Origin: Phyllosticta citribraziliensis
Lineage: Eukaryota
NCBI RefSeq assembly: GCF_038025025.1
Contig: NW_027117339.1
Span: 1,488,001 to 1,552,000, forward strand
DNA length: 64,000 nt
Direction of reading: 5' to 3'
Shown: positions 1 through 64,000 of the stretch, piece by piece
How positions within the stretch are numbered: the stretch's first letter is position 1
How the letters are laid out: each line of letters begins with the position of its first letter
Program-made: the position numbers and the translations under genes
Notes under the pieces: model-generated
What the model was told of the DNA's origin: nothing
The model's database searches: none
The model's input: only the letters and a program-made list of their open reading frames with translations

Positions 1-1828
1 CGCAGTCGCATCGCCACCTTTTCAACTGTCGATAGCCCCAGTGCCGCTCTGAATCCCTGCGCAAATTGTGTCGCCGTCGTGGCATGGAACCCTGACACGC
101 TCGTTAGCAAACAATCCTGTCCCGTCGTCGTGTCGTGGAACCACCCACCTGTAGCTCCATCGTCCATCTCAACCACTATGTCCAGCTTCGGCCCTCCGCT
201 GTCGTTGACCACGCTGATGAGCCCCGCCGCCTGGTACTCGACCACTCCGATGCCAAAGTGCTCATTCCACATGCCGTTGACCCCGACGCTCGCCCGCCGC
301 AGCCAGTCGAGAATCTGCGGCCATGTGGCGTCGCAAATGAACTCGACCGATTCCTTGATCTTGAGCTCGTGCGCCAGGAGCCGTAGCCTATACACCCGAG
401 TAGCGTCCTCTGGATTGCGCACAGACCCAATCAGCACGAGCCTTGGCCTTTCCTCTTGCGAATCCTTGGCCCAGGATTGAGCCAGCTCGGCAAAGGCATG
501 CAGAATCAGCTGGTGGTTCTTCTCTGGCCGGAACTGTGCAATGTACAGCAGGTAAGGCCCTCGCTCCTTTTCAGTCGCTTCCGACACTTCGATTTGCTCC
601 TCGAGCTCTTCGACCGCAACCGGCGGGAAAACAACCTCGATCGGGTACTGTCCATGCTCCGTTGGCGCTCCCTGCCGCGAGAGCTGCCACGAGAGAATCA
701 CCGAGTCTACGCATCGCACCTTCTTGAGCCGAGGCCCCCAGAGCTGCTGTATGTGATTCTGCGTCCATGTCGAGTTTGTCATGACCACGTCAACAAAGGT
801 CCCCACCCAGCTGTACAGCCTCGCAAAGAGCACCCAGTACCACCTTTTCAATGTGCCCTTGAGTCCCTGTCCAGCACCTGCATTGAGACCTTGCGTCTGG
901 CCCTCGCCTGCCTCAGACACTGCCGAAAGCGACCCGAGCATGTCGGTCGAGATGGTCGGATAGTGAACATATGCTCCTGTGGGCACCAATGGAAAGTAAA
1001 ACTTGGACAGTGCAAGCGCGAACGCGTATCCCATTGTGTCGACAAAAACGTCCGGAACGAGGAGGCTGAATGCATCGTGGGCGAGAATAAGTGAGCCAAG
1101 AGACTGGCCGAGCAGGGTAAAATGGGGCCACGTGCTGCTGAGCACATAGTGACGAGTCGTCAGGTAGAGGAAATGAATGGTTGGTGGATGAAGATGGATG
1201 TTGAAGCGGTCCTGCTACAAGTTAGACCAATGACCCCGCTTGCGAGGGGCAGCCGTGAATACCTCGACTTTTTGGATGATTGTGTTCTTGTCGACGTCGT
1301 GGTCTCCGGTGTAGACGACGCACACGGCGCGGGGGTAGCGTTTCTGGGTCGCGCGGATTGCTGCCCACAGCACTCTCTCGCCGCCGCCTCCGGCATTGCT
1401 GCGAGGCTCAGTTAGAGCTTGGTTGCATTCACTCAGCAGGTCCCGGCTGCTCACCAAAAAGGATGGAAGAAGCCAATGACACCTCTCCAGTTCTTGTCGG
1501 CAGTCTCGCCTGCCGACGATGCACCGGCAGACTCGCTGTCCAACTTGTCCCAGTCCTCGTCCTCGGTCTTGTGGTGCGTGGCAGCGCGCTTGGCCGCGAA
1601 GTCGTTCTCCTCGGCTTCTACTTTGGCCAGCAACAGCTCCCGCCTATTCTGTGTCTTGGCTCGCACATGGTGTCCGACGGCGATTCCAGATGCCCTCACG
1701 ACAAAAGGTACTATGCGGGCCGCGATGTAGAGAACCGTGCATAACCTGGCGACAGTCACGCCAGCGGTCGAGCCGGACCGGATGAGCAGGATGGGGAGGA
1801 TGGCGAGTAGGGCGGTGGCCGGAATCAT
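1..1828 (-). CDS. ALG11: GDP-Man:Man3GlcNAc2-PP-Dol alpha-1,2-mannosyltransferase (3' end runs off the window; introns)
   Basis: Splicing out intron 1399-1454 joins IGFFHPF to [12 protein letters not shown]. Downstream motifs [18 protein letters not shown] and [17 protein letters not shown] are typical of Alg11. Hydrophobic N-terminus. Confidence 0.93.
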
Positions 1829-2432
1829 TTTGTCGTGTCACCCTTTCATCCGGCGGGTGAGAGAGCTTTTCAGACCATTGAGAGACAGCGACGTCGGATG
1901 TTTGGAGTTGGAGAGTGTTAGGTGTTCTGAGCCAGTGCCGGGGTAAGGTAGGTGGTAATTGTGACTGGACTGGCATCATGTGGCTCAAGCTCTCCCGGCG
2001 ACACCTCAGCTCCGCACCCATCACAAGCCAACGACCTTTGCCAAATCCTCCCCGGCTTGCGACGAGCTACATTGCCTTCGCACTTCAAATTGCTGCGACG
2101 TTGGGCTTGTAGTTCTGTGATGCGCTACAAAGACAATCTGTTTCACTGCGACGACGCAACTTGCATCAGTCGGGCTCCAGTAGTCGACCATGCCCACTAG
2201 ACCAAAATATTCAGCTCATTCATTGCGCACAATTGTGGAAACAACGCATCCTAGAACGACAGACATGATTAAATCCCTGCGGACCGACGACCAAATTTAG
2301 ATTTGTGAACGGAGACAGAGCTCTCGGCATGCCGAAACCCACAGGTCGGCCCGAGCCGTCGGGAGCCCGTCCTCTTGCCTCCCAGTTGCATTTCTTGTCC
2401 ACAGTTACTTGCACCCAACTCCAACCACCATC

Positions 2433-3479
2433 ATGGTCCTTCTTAGACCGCCGAGGCTCCATGGTCGCTCGCCGTTGACACTTTGCTCCCAGCTCCGCCC
2501 AGGTCTCCGTCGCGAACGCCGCCCTCATCCCTCCACAGCTGTTCCCGCGCGTAATTTTGGCGTCTATGATGCAGTCTGCGGGCCTGGATGGGCTCTGCTC
2601 GACGCGCTCCATGGCGCTGGTCTTTCATGGGCATTAGCGATACCCACTGCTGCCATCTTCGTCCGACTGGCCATCGTCTATCCACTCATGTACGCACCAG
2701 CGCGCAAAGCCACACTCAGAGCGACCGACGCGAGACCCCACGTACAAGCATTTGAGAGCATTACAAAGGCATTGTCTCGGAAGAAGATGATGCAAGAAGG
2801 CCCTGAGGCTTCGAAAAAATATGCGCAGACACAATTGCAGTCTTCCACCTCTGAGATCAAGAAGCGTTGGAAATTCGGCCTTGCAAGGCAAACGCAGCCG
2901 TTTCTCTCGTTGCCCATTTTTCTTGCGTTCGCCGAGACGATTCGGCGGATGATAGGAACAAACAAGGGAATCATGGGACTCGTTCTTCCCTCTTCTGGAG
3001 ATGGCCAGGCGTCTTCCACCCCACAAGGTGTTGAAGCAGCGGCGACCGAGGACACGTCTTCCGCGTCCTTGAGTGTCTCCGACTCTGCCGACCTATCCTC
3101 ATGGGTTGAGCCTAGCATGGCAACCGAAGGAATGCTCTGGTTCTCAGACCTTACCGTCGCGGATCCCACCCTAGTACTGCCAGTACTGGTGAGCAGCGCA
3201 ACATTTTTCGCAGTCTGGCGTGGCTCGAGAGTGCTCCCGGGCGAGGAAGAAGGCAAGAACGCACGAGTCCTGCGTAGGATTCTTCTCTCCGGATCGATCA
3301 TCATTTTCCCATTCATCTTAAAAGTCCCCGCTGGCATGTTGCTCTACTGGGTCACGAGTACCACTTGCGCCGGCCTGACTCATGTTTGGAACGACTACTA
3401 TTACAAAAAGAAGACCTCGATCAAGCCAGTCAGGAAACTCATGCCTTTCAAAGCTGTCACAGAAAGGATCAGACGTTGA
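2433..3479 (+). CDS. COX18: Oxa1/YidC-family mitochondrial inner-membrane insertase, Cox18-like
   Basis: Arg-rich presequence-like N-terminus. Motifs GLSWALAIP, EGMLWFSDLTVADP and PAGMLLYWVTS. Lacks the long Oxa1 C-terminal tail. First ATG at 2433; no introns. Confidence 0.8.
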   Translation: MVLLRPPRLHGRSPLTLCSQLRPGLRRERRPHPSTAVPARNFGVYDAVCGPGWALLDALHGAGLSWALAIPTAAIFVRLAIVYPLMYAPARKATLRATDARPHVQAFESITKALSRKKMMQEGPEASKKYAQTQLQSSTSEIKKRWKFGLARQTQPFLSLPIFLAFAETIRRMIGTNKGIMGLVLPSSGDGQASSTPQGVEAAATEDTSSASLSVSDSADLSSWVEPSMATEGMLWFSDLTVADPTLVLPVLVSSATFFAVWRGSRVLPGEEEGKNARVLRRILLSGSIIIFPFILKVPAGMLLYWVTSTTCAGLTHVWNDYYYKKKTSIKPVRKLMPFKAVTERIRR

Positions 3480-4195
3480 GAATAAGAATGAGAGAACTTA
3501 TAGCTTCCGTAACTCAGCGACTCTGCCGGGGATGCAGAAAATCCATGGCAATATTTTGCTTCGCATAGCTTAAGGAACAACCCACACTAGGACATTGTTC
3601 GAAAAGTCATATCTTCAATCCTTGAATACGAATGGACACTTTGAAAAGAGTACCCCTGGCCAAAGAAGAAAGAGCTACGCATGAAGGCACGCAGCTGTCT
3701 CTGCATGGAGGATTGACCTAGGAACCTGGGGTTTGACAGTAGATCAACCTCTTATAATACACATATCAACAGTACATGAACCTTCGTCCGCCATTCAACT
3801 CCATCCATGTCCCCCTCTCCTGCCATTCTACATACGAGATTTGCACACGGGAACCCCACCTTCGGCAAGAAACGTTGTTTTGGAGAGAATGCAAATTCAT
3901 GACGTCAATTTGGGGGCATCCGACCTCGCCTTCACGATGAAGCTGGTTTCCCTTTGTAAGACGACATCGGAACCAAAGTCGGCCCCGCAACGACTCTTGC
4001 ATTGCCAGCTTCCCCGTTACTTCGCAACCCCGCAGACACCTCACTCGAACCGAGCTGGATAATAAGCCGCCGGATAAACTCCATCTATGTACCAGCAGTA
4101 CATATCTGAAGGGATGGCGCCAGGTTCGATGGTGGCCACATTGGTCTACTGTGTGTGTGAAAGCTTTTTGGTGTCATCAGCAATTGATCGTCACA

Positions 4196-5886
4196 ATGGC
4201 GAGACGTGAGCTCGTTCTGTTCGCACTGGCAAGCATCAGAGTTGCCGGCCATGCAACAGACATCAGCATTCCTCAAAATTTGTCCACCAAAGTACTCTTA
4301 CCAGATGTGTATGGGTACTCGATGGAGCCGGTTTGGGTGGATGACTACCTCAAGTCGAACATCACATCAAAGTAAGACAACATCTGGTGGCGCAAATTTC
4401 AACTCGACCCCTAAATTTGCCAATCCACATCATTTTGTGTGCCAGACTAATGGTGTCCAGCTTAATGCAAGCAATTGTCAACATTACACAAAAGCCAGCG
4501 CCCTTCCGGATCGGTGGCAAGACGGCGGACCAAACATATCTCCATCCTGATCAGAATGTCACTTCAATAGCCTATCCGGACCCAACCAATGCCGAAACGT
4601 TCAACATTACGCCAGCCTGGTATGACACGTGGGCCAACTACTTTCCTCCCGGCACGGATCTCATTTACACCCTCAATTTGGCTTCCAACACGAGCGACTT
4701 TGCCACAGCCGTCGCTGAAGCCGAAGCCGTCCACGCCGCACTTGGCAGCAAGTTGATCCTCTTCGAATACGGCAATGAACCTGACCTCTTCCAATCCAAG
4801 TCGTGGCGTGGACCGGGCTGGGGCGTCGAGGAATATGTGGCGCAGTTCGCCAACATAACATCGCAAATCAGGTCGGCGGCCTGGTACCGCAACGCGAGCA
4901 CGCCGCCCAAGATCCAAGCGTGCACCTTTGCTGATCTGCCAACGTTCATCGAACTACAAGTCGCCCAAGATGACTTTGACGTTGTCAATGTGACGGCGGC
5001 CGGGCTGATTGACCCGGACCTCATTGCCTCCTACGCAATGCACTCGTACCCGCAGTCAACGTGCACGCCGGAGCGCTGGCTGCGGATGCGGCTCGACCTG
5101 CTCTCAAATCACGCCGTGATATGGACCAACGTCTCAAAGTACGTGCCACAGATAGCGGCGGCCAACGCGGCGGGCTCGGCCTTCGTGATGGGCGAGACAA
5201 ACTCCATCTCATGCAGTGGACGCAGCGGTATCAGCGACACGTTCGGCGCGGCGCTTTGGGGCGTTGACTACGTGCTGCTGGCCGCCTCGGTTGGCATCGA
5301 GAAGCTGGCGTTCCACTTGGGCGCGCAGAGCGAGTACAGCTTCTTCACGCCACTGCCTTACGAGTACAAGAACAAGAGTCTGGACGCCGGTATCCGCGCC
5401 CCCTTTTACGCGCATTACTTCATCTCGCACGTCATCAAAGGCGACAGCGACTGGAGCATAGCCGCGCTGCCGGCGGCCAACGAGTCCGACTTTAGCGGCT
5501 ACGGAGTCTACGATGCCAGCAACGACGCGCTCAGGAAGCTCGTTTTCGTCGACCTGGGCATATGGAACGCGAGCACCGGCCTGTCCAACCCCTCGACGCT
5601 GAGTGCCACCGACTCGACGTACACCAGCAACGGGACGAGGCCCGTCAGCGACATGCGGGTGACGACGCCGTGGGACGAGGGCGCCGAGGTCAGCTTGCTG
5701 CGCTTGAACGGACCCGGCACCAATGCAAAGTCGGACGTCAACGTGTCGAGCGTCGTGTTTGACTCGGCGACTGGGACCAAGATTGGCGATGAGGAAGCTG
5801 AAAGCGTCTGCGTCGGGGCTGGAGGGGTCGTCGCATTTGAGTTGCAACAGGCTCAGGCGGTGTTGCTGGAGCTGGCCCATGTGTAA
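4196..5886 (+). CDS. Secreted glycoside hydrolase family 79 (beta-glucuronidase/heparanase-like)
   Basis: Signal-peptide-like MARRELVLFALAS. One intron at ~4371-4460. Motifs FRIGG, EYGNEPD (acid/base), MGETNS (nucleophile), GISDTFGAALWGVDY. Confidence 0.85.
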
Positions 5887-6256
5887 GCGATAAAGGGTCA
5901 AGAATGGTCGAATCAACAGCATCGTACTCGTCAAACCACGGACAGTTTAAAGCCTTTGTGCCCCAATGAAAAGCATGTTTGATGTAGCACCTCTTCTGGC
6001 CTCAAAGCAACAGGTCACGGCTGACATTCTCGGATGCTCTTCATTCTCGCTTCTTATTTTGCTCGATTGCTCTTGGGTACGAAAAGACGCGATCCTTTGC
6101 GTCCTCTCCCCTTGAAGCCACGAACCTCCCACTATTCAATCGCCGTCCCACTTCTCTCCAACATATCCCAAAAATCGACGTGGCACAGCTTTGTACCCCC
6201 CAGAATGGCCCCGCAAGCCACCACCAGCAACGGCCCCTCCTCATCCCTTCCCCACA

Positions 6257-8166
6257 TCAGCAAGCCTCCCCAGAACCTGAGCCGTAATACCTCCTACTCG
6301 GATCCCCCACCTGCGGCACCAAGCTCTGATTCCTTACAGAACCGGGCGGCGCATACCCACCCTCGTTCGTCAGGGCCGCCGCAACGTCGGTCCAAAAACC
6401 GCAGTCGGCCCTCGAATCCGTCGGGTCAGCACCAACGACGTAGCCCCCGTCGACGACTCGCAAGACGCGCTCAAACTGCTTACCCCGCGTCTCGGGACCG
6501 TCGACCTGCGGCCACTCGACCGTGGGCGGCGTGGTGGTCGACGTGAGGCGATACGCGTTGGGATCGCCGGCGCGCGCCAGTGAGATCAAGTAGCTTTGGT
6601 ACCCGACGTCCGCGGCCTGGACTTCGCGGGACGCATCAGGAGTCGCAAAGGTCGGCGCGACGTCGCTGCCGTGCAGGCCCTCGCCGCGGCCGTAGACCAT
6701 GTTGTAGACGCGCGTCTTCGTGCCAGCGTTGGCAAACCGGTCCACGAGCAGCCGCGCGTTGCAGACGATGCGGCCCTGCTCGACGAGTCTCTCGACGCGC
6801 GCGCGGGGGTCCGCCAGGTCGGCGAGGCGCGCCGTCACCTTCTGCGCGACGCTCGCGACAGGGAAGAAGAAGTCGACGTAGTCGGCCCAGCGCTCGTCGG
6901 TGTCGACGCTCGAGTCGACGAAGACGACACCCTCGTGCCCCGTGTGGGAGACGACGAGGGCGTCGAGCCGTGGCCAAAAGTTTCTGGCTTCGTACTCCAG
7001 ACGTGGCATCTGGCGCAGGAAAGCGCCGTCGGCGGCTGGTGCCCACGCCGTGCGGCCCTTGAAGGGCAGGGCTTTGCTGGGCGCGGCGTTGGCGGCGATG
7101 AGCGCCTCTGAAGATGCGTTGCGGAGACATTCCACGCCTTGTCCAACACAGCCAGCGGCGTCGGCGAACTGGCGAAAGCGCGTTTCCAGCGTGCCCTGGC
7201 GATCCCATGCAAAGTCGATGGCAGGGCTCTGCAGGACGGCGGTGCGGAAAAGGGGATCTTGCGTCCCGGCGTGCGCGGTCAAGAGGGCAAAGAGCGCGCC
7301 CGCGCCCGCCGATTCTCCCCAAGCAGAGATGCGTTTGGGGTCGCCGCCGACGAGGCTGATGTATCGGTGCGTCCACTTGAAGGCGGCGTGGATGTCGTGC
7401 AGGCCCGCGTTGGGCGTGGCCTCCTTTTCCATGGTGTCACCGGCGAGGAAACCAAAGGCGCCTACCCGGTAGTTGGCTGCTACGTAGATGACATTGTTGC
7501 CGCTGGACTTGACGATGCTGGACCCGTCGTTCCGCGTCTTGCTGCCGACATTATAGGAGCCCTGATGACGTGTTAGCGAATGCACAGCTTGATTTGGGAG
7601 GGCTCATGTGGCCTACTCCATAGACGTATTGGACAACGGGTAGACGATAGCTCTGCGGATCTCGAACGGCTTTCCCCGGCACTATCACGTCTAGATACAA
7701 GCAATCTTCTGATTGAGGACCCAAGGGTTTGGCATAATCAGATCTGTTTCCTGCGTTGAACTTTTAGAATCGATTCAGGTTTATCACTGAAAAGGGGCCC
7801 TCACCAGAGTTGGAAACGGCAGTCTGTCCCTGGATGCAGCTGGGCCCATACGATCCATCAATTAACGTATCATTCTGCTGCGGTGGTTGCGGAGAACGCC
7901 ATCGGTTATTTCCGACAGGCTTGGCTGCAAAAGGTATGTTTGAAAAAGTGTAGTACTGGGCGACGAGGCCAGCTTTAGCCGAGTCGCAATCAGACTGAGT
8001 GGCAATCACTTACATCGGACTGCTCGTCATAGCTCCTTGCGCGGACTCTGGCATATGGAAGAGTGAGAGTCGGCAGGTCTTGAGAGTCTTGACATGTTGG
8101 AAGCCCAGCAACCCATGTTGCCTCAAGAAAGAACACGAAAAATGCCCGAAGACACGAAGACCACAT
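6257..8166 (-). CDS. Secreted type-B carboxylesterase/lipase (alpha/beta hydrolase), several introns in the 5' part
   Basis: Signal-like MWSSCLRAFFVFFL. Motifs FSNIPFA, SEDCLYLDV, spliced YGGSY, NYRVGAFGFL, GESAG (catalytic Ser), TGHEG (Glu), LHGSD (His). Confidence 0.88.
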
Positions 8167-8773
8167 GGCGACGGACAGTGAGGAAGATCAACTTAGGGTC
8201 AAGCGGTCGGTGGCATTGCTGAACGGAAAGATCTTCTCTTCAAACCCCTCTCATGCCGGTCTCTTTTAAATGAAGAAAGAGCCTTTGGTCGGTCGAGAAG
8301 CGACCGCCGAAGATCTGCAGGCAGCTAGACCACAATGCTGGACGGGTGAGAGGCCAAGGACTCATGGAGCAGCGATCATATCGAGGAAAAGCGGTGATGG
8401 ACAAAGTCGTTCATAAAAGAAAGCGGAGCATGTAAACCAACATGATTTTTAAGCCAAAGTAGTGCCTGCACGCTTAGACTGGCCCCTCTCTTCATCGTAT
8501 TGGCTGGAGAATGACAAAATGAGTCCACAATAGTCTTTCCGCATGATGGAATCGAATGAGGGGTAACGGCTGAGAGGTGTGCTTTTGCGCGAAGTAACAG
8601 GGCGGGATGGGCCGCTATGCTCTTATTGTCGTTCAAGGCTTGGTTGCATAAGCTTCTAGTTTAGATGCTGCTGCGATTTATACGGGCAACCAATTGCCAT
8701 ATTAGCGCAAACGTGATTGATTTGCGTCTTCATTCGAGGTTTTGTCCCCAAAGCCACTTTTACATCGGCCTCC

Positions 8774-11044
8774 TTACAACTTGAAGCCGCCGACACCGCG
8801 CGCGGCCTGCTGCCCTTCCGTCACCTTCTTACCCTCGACATCCGTCATCTCCCCCTTCTTGCCAATGACCTTGACGCCGCCCTTCTTCAAGTTGCTCACA
8901 ACTTCTCTGCGGTCCTTTGCGCCCTTGGACTCGTTCTTCTTCGCGCCTTGAGCGCCGGCGCCCGCCTTCTTGGCGCGCTCCTTGTCGCGCCTACGCCGGC
9001 GAAGCTTCTCCTCGCGCGTCATCTCCTCTCTGGCGACGGGCATGCCGCCCTTGGTCACAACTTCGCCCTGAGCGCGCTCCTCGCCCGGTGCGTAGACCTC
9101 CTGCGGCGCGAGCGCGGTGCTGCCACCAATGTCGCCGCCCGCCGATGGTCGCGCGTCCTCCATGCTGATTGTCGGCGCATCAGTGCGGATCTCGAGGCTG
9201 GCCGTCGCCGGCTTGGGCTTGTGGTGCCATGACGACAGCGCGTCGAGCTTGGCCGACACGTCGCGCCAGAGGGCAGCGATGCTCGCGTGCTCCTTTTTGA
9301 GCTTCTCGTCTCGTGGATCCACGTAGTTCGGGTCGTTCGCCCGCAGTGCGTCGTCTTCGTATTCTTCTGCCAGACTCTTCTGCGGCTTCGTGTCGTCCAG
9401 CTCGAACCGCCCGCGCCGCGTGCTCGGCCCCGTCGCCAGGTCGTCGGGCCGCCGGCGAATCACTTCGTCAAATTCGCGAGCCAGGATGCGCCGTTTGATG
9501 AGGGCTTCAATGTCTTCGCTGACTTCGGCCGTGATGACGGGAACGGGCTTGCCCGTGCGCTCATAATCGAGCTCTTCCTCAAGTAGCGAGTTCATGGGCC
9601 GGTCCGCCGCCTTGGCTTCGCCAGATAGCGTCCACTGCCTCTTGGCGACATTTTGCGCTTCGAGGCGGCGAATTTCCTCCTGAAGCTTCGCCTGGCGGCG
9701 CTCGTGGGTAGATTTGCGCGACTTGGGATCGTCGGAGTCAACGGCACTGAGGTCGGAGGCGTCGCTGTCGGCGTCGGATTCGTCGAACAGATCGCGTTGG
9801 GCTGCGGCCATGTTGCGTTCGACATCCTCGTCCTTGGGTGCTTCGGGTTTCTTGTATCCTGCGGGAAAGTTGTGGGGATTGGGACGGCCCTTTTTATTCT
9901 TGTTGACCTTTTTTGCAGGAGGTGCGAAAAAGTCATCGTACAAGATGTTGTTGGCATTTCCCATGTCCATGCCGTCCATTTCACCGCCCTCGAGAACGTC
10001 GTCATCCATGTCGTCGTCGCTTTCGCCCTCTGGTGCGTTGAGATCCACATTGCCAAACGTGGGGCCATCCTCTTCATCCTCGCTGCTCTCGTCGCCCTCG
10101 TCGCCCTCGGGTCTGTCAACCTTTTTGGAGGCCTTTGCGACCAAAGACTCTGGATTCATGGGATCCTCGCCCCAATTTATTTCCTCCTCCTCTTCATCTT
10201 CAGCGTCGTCTGCGCCTCGTCGGTCCTGTTGTTCGAGAAGCTCAGACTGGCGATTGAAGTCGTCGATGGAGAAGAACCCGTCATTCAGGCCGTTCGGGTC
10301 GGGGACGTATTCTTCGGCGGGTTCGTCCTCTCCAGAATCACCGTCCTCGCCGTCAAAGTCGTCGCGCTCCACGTCAATCTCGTCCTCCTCTGAGCCCTCG
10401 TCTTCGGTGTGGTATGTTTGCTCAACGTCGCCTTCTTCATCAGATACGTCTTCTCCAGATACATCTTCTCCGTCGTACTCCCAATCCACGCCTTCTTCTC
10501 CCAATGCGCTCACATCTGATTGCTCCTCCTCTCCGTCTTCCGAAGAGCCGACCTCAAAGCCATCCGCGCCGAAGTGAACAGACTTGATGTCGTCTTTATC
10601 GGGGTATCCACTGCGATCCCCAGGCAGGACGTCGGGCAGGTCACGCTCAACTTCGGCCCTGGTGGCGTCAATGACCCTCTTAGACTGCTCCCAAACTTGT
10701 TGCACCCCAAAACCGTCCAGGTGCACCTTTTTCAGGTTCAAGACGGGGCCGTCCTCGTCGTCGGCCTCGCCCCTCTTCCGTTTCTTGCGGGCTTCCTGCT
10801 GACGTTTGGACTGGGTTTCGCTTACGCCCGAGGCCAAAGGATCGAGTAGATGCTTCGCGAGAGAGAGGGTGGCATGGTGGAGCGCAGGATTGGGCTGAAG
10901 AAAGTTGTGCGGAGAGGCGGAAAGCGCGGCGACCAAGGCGTGGGCGGCGGCCGTATTTGCGTCTGCAACGGGCGGATGCGCAGATTGGGCAGAGAGTGTG
11001 TGGGAGGAGCTGGAGCCCGTGGGCGAGAAAGATATGGTGGCCAT
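8774..11044 (-). CDS. MPP10: U3 snoRNP / SSU processome component Mpp10
   Basis: Long acidic region, LNDGFFSIDDFN, W-L-GE...RPMNSLLEEELDYE, PVPVITAE, AKLDALSSWH, LAPQEVY and a basic C-terminus. No introns. Confidence 0.93.
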   Translation of the reverse strand: MATISFSPTGSSSSHTLSAQSAHPPVADANTAAAHALVAALSASPHNFLQPNPALHHATLSLAKHLLDPLASGVSETQSKRQQEARKKRKRGEADDEDGPVLNLKKVHLDGFGVQQVWEQSKRVIDATRAEVERDLPDVLPGDRSGYPDKDDIKSVHFGADGFEVGSSEDGEEEQSDVSALGEEGVDWEYDGEDVSGEDVSDEEGDVEQTYHTEDEGSEEDEIDVERDDFDGEDGDSGEDEPAEEYVPDPNGLNDGFFSIDDFNRQSELLEQQDRRGADDAEDEEEEEINWGEDPMNPESLVAKASKKVDRPEGDEGDESSEDEEDGPTFGNVDLNAPEGESDDDMDDDVLEGGEMDGMDMGNANNILYDDFFAPPAKKVNKNKKGRPNPHNFPAGYKKPEAPKDEDVERNMAAAQRDLFDESDADSDASDLSAVDSDDPKSRKSTHERRQAKLQEEIRRLEAQNVAKRQWTLSGEAKAADRPMNSLLEEELDYERTGKPVPVITAEVSEDIEALIKRRILAREFDEVIRRRPDDLATGPSTRRGRFELDDTKPQKSLAEEYEDDALRANDPNYVDPRDEKLKKEHASIAALWRDVSAKLDALSSWHHKPKPATASLEIRTDAPTISMEDARPSAGGDIGGSTALAPQEVYAPGEERAQGEVVTKGGMPVAREEMTREEKLRRRRRDKERAKKAGAGAQGAKKNESKGAKDRREVVSNLKKGGVKVIGKKGEMTDVEGKKVTEGQQAARGVGGFKL

Positions 11045-11121
11045 CGTGTTGCGTTGAGCCACGCGCCGTCGAAGCAAGTGGATGTGCGGTACTGCTGAGA
11101 TTCGGTTGGGCGTTGCGCGTC

Positions 11122-11130
11122 GAAAAATTT
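11122..11130. promoter_or_regulatory. RRPE-like element (GAAAAATTT) upstream of MPP10
   Basis: GAAAAATTT lies ~80 bp upstream of the ATG of a ribosome-biogenesis gene, in otherwise GC-rich sequence. The motif is short and could be chance. Confidence 0.4.
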
Positions 11131-13125
11131 GGGGCGGGTGGTGCCAAGGCGGCGGGCGGAGAGCGGAATTCAGCGCGGAATGCCGCGCCCTAGCATTTGG
11201 CGCCGACGCATCTCATTGGCTGGACTTTGCGATAAGCCGCCTCATGCCGTTGGAGCAACAGAAAAAAAGAAGAAAAAAAAAGGTCGAGAAAATACATCAT
11301 GTTCAACCTTGGCCCCGTCCAACGTTGCAAAGGTGACGTCCAAGGACAATGCTTGTTCCGTCATGGATGCTACAGACCGGCGACACATTTAGTGACTAGA
11401 GCCCTGTGAGCCCTATTGACCATTGGACAGCAGATTGCATTAGCGGCCAGACGGCGGCCGGTCAAGACTGCCATCGGCTCCATGGATCATTCGCAAAAAG
11501 GCAATGGCTCACGCGACACCATCTCTGATCGGCAGAAGAACGACGACGCTTCATGACGTTGGTCAAGCCGTGGTTGCTGCTGGGCTGTGCCGCCTCTGGC
11601 CTAGGCGGCGGTCTACAGGTGAGGGGCTTGTGCGCGGGAAGCAGACATTGTTCCCCGCCGTGTTCTTGGGCACTTGTGGTTATTTGACCAGGCATCCATA
11701 CTATACCACAAACCGGCAATGTGATTTCTGGGACCGCGTATGACGGAATTGGGATGGACACTCACATGCGTGCAGGCTGCGCCTCCGACATTGGAGCCCC
11801 CCTGCCCCCTGTGAAAAAATGCTCAGGGTACGGAGCATTCTCCACCAGCCACCTGCCGTTGGTTGCAGCAGGAAGACGGTTTCGCATGGTCCACAGCCAA
11901 TGTAACGAGCCGGGTCGACGCGCCATTGCCGGTCCCGACTTGAGTGGTTTGCCGGTAAAGAGGGGCCAAGCGACGCGGCGCAGCAAGCAAGCTCCAGTCG
12001 GTTTGGGAGACGTGCAGGACGGAAGACGACAAACGGCGGCGATGGTCGTGGAGGGCGGAGAGATCGAGGTCCTTTTAGTCCGAAGATGCGGCGCTTTCCA
12101 TGGCCATGTCGGGGGCAAGACGTGGAGTAGTACATGAGGGAGCGGACAACCAAGCTTTGATAAGCCGGGATGTGAGCTCAGGGTCAAAGGAGCGTGCGCA
12201 GACGCGGCATTGGAAAATTCTTCGTCGACGGAGCCGGTGAGGAGAGGGCCGGAGAGAGAATTGGTTCAAGGGAGAGGAGGAAGAGATCCGTTGGGATTAG
12301 GAGCTTCCTACTGCGGAGCCGTCAGATGGATGCCGCATACATGTAGATACATGTGGATATTGACGGTGATGGCGCTTGACGAAAGCGGTAGGTGGACACG
12401 CGACCTTTTTTGCAGCAGACACGATATCGACCCTCGACTCCACTCCATGCAACCCCAGGCGACGGCCATGTTCGTGGTCGTCCAGTGCACTGCAGCAATG
12501 CACGATGATTGAAGGAAGGACAGCTTAGTCGTGGCGATACGGCCAGGGGATGACGGCGCGCATCCTGCTGGTATTGATCTCTCTGGTAACTCTGGGCCAG
12601 ACCCTGCATGATCCTCCGGGGGCGTCGTTAGCTCGGGCCCGACGTCGCCCTGGGCTTGGGCTCGCCGGCCGGGGAGAATGCGCAACGGAAAAAGTCAAAA
12701 AGTCATCGCGTCAAGTCAGGTCGTCGGGCTCGGGCACGGCCTCCGCTCTTCTCCACGACGACCGGACGACTGGACACCGCGCTCCACTCCACTGAGCTCG
12801 ACAATCCGTTCCTTGTCCACGCCAAGGCGCTGTCTAGCTCCACCATCGATACCCCCGTCTGTCCTCTGCCCTTCGTAGCTCGTGTTAATCCAGACTTTGT
12901 TATATCCGCCCCCTCCCCTCCTCTCCCGCGGTTGCTCGCACCGTGGCCGTTCCGCTGCATCTCCATCCCATCTCTTGACATCCTTATGCCCTACAGGTCC
13001 TGCCCGCCCCAACCCTTCGCTCCTCCCTCGCCATCCTCTCCCATACACACCTGACGCAACCACTCGACTCTTTCCAACCCACCTCTCCGTCCCCTCCCTC
13101 CGCCTCCCCCAAAGCTAGCTGAGGC

Positions 13126-16100
13126 ATGAAGTACGGCGAGACGCTCCGCCAGCGATCAATCCCTCACTGGGGTCCTTGTACGCATTGTTCCATTCAATTC
13201 CTTGCGATTCGCCCATGACGTCGCCGCTAATCGTTCCAGACAACATCGACTACGACGACATCAAGCATCTCATCAAGGAGCACACCACCCCTGGCTCCGG
13301 CAAGGCCCTCGCCATCCCTGGCCAGAGCCACCACCATGACCGCGAGTTCGAGGAGCAGCTCTTCGCCGTGCTTGCCCAAGAGCATCGCCGAATCGATTTG
13401 TTCGTCAGAAGCAAGTCGGGTGAAATCGAGCGTCGCCTGAGTGAGTGCATCCACGCGGGCACCTGCCGCAATTACCTCGACGCTGACCATGCATACCGTA
13501 CACAGATCACATCACCAAGCAGATTGACCAAAACGTGCTCAGAGAACAGGCGTCGGCTTCGGACGACCGCGTATCGGCGCGCCGGCGGCAAAAGTACGGA
13601 CGAATCGAGAGCGACGTTCTAAAGTGAGTTTTTGATTGACATGGTTGGATTGCGTTGAGCCAGGGAGCTAATGCGCATGCAATGTAGGGCTGGCGAAGAG
13701 ATTCGCTCGTTGGCCAGATTCGTCGGCGCGCAGCGGCTCGGGTTCGCCAAGCTGCTCAAGAAATACCGAAAGTGGACTGGCTCCGACTCGCTGGGCTCGC
13801 GTTTCAAACATCAAGTCCTCAGTCAGCCCGGCACCTTTTCTCAGACCGACCTGTCGCCTCTGCTCAACTACTGGACCGACTCGTTGCACGCCGTGCGTGA
13901 CGCTTATCAGGCCGCCGAGAAGCGCGAATCGCCCAGAATCGCCGTCAGCGACATGGATCCTTCCGTAAAGCACCTCGCCGACATTCCCAAAAAGATCCAC
14001 GCTGCTGCCGAGTCCGCCTCCGAAGTCGATCTCGACGCCTCGTTGGCGACGCTGCCCCTCGGCCAATCCGGCGCAAGGGCCTCGTATTGGGTGCACCCCG
14101 AACAGGTTGTTGAGATTCAGGTCTTGCTCCTGCAGACGCTGCGACTCTTCAACGGCAAAGCCCGGCCCTTGTCGCGCGCCTCGCCCTTTGAGACACCAAA
14201 ACGCCGCAATTCCAACGAGCGGCTTGATAGTCTAGCCGACAATGAGCGAACCGACGACTTCGGCGTATTATTCCTCGACGACGCCGAGCGATATGCACGT
14301 CAACGCAGTGCTACGACCGTGGTGGAGACGGAAGAGACCCCTGGCAAGCCCGCTGCAAGGGTCCTCGGGAGGGCGCACTGGAACTCCAGTGGGGAAGCCT
14401 CCATTGTCATCACCAATGAGGATGACGCCAATGCGGGTGCGTCAACATGCGTTGCCAAGATGAAGCGCAAGCACCTCCCCGTCTTTCTGCATCTTGACCG
14501 GCCATTTCACTCCCGCACTCAATCCGGCCTCGAGACCATCTCAGAGACTGACGCTCAGCCCGACGCTGCGGGCTCGACCTCGAGCTCCAGCCCCGTGGAT
14601 GACCTGCGTGCATGGCTGCAGTCACACCGCGAAGTCAGACCAGTAGCAGGATATTGTTCAAAACGGAGCCGCTTTGTTGGTCTGGAAAATGATTCTGAAC
14701 ATGGAACCTGGGCGACGCTCGACACCGACGTCTATATGAAGCCTGGGCTCCTACCCGACCTCGCCGACAGCGAATGGTCCCAGAAAGTCAAAAGCGACAG
14801 CCAGCCTTTCCCTTTTGCAGTCCTCACTGTCCGGACTGAAGGCGCTCAAGCCAACAACATCGTCAAGGCTCTTGACCATAGCCACCTCGTGAGTCGCGTG
14901 ACCAGGAACAAAGCCCTTTTTCTTTTTGCTGACAATCAATAGACTGAGCGCGTCAGGGGCTTTTCCATGGAAGCCCATACCATCTGGACGTGTTGCAAAC
15001 CTTCTCTCATGCAGCCACCGTACTGGGTAAGTCCACTGGACTCGATTGTTGATTTGCATGCTCATCATCATTAGCTGCCCATGCTCGACCGCGATATTCG
15101 CAAATTGCCCGAAAAGGTTCCGCGTCAACACTCTCGCCGCGGTAGCGCTGTTCCCATTGACTCGAGCACGTCGCGTCAAACATCAATCTCCAATTCCTCA
15201 GTCACTGACGGACAGACGAGTCGGTTCATAACCTTGAACAGCGAATCCTCCGCCACATCGTACAGTGACACCGACTCGCCTCAGAAAAAGCACAAAAAGG
15301 CCAACCCGGATGCCATGCGCCAATTTGCTGCCATTCAGTCGGCGGGTGGATCGGCCAATGTCAACTCCCAGGGCTACTGGAACGAGTACGATGACCCAGA
15401 AGATGGCGACGACGCGAACGCATACGTCATTTACGTTGACCCTTTTGCTTCGCCAAAAATACCTGGGCAGGAGACGCTGAGCAAACTCTTTGCCCGCATC
15501 AAGAACAGCTTCCGCGGCCGCCGACCTTCTACCCAGGACTCCCTTCTCTCTGCAAACGCCAATAGCGTGGACGACTCCGACGAAGCCGACCTTTCCCCCA
15601 TCTCGACCCGCGACTACGGTACCCTCCCCACTCCCGCCACTTCCTCCAAGCCTCGTCAGCCTGAACTCAAAACCACGGCAAACTCGTCTTGGAACAAGTC
15701 TGCTGCCAAACTGCTCGACATTTTCCGTCCGTCCTCCAGGGATGCCTCTGCCAACGGGTCATTCCACTGGAACTACCGCCCAAGCTCATCTGATTCTGCG
15801 CGACAGCCGCTCATTGGATCACAGCCCTCGGACTTGCACGAATTGCTCGCCGACCTTGAATTACGTCGCCAGGAGCGCGAAACCACCAAACTTCGCCTTT
15901 GCGCCTTGGCGCTTACGGCGGCCGTTGTCGTTTTGGCAATCACATGGACGCTTGCAGCCACGAGCCGACGCAAGCTGCGGCGAGAAGTGGATGGGGTTGT
16001 GGTTGTAGGAACGGTGGCCAGCTTGGTCTTTACCGGAGTGGGTGTCCTCTGCGCACTATCTAAGAAGCAAAACCCCGGCATCATCTGGAGTGTACTCTTG

Positions 16101-16163
16101 TCGTTGGTCGTTGCAGCCGTGTGCCTCGCAGACGGTGGCCTGCTGGTCTGGCTGTTGAATTAA
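13126..16163 (+). CDS. SPX domain + divergent VTC-like domain + three C-terminal TM helices (Vtc5-like)
   Basis: MKYGETL...YNIDYDDIKHLIK and GFAKLLKKYRK (SPX). ASYWVHPEQVVEIQVLLL resembles the VTC-domain start; FPFAVL...VRGFSME follows. Three hydrophobic segments at the end. Five introns (~13178-13239, 13441-13505, 13624-13688, 14889-14942, 15027-15074). Confidence 0.78.
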
Positions 16164-19100
16164 GTTCCCACGCAAGGAGACGGAATTAATCTCCACAAGC
16201 AGTCCGCCCTCAACGCCTTGTTGAGCGACTTGTCGCACAGCGAAGTCAGACGGAAGTTTGCACTACGGCTGGAAAACCCTCATTGCATTCATCAAATCAA
16301 CTATAGCACTGTACATGTCAGCACAGCACGGCCTCCACCTTGCGTACACATTATACCACAAGCCACACCACCAGCAGTACATGGCTGCGGTGACATGGCA
16401 CAAGCCCACGACGCCAAAAGCGCTTCTTTCCTGTTTTGCCGCGGTACAGCAGAGCACAGCGTCCTGGCCTTCGTCGACCGATCGCCAACTCGTACATTCA
16501 GCTTTTTCTTTTCCGTCTTTTCCCCGTTTCCCTTGCTTGCTCAGACCGTCCGTTTTCAGGCGTTTTATACCACTCGTCGCGTATTACTTTTTGCTTTATC
16601 ATTGCGTCATCCCACCCTGCTCTCTATCCGTGGGATCTTTTGTCTACAGGCCACGATTGGAAGTGCGAGCTCCAGAAGACGTGGAGCGCTGCAACATTGG
16701 TTGCGGAAGTTGTGATTGGATCGGATTGCATTGGGTTGGAGACTGGTATGGGTGCGGGACCAAATGAAAGGAATGGAACGTTCGCGGAGGAGATGCTCTG
16801 CTATCGCAATGTTGGTTACGAAGGAGGAATGAAGGGTTTAGTTTGAAGCGGATCGAGGGCGTGTTAGCAGTAGTAGCAGCAGCGATAGTAATAAAACCAG
16901 CATCTCAACACAATGCTTCCTGAGGCCTCAGTTCGGTGCGTCTCTCACTGAGAAAATGATGCCTTGGGGTTAGCTACCCTGCCCCTGCCCCTGTCAACGC
17001 GGAACTCCCCTCCCGTCCCTTGCCCGCTTTTTACCAGCCGTGCCGATGGGAACTCAACCGTACGGCTCGGGACCCGGCGCGCGTACTTGTCTTCTTCTTC
17101 AACGGCTGGCGATTGACTTGCGGAACGGCAGCAGCAACGATGTGAACGACGGCCAGTGTTGTCGCGATTGACACCTAGGGCAGTAATTCGCGACTCCAAT
17201 CCTCTGGATTGAGCCCATGATGAATGGTTCAATTCAACCATTGTTTGGGTCGATCTCGACAACCATTTCTACGCCTCTGCTGAGAACCGACACACGGGAA
17301 ACCGCAACTCGTTTCGTCTCTCTGAAACATGCTCGCTCGTGCGCTCCTCCTCCAAGGACTTCTCTCCATCAAGCCCCCCACCTAGGGCAGGCAGAGGTCG
17401 ACGGACCTGACACCGGGCGACGGACGGCATGTACCGACCGGCCGGCTGCCCGACGCGCTGGAGACTCTGTTCGGTACAGTATTGCCTCGAAACTAAGTAC
17501 ATACCTCTCCGTTGAGCGGGCAGACGGTGGTCTCGGAGCGGCGGTGTGCGCGGAAAGTTTTACAAAGTAGAATTTGGACGCGCATGTCCTGGTTGCGTCG
17601 TTCAGCGTGAATTGGCCGACTGACCCCTTCTCACCCCCTGATAATCGCGCCAACTTTAATTGACGGCGCGCCAAAGGCGCATTCGGAGTGACTTTGTAAG
17701 TGAAGCTCCCGTCGTCGCCGCCGCCCCGCCCGTCTGCGATGACTGCTTTCGCTGCACTTACACGAAGGCGCGGGTACGAGCTTGAAGCATATGTAGATGA
17801 CCGTGAGACGGAGCCGTCATGGCTGTGTCGACCAGTGACCAAATTTGCGACGAGTTCGCACAAGTCACGACACGAGTGCGATTGCCCACGGTACCAGAGT
17901 CAAGCGCAGGGCTTCCACTCAGCCTTGCCGCGTTCATCTCCACGCGCACGAGGGGTTCGCTGCGGCGCCCAGGAAAAAGCATGCGGCCATCCGCTGTGTT
18001 GCGTTCAGCCTTTACGCCCCACGCACACAGTCACCAAGTGAGTGCGCACCCGACGCAGTCATCGCCAGTATACCGTGCTGTACGTCTTCAGCGGTGCCGA
18101 TGCTGACGCACTGCACGCACCCGGATTGCGAGTTCGGGGAGGAGGAAATGTGGTGTACATCATGTACGTATGTGCTGTGCTCCACACTCGCGGGCAGGTG
18201 GACGGACACCCTCTTGAGGACGTGGGTGTGCAGCATCTACGGCATCTCTGCATGAAGAACTTTTCGTCATCGGAATTTCTGCCTCCCTGCCTGCGTGCAG
18301 ATGCGATGTGTCGTCGAAAAGCAGGCGTACGTCGCAGCGCCATTGGCGCGACGCAAAGCCAATCAAGCCAAACAAAGCAGAAAGCCAAGTCGGCGGCGAT
18401 TGACGAGGGTCAGAGTACCGGGTACGAAGTCCAAGGTTATCGGCGTCTGCAGCGTGACCAACGGGCGGTGGATGGACGTCGTCGTCGTCGTGTGGCTACC
18501 GGTGAGGTGAGTGGAGCTAGAGCCTTTTGGGTTATTGGATGCGGGGTTGGGATGGATGGGATGGGATGGATGGCATTTGATATGGCTGCTCAGGCATGCC
18601 GCCAAGGGTCGACGAGCAGTTCTTTTGGCCTTGCGAGACGAAAGTCTGTTGGTAAGGCGGCTAAGCGGCTGCTCATGTGATAGATTATGATATCGCTAAG
18701 TCTCTCTTGAAGCGGTGAAATCAGGCGAGGATGGCGGCGGTTGGTAGAGGAGGGCGTGTGTACAGACAAGGCGGTGGGTGACCACAAATAGAGAGTAGTT
18801 GCAGTAAAAGTGGTGGTAGCATACAAAGACGAGTTGGAGTTTCAAACGCTCCTCACCATGTCCCTCGTCAATGTTAGAAAGCTCCCAAGTATTCTGACAA
18901 AGTAGTCTTGAATATTCCCGATGCATTGCCTGTTAAACTGCCCCAATGCTCCCAAGCTGCGCTCTCATTGCATTTTGTCAAGCGTGGCCACGACTTCCGT
19001 TTGGTCGGGACCTCGGACGGCGGGGCGCCGGCGGGCGGCAACGACATATTGGGCGGAGCGGGCTTATGTCATCCTTGGCGCGCGGAGCCGTTGGCCCGCC

Positions 19101-19768
19101 GGTCGCTTGAGAGTCGTCCCGACGTACCAACCTCGTCCTTTCACAACCACAACACCTTCGCTACATCGCACCCCATCATCGCTCCATCGCCTTTCATCTC
19201 ATCGCCGGTCACATCATCACTCGTCGCTTCATCTGTCTTTGAAAACAACTCCGCCCGGACGCGTCTTCCGCCTCGCGCCTCGCGCCTTGCCGCCGTCGGC
19301 TCCATTTCGACTCTTCGCTCACAAAGGTTATTGGAGGACACAAGTTGGCATTGTTGGAACACCCATCAGCTCCGGTTTACAGGCGCCAACCACTTTCGAG
19401 TGGTCTTGTGCCGTGCTTGCCCGCCAGGCATTCTCTTCAAGACGCCCGATGCTCACAAGCAGACCAGCTTGCCAGCGTCTACTCACCAAACGTACCTAAC
19501 CCGTACCTTTGGTGAAAGATCTGGGGTCTGTGTGTGTTCAACCTCGCGGTTGGACCCGACTGTGTCTCCGGCGTCTTTGAAGAGGTGTCTCGCTGGTGCG
19601 GGCGTAAACCGCGTTCTGGTTCGGGGTTGGGGCAAGGTTCTGAACTGGGATCAAGCGGTGGATTTCTGTTATTCCGAGGATTCTTGGACAAGTCTTGTTT
19701 CCCGCTTTCAAAGTTCTAGAGATTGCTAATGGTGAAGCGTAGATGTAGCTTCACCAAATTTTATAACG

Positions 19769-21276
19769 ATGGCAACCGTTGATGATTGTTACCTGAAGAC
19801 CTCTACCGCGGCTGTTGATCCTCGACCAGAGTTGAATACTTCGCCCCGATTTCACCTGGAGACCTCAAACGCACCAGTCATCGCTGAATGGTGCTTCCAC
19901 GAAGGATCACCAACCTACCTTGGATGCAAGGTCGGCAATGCGGGAACCAAAGTCATTGCAGATATTCGTCTGAACTCGTCTCGATCAACAGCTTTATTCG
20001 ATATTCGTGTGCCTGTCGAAATGAAAGCCTTTGCGCGCACCACCTACGTCCATATCTTGCTCGACCCAGCCAATATCAAAGGAGTAGCTCGCGCTGAGAG
20101 CATACCGGATTCGATACAAGGTCTCTTCGTGGGCAGCAAGCAGAGCAAAACCGCCGGTCAAGTTATCGGTCTCGAGTTTGATATGACGAAGCCTGGCTCT
20201 TTGCTTGGCCCTGCGACTGCAAGAATCCCCAAAACCAAGAAGGCACGAGAAGGATTCGACGCACTCAAGTCGCTCGCCCAAGTCGCCAAATTCACCCTTT
20301 ACGTCCCTAGCCAGTACATATCCAACAGTCAAGCCCAACAACTCAGCTCCACCTTCACCGAAGGGCCCCACTTTCGTGCGGACTGGCCTGATTTCAAACG
20401 CATGTACGGCGGCAAAGGCGCCATTCTACTCGACTGGGACACTCTCGAGACTACGACAGCAACTGTGCCCGACGACAACACCAGCCCACCGTCTTACGAC
20501 GAGATTGGCCCTGCTCCTCCTGTGCCGCGGGGTGGCAAATCATCTCTTAAAAAGCCACGTGGTAAGCCTCTTCTCTCGATATTGATTGGAGCAATCATCT
20601 CATGCAACTATGAGCAGATTCATCGCCAGAAGCGCATCAAATTAAAAAGAAAGTCAAATTCGCGCACGTGAATACCTCTGGAGACACCGAAGATGACGAG
20701 GAGGAGTGGAAAAGGAGTCTGCAAGAAGAACTGCGGTCCTTGAGGAGCGAGGTCAGGTGTCTGCGGAAAGAGATAAGGCCGTCCTCTGCAGACCAACAAG
20801 CTGCACCCAATCCTCCCTCGGCTGTGCCGAATGTGGAAACACAACAGACCGAGGAACCCACGTCTTTTCCTGCTGAAGCTTCGCAACAACCGCCAAACCC
20901 ATTGGAAACCCGCATAGACACGCTCGAGAACCGCATCAACACGCTGGGCGACCAGCTCTCTCGCCTCATCTCCGACACCGCAAGCGCACAATCTTCAAAC
21001 GCGAAACAGATAGACGACCTCAAGCGACACTTTGATGAACGAATAGCGGCGATCGAATACATGATGGACGTCGAAGTTCACGACGCCCGGCGCGACGCTG
21101 AACTCGGTTTGGAAGAGGCGGAGGGGCGGTGGGAGGAGTGGCGGGTCGAAGCGAAGGCGGAACTGGAGAGCTTTGTGCAGGAAGAGATGGCCGAGGTGGA
21201 GGAGTCGATTAAGCGGAACCTGCGAGAGGCGGGGAGGGTCGGCATGGGAGCGACTGTCTACTTTGACCTTGAATAG
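19769..21276 (+). CDS. Hypothetical protein with PPSY motif and C-terminal coiled coil
   Basis: Removing intron 20562-20617 (GTAAGC...CAG) fuses ORF 19769 in frame with ORF 20668-21276 (KKPR-DSSPEAHQIKKKVKFAHVNTS). E/R-rich heptad-like C-terminus. Confidence 0.7.
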
Positions 21277-21937
21277 CATGCAATGGTTGGATGCTCCCTC
21301 TCTTCGAATTGTCCGCTCGAGGTGCGTGACTGCTATCTGTTTTAAAGCGGAACACTCAATTCCAGCTCTCACTGAGCTGTCTCGTCAATATCCTGATGCG
21401 GGCCGTCTGCTTAGACTTCATTTTGGATGTATGCTCTTGAGACAGTATGTCAACGCCTGACGGCAACTAGGCTGCTCCCTGAGCTGGAAGTCTCGATGAT
21501 ACCTGGCGTTCTTCATGACGCACGAAATCTCCTGGCTAACTGTCTACTAACTTCCTGCCTACCTCCCTACCTCCCCACCAACCGACATATGGCACCGCAA
21601 TCAAACAACATATCGAGCAGTGTTCGACGGCGTCCCACGAAAAAGACAACAATTCTCCTAGCTATCAAAAAGGCAACATCGTACGCGTACAGCAAAACCT
21701 GTGGAGGAAATGCGGCAAGGCCTAGCAGGAGAAAGACGAGAGCCAAATGGGAGAAAGATCCAACAAATTCCAAAGCCTTCCAAGATGCCGCAATGAGGGA
21801 TGCGCAGCCGCTACTGCAAGGACGCGCAGAGCAGAAATCCGCGTCAACGTCTCGAGATTCCTCTTCCCCTGACCGTACGAGAGGTGCAAATGCCCACGCG
21901 GCGGCCGCAACAGCTTCAAGCACTAACGAGAGCGACA

Positions 21938-23362
21938 TCAGAGAAACGCAGCGACGGCCAGGGCGCCCGCGGCAACCAGCGCGCCCGATTGCAGCGTGCC
22001 GGCAACAGCAGCTCCTGTGTACACGGCGCCGGCTGGCGTAGGCGTCGACACGGACGGGGTAGAGATGGGCGTAGAAACGACGATGCTGCTGCTGCTAGCA
22101 CCAGGCGTAGAGATGACAACACCGCCAGCACCAGGTGTAGAAACGACGATGCCGCCAGCGCCAGCGCCAGCACCAGGCGTCGAAACAGCAGCCAACGCAC
22201 TCGAACTAGCAGCACTGATACTGGCAATGCTGCTGCCGGCGCCAGGCGTAGAAACGAAACCACCGCCAGCAACAGGCGTCGAGACAACCGCCAGCGCACT
22301 CGAGCTGGCAGCACTGACACTGGCGCTGGCAATGCTGCTACTGCTGCTACCAGCACACGAGCCCAGTAGTGCAATGCTGTCCGAATCGCCCGACGTATCG
22401 GTCCAGTTATACGCGACAGCCGGATTGTAATTGGTAATCTCGACCTTCTCGACGGCCATGGTCCACGGCATGCCAGCGGCAGCACTGTACGTCGTATTCC
22501 CGCCGGCCCACTCGCGCGTCCAGTAGCCGTTGGAGCTGTCGCCGCCGGCCCAGACGCCCAGCTTGACGGCCATGGGCGTCTGCGGGTAGTTGGCGCCGCC
22601 CAGCGCGGCCGAGCGCGCCAGCGTGCGCACCGCCGTGCCGTCGATGCTCCACGTCAGCGCCGTCGGCGTCCAGTCGATCGTGTAGACGTGCGACGTGTCT
22701 TGCGGCGTGCTGACCGTGTGGTATTCTTCGCGGTCGTAGGTCGTTGTGTTGCCTTTGCCGAAGTAGTTGCTTTCGACTTCGGTGTTTACGCTGCCGAAGA
22801 ACTCCTGGTGGCGGTTGTCAGTTTGTGTTTTGAGACTTTGTTAAGAAGGCGACGGGTGGGAGCCTGTAGTATGTTTTGCTCGGTGGAAAATGGCAAGTGA
22901 CTGGCGACTGCTTCCAGAACAGACACCACGGGAGACTCCTGTTTCTGCTCAAGGACAAGAGAGAAAATACAAACTCACCCAGTCAACCTCATCATAATCC
23001 GCACTCTCCAACACGATACTACTAATGATCCCCTGTCCCGGCGCCGACTTCATCGTGACCTCGACCTTGCCGTACCAGATGTAAAAGTCGGTCGTCATGG
23101 TGGGCGCATCCCCTTGCTTCGCAATGGTGAATTCGGCCCCGGCCGACGTGTAGTCGACCGAGCCGTACGTCATGCGCCAGGAGGTGTTTTGACCGGACGT
23201 GAAGTCCGTCGAGAATGACGTCTTGCAGAGCCCCGGGTTCGGCGTGCAGGGGAATTGCGAACTGTTGGTCGGATTGCAGCTCGTTGCGGCGAAGGCGGCG
23301 CGGGGCAGTAGAAGTGCGGTCGCAGCCGCTGCTGCGGTGGTGGAAACGCGTGATGGGTGCAT
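21938..23362 (-). CDS. GPI-anchored GH16 chitin transglycosylase, Crh1/Crf1 family
   Basis: Signal peptide and CNPT motif. The catalytic DEVDW|EF motif is split by an intron (~22807-22978). NYFGKG, YTIDWTP, YPQTPM..KLGVWAGG, W...WAGG. Ser/Ala/Thr/Gly-rich stalk and hydrophobic GPI signal. Confidence 0.9.
22025..22350 (-). repeat. Coding imperfect repeats in the Crh stalk (VSTPGAG-type units; two SSIAS..SAASSSALA units)
   Basis: Repeated CACCAGGCGTAGA/CGA-type units on the + strand, matching the repeated peptides. Confidence 0.75.
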
Positions 23363-25436
23363 GCTGTTTGTTTGCCTGTCTGTGTTTTGATTGGGATCAG
23401 ACAGGCCGATGGGCGTGGAAGAAAATGGAGTTGTCAGAGGTGGTCGTCCAGAGATGTAGGAGTGGAAGACGGCAAGGTATGCTCAGTGGAAGCAGAGGGG
23501 AAAAGAGAAGACCAAGAAAAAGAGACGAGTGGAGATGATCTGATCTTGAATCAAATCAGCCAAGGAAGCCGAGCGTGGCAGGAAGAAAGAAGAATCAGGA
23601 TATCAAGCGTTTATCCTCAGAGCGAGCGTCGTACAGACCAACTTCCATGGGTCTGGCCCAATCCAGCCCGGTCAATAAGAGCTTCACCGTTGCTTAACAT
23701 GGCAGAGAGAGACAGACCGAGAGACATTGTACCGAGACATGCTGCCACGCAGGCGCAGCAAGTGCACGTAGGTACCTACGTATCCTGTACGTTAGCAGCC
23801 CGCAGCGCTGACGACGACTGAGGGTCATTCTGATCCATTTTGGTCCCGCGGACTTTGGGGAAACCAAAAAGCACACAATTTTGCCATTTCATCTCAATCG
23901 CTTGTTGGCTGCGCAGAGGCGCGATGTGGAAGCAATTGTGGTTGATACCAGCTGCTACTTCGCAGGCGGTGTTCTACGAACAACCAAACAAACAGCCCCA
24001 TCGACGCCGTTGCTGTGTCAATCAGCGCATGGCAAAGTGCGTGGGCTGTGGTGGTGTGGTGTGGCGGGCGGAGAACAAAGGCGTCGTGAGTAAATAGAAT
24101 GGAACAGTCGTCCGTCGCGTGCGACCCTGGTTGTCGTGTTGCTGCGTAGAAAGAGCTGACGCGGACTGTGGAGACAGGGCGGCGGCGCCACCGCCTGGCA
24201 ATAATTGCGCCGAGAGGCGGCTGGTTCTGTCGCTTGACACTTATATTTCTACCGGTCAACAGCAGTTCTTGTCAAAAGGTTTGGGAAGACTGCGCGTGGT
24301 GGTGACGAGGTAGTCAACTTACCCTCCTCCATTCGTCAGGGTCACTCTGCAGGTACCTACATTCCACAAGGCACCTCAAGCATTCCACAACAGTGGAGAA
24401 AATACGGATAACATCCGAATTCTCTCCCTCTTTCCTCTCTCCCCAAATGTTCTGGGACCGGAGCCATTAGCTCATCTCCAGATTCCACTCACCATACCAA
24501 CGGCGTCGGGTCCAACGAACCGATTACATCATGGTCCTTTCGTCATTCCCGGTCCGACCGTCGGTTACTCGCGTCCTGCGCGCGTCGCATGGCATTTGAC
24601 AGGCTCGACAGGGCGTGTGTAGGGAATGCGGGGTGACAGTGACGGCCCACCTCCCCTTGCTTCCCTTCTCTTCGCGTTCCCTCGTCGTCCAGTCGCCGGC
24701 AACGGCACTGAGGAACTGTAGTGCTTGCTCCAGCGCAGGTCCCATGCTACGCAGTGCCACAGCGCCGTACCGGATGCTGCAAGCAGTACTTCTCCGTCCG
24801 TCCGTCCATCCATCCGTCCGCTTTGCTCGATTCGAGCTGTCCAAACGCTTGCTCGGACATACGACGTAAAAGCACTGAGTGCGCTGATATGTCCGAGATG
24901 CGAGCACGCGGGGAGTCTGACGGGTTTTGATTGGCGCGGAAAAGCCGGTGAGAGTGGCGAAAAAGATAGCCATGAGTGGCAGGAGAGGTGTTACTGCTGC
25001 ATGATGACAAGGGACAAAGCACAAATGGGCGAGTTGAGCGCAGGAAAGAAAGCGTGCACGAATTGAAAAGCAAGTAACCATGCAACGCCTTTTCGTCTCT
25101 CTATTCTTTTTGAGCGCTTGGAGTTTGACCACGCGCCATGACTGTACAGTGAAAAGAGGGAGCAGAAATTGGGAACAACGAAAGGAAGAAAACAAAAAGT
25201 GGTATCACGAGAACTACGACCAATCCCAGACCCGACACCATTCATAATCCATCCCAGCAGCAAATCATCCACCATTACGGTCATCAATCAAGATAACTCG
25301 AACGTCCAACAAGTTTTTCAAGTCTCCTCCATATAGCAAAGCGCTACTGTGGCTGTGCTGTGCGTCGCAGACAAATAAATTGTTCGTTCCACTGCACAAC
25401 AGCGGCCACTGAAGGGTCAAAGTACGCGCTTGTGTC

Positions 25437-27391
25437 TTACAACACGTTGCCCTTGACCTGCTTCTTCGCGACATTGTAGTCCTTCCAGACGGCAATGCAA
25501 GGGAAAGCAAGCACCAGGAACGCCGTCGCCGCAATGGCGCCGTTGCGCTGGCTCTGACCCCAAGCGTAGTTGATCGCGTCGCGGGTGTCCGAGCCCACGG
25601 GGAAGGTCTTCTGGTACGTGTATCCTTGAAGGTAGATGTTGTTCCAGTCACTCTGGGCGGAGGCAGGGAGGGCGCTTTGGAGAGCCTCGGGGAAGGTGTT
25701 GGCATAGATGGCAGCTGAGACGGCGTAGCCGACGGAACCACCGACAGACGAAGCCAGACCAATGAGCGACAGCATGAGGGGAACACCATCATGGTCAGCT
25801 GCAGCCATGACGGCCATGTCCTCGCCAATGACAAGAGTACCACCGCCGAAGGCAATGAAGATCTGGCACATGATTATATAACCAATGCCCTGCTCCGATC
25901 CCCGGAAGTGAATCATGAGACCAGCACCGAGCATCAGAAGTGGCAGACCGAAGCCGAAACAGGCCCACTTGAAGTGCTTGGTGATGCGGACGTAGATTCC
26001 GAAAACGACGCCCCAGAAGCAGGAGCCGACGTTGTAAATCTGTCCCATGTAGCCGGCCATGGAGACGTTGAGGTCGTAGACGACCATGTTGAAGTTGAGG
26101 AAGTAGAGATCCCATGAGTAGAAGGAGAAGTAGGAGATGGCAGCTAGACCGCAGGCACCTAGTACGGTACGCTGCTTGAACAGCTCCCACCGAATGAAGT
26201 GCACGCGGGTACCCCACTTCTCCCAGGCGGCGAAAACGAAGAAGAGACAGAAACCGATGACGACCGGGGCGATGAAGGAGGCGCTGTGGTACTGGGCACG
26301 GCCATACTGTTGCAGGCTGAAGGGCAGGAGGAACAGAATGAAGGCGGCCATGAGCAAAAGGGCTCCAACGACTAAAGCTTTGTTAGTGGGAGTTGACTGG
26401 AGCACGCGGTTTCAACTGACCATCGAATTCGTGAATGTAGTGGACGAGGGATTGCGTAGCAGTACGTCCGCTAGGCTCCCTCTTGTAGACACCCAGCTTG
26501 ATGGCCTTGTTCTCGTAGTACTTGAAAACAGCAGCAAGAGGGAGGAAAACGAAGGGTTGAATGATGGCGAAGGCACCGAACGACCAGCGCCAACCAGAGG
26601 TGTCGATGAAGGACTGAGCGGCAAGTGGGCCGACAAAGGCCGTGACAATGAATGGAGTGCTGGCGTAGGCGAAAGCAAAAGCACGGTTGATCAGGCCCGA
26701 AGTGTCGGCAATGAAGACATCCAAGATCAGATAGATAGCATCGTAGCCGATCCAGTACAGGACGTATCCAGCAGCGTAGCCATTGGGGCCATTGCACGCA
26801 GCCTCAATGATGATGCCGAGAACGTAGACGGCGACGAAAAACATGAGACCCTCGGCGCGGCCCCAAATGTTGATGAGCTTAGCGATGGGGAGCTTCAGGA
26901 CACCGCCGATGATGGTTCCGAGGATACTGGCGGTACTGATTTGAGGCGCAGTCTTGAATCCGGCGTATGCGTAGACGAGAACATTGGAGCTGATTGAGGA
27001 GTGGAAAGCCAACATGAAGAAGCAGACCCAGATCCTGGTAGCGAGTCAGTGATGATTTTCTGGGATGAAGAGCATTGGAGCCGCACCATGCGTAGAGGGC
27101 GTAGATGGTCTTCCTGCCCCAGACAAGGGCAGCAGCTTCAGCCTTTTGCACACCAAGGTAGGCGTCCTGAGTAACCTCGTCAGGGTGCTGTTCGACTTCC
27201 TTTTCGTTCCTGGCCTCGAGGCTTCGAGTGTCGGAGCCGCTGGTGTCGGTGCGGGGGACAGTCTCGACGTCGAGAGCCTTGGGCTCAATGGCACCGGCCT
27301 CTGGCGAAGCGGGTTGAGGTTCGTCGGGGTTGGCCAAGGCGGCGACATGGCGCGAGTCGGGACGACCTCTGATCTGGTCAATGACACCCAT
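25437..27391 (-). CDS. Siderophore-iron transporter (MFS, ARN/SIT family, MirB-like)
   Basis: [55 protein letters not shown]. Multiple TM segments; two introns (~27035-27088, ~26372-26420). Confidence 0.9.
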
Positions 27392-27456
27392 GGCTGGCAG
27401 TGGTAGACCTGGGGGTGACTTGGGGAGGGTGGTGTAGAGGGAGGGAGCCGACTCGG

Positions 27457-27989
27457 ATCAGATAGGGCGGGGCATGGGCAAAATATATTGGACTCGGTCA
27501 GGTCAGGCCGGCGTCGAGTGAAGTTGACGGAGTGAAGCAAAGAATTGGGCCGGGACCGAGCTGATCGGAAACGGAAGTGGTCCTCGTGGAGTGGTACGGA
27601 CGAGAGGGGAGCGAAAAGAGGAAAGGCCGACGTCTCGACACGGAGGATGCCAGCCACTGGGGCGATATCGGTCGGGGGAGAGGGCCAATGGAGAAGGCAC
27701 AACGGGCACGCCTGGCCGAATCTAATCTGATCTGGGCATTGATGGCCGCTGTCTCTGCTTTTTTCAACATTTCTTTTTTTTTTTTTCAAGATGATTTTTT
27801 CAGACGTCCCTCTCGCTTACGCTCTACTCTGCTCACGGGGGACCCAACGCCCGGCTCGTTCGAGCCAAACCGCCCTCATGATCGCGATGGTCGCCCAAGA
27901 AACGCCAACGCGGACAAGCTTCTCAGCCTCATCCACGTCCACGGCTCAAGCTACTCGCCAAGGACGGCTCGGCTAGTTGTCTTATCGAT
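27457..27989. promoter_or_regulatory. Candidate SreA-type iron-responsive GATA elements
   Basis: ATCAGATAG (27457-27465), TAATCTGAT = ATCAGATTA on the minus strand (27723-27731), and TTATCGAT (27982-27989). All are near-matches to ATCWGATAA and lie upstream of the siderophore transporter. Confidence 0.55.
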
Positions 27990-28544
27990 CAATCTGGCAG
28001 GCCCTGGGTCTGACAGAAGCCATGAATGGAATTCCTCTGCAGTCGATCCATCGCTGTCCAGATGTCCTGTCGTGGTGGCAACCGTGCGTGTCGTGGCGAG
28101 GGCTGGCTCAGGTCCCGACAGGACGACCGTGGCGTCCGCCGTGTGCGTGGCCACGGTCAAGTGTTGCCCAAGTCGTGCGGACGCCGCCCGGAGCCCTCGT
28201 CCGTCAACCTACCCCATCCGAGCTCACGCCCTTTTATTCGCTGGACGACGTGCCTATTCCAGCATCCAAGTCGCGTCCTGCTGACGACGGGCCATTGATC
28301 CTGGAGGTCCAGGCGCGCCGACCAAAAGCCTCAAATGCTTCCCTCCGCCGGCCACCGACTGCAACATACCACCCTCCGTCCGGCTTCTCCCGCTCAACCT
28401 CCCTCACGCGTCGACTTGGGGTCGTCCATGGGGCTGATGCTTCAACAATCCAATACTCGCGCTGGCTGCTTACGCGCGAACCAAATCCCTGGCCCGTGGA
28501 CCCATCTCCGCCGACAGGAACATTAAACGACTCCGCATGAACCC

Positions 28545-29662
28545 CTATGCCTCGAGCTTCGAGAACCCCTGCTCTGGCGGCTGCAGCCAGTTGCGCTCGT
28601 CATACTCGTTGCGTCCCTCGATCACGTGGAACGTGTATATGAAGCGGCTCTTGCCGCTCAGGTTCTTCTCGCTCTTGTGCAGCACGTTGCCGTGGATCAG
28701 GACCAATGTGCCCGCCTTGACCTCGCCCAGCGTGTACTCGACCTCGCTCTGGATGTCGGTCGTGGCCTTGGAATCCACGTCACCTCCTTCACGCAGCGCC
28801 TGAATGTCTGGGGGAAATTGTGCCCCGTCGTGGTTTTCTACGAAGCCCGTGCCACCCTCGGGCATCCTCACAAAACGCTGCTTGACCGGGCTCGTCTTAT
28901 GCGTGCCCTTGGCGAAGCTCAAGCACCCATTGTTGACCGTGCAGTCCTCGAGAGCATACCAGAAGCCCACGGCGCTCGGCGGATTTGTGTAGAGGAAAGG
29001 TGAGTCTTGATGAGGTGGCACACGGCCCCCGATCTCTGGCTGCTTGCAAATCACCATGGACTGCAGCACGCGGGGGTCGTGGAAGCCCAGCGCCTTTGCA
29101 ATGGCAGCATTTCTATCCGAGAGCGAGATGCGGCGGAACGGGGGCGAGAGCTCATGGATGTAGTGGCCAACCTTGTTGATAGCGCGCTCCTTGGGCTTGG
29201 TGAGCTCCCCAGCCTCGTCGAAGGCGTCTGCACTCAAACACATGATGTTAGCCTGACGGCAGCACCGGTACCGGCATAAAAACCCTTCACTCTGAGCAGA
29301 TACCCAATGACACGCCCGTCATTTGTCGCACGCACGCACGCACGCATAGCAGAAACGCACAAACGCTCTCACGCACCTTCCTCGAAAAAGAAGCGAATCT
29401 TGTCCCCGCTCTCCAAGAAGTATTCGTCACCAACGTGATCTTCCTTCTCGCCCGTCGAGAACTTGGTCATGGGGTGGTCTGCAATGGAAAAGTCGCGCAG
29501 CATGGCCTGCGACTCGCCCAGTAGCCCGGCCACGTCGCCGGCGCTCAGCTCGTCGGCCAGTATGAGGTATCCGTTTTGGTCAAAGAAGCGTCGCTGCTCA
29601 GACGTCAATCCGAGCGCAGGGACGCCCGCTGCTCCTTCGTGGGTCGGAGATGCCGTCGTCAT
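28545..29662 (-). CDS. Phytanoyl-CoA dioxygenase family Fe(II)/2OG enzyme (PHYHD1-like)
   Basis: FFDQNGYL, YFLESGDKIRFFFEE, INKVGH, QSMVICKQPEIGG.VPPHQD (HxD), IHGNVLHKSEKN.S.KSR, NWLQ. One intron at ~29230-29375. Confidence 0.92.
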
Positions 29663-30399
29663 GGTTTGGCAATCAATCGGCGCGCGTATGTCCGTCCGTA
29701 TAGCGGGTATTTGGTCGCGGGTCGTCGATATTATTATTACGTGCGGCGAGGATCGCTTCGTTCTGGCGGAGGCGCAGGGCAGGGCGGGCAGGCGAGCAGC
29801 GGCAGTGAAACGATTAAGGAGGCAGGGCGGCGATGCGACGGGCGAGACGAGCGGTGCGAGGGCGAATGGTGGTGAGGTTGATCTAGCTGACGGAGGACGA
29901 GCGAGGAATTCGAGATGTGATAACTAGCCCGCTGCCTGCTACCTCTGTTTGCTCTGCCCCGCAGTGACACGACGATCCGCCGGCCGTGGCCCCCCTTGCT
30001 CCCAAGCAACCGGCGCCAACCAACGAACCGCTCGTCGCTTGCTTCGGCTTTGCGAGTAATCTGCCGGGTTCTGCGGGTTTTGAAGACTCCATTGAGCTCG
30101 TGGCGCCGTGTCTTTTTCAGGCGGAACCCCCGAAACATTGCCCAGACGACGTCAGTCCACCAGAGGTCTAAATTTGGGAGTCAGCTAGAAGAATTCCAGA
30201 GCTCTGCAGCTATTATTCATCATCCCTTCTTCCTACATATAAGGTGGTAAGCCAAAGCAGAGAAGAAAGGGTCAGTTGTGGAAATCGCAAAACGAGATTC
30301 CAGTTGCGTCCATCTTGAAAACAAGGAAGTGGTCTATCTGGACTCTTGAGCTGTCCAAGAGTCTGTCTATTGTCATTTCTACAATGTGTTGCCTTCTAT

Positions 30400-32264
30400 T
30401 CACGCCTCTCCACCCTTCCTCGCCTTCCACTGCGCCCCGACAGCCCGCCGACCATCCTCCCAGATACTGCGTGGCGGCTCCGTCTCAGCCTCGTGCGCAT
30501 CGATGCGCGGACGCTCCCAGACCAGGTCGGCCTCCTCAGGAGGCACGAAGCGAGTGCGCTTGACAACCTTGAAGCCCACGTAGAAGATGATGCAGACAAA
30601 CACCATGGCGTAGTAGGTGAAAAAAGTGCCAACGTTCCACCAGCCACCCGGCAAAAAGACAGTGTAGCCATATGCAGCAAGAGTGCCAATCATGATGATC
30701 AAGCCTGCCCAGGCGACGTACGGCTGGCCCCAGCCACGGTAGGGAAGGTTGGCGCGGTCGTACCCTTGGACGCGCAGCGCGCGGTAGAAAAAGAGGTAGA
30801 TTAGGCACATGAAGATGTAATTCAGCAGCTGAGCGGCTTGCGTTACATTTGAAAGCCAACGAAGCCCAGATGAAGCGCTGCTCCCAACACTCAGGAAAGA
30901 TAGAAAGGGGAACATCATGGTGACTCCAAAGGCGTAGATGGGCACGCCGCGCCGGGTTACTTTGGCCAGGATCCGCGGTGCGTGGCCGTCCAGCGCCATC
31001 GCGTATAGTGTGCGGGTTGCCGCGTATCTGTGGTCAAATCTTGTCAGACCTATGCTAAAAAAATAAAAAAAAAGCAATTGCTCAGTGGACTGCCTACACA
31101 TAAGAATTGCCTGCGGAGAAGATGCTCGTTACCATCAAGGCGTTGGTCAAATCGGGAAGCACGTCAATGGCCATGTTCTGCATCGCAATCACGTACGGAC
31201 TGGCGCCCGCGTTGCCTGTGTCTCCGTTGCCCAACAGGCGGTTAAGTGTGGGGTCGTTGTATGGTAGCACTATGCCCACGCACAGCGCGCCCAAGATGTA
31301 AAAGCAGCCGAAGCGCCAGTACACCGTCTTAAAAGCGTCCTTGATGGTTTTCCTTGGGAATATGGCTTCGCCACTGACCATACCGATGTACTCGGGTCCA
31401 ACGATCGTGAATGAGCCTTGAAAAAAAGCTCCCAAGAACCCTTCAAATCTGCCAAGGTTCCCGTTGGTCACGTAAGTGGCGAAGGCGCCTGGGTCGCGCC
31501 AGTAGCGGAAGCCGTAGGCGTCGTGCTTTGGGTTACCGCCTACCATTGTGACGAATGTAAAGCCGAAGAGCATGAGGATGAGGACAACCTTGCCTGTTGC
31601 AAGGTAAAATTCCGTCTCGCCGTACCAGCGGACTGTGAAGACATTGATGATCCTTTGGGCGAGATTAGCAGATTGTTTTCTCGTGCGTCTCGGGAGCATT
31701 CACCCGTAGAGAACGATGCAGGCGACACAGACGGCGGCCAGCGGAATGTTGTCGCTCCAGTACTGCAAGACCAGTATTAGGGCCGATATCTCGAATGCTG
31801 TGTCCTTGGTCAGTTTACGGGAGACCTCTGAGTCCCATCTAGTCGAATATACGTATAAGAATGGCCTCATATAAGAAAAAGCAGGCCGAACTGGTGAATC
31901 CCAGGGCAGGGTCAACCCATTGGGACGCCATGCGCATCCATGATCCGCTGACGGGCATAAAGACGACCATCTCTGCCAAAGTGCTGTTGACCAGGGCAAG
32001 AGCGCAACTGTATAGTATGAAGCCGAGAAGCAGACTCGCTGGTCCGCCTTCAATGAGTCCAAAGCCAATGCTCACAAAGAGCGCCGTGCCAATGCTGCCC
32101 CCAATGGCTATCCATTGAATCTGTCGGTTGGTGAGACTGCGGTGCAGTTGGTCGACGGGTTGGGTTGTCGCATTTTCGAGCGAGTCGGATTCGGCAGCGT
32201 ACTGGGGCGCTTCTCGTAGAACGGCATCGCTAGGGCGTTTGGACTTGGCGTTATTCGTATCCAT
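30400..32264 (-). CDS. Amino-acid permease (APC superfamily, yeast amino acid transporter family)
   Basis: LHRSLTNRQIQWIAIGGSIGTALF, YGETEF, GFRYWRDPG, GASPYVIAM, SIFSAGNS, LPYRGWGQPY. Three introns. Confidence 0.92.
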
Positions 32265-33677
32265 GGCGTTGGTGGCTCATGCTGCAAGAGGGCGTCAAAG
32301 GTAGAAATGCAGCGGTGGAGTGGATGAGCGATGCGTGCTGTGCCACATTGGGCACGCAGAGGCGAGTATCAGCGGTGATAGGCCCATGGAGGATTCTTCA
32401 ACGCTCCCAACGCCCTTGGCAAGATAAGGTCGTACACGTAACGGGCGAAGACGACACGACACGGCTTGGGCTCTGTGGGCTGTGGGCTGTGGTTGGTCGA
32501 GCCCGGAGGCGACTTTTGCCGTTCCGCGTCGCGTCGTTACGTTCCTTCCCACCGCTCGATGCTCTTCGACCGCCATGTTCAGGTCGCGCAGTCAGGTCGG
32601 CTCTGACGGCCTCGCTGTGCTCGTCGTCGTCTTCGTTCTTTTGATGGCGATGCATCGGCGTACATGTATCCCGCAGTTCTGGGACCAACGTTGCAGCCCG
32701 TGCTTCCCGATCACTTCGGCCTCGGCTTTTCATCAACGCGCGCGCCGTCTGCAACCTCCCCCTGCCCAGAAATGCATCTTCGGTCGCTCCCAATCGCGCG
32801 CGAGCAGGATGCAGTTGCTTTAAGACGCTACCGCTGGCCTCTTCGACTCCTTGCCGATATCCGGCCAGTCTCAGATTTCATCTACAGCCCTCACCCTCGC
32901 CCTAGGGATGATGCGAACCATCCCCGATCGCGGTCCGAGCACCATCGTCCAACCCCCAACCGCGACCACGAGGGAATCGAAGCTCGCTGACTGCATGGCT
33001 TTCGCTTGCTGATGACTTCTGGAGATCAAGTGCGGGCCGGCCCTTGCGCCACCCTTGCTTCAGAATTCGACATGTTTTGCTGGTGGCGCCGGACAAGCCT
33101 TTGCCAACGCCGAAACAAGAGCTTGTCTTCTTGCATCTTCAGGACCCGGTGTGTCGGGACAGCAATGACGTGTGAGAGCGGAATATTTCCTTGTGTCCCG
33201 CTGCCGTGCTTGGGCCGGCGTGTACTCCTAGTCTGCATCTGGACAACATCAGTCGTTGATTTTGGCGCCCTGCACGTCCATCAAGGCCACCGCCCATGCC
33301 ACTTTCGACTGGCTTCTGGAGTTGGGTGCCGTGAGCCGTGACCGCTCGCGTTGACCGGCCGCGGCCACCGAAGTGAAGAGCGAGGAATGGCCCTCTGGTC
33401 CCTACACCAGACGTGGGAAATTCTGCGCTTAAGCAAGATTTTCAGATCCCTCCTGATACCGCCACGCCGCCTCTTCACTCGCGGTCCGATCGCTCTACCG
33501 AACCTTCACCGATGCCTTCTGGCCCATCAGAACTCGCCATGGACGGCGCCCGTACGCGCACCCCATCGCATCCCCGCGACGTCCGTGGCGACCTCAGGGA
33601 CCCTCTTATCCTCAATCTGGCTGTTTGATGTGCAACTCACGTCATGGTTCATCAAACACCCGCTCAAGCGTGGATTC

Positions 33678-33684
33678 TATATAA
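33678..33684 (+). promoter_or_regulatory. TATA box of the NRPS-like gene
   Basis: TATATAA ~145 bp upstream of ATG 33826, followed by a CT/CA-rich leader. Confidence 0.55.
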
Positions 33685-33825
33685 GCAAACATGGAATCTC
33701 TCGAACATTTGTATATCTTCCCATCATCCAGCAGCCTCTTCCACAATATCCACCATTCCTCGAGAGCTTTAATACCCACCGTAATCGATCTTACAACTCA
33801 AGTCTTGTTTCATTCTTCATAAAAC

Positions 33826-36800
33826 ATGGGATCCATCGCAGATGCCTCCAACTGGGGCTTGTCCCCATATGCCGACAAGCCTCTTCCCCGTCGTGTTGAG
33901 GACATTGCAGCAAAAGACCCTTCGCGGACATGGATGATTATTCCCCGCACATCTGATGTCAACGGCGAATACCGTTACATTACCTTCAGCGAATTCGCCA
34001 AGGCCATTGACGGAGCAGCAAGATGGGTCGAAAAGACCATTGGCATCAACAAGGAGAAGCGCGAAACCATTGCTTACATGGGGTGAGTAAGATGTCTTTG
34101 ATGCAATCGTCTTGGTTTCTAACGCTTGTCCAGAGTAAACGATGTCCGCTACGCCGTCATGATCATCGCCCTGATGAAGGCGAACAAGCGCGTAAGTCTT
34201 GAGTTATCACAAGCATTGTGACAACGCTGACTGCTGAATTAGGCTCTTCTGCTTTCCCTCAAGAACTCTGACGAGGCTCAACTCCACCTCCTCGGCCGCA
34301 CCGACTCTGTGCACTACATGTACAGCGAGGGCATCGAAAAGAACCTCGAGGTGTTTGGCAAGCACTCGACAAATTTGCACGGCCACCAGGTTCCCTCCTT
34401 CGATGAAATGATTGCCGAAGGAGAGCGAGGATCTTTCCAGACCATTGGCGACGAGGGTCTTTTCGAAAAGGTTCTCGTCCTACACACCTCTGGCTCTACC
34501 GGTCTGCCCAAGCCCATTTACGCTACCAACGGCTGGATGGCCGTTACCGATCACCACAAGTACGCCAAGGCGCCCTCGGGAAAGCAGATTGCCGCAGCCG
34601 GCTGGTTGCACAATGATGGCGAACCCATGTTCACCGCTGCTCCCTTTTTCCACACCATGGGTGTCGTGACTCTCCTGAGGACCATTTGGACCGGTCCTCT
34701 TCTCCTTCCTCCTCTCGGAAAGCCCGTCAATGGCGAGCTTGCAAACGATTCGCTGCTTCAAGGAATCGCCAAGGTCGCTCTCATTGCACCCTCCATGCTC
34801 GAGGACATGAGCGAGACTGAAAAGGGTCTCAAGGCCCTCAGCACTATTCACCAGGTCTACTTTGGCGGTGCCCCCTTGGGCAAGGAGGCCGGCGACCGCG
34901 TCCTCAAGGTCACCAAGCTCAACACCCTCATTGGCTCTACTGAAGCCTCCCTGATTCTCAACTGTGCCCCTGAAGACCCTCACGATTGGCAATACTTCGA
35001 CTGGCATCCTGTGTCTGGAACTGTCATGGAAGATGCTGGCGAGGGTCTCTATGAGCAAGTCATCAAGCCCATTGCTGACCCCAGGTTCTTGGGTGTCTTC
35101 TACACGTTCCCGGAACTCACTGAGTGGAGGACCAAGGACTTGTTTGAGCCTCATCCTACCAGGAAGGGTCTCTGGCGCTACAGGGGTCGCCGTGACGATG
35201 TGATTGTCTTCAGCAATGGCGAAAAGTTCAACCCCGTCTCTTTTGAAAAGGTTGTGGAGGATCACCCTCTGGTCAAGGGCGCCGTCGTCGTTGGCGAGGG
35301 TCGCTTCCAGCCCGGTCTGCTGGTTGAGCCTGACTGGTTGAAGCTTGGTGATGGTTACGACCTGAACGCCCTCTTGGACGAAATTTGGCCGGCTGTCGAG
35401 CTCGCCAACAAGGATGCTCCTTCCCACGGTCAAGTTTGGAAGAACAAGATTGCCTTCACCAAGAAGGACAAGGAATTTGCTCGTAGCCCCAAGGGCTCCA
35501 TTCAGCGTCGCGCCACTGTCGGTGTTTTCTCTGCTGAAATCGATGCCCTCTACTCCAGTGAGGGCTTTGACGAGGAACTCGGCAAGCTCGGCAAGGATGC
35601 GGACAAGGACACTGCCCGCGCTTTCGTCCGCAAGGCCTTTGGTCTGGTCCTTCCCGCTTTCAAGGACGAGCACTCTGATGACCAGGACATCTTCGATCTC
35701 GGCGTCGACTCGCTTCAGGTCATGGCTCTTGCCAGCGCCTTCAGCCACGCTTTGAAGTCTGACAAGGCCGACCGTGGTGCTGCCGTCGTCCCTCGCGATG
35801 TTTACGGCAACCCTACCGTCAACAAGCTTGCCATTGCCTTGATTGCCAAGCTCTCCAACTCGGAGGCCACCCAGCCTTCTCGCCCCCGCGAGGAGGTCAT
35901 GTTCGAGATGATTAACAAGTACACTGAGGATCTTCCCAAGACCGCTGCTCCTCTGCCTGCTTTGCCCGAGAAGCAGACTGTCGTCATTACTGGTTCTACC
36001 GGCTCTCTGGGCAACTACATGCTCGAGGACTGCATCAACTCCCCCAACGTTGCCAAAATATATTGTCTCAACCGCTCCGACTCTGCCGAGGCTCGCCAGG
36101 CCAAGAGCTTTGCTGAGCGTGGCATCAAGGCCGACTTCAGCAAGGTCACCTTCCTGCGCACCGACTTCAGCTGGGACCGCTTCGGTCTGGCCAGTGAGAT
36201 TTACGAGGAGCTGTTGAACTCTGTCACGACCTTTATTCACAACGCCTGGGCTGTCGACTTCAACCACGCCCTCGAGTCTTATGAGCCGACTCACATTGCC
36301 GGTACCCGCCGCGTCGTGGACTTCAGCTTGCAGTCCAAGTTCCGTGCCCACATCACCTTCATCTCGTCCATTGCCTCGGTTGGCAACTGGCCTTCCATTG
36401 GCTCTGGTCCCGTACCCGAGACCTTCATCGAGAACGACAGCGCACCGTTCCCTCAGGGCTACGGTGAGTCCAAGCACGTGGCAGGTCGCATTCTTGCTAT
36501 TTCCGCGCAACAAGCCGCTGTCCCCGTTAGCATTATGCGCTGCGGCCAGCTCGCCGGATCTCGCGAGGAGGGAGGTGTGTGGAACCGCCACGAGTGGCTC
36601 CCCAGCATCGTCCACACCAGCAAGAACATGGGCATCGTTCCCCAGAACCTTGGAAACCAGGACAATGTAGACTGGGTTCCCATGGACGCTGCGGCCCGCA
36701 CCGTTCTCGAGTCTACGACCAACCGCCTTCAGGTCCAGTCTTCCAAGACCCTCGACGTCTTCCACGTCGTCAACCCGCGCGTCGTCTCCTGGAACACGCT

Positions 36801-37089
36801 TGTCCCTGTCATCAAGGACTTTTACAAGAAGACCCAAGGCGTCGACCTCAAGGCCGTGCCTTTTGACGACTGGATGGCCGCGCTCAAGGCCACCCCGCTC
36901 ACCAAGGAGGAAGTCGAGAAGAAGCCCGGTGTCAAGCTGCTTGACTTCTACGAGGGTCTGCGCGCCCCTGGTGGTGCCCTTCCTCCCATGAACACCACGC
37001 ACACATGCGAATTCTCCGAGTGCTTGAGGACGCTGAACGCGGTTGACGGACCGCTCTTTGAGAACTGGTGCAAGCAGTGGGGTTTCTAG
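33826..37089 (+). CDS. NRPS-like A-T-R enzyme (fungal carboxylic acid reductase type)
   Basis: A domain: LHTSGSTGLPKP, FFHTMG, IGSTE, WRTKDLF, GRRDD...NGEK, RSPKG. T domain: FDLGVDSL. R domain: VVITGSTGSLG, HNAWAVDF, FISS, GYGESK. Introns ~34084-34133 and 34191-34242. Confidence 0.93.
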
Positions 37090-37600
37090 ATTGTCGATGG
37101 TTGACTTGAAGATGTGGCATTTTGCATGCGCAAGGCGTTTTTGATACCATTAGATGTGGTTTTGTTTCTGGCATTTCATCATAGCGTTCCCAGATTGTCT
37201 TTGCTTTGATCGCACAGTATTTTAGCATTTCCAAAGATTTATTCATACACTTCAAAACTGCAAGTCTACTGCCAGTAATTCATGTTTCGAGATCCGACAC
37301 TCTTTCTTGAAGTGCACACTCACAACGATGTGCTAGTGACCGACTCTCCAAGAGAACTCAAGATCTATAGATCTATTCCTCACACTGGCCTCCCAATTGC
37401 GTGGCAAATTCCTAGACCCTGAAGCCACAAACCATATCTTGACCCCGGGCATGACTAATGTCCTGCAAGGACATCACCTCTGTCCGTCCGAACGTTCCGA
37501 AAGAAGTGCCGACAGGGGTATCTCGCATCATATCACCAGACGCTTCCACGCCAACGCTCTCTCTACCTCTACATCAACCCTACTCATCCACAAAAGAAAG

Positions 37601-39881
37601 ATGTCTGAGCGCACCCATCCAACCGAGGACCAAGTAAACAGCGTGTTGCAATCAAAGAAGCGACACCGAGGCAAAGCAGCATGCTACCCATGCAACCAGC
37701 GCAAAGTGAAATGCGACATGAAGTAAACATCCCTAGACTTGGCCCCCAGGAGAAAGATCTGCACTAACGAAAAAGCTTAGCCAACCTTGTCTGACGTGCT
37801 TAAAAAGAGGTCACCCCAACATTTGCACCTACGGCCTCAAGCGGAAGCACTCTCCGGAACCTGGTCATGATGGGACGCCTAAACGCCTCGAGCGCGAGCC
37901 TTCGGCCGCCGCGGCGCCGGGCTCGCCTCAGGTTGCGTTGGATGCTCCTCAGGCTGCTGGAGACGTGGAGAGTCATGCCAATCCGGACTCGTTCTTGGGA
38001 GAGAACGCGGCCGCGCCATATCTTTCTCGTAGGTTGGGCGATGCGGAGGGCACGATCAAAGACGATCTGGTGCCGCTCTTGGGCTTGTGCAATGGGTCCA
38101 ATCAGTATCCGTTTATGAATGAGGGCGAAGGCAGCGATCGCGTGAAAGAATTGAAGAGTACGCTGCCGACGCAGCACGAAGTTGTCAGGTAACGGCTTTT
38201 GTCCAAAGTTCTGACTGCAAGCTGATTGATGTGACCAGATTCTACCATTTCTACCGGTCCATATCTTTTCCACTCAGTCCGATCGTGACTGACATTGACA
38301 CTTTCGAAGTATTCCTCAGTCGTTACCTTGAGGGCTGCGCCGGAAGCGACCTCAGCGTTGCTATCCCTGGCGGTAACCGAGGAGCAGCTCACGTTGGTCT
38401 CCTGCTGGCCATTCTGGCCGTCGGCGCGCAGCTATCTGATCTGAGTGCCCAAGAGAGACGCCGCATCTCTCGAGACTTTGGTATTCGTAGTTTAAACAGA
38501 ATCCGAATCAGTGCTAACATTTGAGCCAGCTCGTCGATCATTCCACGCGCAGCGTCTAGCGAATTTCTTACTCCGCCCCTCGCCAACGAGCCTGCAGGGT
38601 CTGCTCGTCCTGGCCGCTTTTTTGCAAAATGATGGCAATTCGGACGCCGCCTGGAGCCTTCTGGGAACCATTGTTCGACTGGCCCAGAGCATTGGGCTTT
38701 CTCCCTCGTGGGGAGTTGCTCGACGAATATCAGACTCGGAAAAGGAGTCGAACAAGAAGCTCTGGTGAGTGATGAATTCTCGAGTCATCATTCTGAATTG
38801 ACGACAAACACTTGCTGAAATTGCTTGCGAAATCTCAGGATGACTATCCAACAACAAGACACCATCCTATCTCTCTGCTACGACCGGCCCACAGTGCTTG
38901 CCTACTCGCCCCAACTCGAACTCCAAGAACTCGCCACAAACTCCAAGCTCAACTTCCAAGAAGTCATGTGGCGCATCACCACCGCAACGCTGCGCATCAT
39001 GGCGCAAAGGCTCTCGATTCCCAACGCCACCACCATGCACCAGCACATCCAGGAGCTCGAGCAAATCACATTGCACTCGGCAGACCACTTGCGCGACAAA
39101 CAGCACTGCGTCAAGCTCGACCAACGCATCCAAAACCTCGCGATACGCACACACATATCGTTCCTCGTGTCCATCGTCTGCCGGCCGACCTTCTCAAACT
39201 CCGCCCGCGCCGCCCTCGATGAGTCGGAGCAGCAGGCGGCGTACTTGGCGGCGCGAGGCAAGGCGGCGCTCGTAGACGTGCTCAAGGCGTTTCTCGACCT
39301 GCAGGCGCTGACCATCTACCCGCTCAGGTCGTGGGTCATGATCCACGAGGTTCTGAGCTCGGCGCTGCTCCTGGCGGCGCTCGGCGAGACCAAGAAATCG
39401 GAAGAGTTGGGGGTGCTGCAGCAGCGATTGATTGACGTTCTGGCGTCGAACTCGTCAACAGAGGGCAGTAACAGCAGCAACAGCGGGAGTGCACATTCAC
39501 TGTCGTCGTCGCATCTGAGGGCGCTCAGGATTTTGGAGCGATTGGCGCATGGCGAGCCGCCGTCGGGACGGAGCACGACCACTGCTGCTGTTGAAAACCA
39601 GCACCACGAGCCCGAGGATACTGCATCCAGGATCGCGGCTGAGCCATCACAGACCTATATCAATACCTGGAGTGGTGGTGTCTTTGAGGAGTCTGCATCT
39701 TTCCCTGTTAATCTGGATTCATCGCCCCTTGCGTTTCTGGATTCAGTCATATGGGGTAGGTTCCCCCAATTGCAAAGGATTCACTTCGTGGCTGACATTC
39801 ATCACAGAGAGGAGCGGCCTGGATAGTGATGGCGATTTTCTTGAATTCGATCTGCTGAACTGGAGTGGAGGGGCGCAGTAA
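37601..39881 (+). CDS. Zn(II)2Cys6 transcription factor with fungal-specific middle region; SdrA-like by position
   Basis: ACYPCNQRKVKCD-(intron)-PCLTCLKRGHPNIC. AWSLLGTIVRLAQSIGL and QQDTILSLCYDRP. Acidic/aromatic C-terminus DGDFLEFDLLNW. About five introns. Adjacent to pad1/fdc1, as sdrA is in Aspergillus niger. Confidence 0.85.
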
Positions 39882-40397
39882 GCTGCAAGTCCTGCACTCT
39901 GTTTGGGTATTCTGCGGTCTGGTTGTTGGTGGCCATCTAAAGGAACGAACACGCTCGGGGACTGATGGCTCCTCCGAGATTGCGTCCACATGGTTTCGTG
40001 AGTCGTGAACGAATGCTCCTCATCTCTATCCCTTGGGCGTGTTTGAATGCTCCTTGTCCCTCCACATTGATGGGGTTTCGTCTACCCTTCTATCCACGCG
40101 CTGTCCACACACTTGAATCCTCTGTCTCATGTTATCCTCGCAAGTGGGAAGAAGTTCTCCAGGAAGTCTCGGAACTTGCGTTGTTTGAATCCAAGGTAGA
40201 CTTTTTGCAGGATGCCTCTCGAGATGACTGGAGCCTGATACTGCCGCCTGTCCTACTCAAGGGCAGATTCGGATCTTTGGCTGCTGAAGGGAACATTGCC
40301 GTACTCGGAGGCCCAAGTTCTTGTGAAGCTGCCAGCTCCTGCTTTCGTTTTCCGAGATGAAGGACGAATCCGGGTGATCAATGCCTTAGATTTCATC

Positions 40398-41147
40398 TCA
40401 AGCTTTCCGGAAGCTCTCCCAGCGCTCAAAGTTGTCCAGATGGATACCAAAGCAGTCCAGCATCCTGCCCACACTCTGGTCAATGAGATCCTGGACGGAC
40501 TTTGGACGAGTATAGAACGCCGGGACAGGAGGAAATATGGTAGCCCCCGCTCGCTCCAAGAACGCCATATTGTCCAGATGAATTGCGCTGAGCGGCGTCT
40601 CTCTCACAGCAAGAACGAGGCGCCTGCGCTCCTTCAGACAGACATCCGCAGAGCGCGAAATGAGATCATCGCAGTAGCCAGCGCGAACAGCCGCCAGCGT
40701 CTTCATGGAACACGGCACGATGATCATGCCGTCGTGCAGGAAGCTGCCGGACGACGACGGCGCCGCCATGTCGCGCAGCGCGTAGCTCTTGGTCGCCAGC
40801 GCCTGCACCTCGTCCCAACTCCTGTCCGTCTCGTACTTCATCGTTGCGAGCGCCCACTTGGACATGACCAGGTGCGTCTCGATTCCAACTTCGCGCAGAA
40901 TCTCGAGCATCCGGATTGCGTAGACGGTTCCTGTCGCTCCTGTCACGCCGACGACGATGCGTTTTGGCCGGGAATCTGATGATGTTGTAAGGTTTCGGGA
41001 GGCGAGATGTCCATAGTTTGAAGCGAAGTGGTTTGTTTTGGTAAGAAGCGGTGAAGATGTATGAGAAGAAAAGTTTTGAGTCTGCGATGTGGGCGCGAAG
41101 CGCGTGGATTGCCTCGCAAGGCGGATGCACGACCGACAAGTCCACAT
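40398..41147 (-). CDS. PAD1: Flavin prenyltransferase Pad1/UbiX with mitochondrial-type presequence
   Basis: RIVVGVTGATG, ETHLVMSKW, SSGSF, IVPCSMKTLA, RSADVCLKERRRLVL..RETPLS.IHL.NM, PPVPAFY. Likely ATG at 41147; another in-frame ATG exists at 41363. Confidence 0.95.
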   Translation of the reverse strand: MWTCRSCIRLARQSTRFAPTSQTQNFSSHTSSPLLTKTNHFASNYGHLASRNLTTSSDSRPKRIVVGVTGATGTVYAIRMLEILREVGIETHLVMSKWALATMKYETDRSWDEVQALATKSYALRDMAAPSSSGSFLHDGMIIVPCSMKTLAAVRAGYCDDLISRSADVCLKERRRLVLAVRETPLSAIHLDNMAFLERAGATIFPPVPAFYTRPKSVQDLIDQSVGRMLDCFGIHLDNFERWESFRKA

Positions 41148-41264
41148 TCTCAATGATGGCGTATGATATGCGGAAACCAGATTCAACGAAGCGGATTCTT
41201 GTCTTTTTCTACCCCCTGACAGCGGCGAGCGATGTTCGGCGCCGACTCCTGAGTCTTCATTGCC

Positions 41265-41381
41265 TGCCGATGCCGATGCCGATGCCGATTCCGAGGTGGT
41301 GAGACCCGGGACCGGGTCGTTTATTATTCGACACCTTTGGGTCTCCTGAACGGCCCGAACCATGATTTAGACGGGTATCCG
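41265..41381. promoter_or_regulatory. CGG/CCG-rich elements in the pad1-fdc1 bidirectional promoter
   Basis: (TGCCGA)4 at 41265-41288, inverted repeat GACCCGG-GA-CCGGGTC at 41303-41318, CGGCCCG at 41351-41357, CGG-N4-CCG at 41372-41381. Confidence 0.45.
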
Positions 41382-41538
41382 AGCGTCGATTCGTGCTTTA
41401 AAGTGGTGTGCCGGTGGCTTTGAAATGCCATGGCTTGAACTCCACTATAATACTTGACTGACCTCCCCCCAGAACTGCGCAAACAATTTCTCAGACTTGC
41501 TGATTTAGTTACCCCGTTGGAATTAGAGAGGAAAGAAG

Positions 41539-43187
41539 ATGTTTGCTCAACTGACCAAGACGGCGTCGAGACATGCGTACCGACGAACGCTCCCCATGGC
41601 GAGCTCATCAGTCCGGTATATCCATGGAAAAACCTCGCCCCAAGACACGCCAGACATGAATTTCCGGTCATTCGTGGACGCTCTCAAAGCCGATGGCGAC
41701 ATTGCCGAGATCAACTCAGAGAAGGACCCGAACCTCGAAGTCGCAGCAATCATCCGCCGGTCCTGCGAGACGGACGACAAAGCAGCACTCTTCAACAACG
41801 TCAAGGGGGCGCAAGACGGACTGTTCCGCATCCTGGGAGGTCCTGGTTCGCTGAGACATGAGAGCAAGGGCAAATATGGCAGACTGGCGAGGCATGTTGG
41901 TCTGCCACCGGACGCCAACATGCGACAAGTCTTGGACAAGATGCTGTCTGCGAAGGGAGCGGAGCCAAAACCACCGCGGGTAGTCGAGACGGGAGCCTGC
42001 AAGGAGAACAAGCTGTTTGGCGACCAAATCGATCTTGAGAAGCTTCCGACGCCGCTCATCCACAAGAGCGATGGTGGAAAATACATCCAGACGTACGGCA
42101 TGCACGTCTTCAAAACTCCCGACGGCAAGTGGACCAACTGGTCCATTGCACGCGCCATGGTACATGATAAGAACCATCTCGTTGGGCTCGTCATCCCGCC
42201 GCAGCACATCTGGCAGATTTGGGACATGTGGAGGAAGGAGGGCAAAGACGTGCCGTGGGCGCTGGCGTTTGGTGTGCCACCTGCAGCAATCATGGCCTCG
42301 AGCACGCCGATGCCAGAGTCCGTCAGCGAGGGAGAGTATGTCGGTGCCATGACTGGGACTGCCATTGATGTGGTCAAGTGCGAGACCAACGACCTGTTCG
42401 TTCCGGCCAACTCGGAGATTGTGCTTGAGGGAACGCTGTCGACGACAGAAACAGCTTCAGAGGGCCCATTTGGCGAAATGCATGGCTACGTCTTCCAGGG
42501 AGACTCGCATATGTGTCCAAAGTAAGTCTTTTGGCAGTTGTGCAATCTGTATCTCGAGTTAACTCTTCTCCCAGGTTCAAGGTGGACTGCATAACTCACC
42601 GCAACGACGCCATCCTGCCCGTCTCATCATGTGGCAAATTGACCGACGAAACCCATACCATGATCGGCTCTCTCAACGCTGCGGAGGCACGCCAGCTGTG
42701 TCAGGAGAGCGGTCTTCCCATCACAGACGCCTTCATGCCCTTTACTTCTCAAGTAACATGGATGGCGTTGAGAGTGGACACCGCCAAGCTGAGGGACATG
42801 AAAACAGACTCGAAGACTTTCAGCAAGCGCGTTGGCGATCTCATTTTCAACAACAAGGTCGGATACACGACTCACCGCATCATCCTGGTCGGCGACGACA
42901 TCGACGTGTATGACGACAAAGCGGTCATGTGGGCCTTCAGCACAAGGTGCAGGCCTCACGATGATGAAATCTTTTACCACGACGTCAGGGCTTTCCCTTT
43001 GATCCCGTACAATGGTCACGGGGCCCACGACAAGGTGAAGGGGGGAAAAGTCGTCAGTGATGCGCTGATGCCAGTCGAATACACGACAGGCAAGAACTGG
43101 GAGGCTGCTAGCTTCGAAGAGAGTTACCCCGAGGAGGTGAAGCAGAAAGTACTTTCGGAGTGGCGTGCCATGGGCTTCGAACAGTAA
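41539..43187 (+). CDS. FDC1: prFMN-dependent cinnamic/ferulic/sorbic acid decarboxylase Fdc1 (UbiD family)
   Basis: [70 protein letters not shown]. Intron 42522-42574. Confidence 0.96.
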
Positions 43188-43581
43188 TGTTGCGTTGGAA
43201 TAGATTTCGATTATAACATGAATTCCATTGAGATTGGTTAGCAGAATTTTGACGAAGAGTTCCCAGCGTCTTTGGTAATCAAGGCTTAGCAATAAGTGAC
43301 AGCAAGCGATTTTGGGAGTTTCCGCCAGTAGGAGTTTGAATGCTCCCTTTCTCCCGTTCTCCTTTTTTCTATCTCCAATATATGCTTGAATACGGTTCAG
43401 TAGTCTGGCCCCCGGTAGCTCGAGTGATGTTAAACATAGCGTACAGAGCGGAGAGATAGACTCTTGCTTCTGATGATTGTAAGCTTAGCCGTTCAGGACA
43501 AATCAATCGAGATGGCTCACATCGACAAGGACAGTAACTCATCCTGTAGCATCGCACTCCTCTCGGCGATAACCCCTCTTC

Positions 43582-44676
43582 TTAAACAAGTCGATTCCGA
43601 ATTTCCTCGCCCGCCAGGTGTCTGCGCAAGTTTTCCACCGTTTGCGGCCACCAATCGCGGAACGTCTTTTCGCTGGCATACCCAGAATGTGGTGTCAAAA
43701 TCACTTCGCTCTTCCCCTCGGACGCACCCCAATTTGTCGTGCGCCACTTGCTGTCCTTGGGCAACGGCTCATCCCAAAACACGTCCAAGCCTGCGCCACG
43801 AATCTTTCCTTGGTCCAGAGCCTCGTACAATGCGTCCTCGTCGATTAATGGACCGCGCGACGTATTTATGAGCAAGGCAGACGGCTTCAACAACGCAAGC
43901 TCGTTAGCACCGACGATGCCCCTCGAGCGATCAGAAAGGACGTAATGTAAGCTCAGGATATCCGCCTCCTTCAACAGGGCCTCCTTAGACGGAGCGACTT
44001 GGAAAGCACCCTTTGGAAGACCGCTCTCTTTGGCATGGCGGTCCGCCTCCTCTTGAGTCAAGTGTACGCTCCATGCCAAAACGCGCATGCCGAAAACTGA
44101 GTACGCGATCTTGGCGGACTCGGTTCCCAGTTTTCCCAGACCTAAGGATGCGAAAGTCTTGCCCCCTAGGTCGACGTGAAGCGGTAGTTCGTGCTGCCAG
44201 CCACCTTGCTTCACGATTCGATCATCGCGCGTAACAGTGTTTGTGAGAGCCAGTATGAGAGCCCAATTGTGTTGGGTGGTGTGAGCGGGCGCCTTTGGCA
44301 CATCTGGGTCTGCTGGCTCGGCTTGGACGGGCTTCGTCCCCGCGACAATGATTTCCGATTCTTTGAAGGCGTCCAGGTCCAGCGCGAGGTTACGCATACC
44401 GGTTGTGAGCAGCAGGCGGAGGTTTGGTAGCGCGGCGACTATCTCTCGGGGGAAAGGCGTTCGTTCCCGTATGGTAGAAATGACCTCAAATGGTCGGAGG
44501 CGCTCGATGAGCTCCTGGGGATTCTTCTTGGGGTCAATGGTATCCGGAAAATAGGATACGTCAAGATCCGATAGAGGAATGTCTCGAAGGTACTGCGGTG
44601 CGTGGTCTTGCCAGTCGTCGAGAATCGCAAGCTTGACAGGCCGATCGAACTTTGTGGGCGAAGTTATCGTGGACAT
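43582..44676 (-). CDS. D-isomer-specific 2-hydroxyacid dehydrogenase
   Basis: LAILDDWQ, RERTPFP, LLTTGMRN, LGLGKLG (Rossmann fold), INTSRG, DVFWDEP, TPHSGY (Arg/Glu/His catalytic residues). No introns; ATG at 44676. Confidence 0.9.
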   Translation of the reverse strand: MSTITSPTKFDRPVKLAILDDWQDHAPQYLRDIPLSDLDVSYFPDTIDPKKNPQELIERLRPFEVISTIRERTPFPREIVAALPNLRLLLTTGMRNLALDLDAFKESEIIVAGTKPVQAEPADPDVPKAPAHTTQHNWALILALTNTVTRDDRIVKQGGWQHELPLHVDLGGKTFASLGLGKLGTESAKIAYSVFGMRVLAWSVHLTQEEADRHAKESGLPKGAFQVAPSKEALLKEADILSLHYVLSDRSRGIVGANELALLKPSALLINTSRGPLIDEDALYEALDQGKIRGAGLDVFWDEPLPKDSKWRTTNWGASEGKSEVILTPHSGYASEKTFRDWWPQTVENLRRHLAGEEIRNRLV

Positions 44677-45325
44677 TTTGTAGAAGTGACAATTGGTAAA
44701 GTGGGCGAAATAGTGCTCAGTGAAGGCAAGCCAAGGAAGCGCGGAAGTACCTTTGTTGTAAAAGAAAGAAGATTTGAGAGGAGAGTGAAGGCATGTTTGC
44801 TGTAAAGCCGTCGCAAAGTGGGGTAAAGATTCACCCGCGGGGAAGATGACGTGACGCCAGGTACGGAACACGGCACGGAAGGGTACCGGTAACTTCGCAT
44901 TGTGATCGCCGTAGCATGTTAGGATGGCCGATTTCATCTTGTGCCGATAGCTTGACTTGTCTGCGACCTGCGCCTAGAAACCCTGTAACACTGTAAGTCT
45001 TCGATTAAGTCGAAACAGCGAGTTAGCCGCATCAAGATCTTGGACCACACTGGCCCAGAAGAAGAAATGGCTGTTGGATCATGGAGTTCATCCGATTCGA
45101 CAAATTGATGCTAGCGAGTCCAACAAAATTAATGAGATTTAAGACTGCCGTGGTTGTTGAGGACTCAAAGATTCTTAGTGGTAGTCTTTCGCGATGCTCA
45201 AGATGGCACATGTGAACAAATTTGGTGGGAATGGACAACATCAAAGATGCCGTCAGTCGTATGCCAATTTTGTCTTCGGAAATGCGTATTGGGAATATGC
45301 AAAGGGAGGGTCATCAAGTCGATTC

Positions 45326-45898
45326 TCAGCTTTTCGCGTGAACACATAGGCCTATGCCTCCAAGAACCAACGCCATACCTATCCAAGTGTCTGGGGGACA
45401 GTATTAGCTTCGAAAGAAAATCGAAGGAACCCAGGCCATCTTACCTCTTGATATCACTTTGCCCTCTGCCCACCATTCGCCAAGAACGGTGAAAAGGAAA
45501 GCCAGCGAGTTCGTAATTGGCACAGTCAGGCTCAACTCTGGAGGTTTATTAGAATCGGTAACTGTTTGAGTTTCCAGGATCTTGGTAGACTTGCCAGCTT
45601 TTCCTATCAGCAAGAAGAACCAAATGGAGCCAGTCACATTCAACAACAACGGTACTGCATACGCCGGCCTCCTCAGCAGATCAATTACCGCAAATATTAC
45701 TCCCCAAATCTTTCTCTTCAGCCAAGGCACGTTTGGATCAGATAAATATGGACGTGTAGGTGGTGTGTAGTTGACGGCGGCGCGCCTCATGAATGGCGTT
45801 GTAAGACCCCATGCTGCGCCAACGAGCAAGAAGCCAAGGATCCAGCGGAAGATGGAGGGCTGTGCTTCTGGAGGGGATGGCGAAGATTCTGGGTCCAT
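45326..45898 (-). CDS. TMEM234-like small membrane protein (DMT/EamA-like superfamily)
   Basis: LVGAAWGLTTPFMRRA, YAVPLLLNVTGS.WF, ELSLTVPITNSLAFLFT, and a last exon TWIGMALVLGGIGLCV. Two introns. Confidence 0.85.
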
Positions 45899-46129
45899 GG
45901 TGAAGATGACGAAAAACACCAAACGAGGGACGGACAATAAGCTGAAGATGCAAGTGCTGTTGTCAGGTTGCGATGATGGCGCAAAGCAGATCCGGGGTAC
46001 CTGAGGGTGGAGCGGTGGCCAAGGCGGTAGGTGGGCAAAACGTCGCGCTGGGATGGCCCTTAGAAAAATATCGTCCACGGACAAACTACCACTTTCACCA
46101 ACACCACTTACGCCTTGCACACGACCGCA

Positions 46130-47808
46130 ATGGCTGCCGAAGTGCAACGGCTACAACCCGTCAAGCTGCCCGCGGGGCCAGCTTCCCTCACTCCCGAACA
46201 AAAATACTGGCAGACTTTTTCGTCGCAAGTGCTGCTCCCATCGCCGCACTCGTCACCCGTCACAAGCATCTCTGCACCCTCGTTCGTCGCCTCTTCGACC
46301 CAACTCGCACCGCCCGAGACCTTCGCCGTCACCTCCGGAAATCGGGTCCAAGTTCTCAGCAGCCGCACGCGCAAGGCCGTCAAGACCATCTCGCGATTCG
46401 GCGTCGACGATCGTGCACACTCTGGCGACATCCGACGCGATGGCCGCGTCCTCGTGGCTGGTGGCGACTCGGGCGCCATCCAGGCGTTCGACATCAACTC
46501 GCGTGCCATTCTCAAGACGTGGAAGGAGCACCAACAGCCCGTGTGGGTCACCAAGTGGAGTCCGGCGGAACTGACGACGCTCATGAGCGCGTCCGACGAC
46601 AAGACTGTGAGGCTGTGGGATCTGCCGTCGGATGCCAGTACGCAAAAGTTTTTGGGGCATCAAGATTACGTCCGATGTGGTGGTTTCATGCCGGGGCAGG
46701 CGGATCGCATATTGTACTCGGGTAGCTACGACCAGACCGTACGGCTTTGGGATCCCAGAATAGGCAGCAAAGCAGTCATGGTCTTCAAGCATTCGGCGGC
46801 AATCGAAAGCGTGCTTCCTCTTCCTTCTGGCACGACGCTGCTCGCGTCGGCAGAAAACACGGTGTCTGTGCTGGACCTCGTCGCAGGAAAGCCGCTTCAG
46901 CTGCTCAAGAACCACCAAAAAACCGTCACAAGTCTCGCGCTGGCCAGCAATGGAGAAAGAGTGCTCAGCGGTGGACTGGACGGACACGTCAAGGTCTTCG
47001 AGACTACGGGATGGAACGTCGTGGCCGGCTTCAAGTACCCCTCGCCCATTCTCTCGCTCGGCGTCATCGCATCGGGCGCCAATCGCGAGGACAAGCACTT
47101 GGCTGTCGGAATGGAAAACGGGCTGCTGTCGCTGAGGACGCGCCTGTCGGGCCAGCAAAAGGAGCAAGCGCGAGAGCGGGAAAAGGAAATGAAGGCGTTG
47201 ATGGAGGGCAAGATTGAGGAGTTTGACCGCAAGAGGAAGCGCGGCAAGGGCTGGGAGAAGAGGCTCAGGGGCCGCGACTTCACGGGCGAGGGGGCCGACA
47301 TTGTCGTCGATGGAAACCAAAGAGGCAAGATTCGGAACTCGACCAAGTGGGAAAGCGCGCTGCGGAAAGGACAGTACGAGAGGGCGCTGGACTTGGTGCT
47401 TGAAGCTTCGGTTTGTCCAACCCCATTTCAGCATGATCAAGCATGGAAGAATGCTAACAAGGACGACGACAGAATACCTCCAAACAAGACACGCTGACGC
47501 TTCTCACTGCGCTGCGGCATCGCTCGGCTCTTCGCACTGCGCTCAAAGGTCGCGACGAGCTGACGCTCCAACCCATCATCAAGTGGCTAGTCCGCAACAT
47601 GAGCGACCCGCGCCACGTGCAGCTCGCCACCGACGTGGCGTTTGTGCTGCTGGATCTGTACGGCGAGGAGATGGGCCAGAGCCCGGAGATCGACGCCCTC
47701 GTCGATCGCCTCCATGAGACGGTCAGGCGCGAGGCCGAAATCAGCCAGCAGGCTTGGGCCACCAAGGGTATGTTGGACATGCTCACTGCGGGAACCGGTG
47801 CGGCTTAG
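46130..47808 (+). CDS. UTP15: U3 snoRNA-associated WD40 protein Utp15
   Basis: TPEQKYW, R.DGRVLVAG, HQDYVR, SGSYDQTVRLWD, NHQKTVTSL, GLDGHVKVF. After intron 47411-47472: TALRHRSALRTAL.GRDE. Confidence 0.93.
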
Positions 47809-48069
47809 GCTTCTCCACAAGGCACAATTGCAAGGCAAAGGCGTTATCTGCATAGCGGCGGCGTTAAGGGTTTGGGGACGGTCTCTGGGTCAATACCAAG
47901 CTGTGGCGGGGAAAAGTTTTGGTTGAGTCGAGCAAATATCACAAATGTCTTATCGACTTGGATTGTCAAATACATGATCAAATGTGGAATTTTGGGCGTG
48001 TGCCTGTTGTTACATTCAGATCCTCGCATTCATGACGGCCATACTTTTCCATCCCGAAATGTGTGAAAT

Positions 48070-49156
48070 CTACCACATGACATGCTGGCGCTGGGTGGGA
48101 ATCACTCTGTCGGGCAGGTGGACCCAAACCTTGCGGTTGGCCTTCTTTTCTTCCCTCTCCTTGTATTCCCTGATTCTCGTGGCTTCCTCCTTGAGTTTGA
48201 TCGAGATACCTAGAACCGGTCAGTATTCTTGATTTTCAAAATGTTGAACATGGGAACATACTTGTCGATGGCAAGCGCATGACGTTGACTCTGCCTCTGG
48301 CCCGGTAGTCGTATGCTCTGCCATACTCGCCGCGTCCAACCCATGCCTGGTCAACATACAGATTGGTCTTGTCGGTAACGAGCTTTTTCTTGCCGTCCTT
48401 GAGCCTGATGGCGGTCGGCGAGCCGGAGGTGCCTTCGACCTTGCCCAAACCCATGCCTCTGCTCACAACGGCGTGGTCGCGAGCATACTCGAGGTGCTGA
48501 AGAATGTCCTGGGCCGCCTTCTTCTTGCTAAAGCGCATCTGCAACAAAGCCTCATCGAGCGACTTGCCGGCAATCTGGCGCGCCAGCATGTTCAGCTTCT
48601 TGACGCTGGTCTTGATCCACGGACTCTTGACCAAATCTTCGCGCTCCGTCCGCTTAATCTGCTGGGCGCGCGTCAGACGCCCGCGCTTGCGCACCTCGCG
48701 AATAACCATTTTTCGTTCCCAGCGCATGCGTTGCTCTGGCTTAGGATCCAGCGCCATGGCCATGGCTTGCCGGTTGCGCTCCTTTTTGGCAGCGCGTCGC
48801 TCCTGCTCTTCCTTTGATCTCTCCTTGGGCTGCTTGGAGCCATCGTCGAAAATGGAGGTCGGGGCCAGGTCGCCCTTGGGTCCTGGTTGTTCCTGGCTGC
48901 CGGGTTGTTTCGAGTGCTTCTTTTTGAGGTAGTCGTCGAGGATGGGGTTGGAGGAGCCTTGGATCGACTTGGCTTCGGAGTCCTTTTTGCTCTTGGACCT
49001 GAAGAGGTTTCCGAACGACCATGCATTGCGCCGCGGCTGGTGTGAAAGAGAGACGGCTGGACAAAGTCAGCGTCGAGTGATGGGTGTTGAGTTGGATCAA
49101 TTGGTGGACGACTGACCTGGCTGGAGCAGCCGCCTCGCTGGCAGCCGTACGCTCAT
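48070..49156 (-). CDS. MRPL22: Mitochondrial ribosomal protein uL22m
   Basis: Presequence-like MSVRLPARRLL. RWERKMVIR, SVKKL..LARQIAGK, QMRFSKKK, YVDQAWVGRG, RARGR, and a final exon KLKEEATRIR...KVWVHLPDR. Two introns. Confidence 0.9.
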
Positions 49157-49495
49157 GGCGTGGAGATGTGTAGAGGCGAGTGCGGTGGAGGATGCACTGG
49201 CAGTGCTGAAGCCAAGGAAGTCGGCGAGCGGAACCGAACCAAGCAGTGGAAAGTCGGCGGGCAAACGTCGGCGCGGCGCAGTATCTAAGGCAGTAAGGCT
49301 ACCAGGTATTGCACTGTACCAAATGGAAAGAGCACCCAGAGAGTCAGTTTTGCGCGTTGGTGAGCGATTAATGTATCCAACAGATGTCTGATGGGGAGCA
49401 TTCACTTGCTTTGCCCGACGGCTCATAGGGAGCATTCCAGCGTCCATGGATATAGTCATGGGCCATGTACCTGTACCATGGCATCCTCGTAGGGC

Positions 49496-49527
49496 CCGGC
49501 AGGCCGGCAGGCCGGCAGGCCGGCAGG
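49496..49527. repeat. Tandem repeat (CCGGCAGG)4
   Basis: Four perfect 8-bp units in the MRPL22/PRP24 intergenic region. Confidence 0.9.
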
Positions 49528-49783
49528 CTTCCGAGCACGTGACGGACCAGGCGCGCAGCGATGATGTTGTAGCTAAGCACTGGGCAAGAAAGTCGAAACA
49601 GAGGCCTCTTGAACCGAATGGCAACCGAATGAATGGGTCAAGGTCCTGACTTGAGGTCCACGACAGATAGCCAGCAGCTCCGTCCGCGCCCCGCCATACC
49701 TGCCTGCCTGCATATTCACGCTTCAGTCGATGCTAGCTGCACTACCAGGCACAAGCACAAGGAAGAGCTCAACTCATCAGCCT

Positions 49784-49823
49784 CAGTCCAGTCCAGTTCA
49801 GTCCAGTCCAGTCCAGTCCAGTC
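49784..49823. repeat. Microsatellite (CAGTC)8
   Basis: Eight pentamers, one with the variant CAGTT. Confidence 0.9.
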
Positions 49824-50175
49824 CCGCCCCGCCCTGTCCATCGCCGTCCCTGTCGCTCTCGGTCAGGTCGCTCGTCGGTGCGCTGCGTTGCGTTGCGGTG
49901 CCGTGCGCCCTTCCGGTCTCCTTGGACTCGCTCGCTCGCTAGACCAGTCTGGGCATGCCTGGCCTCAGCTGCACTGTACATCTGCCCGCCGTGTAAAGTA
50001 CGGTACAGTACCTGTAACTTCTTGTTGCAACTTCTGTTGTTCTAGTCCGCGGTCCCGTGGCCTGCTCTGCTCCCGCTGCAAAGCTGCCAGCCGCCGCCGT
50101 TGCCGCAAGGAGCTGCTCCTCGCATGATACCGGTAGCTGGCCTAGCACACAAAATACTCGCTCGAGTAGCCGGCC

Positions 50176-53100
50176 ATGGACATCAACTCGCTGCTGTCGC
50201 CACAGGAATCGCCCGCCAGCGACACCACGCCGCCGCCTCAGCCGCCGCAGCAACACCATCACCACCACCACCACCACCATCCTCCTCCTCCTCCCCCCCA
50301 ATATCACCACTCGCCGCCGCAACAACCCCACCACCACCATCATCACCAGCGCCCCGGCCGCCACCAGACCAGGAAGTCCTCCGGTCTCAGCCAGTCCGTC
50401 AACGCCTACTCCTCTCCGCCGCCGCATCAAGAATATCTGCATCACCACCAACCGCAAACGCAAACGCAACCACAACCGCAACCACAACCACAGCCGCCCT
50501 ACCAGCACCACCACCAGCAGTCGCAACTGTCCACCTCCGCCGTCGCGCCGCATAACTACGTGGGGCAATACTCTCCAGCTCCCAATGTCTCGTCGCCTGG
50601 CTCATCCCACAACGGCCAGGGTCTGCTGAACGCTCCCAAAGCCACCGCACCAACCGCGCAATTGAGGAGCCCCCTCCAGCAGATTGCCGACCGCGAAGCT
50701 CGGAGTCAGCCGCCGCGCCGCCAAATCTCGACGCAGGGAATTGACGCTTTGGCAGGTTTGTCTTGCGTCATTCATTCTCGTCGTGGGTAGTAGCTGACAC
50801 GCCGCAGAAATCGCGTTGCAAAACCCCCACCAGCAGCCTGCCCGTCAGTCCCCAGCTGGCCTGCGCTCACCACACGTCTACCAGCGCCCGGCGTCCGTCT
50901 CTCGACCCACGAGGTGAGCCACAAGTCCGAATCCGTGCTCAATCAGCTTTTGCTGACCACAGTGCTAGCTACCAAAACATTTCAAGCCTTGCTCGGTCCC
51001 TTTCGTCAAACTCTAGCAAAGACGTCGCAATGTCGGACTCTTCGCAGTCGTCGCGCGTCCTATCTGCTGGCGCTCTTTCACCGGCCGACAACCAGGCTGT
51101 CAATGAACTGGTTGCGCACCTGAACGAAAAATCTTACGACTTTCCCTCTCATGCGCGCTTGGTGGGTCTCCTACACAAGGGCCTACACGACCACATCAAC
51201 CCACCAGACACCCCCGAAGTAAAGCGCGACCCGCGGACCTACGAGTTGCTCAACGAGCTTCGGCGCGCGCGGCTCTCCATGTCTTCAAAATTTGCAATGA
51301 CTGAGGATGCCTGGATCGCATGGCTCAACGACGAGAAGATGCTGTCGCGTTCCATCGACGACAGAATCGGCGTCATGGAATTGTGTGCCAAGGCCGTCCA
51401 AGAAGAGCCGGCCAGCGCTGCTCTGTGGCGGTTCTACGGCGACTACATGTACGAGCTGTGGGCTGCCGCATTCAGCGTGGAGCCATCAGACTGGACAGAG
51501 GACGAAAAGACTATCGGACGTGAGGCTTTTACATGGCAAACGATGACGGAGGTGTGGGAACAGGGGTTGGCCTCGACCCAATGGCATATGAATGACAGCA
51601 ATGTCGTCTGGGATCGGTGGATGGAAATCATGCTCGCCGACCTTGAGCGGCATCCGGACCCGCACGCGCAGCAGACGCTGAAGAATGCCTTTACCGACCG
51701 GCTGGTCAAGCCCCACGCCACGTGGGACAGCACGTTCCAAATGTTTTCGGGTTTCATTTCAAAGTACGAAAATGCTGCATATGAAGAGACCATGATGGTC
51801 ATGACCAAGCGCGCTGCGCAGTCAAAGCAGCAGTACTCGTTGCGCGAGCATTTCGAAACCAAGATTGACAGGGCCCTCAAAGCCGGAGACAAGGACGCAG
51901 AATGGGAGGTATATTCTCAGTACCTCGAATGGGAGCTGCGCAACAAGGGTGTCTTCAGCTTCAACATGATCAACGCTCTTTATGAGCGGGCGACTGTGCG
52001 CTTCTCGCTGGACGCAACGGTATGGGAAGACTACTTTCAGTTTCTGATCGAGCATCCCGACCCCGCGGTACCGGCGTTGCCCGTGCTGGAGCGAGCAACT
52101 AAGCACTGCCCATGGTCAGGAAATCTGTGGTCGCATTGGCTGCTCACTCTCGAAGCAGAGGGCAAGCCGTTCATCGATATGGAGAACGTCAAGCACAGAG
52201 CCACTGAAACTGGCTTGCTGGACGTTGGCGGCATGGAAGAGCTGCTCAAGGTTTACGTCGCGTGGTGTGGCTACCTGCGGCGGAAAGCATTCGACGTTGG
52301 CTCGACTGAAGATGACATTGACATTGCAGAGGTTGGCATCCGATCAGCACTAGAACACGTCAAGGAGATCGGAGAGCAACGATACGGCAAGAATTTCCAG
52401 GGAGATCCGCAGTACCGCTTGGAGAGAATCCACATCAAGTTTGTCACCCAGAACGGCCAGGTTGACGTGGCGCGTCAATGCTGGAAGGCTCTCATTCCAA
52501 AACAGGAGAACAGCTACGACTTTTGGTACCGCTACTACATTTTCGAAATGGTCCTGTGGTCCAAGTGGGTTATCCGGGACAAGGGCAACGCAGGTCAACC
52601 CCTCGAGTCTCCTCGAGAAGCCACCAATCTGCTGAGACAGGCGCTGAAACGCGTCGCGACAATGGATTGGCCAGAGCAACTCGTCCAAATGTTTCTTAAC
52701 CACTGTGAGCAACACGAGACTGTTCAGGAGTATCGCATCGCCATCCTCGAGACCCGGACTGCAAACAAGGATGTCGCGGCAAGGCGACAGAAGGAGGCTG
52801 CTGAAGCCGCCGAGGCGGCTGCCGCGTACCAGGCGCAGTTCTCGGCGGCTGCAGCAGACGTCGAGACTGAAGATGCTACCCTCAATGCGAAAAGGAAGAG
52901 GGACGGAGAGGCTGCTCTCGAGGAGAATGCGGCTAAGAAGAGCAAACAAGGGGATGCCGATGCTCCAAATTTCGAGACAACAGCCGCTCAGCCCAAGCGT
53001 GACCGGGAGCACACCACCATTATCGTGAAGAATATCCCGCAAGATGCTTCCGAGACGAGGATCCGCCAGTTCTTCCGGGGCTGCGGTAAGATCAACAGTC

Positions 53101-54593
53101 TTGCGCTGGTGACGGAGAAAGATGGAGTAAAGTCTGCAACTATCGAGTTTGAAACCCCAGAAGACGCTCAATTCGCTCAATCAAGAGATGGCAAGGACTT
53201 TGATGGCAACGCTGTTAAAATCTCACTGGGCACCGGCACAACGCTCTTCGTCGCAAATTACCCGCCGGAGGCAGACGAAAAGTACATGCGAAACCTGTTT
53301 GGCCAATATGGAGAGGTCGTTCAAGTGCGATTCCCATCGCTGAAATACAACACCCACCGCCGGTTCTGCTACGTTTCCTTTGCCTCAGGCGAAGAGGCCG
53401 ACGCTGCCTCGCGAGCACTCGACGGCGCCGGTCTGAGTGGTGGCCTCAAACTTGTTGCAAAATTATCAGACCCAAATCGTGCTGAGGCTCGCCATGGTGC
53501 TCAGTATGAGGGTCGGGAAGTGGTTGTTGGCAACGTGCACAACGGCGCTTCGGAACAGGAAATCAAGGATTTCATCAACGACTACGCTCCCGACGGCCTA
53601 CAAAGCGTGCGCGTTCCTCTCAATGTGTCAGGTAAAAACAAGGGCGTCGCCTTTGTAGTCTATGACACCAAGGACAACGCCCAAAAGGCCTGTGAGCTGC
53701 TTGAAGCCAAAGCACTCCGTCACCGCATTGTCCGCGCCAATATATCCGACCCTGACCGCGGCAAAACTAAACGCCACGCCACGACTGTGATAGGTACCAA
53801 CCCTAATGCAGCATCAGCGTCTCCTGAGCCCAGCTCCAACAGCCCTACCGCAGCCACCAATGGCAACGGTGTTCATGAGTCTGGCCCGGATACCCGCCGC
53901 GAACGCACGATTGCCCTCATGAACATACCCGATACAGTCAACGACGCACGCGTCCGCGCACTCCTGACACCATTTGGCCCTCTCCGGAAGCTCATTCTAA
54001 TGCCCGAGCATGGCGGTGCCATTGTAGAATTCGTCAATGTCGCAGACGCTGGCCGCGCAGCGCTCGGCGTCGAAGGACAGGAGGTCGCAGAGGGTGCTCG
54101 GGTCCGAGTCGGCAGCGTGGAAGAAATGAAGCGTGAAAGGGGCACGGAGAGGGCGCAAAAGGGGCAGTTTGGTGAGAAGGGCAAGGGAGGCGCAAAGAAG
54201 AACGCAAAGGACGGAGAAGCCTCCAAGACCGATGGAAACTCTGCCTCGTCGTCTGGCCTCGCTCTGGCGCCACAGGCTCCCCGCGTCAATCGACCAGGCC
54301 AGTCGCGCGGCAGCCGCCGGGGCGGACTGGGCGTCAAGCGCGGCGCGCCTGCCGGTCTTCCGTCGAGAGCAACAGCAGCAGCAGCAGTAGAGAAGGGGGG
54401 TAATGATGTTGAGATGGGCGGTACGGGCGCGGCTGCTGCTGCAGGGTCCTCGACCCGCAAGAGCAACGCGGACTTCAAGGCCATGTTCCTTGCGAGCAAA
54501 CAAGACCAGCAGGAAAAGGAGAAATCTGCAGCCCCACCTGCGGAGGCTGACGGCGGAGGAGGAGGAGGAGGAGGAGCCGAGAGAAAAGAATAG
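50176..54593 (+). CDS. PRP24: U4/U6 recycling factor Prp24/SART3 (HAT repeats, four RRMs, LSm-binding motif) with His/Pro/Gln-rich N-terminal extension
   Basis: HAT-like Trp/Tyr-rich helices (ALYERA, LERATKHCPWSGNLW). RRMs (LFVANYP, RRFCYVSF, KGVAFVVY). KSNADFKAMFL motif. Introns 50756-50807 and 50914-50968 keep the frame from ATG 50176. Confidence 0.9.
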
Positions 54594-55190
54594 AAGCCGT
54601 CAAGTGGGTGGAGCGGTCAAAGGAAAAAGTTCATTTTGAGATGAAGGAATAAAAGAGGCGAAGAAGCAGGAGAAGGCGAAGAAAGGTCAATTGAATCGAA
54701 GGAGTGGGGTTACTGGAATTGTTTTGCATAAATTTTCTCGCTGTTTTTCTATTCTCTCTGTCTTTTTCCTCTCCCAACACATGGCAACCTGATTGGTCGC
54801 TGCTGTAGCTCAAGGGAGACTAGTGCGCCTGCATGTCGACATATGAATGGGGCTGAAAGCGCGCGTAGGGGTGGGGGTGGGTGGTAGCTGAGGTAGTACG
54901 TATATGGTACTGGTAGTTGAGTCGAGTTGTCGTATAGCAGCAGCAGCACGCTGATTGATCGGATCAAAATCAGTCAATCAAGAGTCAATTCTATGGAGTG
55001 GAATCTGGTATCTCTCATTTTGCTCACGCGTATTCGGATGTAGAGCAAAAAGATGTCTACAAGACTGTTGTGTAGGACCAGAGGGCGGAGAGGAAATGTT
55101 TGGGATTACTCATTTTTTGTAGAGGTGTGATCTACAAGAAGCGACGAGATGGAGTCATGTTGAGCAAGCAGAAGGAACCTGTGACACCGC

Positions 55191-56563
55191 CTATTTCCTT
55201 CCCAGCTTCTTCTTGAGCTCCGCAAGCTTCCTCTGGCGCTCCTCCATGGCAACCATCTGCTCCACGTCCTGGTTCTTCTGCCACTGGCGGACGCTCTCCA
55301 TGACAGTCCCGAGGTTAGGCCCGCCCTCGATGACATCGTACAAGGCCATGAGAGTGACGCCACTGCGGTGATCCGACACGCGGCCCTGGCCAAAGTTGTA
55401 CGTGCGAATCTTGTGCTCGCGGCCCTGCTTCGCGGGCCCAACGACGCTACGGCGCATCTCGACCTCTTGCTCCTCGCGCTTCTCGCGGCGCGCTTGGGCG
55501 ATGCGCGCGCGCAGCAGCGTCCACGCCTTGTCCTTGTTCGCGTGCTGGCTCCGCGAGTCCTGCATCGAGACGACCGTGTTGGTCGGCATGTGCGTGAGCC
55601 GCACCGCCGACTCGGTCCTGTTAACGTGCTGCCCGCCGGCGCCGCCCGCTCGCATCACCTCGACGCGGACCTGCTTGGGGTCGAGGTAGTAGTCGCTGTT
55701 GGGGTCAGTGGCATCCTCGCTGCCGCTGCCGCTGGCCGGGAAGCTGGGCAGCACGAGCACCGTCGCTGTGCTTGTGTGTGTCCGCCCCATGCTCTCTGTT
55801 ACTGGGACGCGCTGGACCCGGTGCACCCCCGATTCGCCGCGGAACCTGTCGTATGCCCCTTCTTCGTTGATTTCGAGAATCGCTTCGGTGACGGGCTCTA
55901 CGGAAGAGCTGGCGCCGCCGCTGCCCGTGTTCACGTCGGCCCTGTCTAGCTTCAGCAGCGAGGAGCGCAGTCCTTCGCGCGAGCAAAATGCTTGGTACAT
56001 GTACAGCAGGTCGCCAGCGAACAGCGTAGCTTCTTGTCCTCCGATGCCCGGCCGTATTTCGAGAAGGCAGGGCAGGTGCGCAAACGGGTGTTTAGGGATC
56101 AATGCTTTGGTCAGCGAGTCGGACGCGTCGTTGAGCTGGTCGACAGTCGCGGTCAGGTCTTCGGCAGCGAGTTCGCGCAGTTCTGGGTCCGCCTTGTGGT
56201 CACCGAGGATCTTTTGCAGCTCTGCGAGGGCCTGCATGAGCGGTCAGAGTGGGTGTGTTGCTGTCGAGCTGGTTTGAAGTGTACCTCGCTGGCTTTTGTC
56301 CAGGTCTTGTATGCCTCTGTAATGTGGGACATCTCACCGGCTTTTTTGGCCGTGGCCATGTCGTACTTTTCCATGAGCTTCTGCTCCAATTGCTCCTGTT
56401 CGGCCACGAGCCTGCGCGCTCGCGACACGACGGCCGGAGGCAATGCGACGGGAGGCGCTACATCCTGCGCTGTAGATGTGGATTGGAAGCGGAGGGAGAT
56501 GTGTCGGATGGGTAGGTGTGGCCGGAGGCGATATGCTCTGCACAGCCAGCCAAAGCTGTTCAT
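55191..56563 (-). CDS. MRF1: Mitochondrial peptide chain release factor 1
   Basis: Presequence-like N-terminus. EIRPGIGGQEA, ESGVHRVQRVPVTE..GRTHTS (PxT motif), GAGGQHVN (GGQ), SRSQHANK, IRTYNF.Q.RVSDHR. Intron 56232-56284. Confidence 0.93.
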
Positions 56564-57077
56564 GGTGGAGAAAAGACGGTGGACATGACGGCGTCGAGAT
56601 TAAGTTCAGGCACTGAGTGAGTGACGTGCAGAGCGGAGCGGAGCGGCGATGGTCTGTGTGAGCGGACTTGGCAGGACGGCGGAACGTCTTGAATCCCGCA
56701 AATGATTGACGAGTGATTGGTCTCTTGCATTGCTCTCCCTCTGTTCATGTATCAATCGACTTGACCGAGGCCTGTCTAGCCCCATGTCACCGGTCCATCG
56801 GTGCGGTGCCGACTGTCGCGGGCGGCGAAACGACCGGGCCTCTGGCTCTTGCCTATCACGTCAGTCATCGGCACCACCCCGCAGACCACCGGCCATGGAT
56901 AAAGTGGGATGTCCCTCCACGACATTTCACGTCGCTTCTCGTCCCATCGTGACTCTTACTCACAAATCTTTTTTGTCTCTAGATTCTTGTATCGAGTTGT
57001 CTTTCGTATCTGCCGTCCCCCCAACCGAGTGACTACTGCTAGACCACTCCTAGGCCGATCGACTGACTTCTGCCACG

Positions 57078-58985
57078 ATGCCCCTCAATTCCCAGGCTAT
57101 ATATCCTGCTGCTGACCCGGAATTCATCAATTTCCCCAGTCGGCGCAGCACCGTCCATAGTACGAAGGGAATTGTAGCCTCGACGCAGCCACTTGCATCT
57201 CAAGCAGGTATCCGGATCCTTAGAGAAGGTGGAAATGCCGCTGTCAGTCTCCATGTTTGATCCCAAAAGTAATGTTCTCACGAAAATAGGACGCTGCTGT
57301 TGCCGTGGCCGCGGCGCTCAACATGACCGAGCCTGGATCGACAGGTATCGGTGGTGACTGCTTCTGCCTCTTCTACGAGGCAAAGACTCGCAAGGTCCAC
57401 GCATTGAATGGCTCTGGCCGTTCGGGTGCCAATGTTACCTTGGACTTGATCCGCAAGGACTTGGGAATACCCGAGGATCAAGTGGGCAGCATCCCCATGA
57501 CCAGTGTACATGCAGTCACCGTGCCCGGAGCAGCGGCAGGTTGGGTAGACACTGTCCAAAGATTTGGCAGTGGTAAACTGAGCCTCGAGCAAATCCTTGC
57601 TCCAGCAATCGAGCTGGGAGAGGAGGGATTCCCCGTGTCAGAGCTGTCATCAACTTTTGTACGTCGTTTGAAGTAAATCCGGCTCGTTCTCAGCACTGAC
57701 TATGGATTAGTGGCATAACAGCGAGCACACGATCAGGAAGGCATCGCCAAACTTTGTAGAAATGCTCAAGAAAGATCCAACTGCCCCCGCGGGCTGTCGT
57801 GTTCCCAAACCAGGAGAGATCTTTAAGAACCCAACTTTGGCAAACACCTTCAGACTTCTTGCGAAAAATGGAAAGAAGGGCTTCTATGAAGGTCCAGTGG
57901 CCGAGGCCTTGGTCAAGGTCGTGCAAGACCTCGGTGGTCATCTGACCTTGGAAGACTTGAAGTCCCATGCTGAACTGGGCAGCGAGGCCCCTGACGCGAT
58001 CTCTCTCAAGTTCCGAGGCCAAGGGGTCGGAGAGAACCATGAAGGCGACGAAGGGGTGGAATTGTGGGAGCATCCACCCAACGGCCAGGGCATTGTTGCT
58101 CTCATGGCCCTAGGTATCTTGCAGGAGCTGGAGAAGGCAGGCAAGATTCCCAAGTTCCGCCCTCAGGACCACAATTCTGCCGAACACATTCACGCTGTGG
58201 TAGAAGCTCTTCGTATCGCATTTGCTGATGCGAACTGGTGGGTGACGGACCCAATCGTCGAGAATGTACCCACAAAAGAACTCATCTCGGAGGCATACCT
58301 GGCTGAGCGCGCAAAGCTCTTCGATCCCTCCAAAGCTTCGGAGATTCTTGACCACGGGTCGCCTGCTCACAACCACAGCGATACTGTTTATTTTGCCTGC
58401 GCAGACAGCGAAGGCAACGGCATGTCGTTCATCAACAGCAACTACGGCGGTTACGGGACAGCCATCATCCCTCAGGGCTGTGGTTTCACTCTTCAAAACC
58501 GGGGTGCCAATTTCTCTCTGAGAAAAGACCATCCCAACGTCTTCAAGCCTGGCAAGCGTCCGTATCACACCATCATCCCCGCCATGATAACGAACCCATC
58601 GGACGGCAGCCTTCACACGGTATATGGCGTCATGGGCGGTTTCATGCAGCCTCAGGGACACGTCCAGGTACTGCTCAACACGCTCGTCTTTCAGCTGACC
58701 CCGCAGGCTGCGCTTGATGCTCCGCGCGTCTGCATCGGAGCGGGTATGCCGGATCAGAGCAACAAGAACAGGGGCCTTGACCGCACGGTGTACCTGGAGG
58801 AGGGCGTCAAGCCAGAAGTGGCAGTGAAGCTCGAGGAGATGGGCCATAAGGTCGCAATTGTCAAAGGACACCAGCGGGGGCTGTTTGGACGAGGGCAGGT
58901 GATTCGGTGCCATGAGGAGGATGGACAAGTGGTCTGGAGCGCGGGTAGTGATCCAAGGGGAGACGGCGCGGCGATGCCATTGTGA
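57078..58985 (+). CDS. Gamma-glutamyltranspeptidase-like Ntn hydrolase (cytosolic YwrD/LmbA-like type)
   Basis: [40 protein letters not shown] (Thr nucleophile), [29 protein letters not shown]. No N-terminal signal anchor. Introns 57243-57289 and 57659-57710. Confidence 0.92.
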
Positions 58986-59512
58986 GCATTAGGTACCATG
59001 GTAGGGGGAGTGTCAAATATTATTAGGTGCCTGGATCAAAAGCACCTCAGCCACGTGGGAGTGGTGCGGTGACGGTGAGGTGGAGGTCGGGTGGGCGGGC
59101 GGGATGTGCACAGGGGCAGGGCAGCCGCAACCTAACTGCGATAATGGATGCCGACAATAGCCCGCGCTTTGGCCCTTCCTATTCCTTTGCATCGGCTTTC
59201 CACCGACTTTGTTCCCAGGCACGCCCACTACCTACATCCCCCCTCACAACCACCTCTGCAAAACCGGTCCTGGCCCAGATGACCTTCTTTTGAGACCCTT
59301 CTACCACGCCCGTCTGACACCTGTACAACATCAAACGTTTTGCAATCCAGGCAAGTCTCCTACGCCCACCGCTCTTACTCATCCATGAGGGGCCCATGTG
59401 CCACGACCGGACCGGGGTGTGAAAGACATACTGACCTTGTCACAACACAGACACCTCGAACCAAGCTTGTCAACGTCAACGCCGACCATCAACACTACCT
59501 CCCCCTCTGCCC

Positions 59513-60421
59513 ATGGACTCGATGCGCAGTCTCAACACGTCGCTGCCCCCTGCGAGGCGGCGGACGCAGCCCTCGGCACCTTTGTTGCAGGCGTTTAAGA
59601 GCGCCGCATTGCAGGTGACAAACCTATACAAAGCGGCGGCCTCCGATCGGGAAAACGCTCACGATGAGGGCTACCAGGCAGCCCTGGAGGATCTACTGAG
59701 CTTCATGGACGCCGAGAATCTCGGGGTCGGAGATGGCGAGGGCTGGCGCGTTCGGCAATGGGCTACGGAGCATCTACAAGATGGCTTGATGGGCAATTCT
59801 GTGGGCGACAGCGATGACGAGCCGGAAGAGGAGCAGCGCGCTCGAAGTTCGAGTCCGGCAGTACAAAGAAACCCCGATCGCCACCAGGCCACGTCTATGA
59901 CAACATCTGCATCTACAAACAATGCGAACCCCACCCCTGCGCAGACAAACCTCCGCAGCTCCACAACTCCAGAACCGCAACCGGAGATTTTGCCCTCGTT
60001 CGACGGCTCGTCGGTACCAAAGGCCGACTTTACCTTCCGCGCCTCTCAGTCCCTGCCACCGCCTTCGCACGACCTTGACATGGCAAACGACGTTGACAAC
60101 ACCGATGGAGCTGAAGACGCTGACAGCACCCGTCCTCCGACCTCTCCGGTTCAGATCAACCTCCGTCACAACCGCCCTCACCACCGCAACAGCCGTCCCA
60201 GCTCCACGCGTTCCAACCACAACAGAGAAAGCAGTCGTGCTGCAGCCGCTGCCGCTGCGGCTGCCACCGCTGCGGCCATGGCCGGCTTGGGAAACTTGGG
60301 ACAAGGGGCTGGCTCCAAACGAAGGGTCCCATTTGGTGATGTTTTCGACATCGGTCCTGGGAATGGAAACGGGAGGGATGGATTTGGCAATGGGGGCGGA
60401 AAGAGGGGCAGATGGACATGA
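59513..60421 (+). CDS. Conserved fungal protein, possibly TAPR1/HAPSTR1-like (YJR056C-type)
   Basis: LLQAFKSAALQVTNLYK...GYQAALEDLL.F N-terminal helical domain, disordered tail and terminal KRGR NLS-like motif. Family assignment is from memory of the motif. Confidence 0.6.
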   Translation: MDSMRSLNTSLPPARRRTQPSAPLLQAFKSAALQVTNLYKAAASDRENAHDEGYQAALEDLLSFMDAENLGVGDGEGWRVRQWATEHLQDGLMGNSVGDSDDEPEEEQRARSSSPAVQRNPDRHQATSMTTSASTNNANPTPAQTNLRSSTTPEPQPEILPSFDGSSVPKADFTFRASQSLPPPSHDLDMANDVDNTDGAEDADSTRPPTSPVQINLRHNRPHHRNSRPSSTRSNHNRESSRAAAAAAAAATAAAMAGLGNLGQGAGSKRRVPFGDVFDIGPGNGNGRDGFGNGGGKRGRWT

Positions 60422-61585
60422 AGCACTCATCTTGATGCAAGAATCTTCAGTCATGCCCTACAACATCTATATCGGAACGACGAGTTGGACGCGCCAGGAA
60501 AGCGGCAAACGAGGAGGATTAGAAAGAGGCTAGGGTAGATTAAGAGATGGAATGCCGTGTCTGTTGCTGAAATGGCTTGACATGGCCTGGCGTGGTGATC
60601 TTTGGGACATGGTGGCCTGGTTTGGTGGGCGTAAAGACACCATTTGGACGAATTCGCAGCCGCCACTCAGGACGCCGCCGCGCCCATGGAGAAAGAGGAC
60701 CGCCACGACTCCATCACACCGCCACAAGGGACGAGATATTGGCCGAAACTGACGACAAACGACACAACAAACGGGAAACGGTGTGTAGGCGGGGGACATA
60801 CAACGAGGGATACGCGGCCGACGATATGTGAGGTTGACCAGGACGAGACCGGAGGAATCAGGTTGCTTGCTCATTTTGCATTGGTCATTCGATTCACATC
60901 CTCATGGCATTCTGTGGATTCTTACCATTCACTCATATTCCACGATCAATTTTTTTGGCGGGCATACGGAGTTTTTCATTCTTTCTCCTTGGTCTGTTGC
61001 CTTTGATCTTTTTTGTGTTCTTTCGGCTGGCCAGCTTGTCTCCTTGTGGCTTTTGCATCACGTCATATCATCATCATCATTATCATTACCATGGTCACTG
61101 CATTCGGTATGATTCGGTATACAAGCATGCATGCTACATATGCCTAGCGAGTTCTGCGATCAAATCATTACGAGTTGGAACGGGATGGCCTGGTTTGAGC
61201 CGCCTCTCTGTTTATACTATTCACGGAGGTCTTGGGGCCGCGCTGGGCAGTCTGATGTCGATTAGCAAGGGCGAGGGTACAGGGGAGGCCGCAGGAATAG
61301 AATAATGAATAGATCCGATTGAACATTCACCTGTCATGGAAAGAGATACACTGTGTCACTTTCAAGTGGTGGACTAGGGAGCATTCGTACGCTGCACCCT
61401 AGAGGCACTGCACTGGGAGGCTTCGTACCTTGCCCGTTGATTGCCACGCGTTGAGGAGCATTCGTGTCCTGGCCCCCGTACAGTGGTGGTGGCCATTGGC
61501 ACTATATAAACCATACAACTGCGGATTTCCACTCAGAATTCTCTCCATCCCTCTACAACCAACAATTCTTCTTCTTCACGCCGAA

Positions 61586-61753
61586 AATCTTCTTCCACAG
61601 TCAGAACATCATCTTCCGAAGTCAAAACTTCATCTTCCCAAGCCAGGACATCATCTTCCCAAGTCAGGACATCAACTTCCCAAGCCAGGACATCGTCTTC
61701 CCAAGCCAGGACATCGTCTTCCCAAGCCAGGACATCATCTTCCGAAGTCAGGT
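61586..61753. repeat. 21-bp minisatellite (consensus CATCATCTTCCCAAGCCAGGA), 7 copies plus a degenerate flanking copy
   Basis: Units start at 61607, 61628, 61649, 61670, 61691, 61712 and 61733, with a degenerate unit at 61586. Confidence 0.92.
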
Positions 61754-61783
61754 CAGTTTCACAACTTCGGAAGTTTGGAGAAG

Positions 61784-62716
61784 ATGGCAGCTAACGAGTC
61801 GAGCGCACAGACTTCCAAAGCCCCGGAGATGGCCGGTCCAGTCCGTCTTCGCCTTAAATTCAAAGAGAGGAGGCGTCGTGATCCTTTTGAGAAGATGGCG
61901 CGGGAGAGGGCTCACTACAACATGAAGAGCAACAACTTGTACCGTCAGTTCTTCGAAAAGCTCGAAAAGGATATCAAGTTCATCCGAGACGATATTGACG
62001 ATTTGAACACCACGGTTTCCCAAGCTCTGGTCAAGGCGTATGGTGGAGACCCAGGCACGACAGTCGAAGATGCTCTTGCAATGGATGATGACCCGACTGA
62101 GTCTCTGCGACAACTCATATCCCAGGACTTCAGACCCTTCGACAGCTCGCGGAAAATTGGCCGTCATCTCAAAAAACTGGCCCTTCAGCCCTTGATTCCC
62201 ATCATCCAAGGTCTCCGTCTTCCCGTGGGCAGGTCCACTCTTGCCATCCAAAAGACCTTGTCTAATCTTCCTGGTCATTGCACCTTCGAACAAGAGCTCG
62301 AGAAGGCCAGAGACAACTCCCTAAAAAAGTTTCCAGAGTATCCAGAGGCCTTTCGAGTGGCGGCAGATTCTTTGGATATCCTGGTCCAAGAGCTCGATGA
62401 CATCAACAAGCAGAAGGAGGCCGTCAAATCCTTCCTCCATGCCTACAAACGGACCTATGTTGAAGGAAAAGACTACCCTTGGCATATCAAAGATGCAAAT
62501 TTAGGTTCGTGGAGAACATTTGCTAGGGCTGTCCCCGTGTCTGGCAAGATTGGAACGGAAATGGATATGAAGGTGGACGCGGCCACCAAAGCGGTCGGCT
62601 GGTACCAGCACGAGCGGATTGCCGACTTCGAAAGGCAGCTCGACCTTCTCAACAAGTACGAGGAAACGCTGTCAACCGAGGAGATGCTGTCGGCCTGGGA
62701 AAAGCCGTCAACCTAA
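61784..62716 (+). CDS. Hypothetical charged, helical protein (~310 aa)
   Basis: First ATG at 61784 in AAGATGG context, TATATAAA at ~61503, long uninterrupted ORF. No recognised motif. Confidence 0.6.
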   Translation: MAANESSAQTSKAPEMAGPVRLRLKFKERRRRDPFEKMARERAHYNMKSNNLYRQFFEKLEKDIKFIRDDIDDLNTTVSQALVKAYGGDPGTTVEDALAMDDDPTESLRQLISQDFRPFDSSRKIGRHLKKLALQPLIPIIQGLRLPVGRSTLAIQKTLSNLPGHCTFEQELEKARDNSLKKFPEYPEAFRVAADSLDILVQELDDINKQKEAVKSFLHAYKRTYVEGKDYPWHIKDANLGSWRTFARAVPVSGKIGTEMDMKVDAATKAVGWYQHERIADFERQLDLLNKYEETLSTEEMLSAWEKPST

Positions 62717-62949
62717 TGGACTGGCAGCAGATCTTGGTGAGAGGCGGCAAGTCCCTCAGAATACTTCTCGGCTTTCCCCTTGACGGGCCTGGTGGAAAAA
62801 GAAATTGTCGACAAATTGAGCAAAAAAAGCGATGGCGAAAAGGACGCCGGATTGAACAACAAATGGATCTCATCAAAAGGGCCAAGACTTCAAAGGTCCC
62901 AAAGGATAACTCGGAGGATGTTGATTTCGGAAGTTTGGGTCGTGGGGAC

Positions 62950-63200
62950 GTGGATTGAAGGTTCTTTGGAGTGATGGAAATTTCTTGGGTAGTTTGCTCT
63001 TTGGCAGTTTGCCATGATGGCCATGGGTACAGAGACTCTCTCTTTGGGAGTCTCATGAAAAGGTTGGTTTGAGGTTCTTCGGAAGCGATGGAATTTTCTT
63101 TGGCAGTTGGCTATGGTGGCCCCAGGGACGGAGAGACTCTCTCTTCAAAAGGCTCATGAAAAGTTTGGTTGGAGGTTCTTCGGAAGCGGTGGAAATTACT
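62950..63200. repeat. Imperfect ~100-110-bp tandem duplication (~2.5 copies)
   Basis: AGGTTCTT(C/T)GGA..G(A/G)TGGAA recurs at ~62959, 63072 and 63174. GAGACTCTCTCTT...CTCATGAAAAG occurs at ~63032 and 63133. Confidence 0.8.
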
Positions 63201-63664
63201 TTGGAAGGTTATGAAGGCCCTGGTGCAGCGGGATTGCGACACCGGAAGGGCAAAGAAGTTCAACCTCAGGAGACAGGCAAAACTCATTCTCATTTGCTCC
63301 ATGGCCTGAAAGAGGTGACAATCCACAAACATGGAAATCACAGAAAATGACTTATTCTTGCGCATGGAAGACACGCTCCACTCACACATTGTCACATCCC
63401 TAACTTGCGAGAGCCTCCGTCGACACTCATAGCAGCCAGTTCTCTTGCGTGATACCGGCGAACTGACCTGACCATGTCCATCTCGGCGCCCAAGTCAAGC
63501 TGGCGACTGACCATGCCGAGCTGTTTATGAAGAGCAAACTTGGTGGCTTCTCCAACATGTGGAACTTGGCCATTTGTCAACTTGCCTCAGCAGCAGCGCT
63601 CAAGTGCCCTCTCCTCCGCTCACCAAACGCACGAAGCATCAGATCCTGCAAAGCTCCAGTCAAA

Positions 63665-64000
63665 ATGCCTCCCAAAGAGAACCCCAAGCCTTCTGGCGAC
63701 GGTTGCGGCCCCGAAGACACGAAGCAGACGACGGACAAGCGCAAGGAAAAGGCATGATCTCAGTGCCACAGCCATCTGAGTCACACCGTCCACTGACTTC
63801 CACCAGATCACGCAGCAGCCAGGCGAGCCATTTGTCCCGAAGACTTTGGAGGATGTCGAAGTATGAAACCTCCCAAGTGAACATTTGGAGGAGCACAACG
63901 CTAATATCGCGTAGAAGAAGCGCAAGGCAGACCGCTTTGTGCGCGAATTCGAGGCCAAGAGCAGGGAACTCCAGAAATACTTCGAGGACCAGGACAAGTG
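63665..64000 (+). CDS. Hypothetical protein, 5' part (runs off the window)
   Basis: MPPKENPKP...KEK|ITQQPGEPFVPKTLEDVE|KKRKADRFVREFEAK stays open after removing introns 63752-63806 (GC-AG) and 63861-63914 (GT-AG with GCTAAT branch point). Confidence 0.6.

What the first reader, a model, noticed from the sequence alone, without database searches (positions are those of the whole stretch)
30400..44676. Pad1/Fdc1 decarboxylase module embedded with a carboxylic-acid-reductase NRPS-like gene, a permease and a 2-hydroxyacid dehydrogenase: candidate extended aryl-acid cluster
Seen: six contiguous genes, in order amino-acid permease (-), A-T-R NRPS-like (+), Zn2Cys6 TF (+), PAD1 (-), FDC1 (+), D-2-hydroxyacid dehydrogenase (-). 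Known: the TF/padA/cdcA triad of Aspergillus niger decarboxylates cinnamic and sorbic acid to styrene and pentadiene. Fungal A-T-R enzymes reduce aryl and aryl-acrylic acids to aldehydes. Inference: two different chemistries for the same substrate class sit side by side. They could form one regulon that splits cinnamate-type acids between decarboxylation and reduction, with the permease and dehydrogenase handling an aromatic amino acid or aryl-pyruvate/lactate arm. I do not know of this combination being described, but cannot verify that here.
Basis: partly seen in the sequence, partly recalled or inferred. Interest (0 to 1): 0.72.

Follow-up and report, generated by a model that had tools for sequence, protein, structure and literature searches.

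The report
Cinnamate decarboxylase genes beside a carboxylate reductase
A Phyllosticta fungus carries the well-known three-gene kit for decarboxylating cinnamic and sorbic acid right next to a carboxylic-acid reductase, but this neighbourhood is confined to one genus and nothing yet shows that the genes work together.

Summary
RNA contigs identical to the window confirm 9 of 12 introns.

The core is ordinary. PAD1 (flavin prenyltransferase) and FDC1 (UbiD-type decarboxylase) are transcribed divergently. FDC1 keeps every catalytic and pocket residue of A. niger Fdc1 that I checked. Beside them lies a Zn2Cys6 regulator whose relatives sit next to fdc1 in other fungi.

The A-T-R gene is a type III fungal carboxylic acid reductase (CAR), of the NcCAR/Fub8 kind.

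The CAR-TF-PAD1-FDC1 order holds in 16 of 18 Phyllosticta assemblies (6 species). In the other 2 the genes lie 10-12 gene models apart.

Outside the genus the link disappears:
- In Diplodia, Macrophomina, Aplosporella and Saccharata (9 of 9 assemblies) the CAR and FDC1 counterparts lie on different contigs.
- Three metagenomic fungal fdc1 loci hold no CAR and no 2-hydroxyacid dehydrogenase.
- The passages I read on the Aspergillus and Penicillium clusters list no CAR.

RNA contig depth gives no hint of co-expression.

Verdict: known modules lying side by side in one lineage. A shared aryl-acid regulon is chemically plausible but unsupported. The permease and the dehydrogenase look like bystanders.

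The parts
30400..32264 (-). Amino-acid permease (APC/YAT type), 562 aa. Exons 30400-31027, 31098-31651, 31703-31797, 31853-32264. Probably a neighbour, or at most a promoter partner of the CAR.
   Evidence: Pfam AA_permease E=1.9e-43, 7.9e-32 and 1.1e-18 on three pieces. Three CT..AC joints appear in RNA contigs X1 and X3. The spliced frame is open.
32265..33825 (.). Divergent intergenic region, 1.56 kb, between the permease and the CAR. RNA contigs cover all of it.
   Evidence: X1 record 2 runs unbroken from 31853 to 34081. No Pfam family was found on frames there. A contig spanning two genes does not show a single transcript.
33826..37089 (+). Carboxylic acid reductase of A-T-R architecture (type III fungal CAR, NcCAR/Fub8-like), 1053 aa. 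Introns 34082-34132 and 34192-34242.
   Evidence: Pfam domains. Both joints are seen in 3 of 4 runs laid. The model is identical to P0250. The R domain matches 8AEP at E=2.6e-94. Key residues are H242, E432, S595, Y845 and K849.
37601..39881 (+). Zn2Cys6 transcription factor (SdrA-like by position and family), 665 aa in my model. Introns 37723-37780 and 38189-38238 are predicted. Introns 38481-38529, 38765-38838 and 39756-39807 are seen in RNA.
   Evidence: Six-cysteine motif after splicing. Fungal_trans E=1.8e-15. RNA joints. Relatives lie beside fdc1 in L004 and L005.
40398..41147 (-). PAD1/UbiX flavin prenyltransferase, 249 aa, single exon, with an N-terminal presequence-like stretch.
   Evidence: Pfam Flavoprotein E=1.9e-44. 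PDB 6qlg 'Flavin prenyltransferase PAD1, mitochondrial' E=1.7e-75. A 1-nt difference at 41199 in a relative's RNA argues that the frame upstream of 41147 is not coding.
41148..41538 (.). Shared 391-bp divergent promoter of PAD1 and FDC1. It holds a run of CCGATG-like hexamers at about 41267-41296.
   Evidence: Sequence and CCG-spacing listing. Function not tested.
41539..43187 (+). FDC1/CdcA prFMN-dependent phenylacrylic/sorbic acid decarboxylase, 531 aa from the first ATG (492 aa from the internal Met used in the public annotation). Intron 42522-42574.
   Evidence: PDB A. niger Fdc1 4za4 E=1.1e-141 (exon 1) and E=1.6e-96 (exon 2). Catalytic and pocket residues are conserved. Joint seen in X10. 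Splice worked out.
43582..44676 (-). D-isomer-specific 2-hydroxyacid dehydrogenase family protein, 364 aa, single exon, substrate unknown. Probably an unrelated neighbour.
   Evidence: Pfam 2-Hacid_dh_C E=3.9e-43. The best solved relative is a 'PGDH-related protein', 4s1v, E=5.5e-38. It is absent from all 80 fdc1 loci. Housekeeping genes follow on its other side.

Best explanation
The stretch holds separate units that lie side by side in the genus Phyllosticta.

Unit 1 is the known weak-acid decarboxylation module. PAD1 makes prenylated FMN. FDC1 uses it to decarboxylate alpha,beta-unsaturated acids (cinnamic to styrene, sorbic to 1,3-pentadiene). The two genes share a 391-bp divergent promoter. 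The adjacent Zn2Cys6 factor is the likely inducer-responsive regulator, as SdrA is in Aspergillus niger.

Unit 2 is a type III fungal carboxylic acid reductase. It adenylates a carboxylic acid, loads it on its phosphopantetheine arm and reduces the thioester with NADPH to an aldehyde. Its substrate is most likely an aryl-aliphatic or aliphatic acid, not an amino acid. It is transcribed divergently from an amino-acid permease.

The 2-hydroxyacid dehydrogenase is an ordinary neighbour at the edge of a block of housekeeping genes.

Shown: gene identities, splicing, conserved active-site residues, and the taxonomic range of the linkage. Inferred: substrates, the regulator's targets, and the independence of the units.
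For: FDC1:
- It matches A. niger Fdc1 at E=1.1e-141 and E=1.6e-96.
- R173, E277, E282, N168, H191, E233, I187, Q190, T323, I327, Y394, T395, F437 and L439 (A. niger numbering) are unchanged in the alignments.

PAD1: E=1.7e-75 to solved fungal PAD1.

TF:
- tblastn finds full-length relatives directly beside fdc1 in 2 of 3 informative fungal metagenome loci (L004 E=3e-41, L005 E=3e-31).

CAR:
- A-T-R domains.
- The R domain matches NcCAR 8AEP at E=2.6e-94.
- The five residues essential in NcCAR (H237, E433, S595, Y844, K848; PMC5826065) have counterparts at H242, E432, S595, Y845 and K849.
- Its solved relatives are reductase domains, bacterial CARs and luciferases. No amino-acid NRPS adenylation domain is among the 11 hits.

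Linkage:
- By accession numbers, CAR and FDC1 are 3 apart in 15 Phyllosticta assemblies, 4 apart in 1, and 10-12 apart in 2, out of 18.
- The TF number is next to the CAR number in 13 of 13 assemblies where both are listed.
- In 9 of 9 assemblies of Diplodia seriata (3), D. intermedia, D. corticola, Macrophomina phaseolina (2), Aplosporella prunicola and Saccharata proteae the two genes sit on contigs of different length.
- The quick tree puts the Diplodia and Macrophomina proteins in one clade with the window's CAR (SH-aLRT 99) and Aplosporella next to it (86).

Literature: the passages I read on the A. niger extended cluster and P. roqueforti SORBUS list no CAR, permease or 2-HADH (PMC6776626 Table 3; PMC9200314).

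Expression: CAR contigs have about 10-fold or more the depth of PAD1/FDC1 contigs in all 4 runs laid, from 3 studies.
Against: - The adjacency is kept across six Phyllosticta species. A rough estimate puts a chance adjacency at about 0.5% per lineage: about 8 NRPS-like genes among about 10,300 genes (PMC12506662), within 3 positions either side of fdc1 (my arithmetic).
- The two enzymes plausibly share substrates. NcCAR takes cinnamic acid and Fub8 takes trans-2-hexenoic acid.
- The TF lies between the CAR and PAD1, and could serve both.
- A 12-mer, CCCAGAACTGCG, is shared in opposite orientation by the PAD1-FDC1 and permease-CAR intergenic regions, with 0.07 expected by chance.
- The tool states that contig depth is a poor measure of expression, and none of the runs is known to involve an inducing acid.
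- In D. corticola and S. proteae the nearest TF relative is itself not beside FDC1 (73 accession numbers away, and on a different contig). So TF linkage is not universal either.
- I could not compare the TF with A. niger SdrA itself.
Confidence: 0.6

Rival explanations
1. The TF controls both PAD1/FDC1 and the CAR, so that cinnamate- or sorbate-type acids taken up from the host are split between decarboxylation (to an alkene) and reduction (to an aldehyde or alcohol). The permease and the dehydrogenase serve a side arm.
For: - The CAR-TF-PAD1-FDC1 order is kept in 16 of 18 Phyllosticta assemblies.
- The substrate classes of NcCAR and Fub8 overlap with those of Fdc1.
- Cinnamyl alcohol induces cdcA and padA in A. 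niger (PMC6776626 Table 3).
- The genes for cinnamate reduction in fungi are said to be still unidentified (PMC12388069, passage).
- A shared 12-mer lies in the two promoters (weak).
Against: - This is one evolutionary origin only. The orthologues are unlinked in 9 of 9 assemblies of 4 other Botryosphaeriales genera.
- P. citrichinensis separates the genes by 10-12 gene models.
- Contig depths differ about 10-fold or more between CAR and PAD1/FDC1 in 4 of 4 runs (weak).
- No 2-HADH lies near fdc1 in any fetched locus, and only a distant permease paralogue (24-31% identity) in 1 of 3.
- The adenylation domain is not of the amino-acid type.
Confidence: 0.2
2. The CAR belongs to a different, leftward unit. 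It would be a small biosynthetic or catabolic cluster with the divergently transcribed permease, the PhyH-type dioxygenase (28548-29318) and the MFS transporter (25440-27045), and would have nothing to do with the decarboxylase module.
For: - The CAR and the permease share a 1.56-kb divergent promoter region, and both have high contig depth in X1 (478 and 733) and X3.
- A dioxygenase and a transporter lie just beyond.
- Fub8-type reductases are known from biosynthetic clusters (PMC9605436).
Against: - In runs X10 and X12 (a relative) the CAR contig is deep (90-97) while no permease contig was laid.
- I could not examine what flanks the CAR orthologue in other genera.
- There is no core synthase (PKS, NRPS or terpene) among the Pfam hits on ORFs of 110 aa or more across the 64-kb window.
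Confidence: 0.12
3. A natural UbiD-CAR cascade. The CAR removes the acid formed by the reversible FDC1 reaction. The pair would then run towards carboxylation (alkene + CO2 to enal), as in engineered cascades.
For: UbiD enzymes are reversible. Coupling to a CAR pulls carboxylation in vitro, shown for AnInD and cited there for Fdc1 (PMC8988006, passages). Both enzymes are adjacent here.
Against: [quoted passage not shown]
- FDC1 carries a conserved presequence-like N-terminus that the CAR lacks, which hints at different compartments.
- The linkage is confined to one genus.
- No physiological source of the alkene is evident.
Confidence: 0.03

Closest known systems
Aspergillus niger cdcA-sdrA-padA cinnamic/sorbic acid decarboxylation cluster (Lubbers 2019, PMC6776626; Plumridge 2010 recalled)
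   Same: The same three functions are present: a UbiD decarboxylase, a UbiX/Pad1 prenyltransferase and a Zn2Cys6 regulator, all within 6 kb. FDC1 keeps all the Fdc1 residues I checked.
   Different: Gene order differs. Here the TF lies outside a divergent PAD1-FDC1 pair, whereas in A. niger sdrA lies between the two. The neighbours differ too. A. niger has a flavin-reductase-like gene, a membrane protein, a BTB/POZ gene, a carboxylesterase, a glucoamylase and a sulphatase. Here there are a CAR, a permease and a 2-HADH. FDC1 here has a 39-aa presequence-like N-terminus, while CdcA is predicted cytoplasmic. TF orthology to SdrA was not tested.
Saccharomyces cerevisiae PAD1-FDC1 pair
   Same: PAD1 and FDC1 are adjacent, with no regulator between them (PMC6776626 introduction).
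   Different: A dedicated Zn2Cys6 factor lies next to the pair here.
NcCAR (Neurospora crassa type III carboxylic acid reductase; R-domain structure 8AEP) and Fub8
   Same: A-T-R order, nearly the same length (1053 aa against the 1052 residues numbered in PMC10168641) and co-linear key residues. The R domain matches at E=2.6e-94.
   Different: The substrate is unknown. The adenylation domain was not aligned to NcCAR because no NcCAR sequence was on hand. Automatic names on orthologues point to FUB8 rather than NcCAR.
Penicillium roqueforti SORBUS cluster
   Same: It contains padA, cdcA and sdrA orthologues side by side, with a fast-evolving sdrA: 53% identity to A. niger against 87% and 83% for the enzymes. 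Here the TF is 72% identical between Phyllosticta species whose CAR and FDC1 are at least 90% identical.
   Different: SORBUS is a 180-kb strain-specific island with several pad and cdc paralogues. The terms NRPS and carboxylic acid reductase do not occur in its main text.
Engineered UbiD + CAR one-pot cascades (PMC8988006)
   Same: The same two enzyme classes are combined.
   Different: Those are laboratory constructs that use bacterial CARs. Here the pairing is genomic, and nothing shows that it is functional.

Membership tests
Fdc1/CdcA (UbiD family, prFMN-dependent phenylacrylic acid decarboxylase) | UbiD N-terminal, rift and C-terminal domains | tested here: met
   PF20695 E=1.3e-17, PF01977 E=1.2e-60 and PF20696 E=1e-28.
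Fdc1/CdcA (UbiD family, prFMN-dependent phenylacrylic acid decarboxylase) | Glu-Arg-Glu catalytic network (E277, R173, E282 in A. niger Fdc1), the metal/phosphate ligands N168, H191 and E233, and the pocket residues I187, Q190, T323, I327, Y394, T395, F437 and L439 | tested here: met
   All are identical in the HMMER alignments to 4za4-type chains. The residue roles are recalled. The Glu-Arg-Glu network is named in the PMC5818171 abstract (listing).
Fdc1/CdcA (UbiD family, prFMN-dependent phenylacrylic acid decarboxylase) | Decarboxylation of cinnamic or sorbic acid | not testable with these tools
   Needs an enzyme assay or headspace GC-MS.
Pad1/UbiX flavin prenyltransferase | Flavoprotein fold with close similarity to solved PAD1/UbiX, encoded beside the UbiD gene | tested here: met
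   PF02441 E=1.9e-44. 6qlg E=1.7e-75. The gene is divergent from FDC1, with 391 bp between the start codons.
SdrA-type regulator of the decarboxylation cluster | Zn2Cys6 DNA-binding motif plus a fungal transcription factor domain | tested here: met
   The six cysteines are present after removing a predicted 58-nt intron. There is no RNA cover there, and the public model (P0273) lacks 9 residues of the motif. PF04082 E=1.8e-15.
SdrA-type regulator of the decarboxylation cluster | Encoded next to fdc1/pad1 in different fungi | tested here: met
   Relatives lie adjacent to fdc1 in L004 and L005. They share a contig with fdc1 in 3 more named species. They are not adjacent in D. corticola or S. proteae.
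SdrA-type regulator of the decarboxylation cluster | Sequence orthology to A. niger SdrA, and a requirement for induction of cdcA and padA | not tested
   No SdrA sequence was reachable. The word-based search found only Phyllosticta proteins. The requirement for induction needs genetics.
Type III fungal carboxylic acid reductase (NcCAR clade) | A-T-R domain order with a phosphopantetheine serine | tested here: met
   PF00501, PF23562, PF00550 and PF07993 in that order. The GVDS serine is at residue 595.
Type III fungal carboxylic acid reductase (NcCAR clade) | The residues essential in NcCAR: H237, E433, S595, Y844 and K848 | tested here: met
   Counterparts are H242 (PFFH), E432 (NGEK), S595, and Y845 and K849 (YGESK). 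Y and K are aligned to 8AEP. H and E were placed by motif and position only.
Type III fungal carboxylic acid reductase (NcCAR clade) | Close similarity to NcCAR over the whole length, and placement in the clade by phylogeny | tested here: inconclusive
   Only the R domain could be compared (E=2.6e-94). No full-length NcCAR, TtCAR or Fub8 sequence was on hand for a tree.
Type III fungal carboxylic acid reductase (NcCAR clade) | ATP- and NADPH-dependent reduction of aryl or aliphatic acids | not testable with these tools
   Needs the holo-enzyme and an assay.
Six-gene metabolic gene cluster (one co-regulated unit) | Linkage conserved beyond close relatives, or arisen more than once | tested here: not met
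   For CAR and FDC1: linked in Phyllosticta only, and on different contigs in 9 of 9 assemblies of 4 other genera. There is no CAR or 2-HADH in 80 fdc1 loci, of which 3 fungal loci are informative. The permease and 2-HADH were not traced in named genomes.
Six-gene metabolic gene cluster (one co-regulated unit) | Co-expression and dependence on the cluster regulator | tested here: inconclusive
   All six genes are transcribed, but contig depths differ widely. Depth from contigs is unreliable, and no inducing condition is known for these runs.
D-isomer-specific 2-hydroxyacid dehydrogenase | Catalytic and NAD-binding domains with the Arg/Glu/His catalytic residues | tested here: met
   PF02826 E=3.9e-43 and PF00389 E=1.5e-06. 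The motifs NTSRG, DVFWDEP and TPHSGY are visible in the alignment to 4s1v. The motif roles are recalled. The substrate is not inferable.

The most novel reading that the evidence does not exclude
In Phyllosticta the SdrA-like factor has recruited a type III CAR into the Pad1/Fdc1 module, giving a natural UbiD-CAR pair. At the least, this would split plant alpha,beta-unsaturated acids between alkene and aldehyde products. At the boldest, the CAR pulls the reversible Fdc1 reaction towards carboxylation (alkene + CO2 to enal). That would be a natural counterpart of the engineered CO2-fixing cascades.
Probability: 0.04. Interest if true: 0.8.

Novelty: new member of a known kind. Interest (0 to 1): 0.3.

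Why it matters
The core is a further example of the fungal cinnamic/sorbic acid decarboxylation cluster. It is of interest for how plant endophytes and pathogens cope with host phenylpropanoid acids and with preservatives.

If the neighbouring reductase proved to be co-regulated, it would supply the missing gene for fungal cinnamate-to-cinnamaldehyde reduction. A 2025 review calls that gene unidentified (PMC12388069, passage). It would also be a natural precedent for the UbiD-CAR cascades used in biocatalysis.

As the evidence stands, the adjacency is a genus-specific neighbourhood and a cheap, testable lead. It is not a new system.

Tried and rejected
- No whole genome is held for the window, so paralogues of fdc1, pad1 or the CAR elsewhere in the genome could not be looked for.
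- Three look-ups of earlier findings returned nothing.
- A six-frame regular expression for Zn2Cys6 missed the TF because the motif is split by an intron. Reading the frames found it.
- One Pfam call failed on a wrong frame and was repeated with stop-to-stop frames.
- The word-based homologue search with TF exon 5 found only 5 Phyllosticta proteins. The exhaustive search with P0273 defined the family, with 97 representatives at E<=1e-30. It carries no names, and only 10 representatives could be named.
- Promoter comparison found no CGG/CCG arrangement shared by the PAD1-FDC1 promoters of the window, L002 and L004. There are only two isolated 12-mers, one shared with L002 and one with the permease-CAR region. 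Neither is decisive.
- The two protein-atlas look-ups gave only generic family names.
- The careful phylogeny did not finish in 300 s, so the quick tree is what I cite. Saccharata's placement is unresolved there.
- RNA: stretches without cover (37710-38223 in all four runs; the permease in X10 and X12) prove nothing. Only 4 of 21 listed runs were laid.
- The metagenome scan gave only 5 fungal-like fdc1 loci out of 80. Two are too short to inform (L001, L003).
- I considered formate dehydrogenase for the highly covered 2-HADH. I rejected it because formate dehydrogenases are weak hits (E about 1e-16 to 1e-17) compared with PGDH-related proteins.
- The supplement of the Gluck-Thaler and Slot survey of ferulic-acid-decarboxylase-anchored clusters could not be read, because bioRxiv supplements are closed. 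Its main text does not list the cluster contents. It may bear on whether a CAR neighbour has been catalogued.

Full report
OBSERVATION

The six genes are real and lie at the stated coordinates. Pfam on stop-to-stop frames gives:
- AA_permease on three minus-strand pieces (30400-32276).
- AMP-binding, AMP-binding_C_3, PP-binding and NAD_binding_4 on 34243-37089 (+).
- Flavoprotein on 40398-41366 (-).
- UbiD_N, UbiD and UbiD_C on 41527-43187 (+).
- 2-Hacid_dh and 2-Hacid_dh_C on 43582-44973 (-).

The regulator was missed by a six-frame pattern search because its Zn2Cys6 motif is interrupted by an intron. After splicing, the six cysteines are in place. A Fungal_trans domain is present.

Of 21 public runs listed I laid four. 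X1 and X3 are spliced contigs 100% identical to the window. X10 and X12 are RNA-seq of a relative about 90-95% alike. They give:
- three permease introns
- both CAR introns
- three of five TF introns
- one intron downstream of the 2-HADH stop codon
- the FDC1 intron, in X10 only

The first two TF introns are my predictions, because there is no RNA cover at 37710-38223.

Final models are listed under 'parts'. My CAR model equals protein P0250 letter for letter. P0250 is a Phyllosticta citribraziliensis record. The public FDC1 model (492 aa) is the C-terminal part of mine.

SURROUNDINGS

I scanned ORFs of 110 aa or more.
- To the right of the 2-HADH lie housekeeping genes: TMEM234, UTP15, mitochondrial L22, an RRM/HAT protein, RF-1 and gamma-glutamyltranspeptidase.
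- To the left of the permease lie a PhyH-type dioxygenase, an MFS transporter, GH16 and further genes.
- No PKS, NRPS or terpene synthase appears among the Pfam hits in the window.

WHAT THE PARTS ARE

FDC1
- Exon 1 matches A. niger Fdc1 (4za4 and 22 further entries of the same sequence) at E=1.1e-141. Exon 2 matches at E=1.6e-96.
- In those alignments R173, E277, E282, N168, H191, E233, I187, Q190, T323, I327, Y394, T395, F437 and L439 are unchanged. The residue roles are recalled.

PAD1
- It matches solved fungal PAD1 (6qlg) at E=1.7e-75.

CAR
- Its reductase domain matches 8AEP at E=2.6e-94. PMC10168641 (passages) identifies 8AEP as the R domain of the type III Neurospora crassa CAR.
- PMC5826065 (passages) names H237, E433, S595, Y844 and K848 as essential in NcCAR. 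The window's protein has H242 in PFFH, E432, S595 in GVDS, and Y845 and K849 in YGESK.
- Its 11 solved relatives at E<=1e-5 are reductase domains, two bacterial CARs and firefly luciferases. No amino-acid-activating NRPS domain is among them.
- PMC9605436 (passages) places NcCAR, TtCAR and Fub8 in one clade. Its substrates are aryl-aliphatic and aliphatic acids, and trans-2-hexenoic acid for Fub8.
- PMC5129534 (passages) uses cinnamic acid as the NcCAR model substrate.

2-HADH
- It is nearest to 'PGDH-related' proteins of unknown substrate (4s1v, E=5.5e-38).

Permease
- It could not be typed further.

IS THE NEIGHBOURHOOD CONSERVED?

No fungal genome collection was available. I therefore used the accession numbers and contig lengths that the protein collection stores. 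I assumed that GenBank protein accessions of one assembly follow genome order. That is an inference from usual submission practice. The contig lengths are direct.

Within Phyllosticta there are 18 GenBank assemblies of 6 species.
- CAR and FDC1 numbers differ by 3 in 15 assemblies, by 4 in 1, and by 10 and 12 in the two P. citrichinensis assemblies.
- The TF number is next to the CAR number in 13 of 13 assemblies where both are listed.

Outside the genus, the best CAR and FDC1 homologues lie on contigs of different length in 9 of 9 assemblies:
- Diplodia seriata (3)
- D. intermedia
- D. corticola
- Macrophomina phaseolina (2)
- Aplosporella prunicola
- Saccharata proteae

A quick maximum-likelihood tree of 29 proteins was built (the careful search was unfinished).
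- It shows two paralogous clades in Botryosphaeriales.
- The window's CAR groups with the Diplodia, Macrophomina, Botryosphaeria, Neofusicoccum and Lasiodiplodia proteins used above (SH-aLRT 99). Aplosporella lies next to that group (86).
- Saccharata is unresolved.
- In the genomes where I have both paralogues, neither shares FDC1's contig length.

A scan of JGI metagenome contigs with FDC1 exon 1 kept 80 loci. Five are fungal-like (63-70% identical), and three have usable flanks.
- L002: PAD1, FDC1, then a distant permease paralogue (24-31% identical), a PLP decarboxylase and a HET gene.
- L004: a CAAX protease, PAD1, FDC1, a Zn2Cys6 TF and RPL38.
- L005: FDC1 and a Zn2Cys6 TF.
- tblastn with the window's proteins found no CAR and no 2-HADH in any of the 80 loci. 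TF relatives appear in L004 (E=3e-41) and L005 (E=3e-31).

The exhaustive search with the public TF model defined a family of 97 representatives at E<=1e-30. I could name 10 of them.
- The D. corticola relative (48% identical) is on FDC1's contig but 73 accession numbers away.
- The S. proteae relative is on another contig.

So the regulator family tends to travel with fdc1, though not always. The CAR does so only in Phyllosticta.

LITERATURE
- Lubbers 2019 (PMC6776626; passages and all of section 11) lists the A. niger extended cluster: flavin-reductase-like, membrane protein, BTB/POZ, cdcA, sdrA, padA, carboxylesterase, glucoamylase, sulphatase. There is no CAR, permease or 2-HADH.
- The SORBUS paper (PMC9200314, passages) does not contain the terms NRPS or carboxylic acid reductase.
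- Five full-text searches gave no paper describing such a linkage: sdrA/padA/cdcA, Fdc1 + Pad1 + CAR + gene cluster, Phyllosticta + NRPS-like, UbiD + CAR, and ferulic acid decarboxylase + NRPS-like.
- A systematic survey of ferulic-acid-decarboxylase-anchored clusters exists (10.1101/184242, passages). Its cluster contents are in a supplement that I could not read.

EXPRESSION

All six genes are covered by RNA contigs. Contig word depths:

| Run | Permease | CAR | TF | PAD1/FDC1 | 2-HADH |
|---|---|---|---|---|---|
| X1 | 733 | 478 | 17 | 32 | 1326 |
| X10 | none laid | 90 | 6-8 | 9 | 31 |

X3 and X12 show the same ordering. The tool warns that contig depth is a poor measure of expression, and none of the runs is known to be an induced condition. 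I take this only as no sign of co-expression.

In X1 the PAD1-FDC1 contig is unspliced and spans the promoter. Spliced FDC1 RNA is therefore shown in only 1 of 4 runs.

MECHANISM AND VERDICT

The best reading (0.6) is a set of independent units side by side:
- the known TF/PAD1/FDC1 decarboxylation module
- a type III CAR, perhaps sharing a promoter with the permease
- a bystander dehydrogenase

A Phyllosticta-specific joint regulon (0.2) is chemically sensible and cheap to test. It rests on one evolutionary event. My rough estimate of a chance adjacency is about 0.5% per lineage, from about 8 NRPS-like genes among about 10,300 genes (PMC12506662). That is not rare across the many fungal lineages that carry fdc1.

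A leftward CAR cluster (0.12) and a natural carboxylation cascade (0.03; PMC8988006) are not excluded.

The amino-acid or aryl-lactate arm has no support.

Noticed in passing
window 41539-41655: FDC1 has a 39-residue N-terminal extension before the canonical MNFRSF start. It is rich in Arg, Ser and Thr, and its first acidic residue is at position 36. Similar extensions occur in Diplodia, Aplosporella and several unnamed homologues. In a relative's RNA, sequence similarity begins exactly at this first ATG. The public annotation of this species starts at the internal Met. This suggests mitochondrial targeting, unlike A. niger CdcA, which is predicted cytoplasmic.
   Followed up: partly
window 37601-37810: The public TF model (P0273, 656 aa) differs from mine by a 9-residue gap that removes two cysteines of the Zn2Cys6 motif. 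It carries no Zn_clus hit, whereas the P. capitalensis orthologue does. A 58-nt GT..AG intron (37723-37780) restores the full motif. No RNA covers this spot.
   Followed up: partly
window 31853-34081 and 32932-33029: One RNA contig runs unbroken across the whole permease-CAR intergenic region. A relative's run shows a weakly supported 98-nt GT..AG joint at 32931/33030 (depth 2.4). This is possibly a long, spliced 5' leader of the CAR that overlaps the permease promoter.
   Followed up: no
window 43237-43581: The 2-HADH transcript contig carries a 51-nt intron (43470-43520, CT..AC) downstream of its stop codon. It extends to within about 50 nt of the FDC1 stop codon. The two convergent genes nearly touch at their 3' ends.
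   Followed up: no
window 41267-41296: Five tandem CCGATG-like hexamers lie in the PAD1-FDC1 divergent promoter / PAD1 leader, which places CCG triplets every 6 nt. They are a possible zinc-cluster binding array. A 1-nt difference at 41199 in the relative argues that this stretch is non-coding.
   Followed up: partly
window 41468-41479 and 32672-32683; L002 about 670-681: The 12-mer CCCAGAACTGCG occurs in the PAD1-FDC1 promoter and, reverse-complemented, in the permease-CAR intergenic region (expected 0.07). Another 12-mer, TAAAGTGGTGTG (window about 41399-41410), is shared with the PAD1-FDC1 intergenic region of L002 (expected about 0.04).
   Followed up: partly
named protein records: In both P. 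citrichinensis assemblies the CAR and FDC1 accession numbers are 10 and 12 apart instead of 3. No TF of 535 aa or more from that species appeared in the search. This points to a rearrangement or insertion between the CAR and the decarboxylase module in the closest relative.
   Followed up: no
L002:3593-9158: In an unrelated fungal contig, PAD1-FDC1 is followed by an amino-acid permease (a distant paralogue of the window's) and a PLP-dependent decarboxylase (PF00282, E=7.8e-107). This is a second, independent case of a permease next to fdc1. It is probably coincidence, given the size of the permease family.
   Followed up: partly
window 25440-29318 and 6260-7603: A PhyH-type dioxygenase (28548-29318, -) and an MFS transporter (25440-27045, -) lie just left of the permease. 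A carboxylesterase lies 33 kb from FDC1. A. niger's extended cluster also has a carboxylesterase neighbour, but the distance here makes a link unlikely.
   Followed up: no
protein clusters: The TF evolves much faster than the enzymes. It is 72% identical between Phyllosticta species whose CAR and FDC1 fall in one 90% cluster. This mirrors sdrA at 53% against padA at 87% and cdcA at 83% between Penicillium roqueforti and A. niger.
   Followed up: partly
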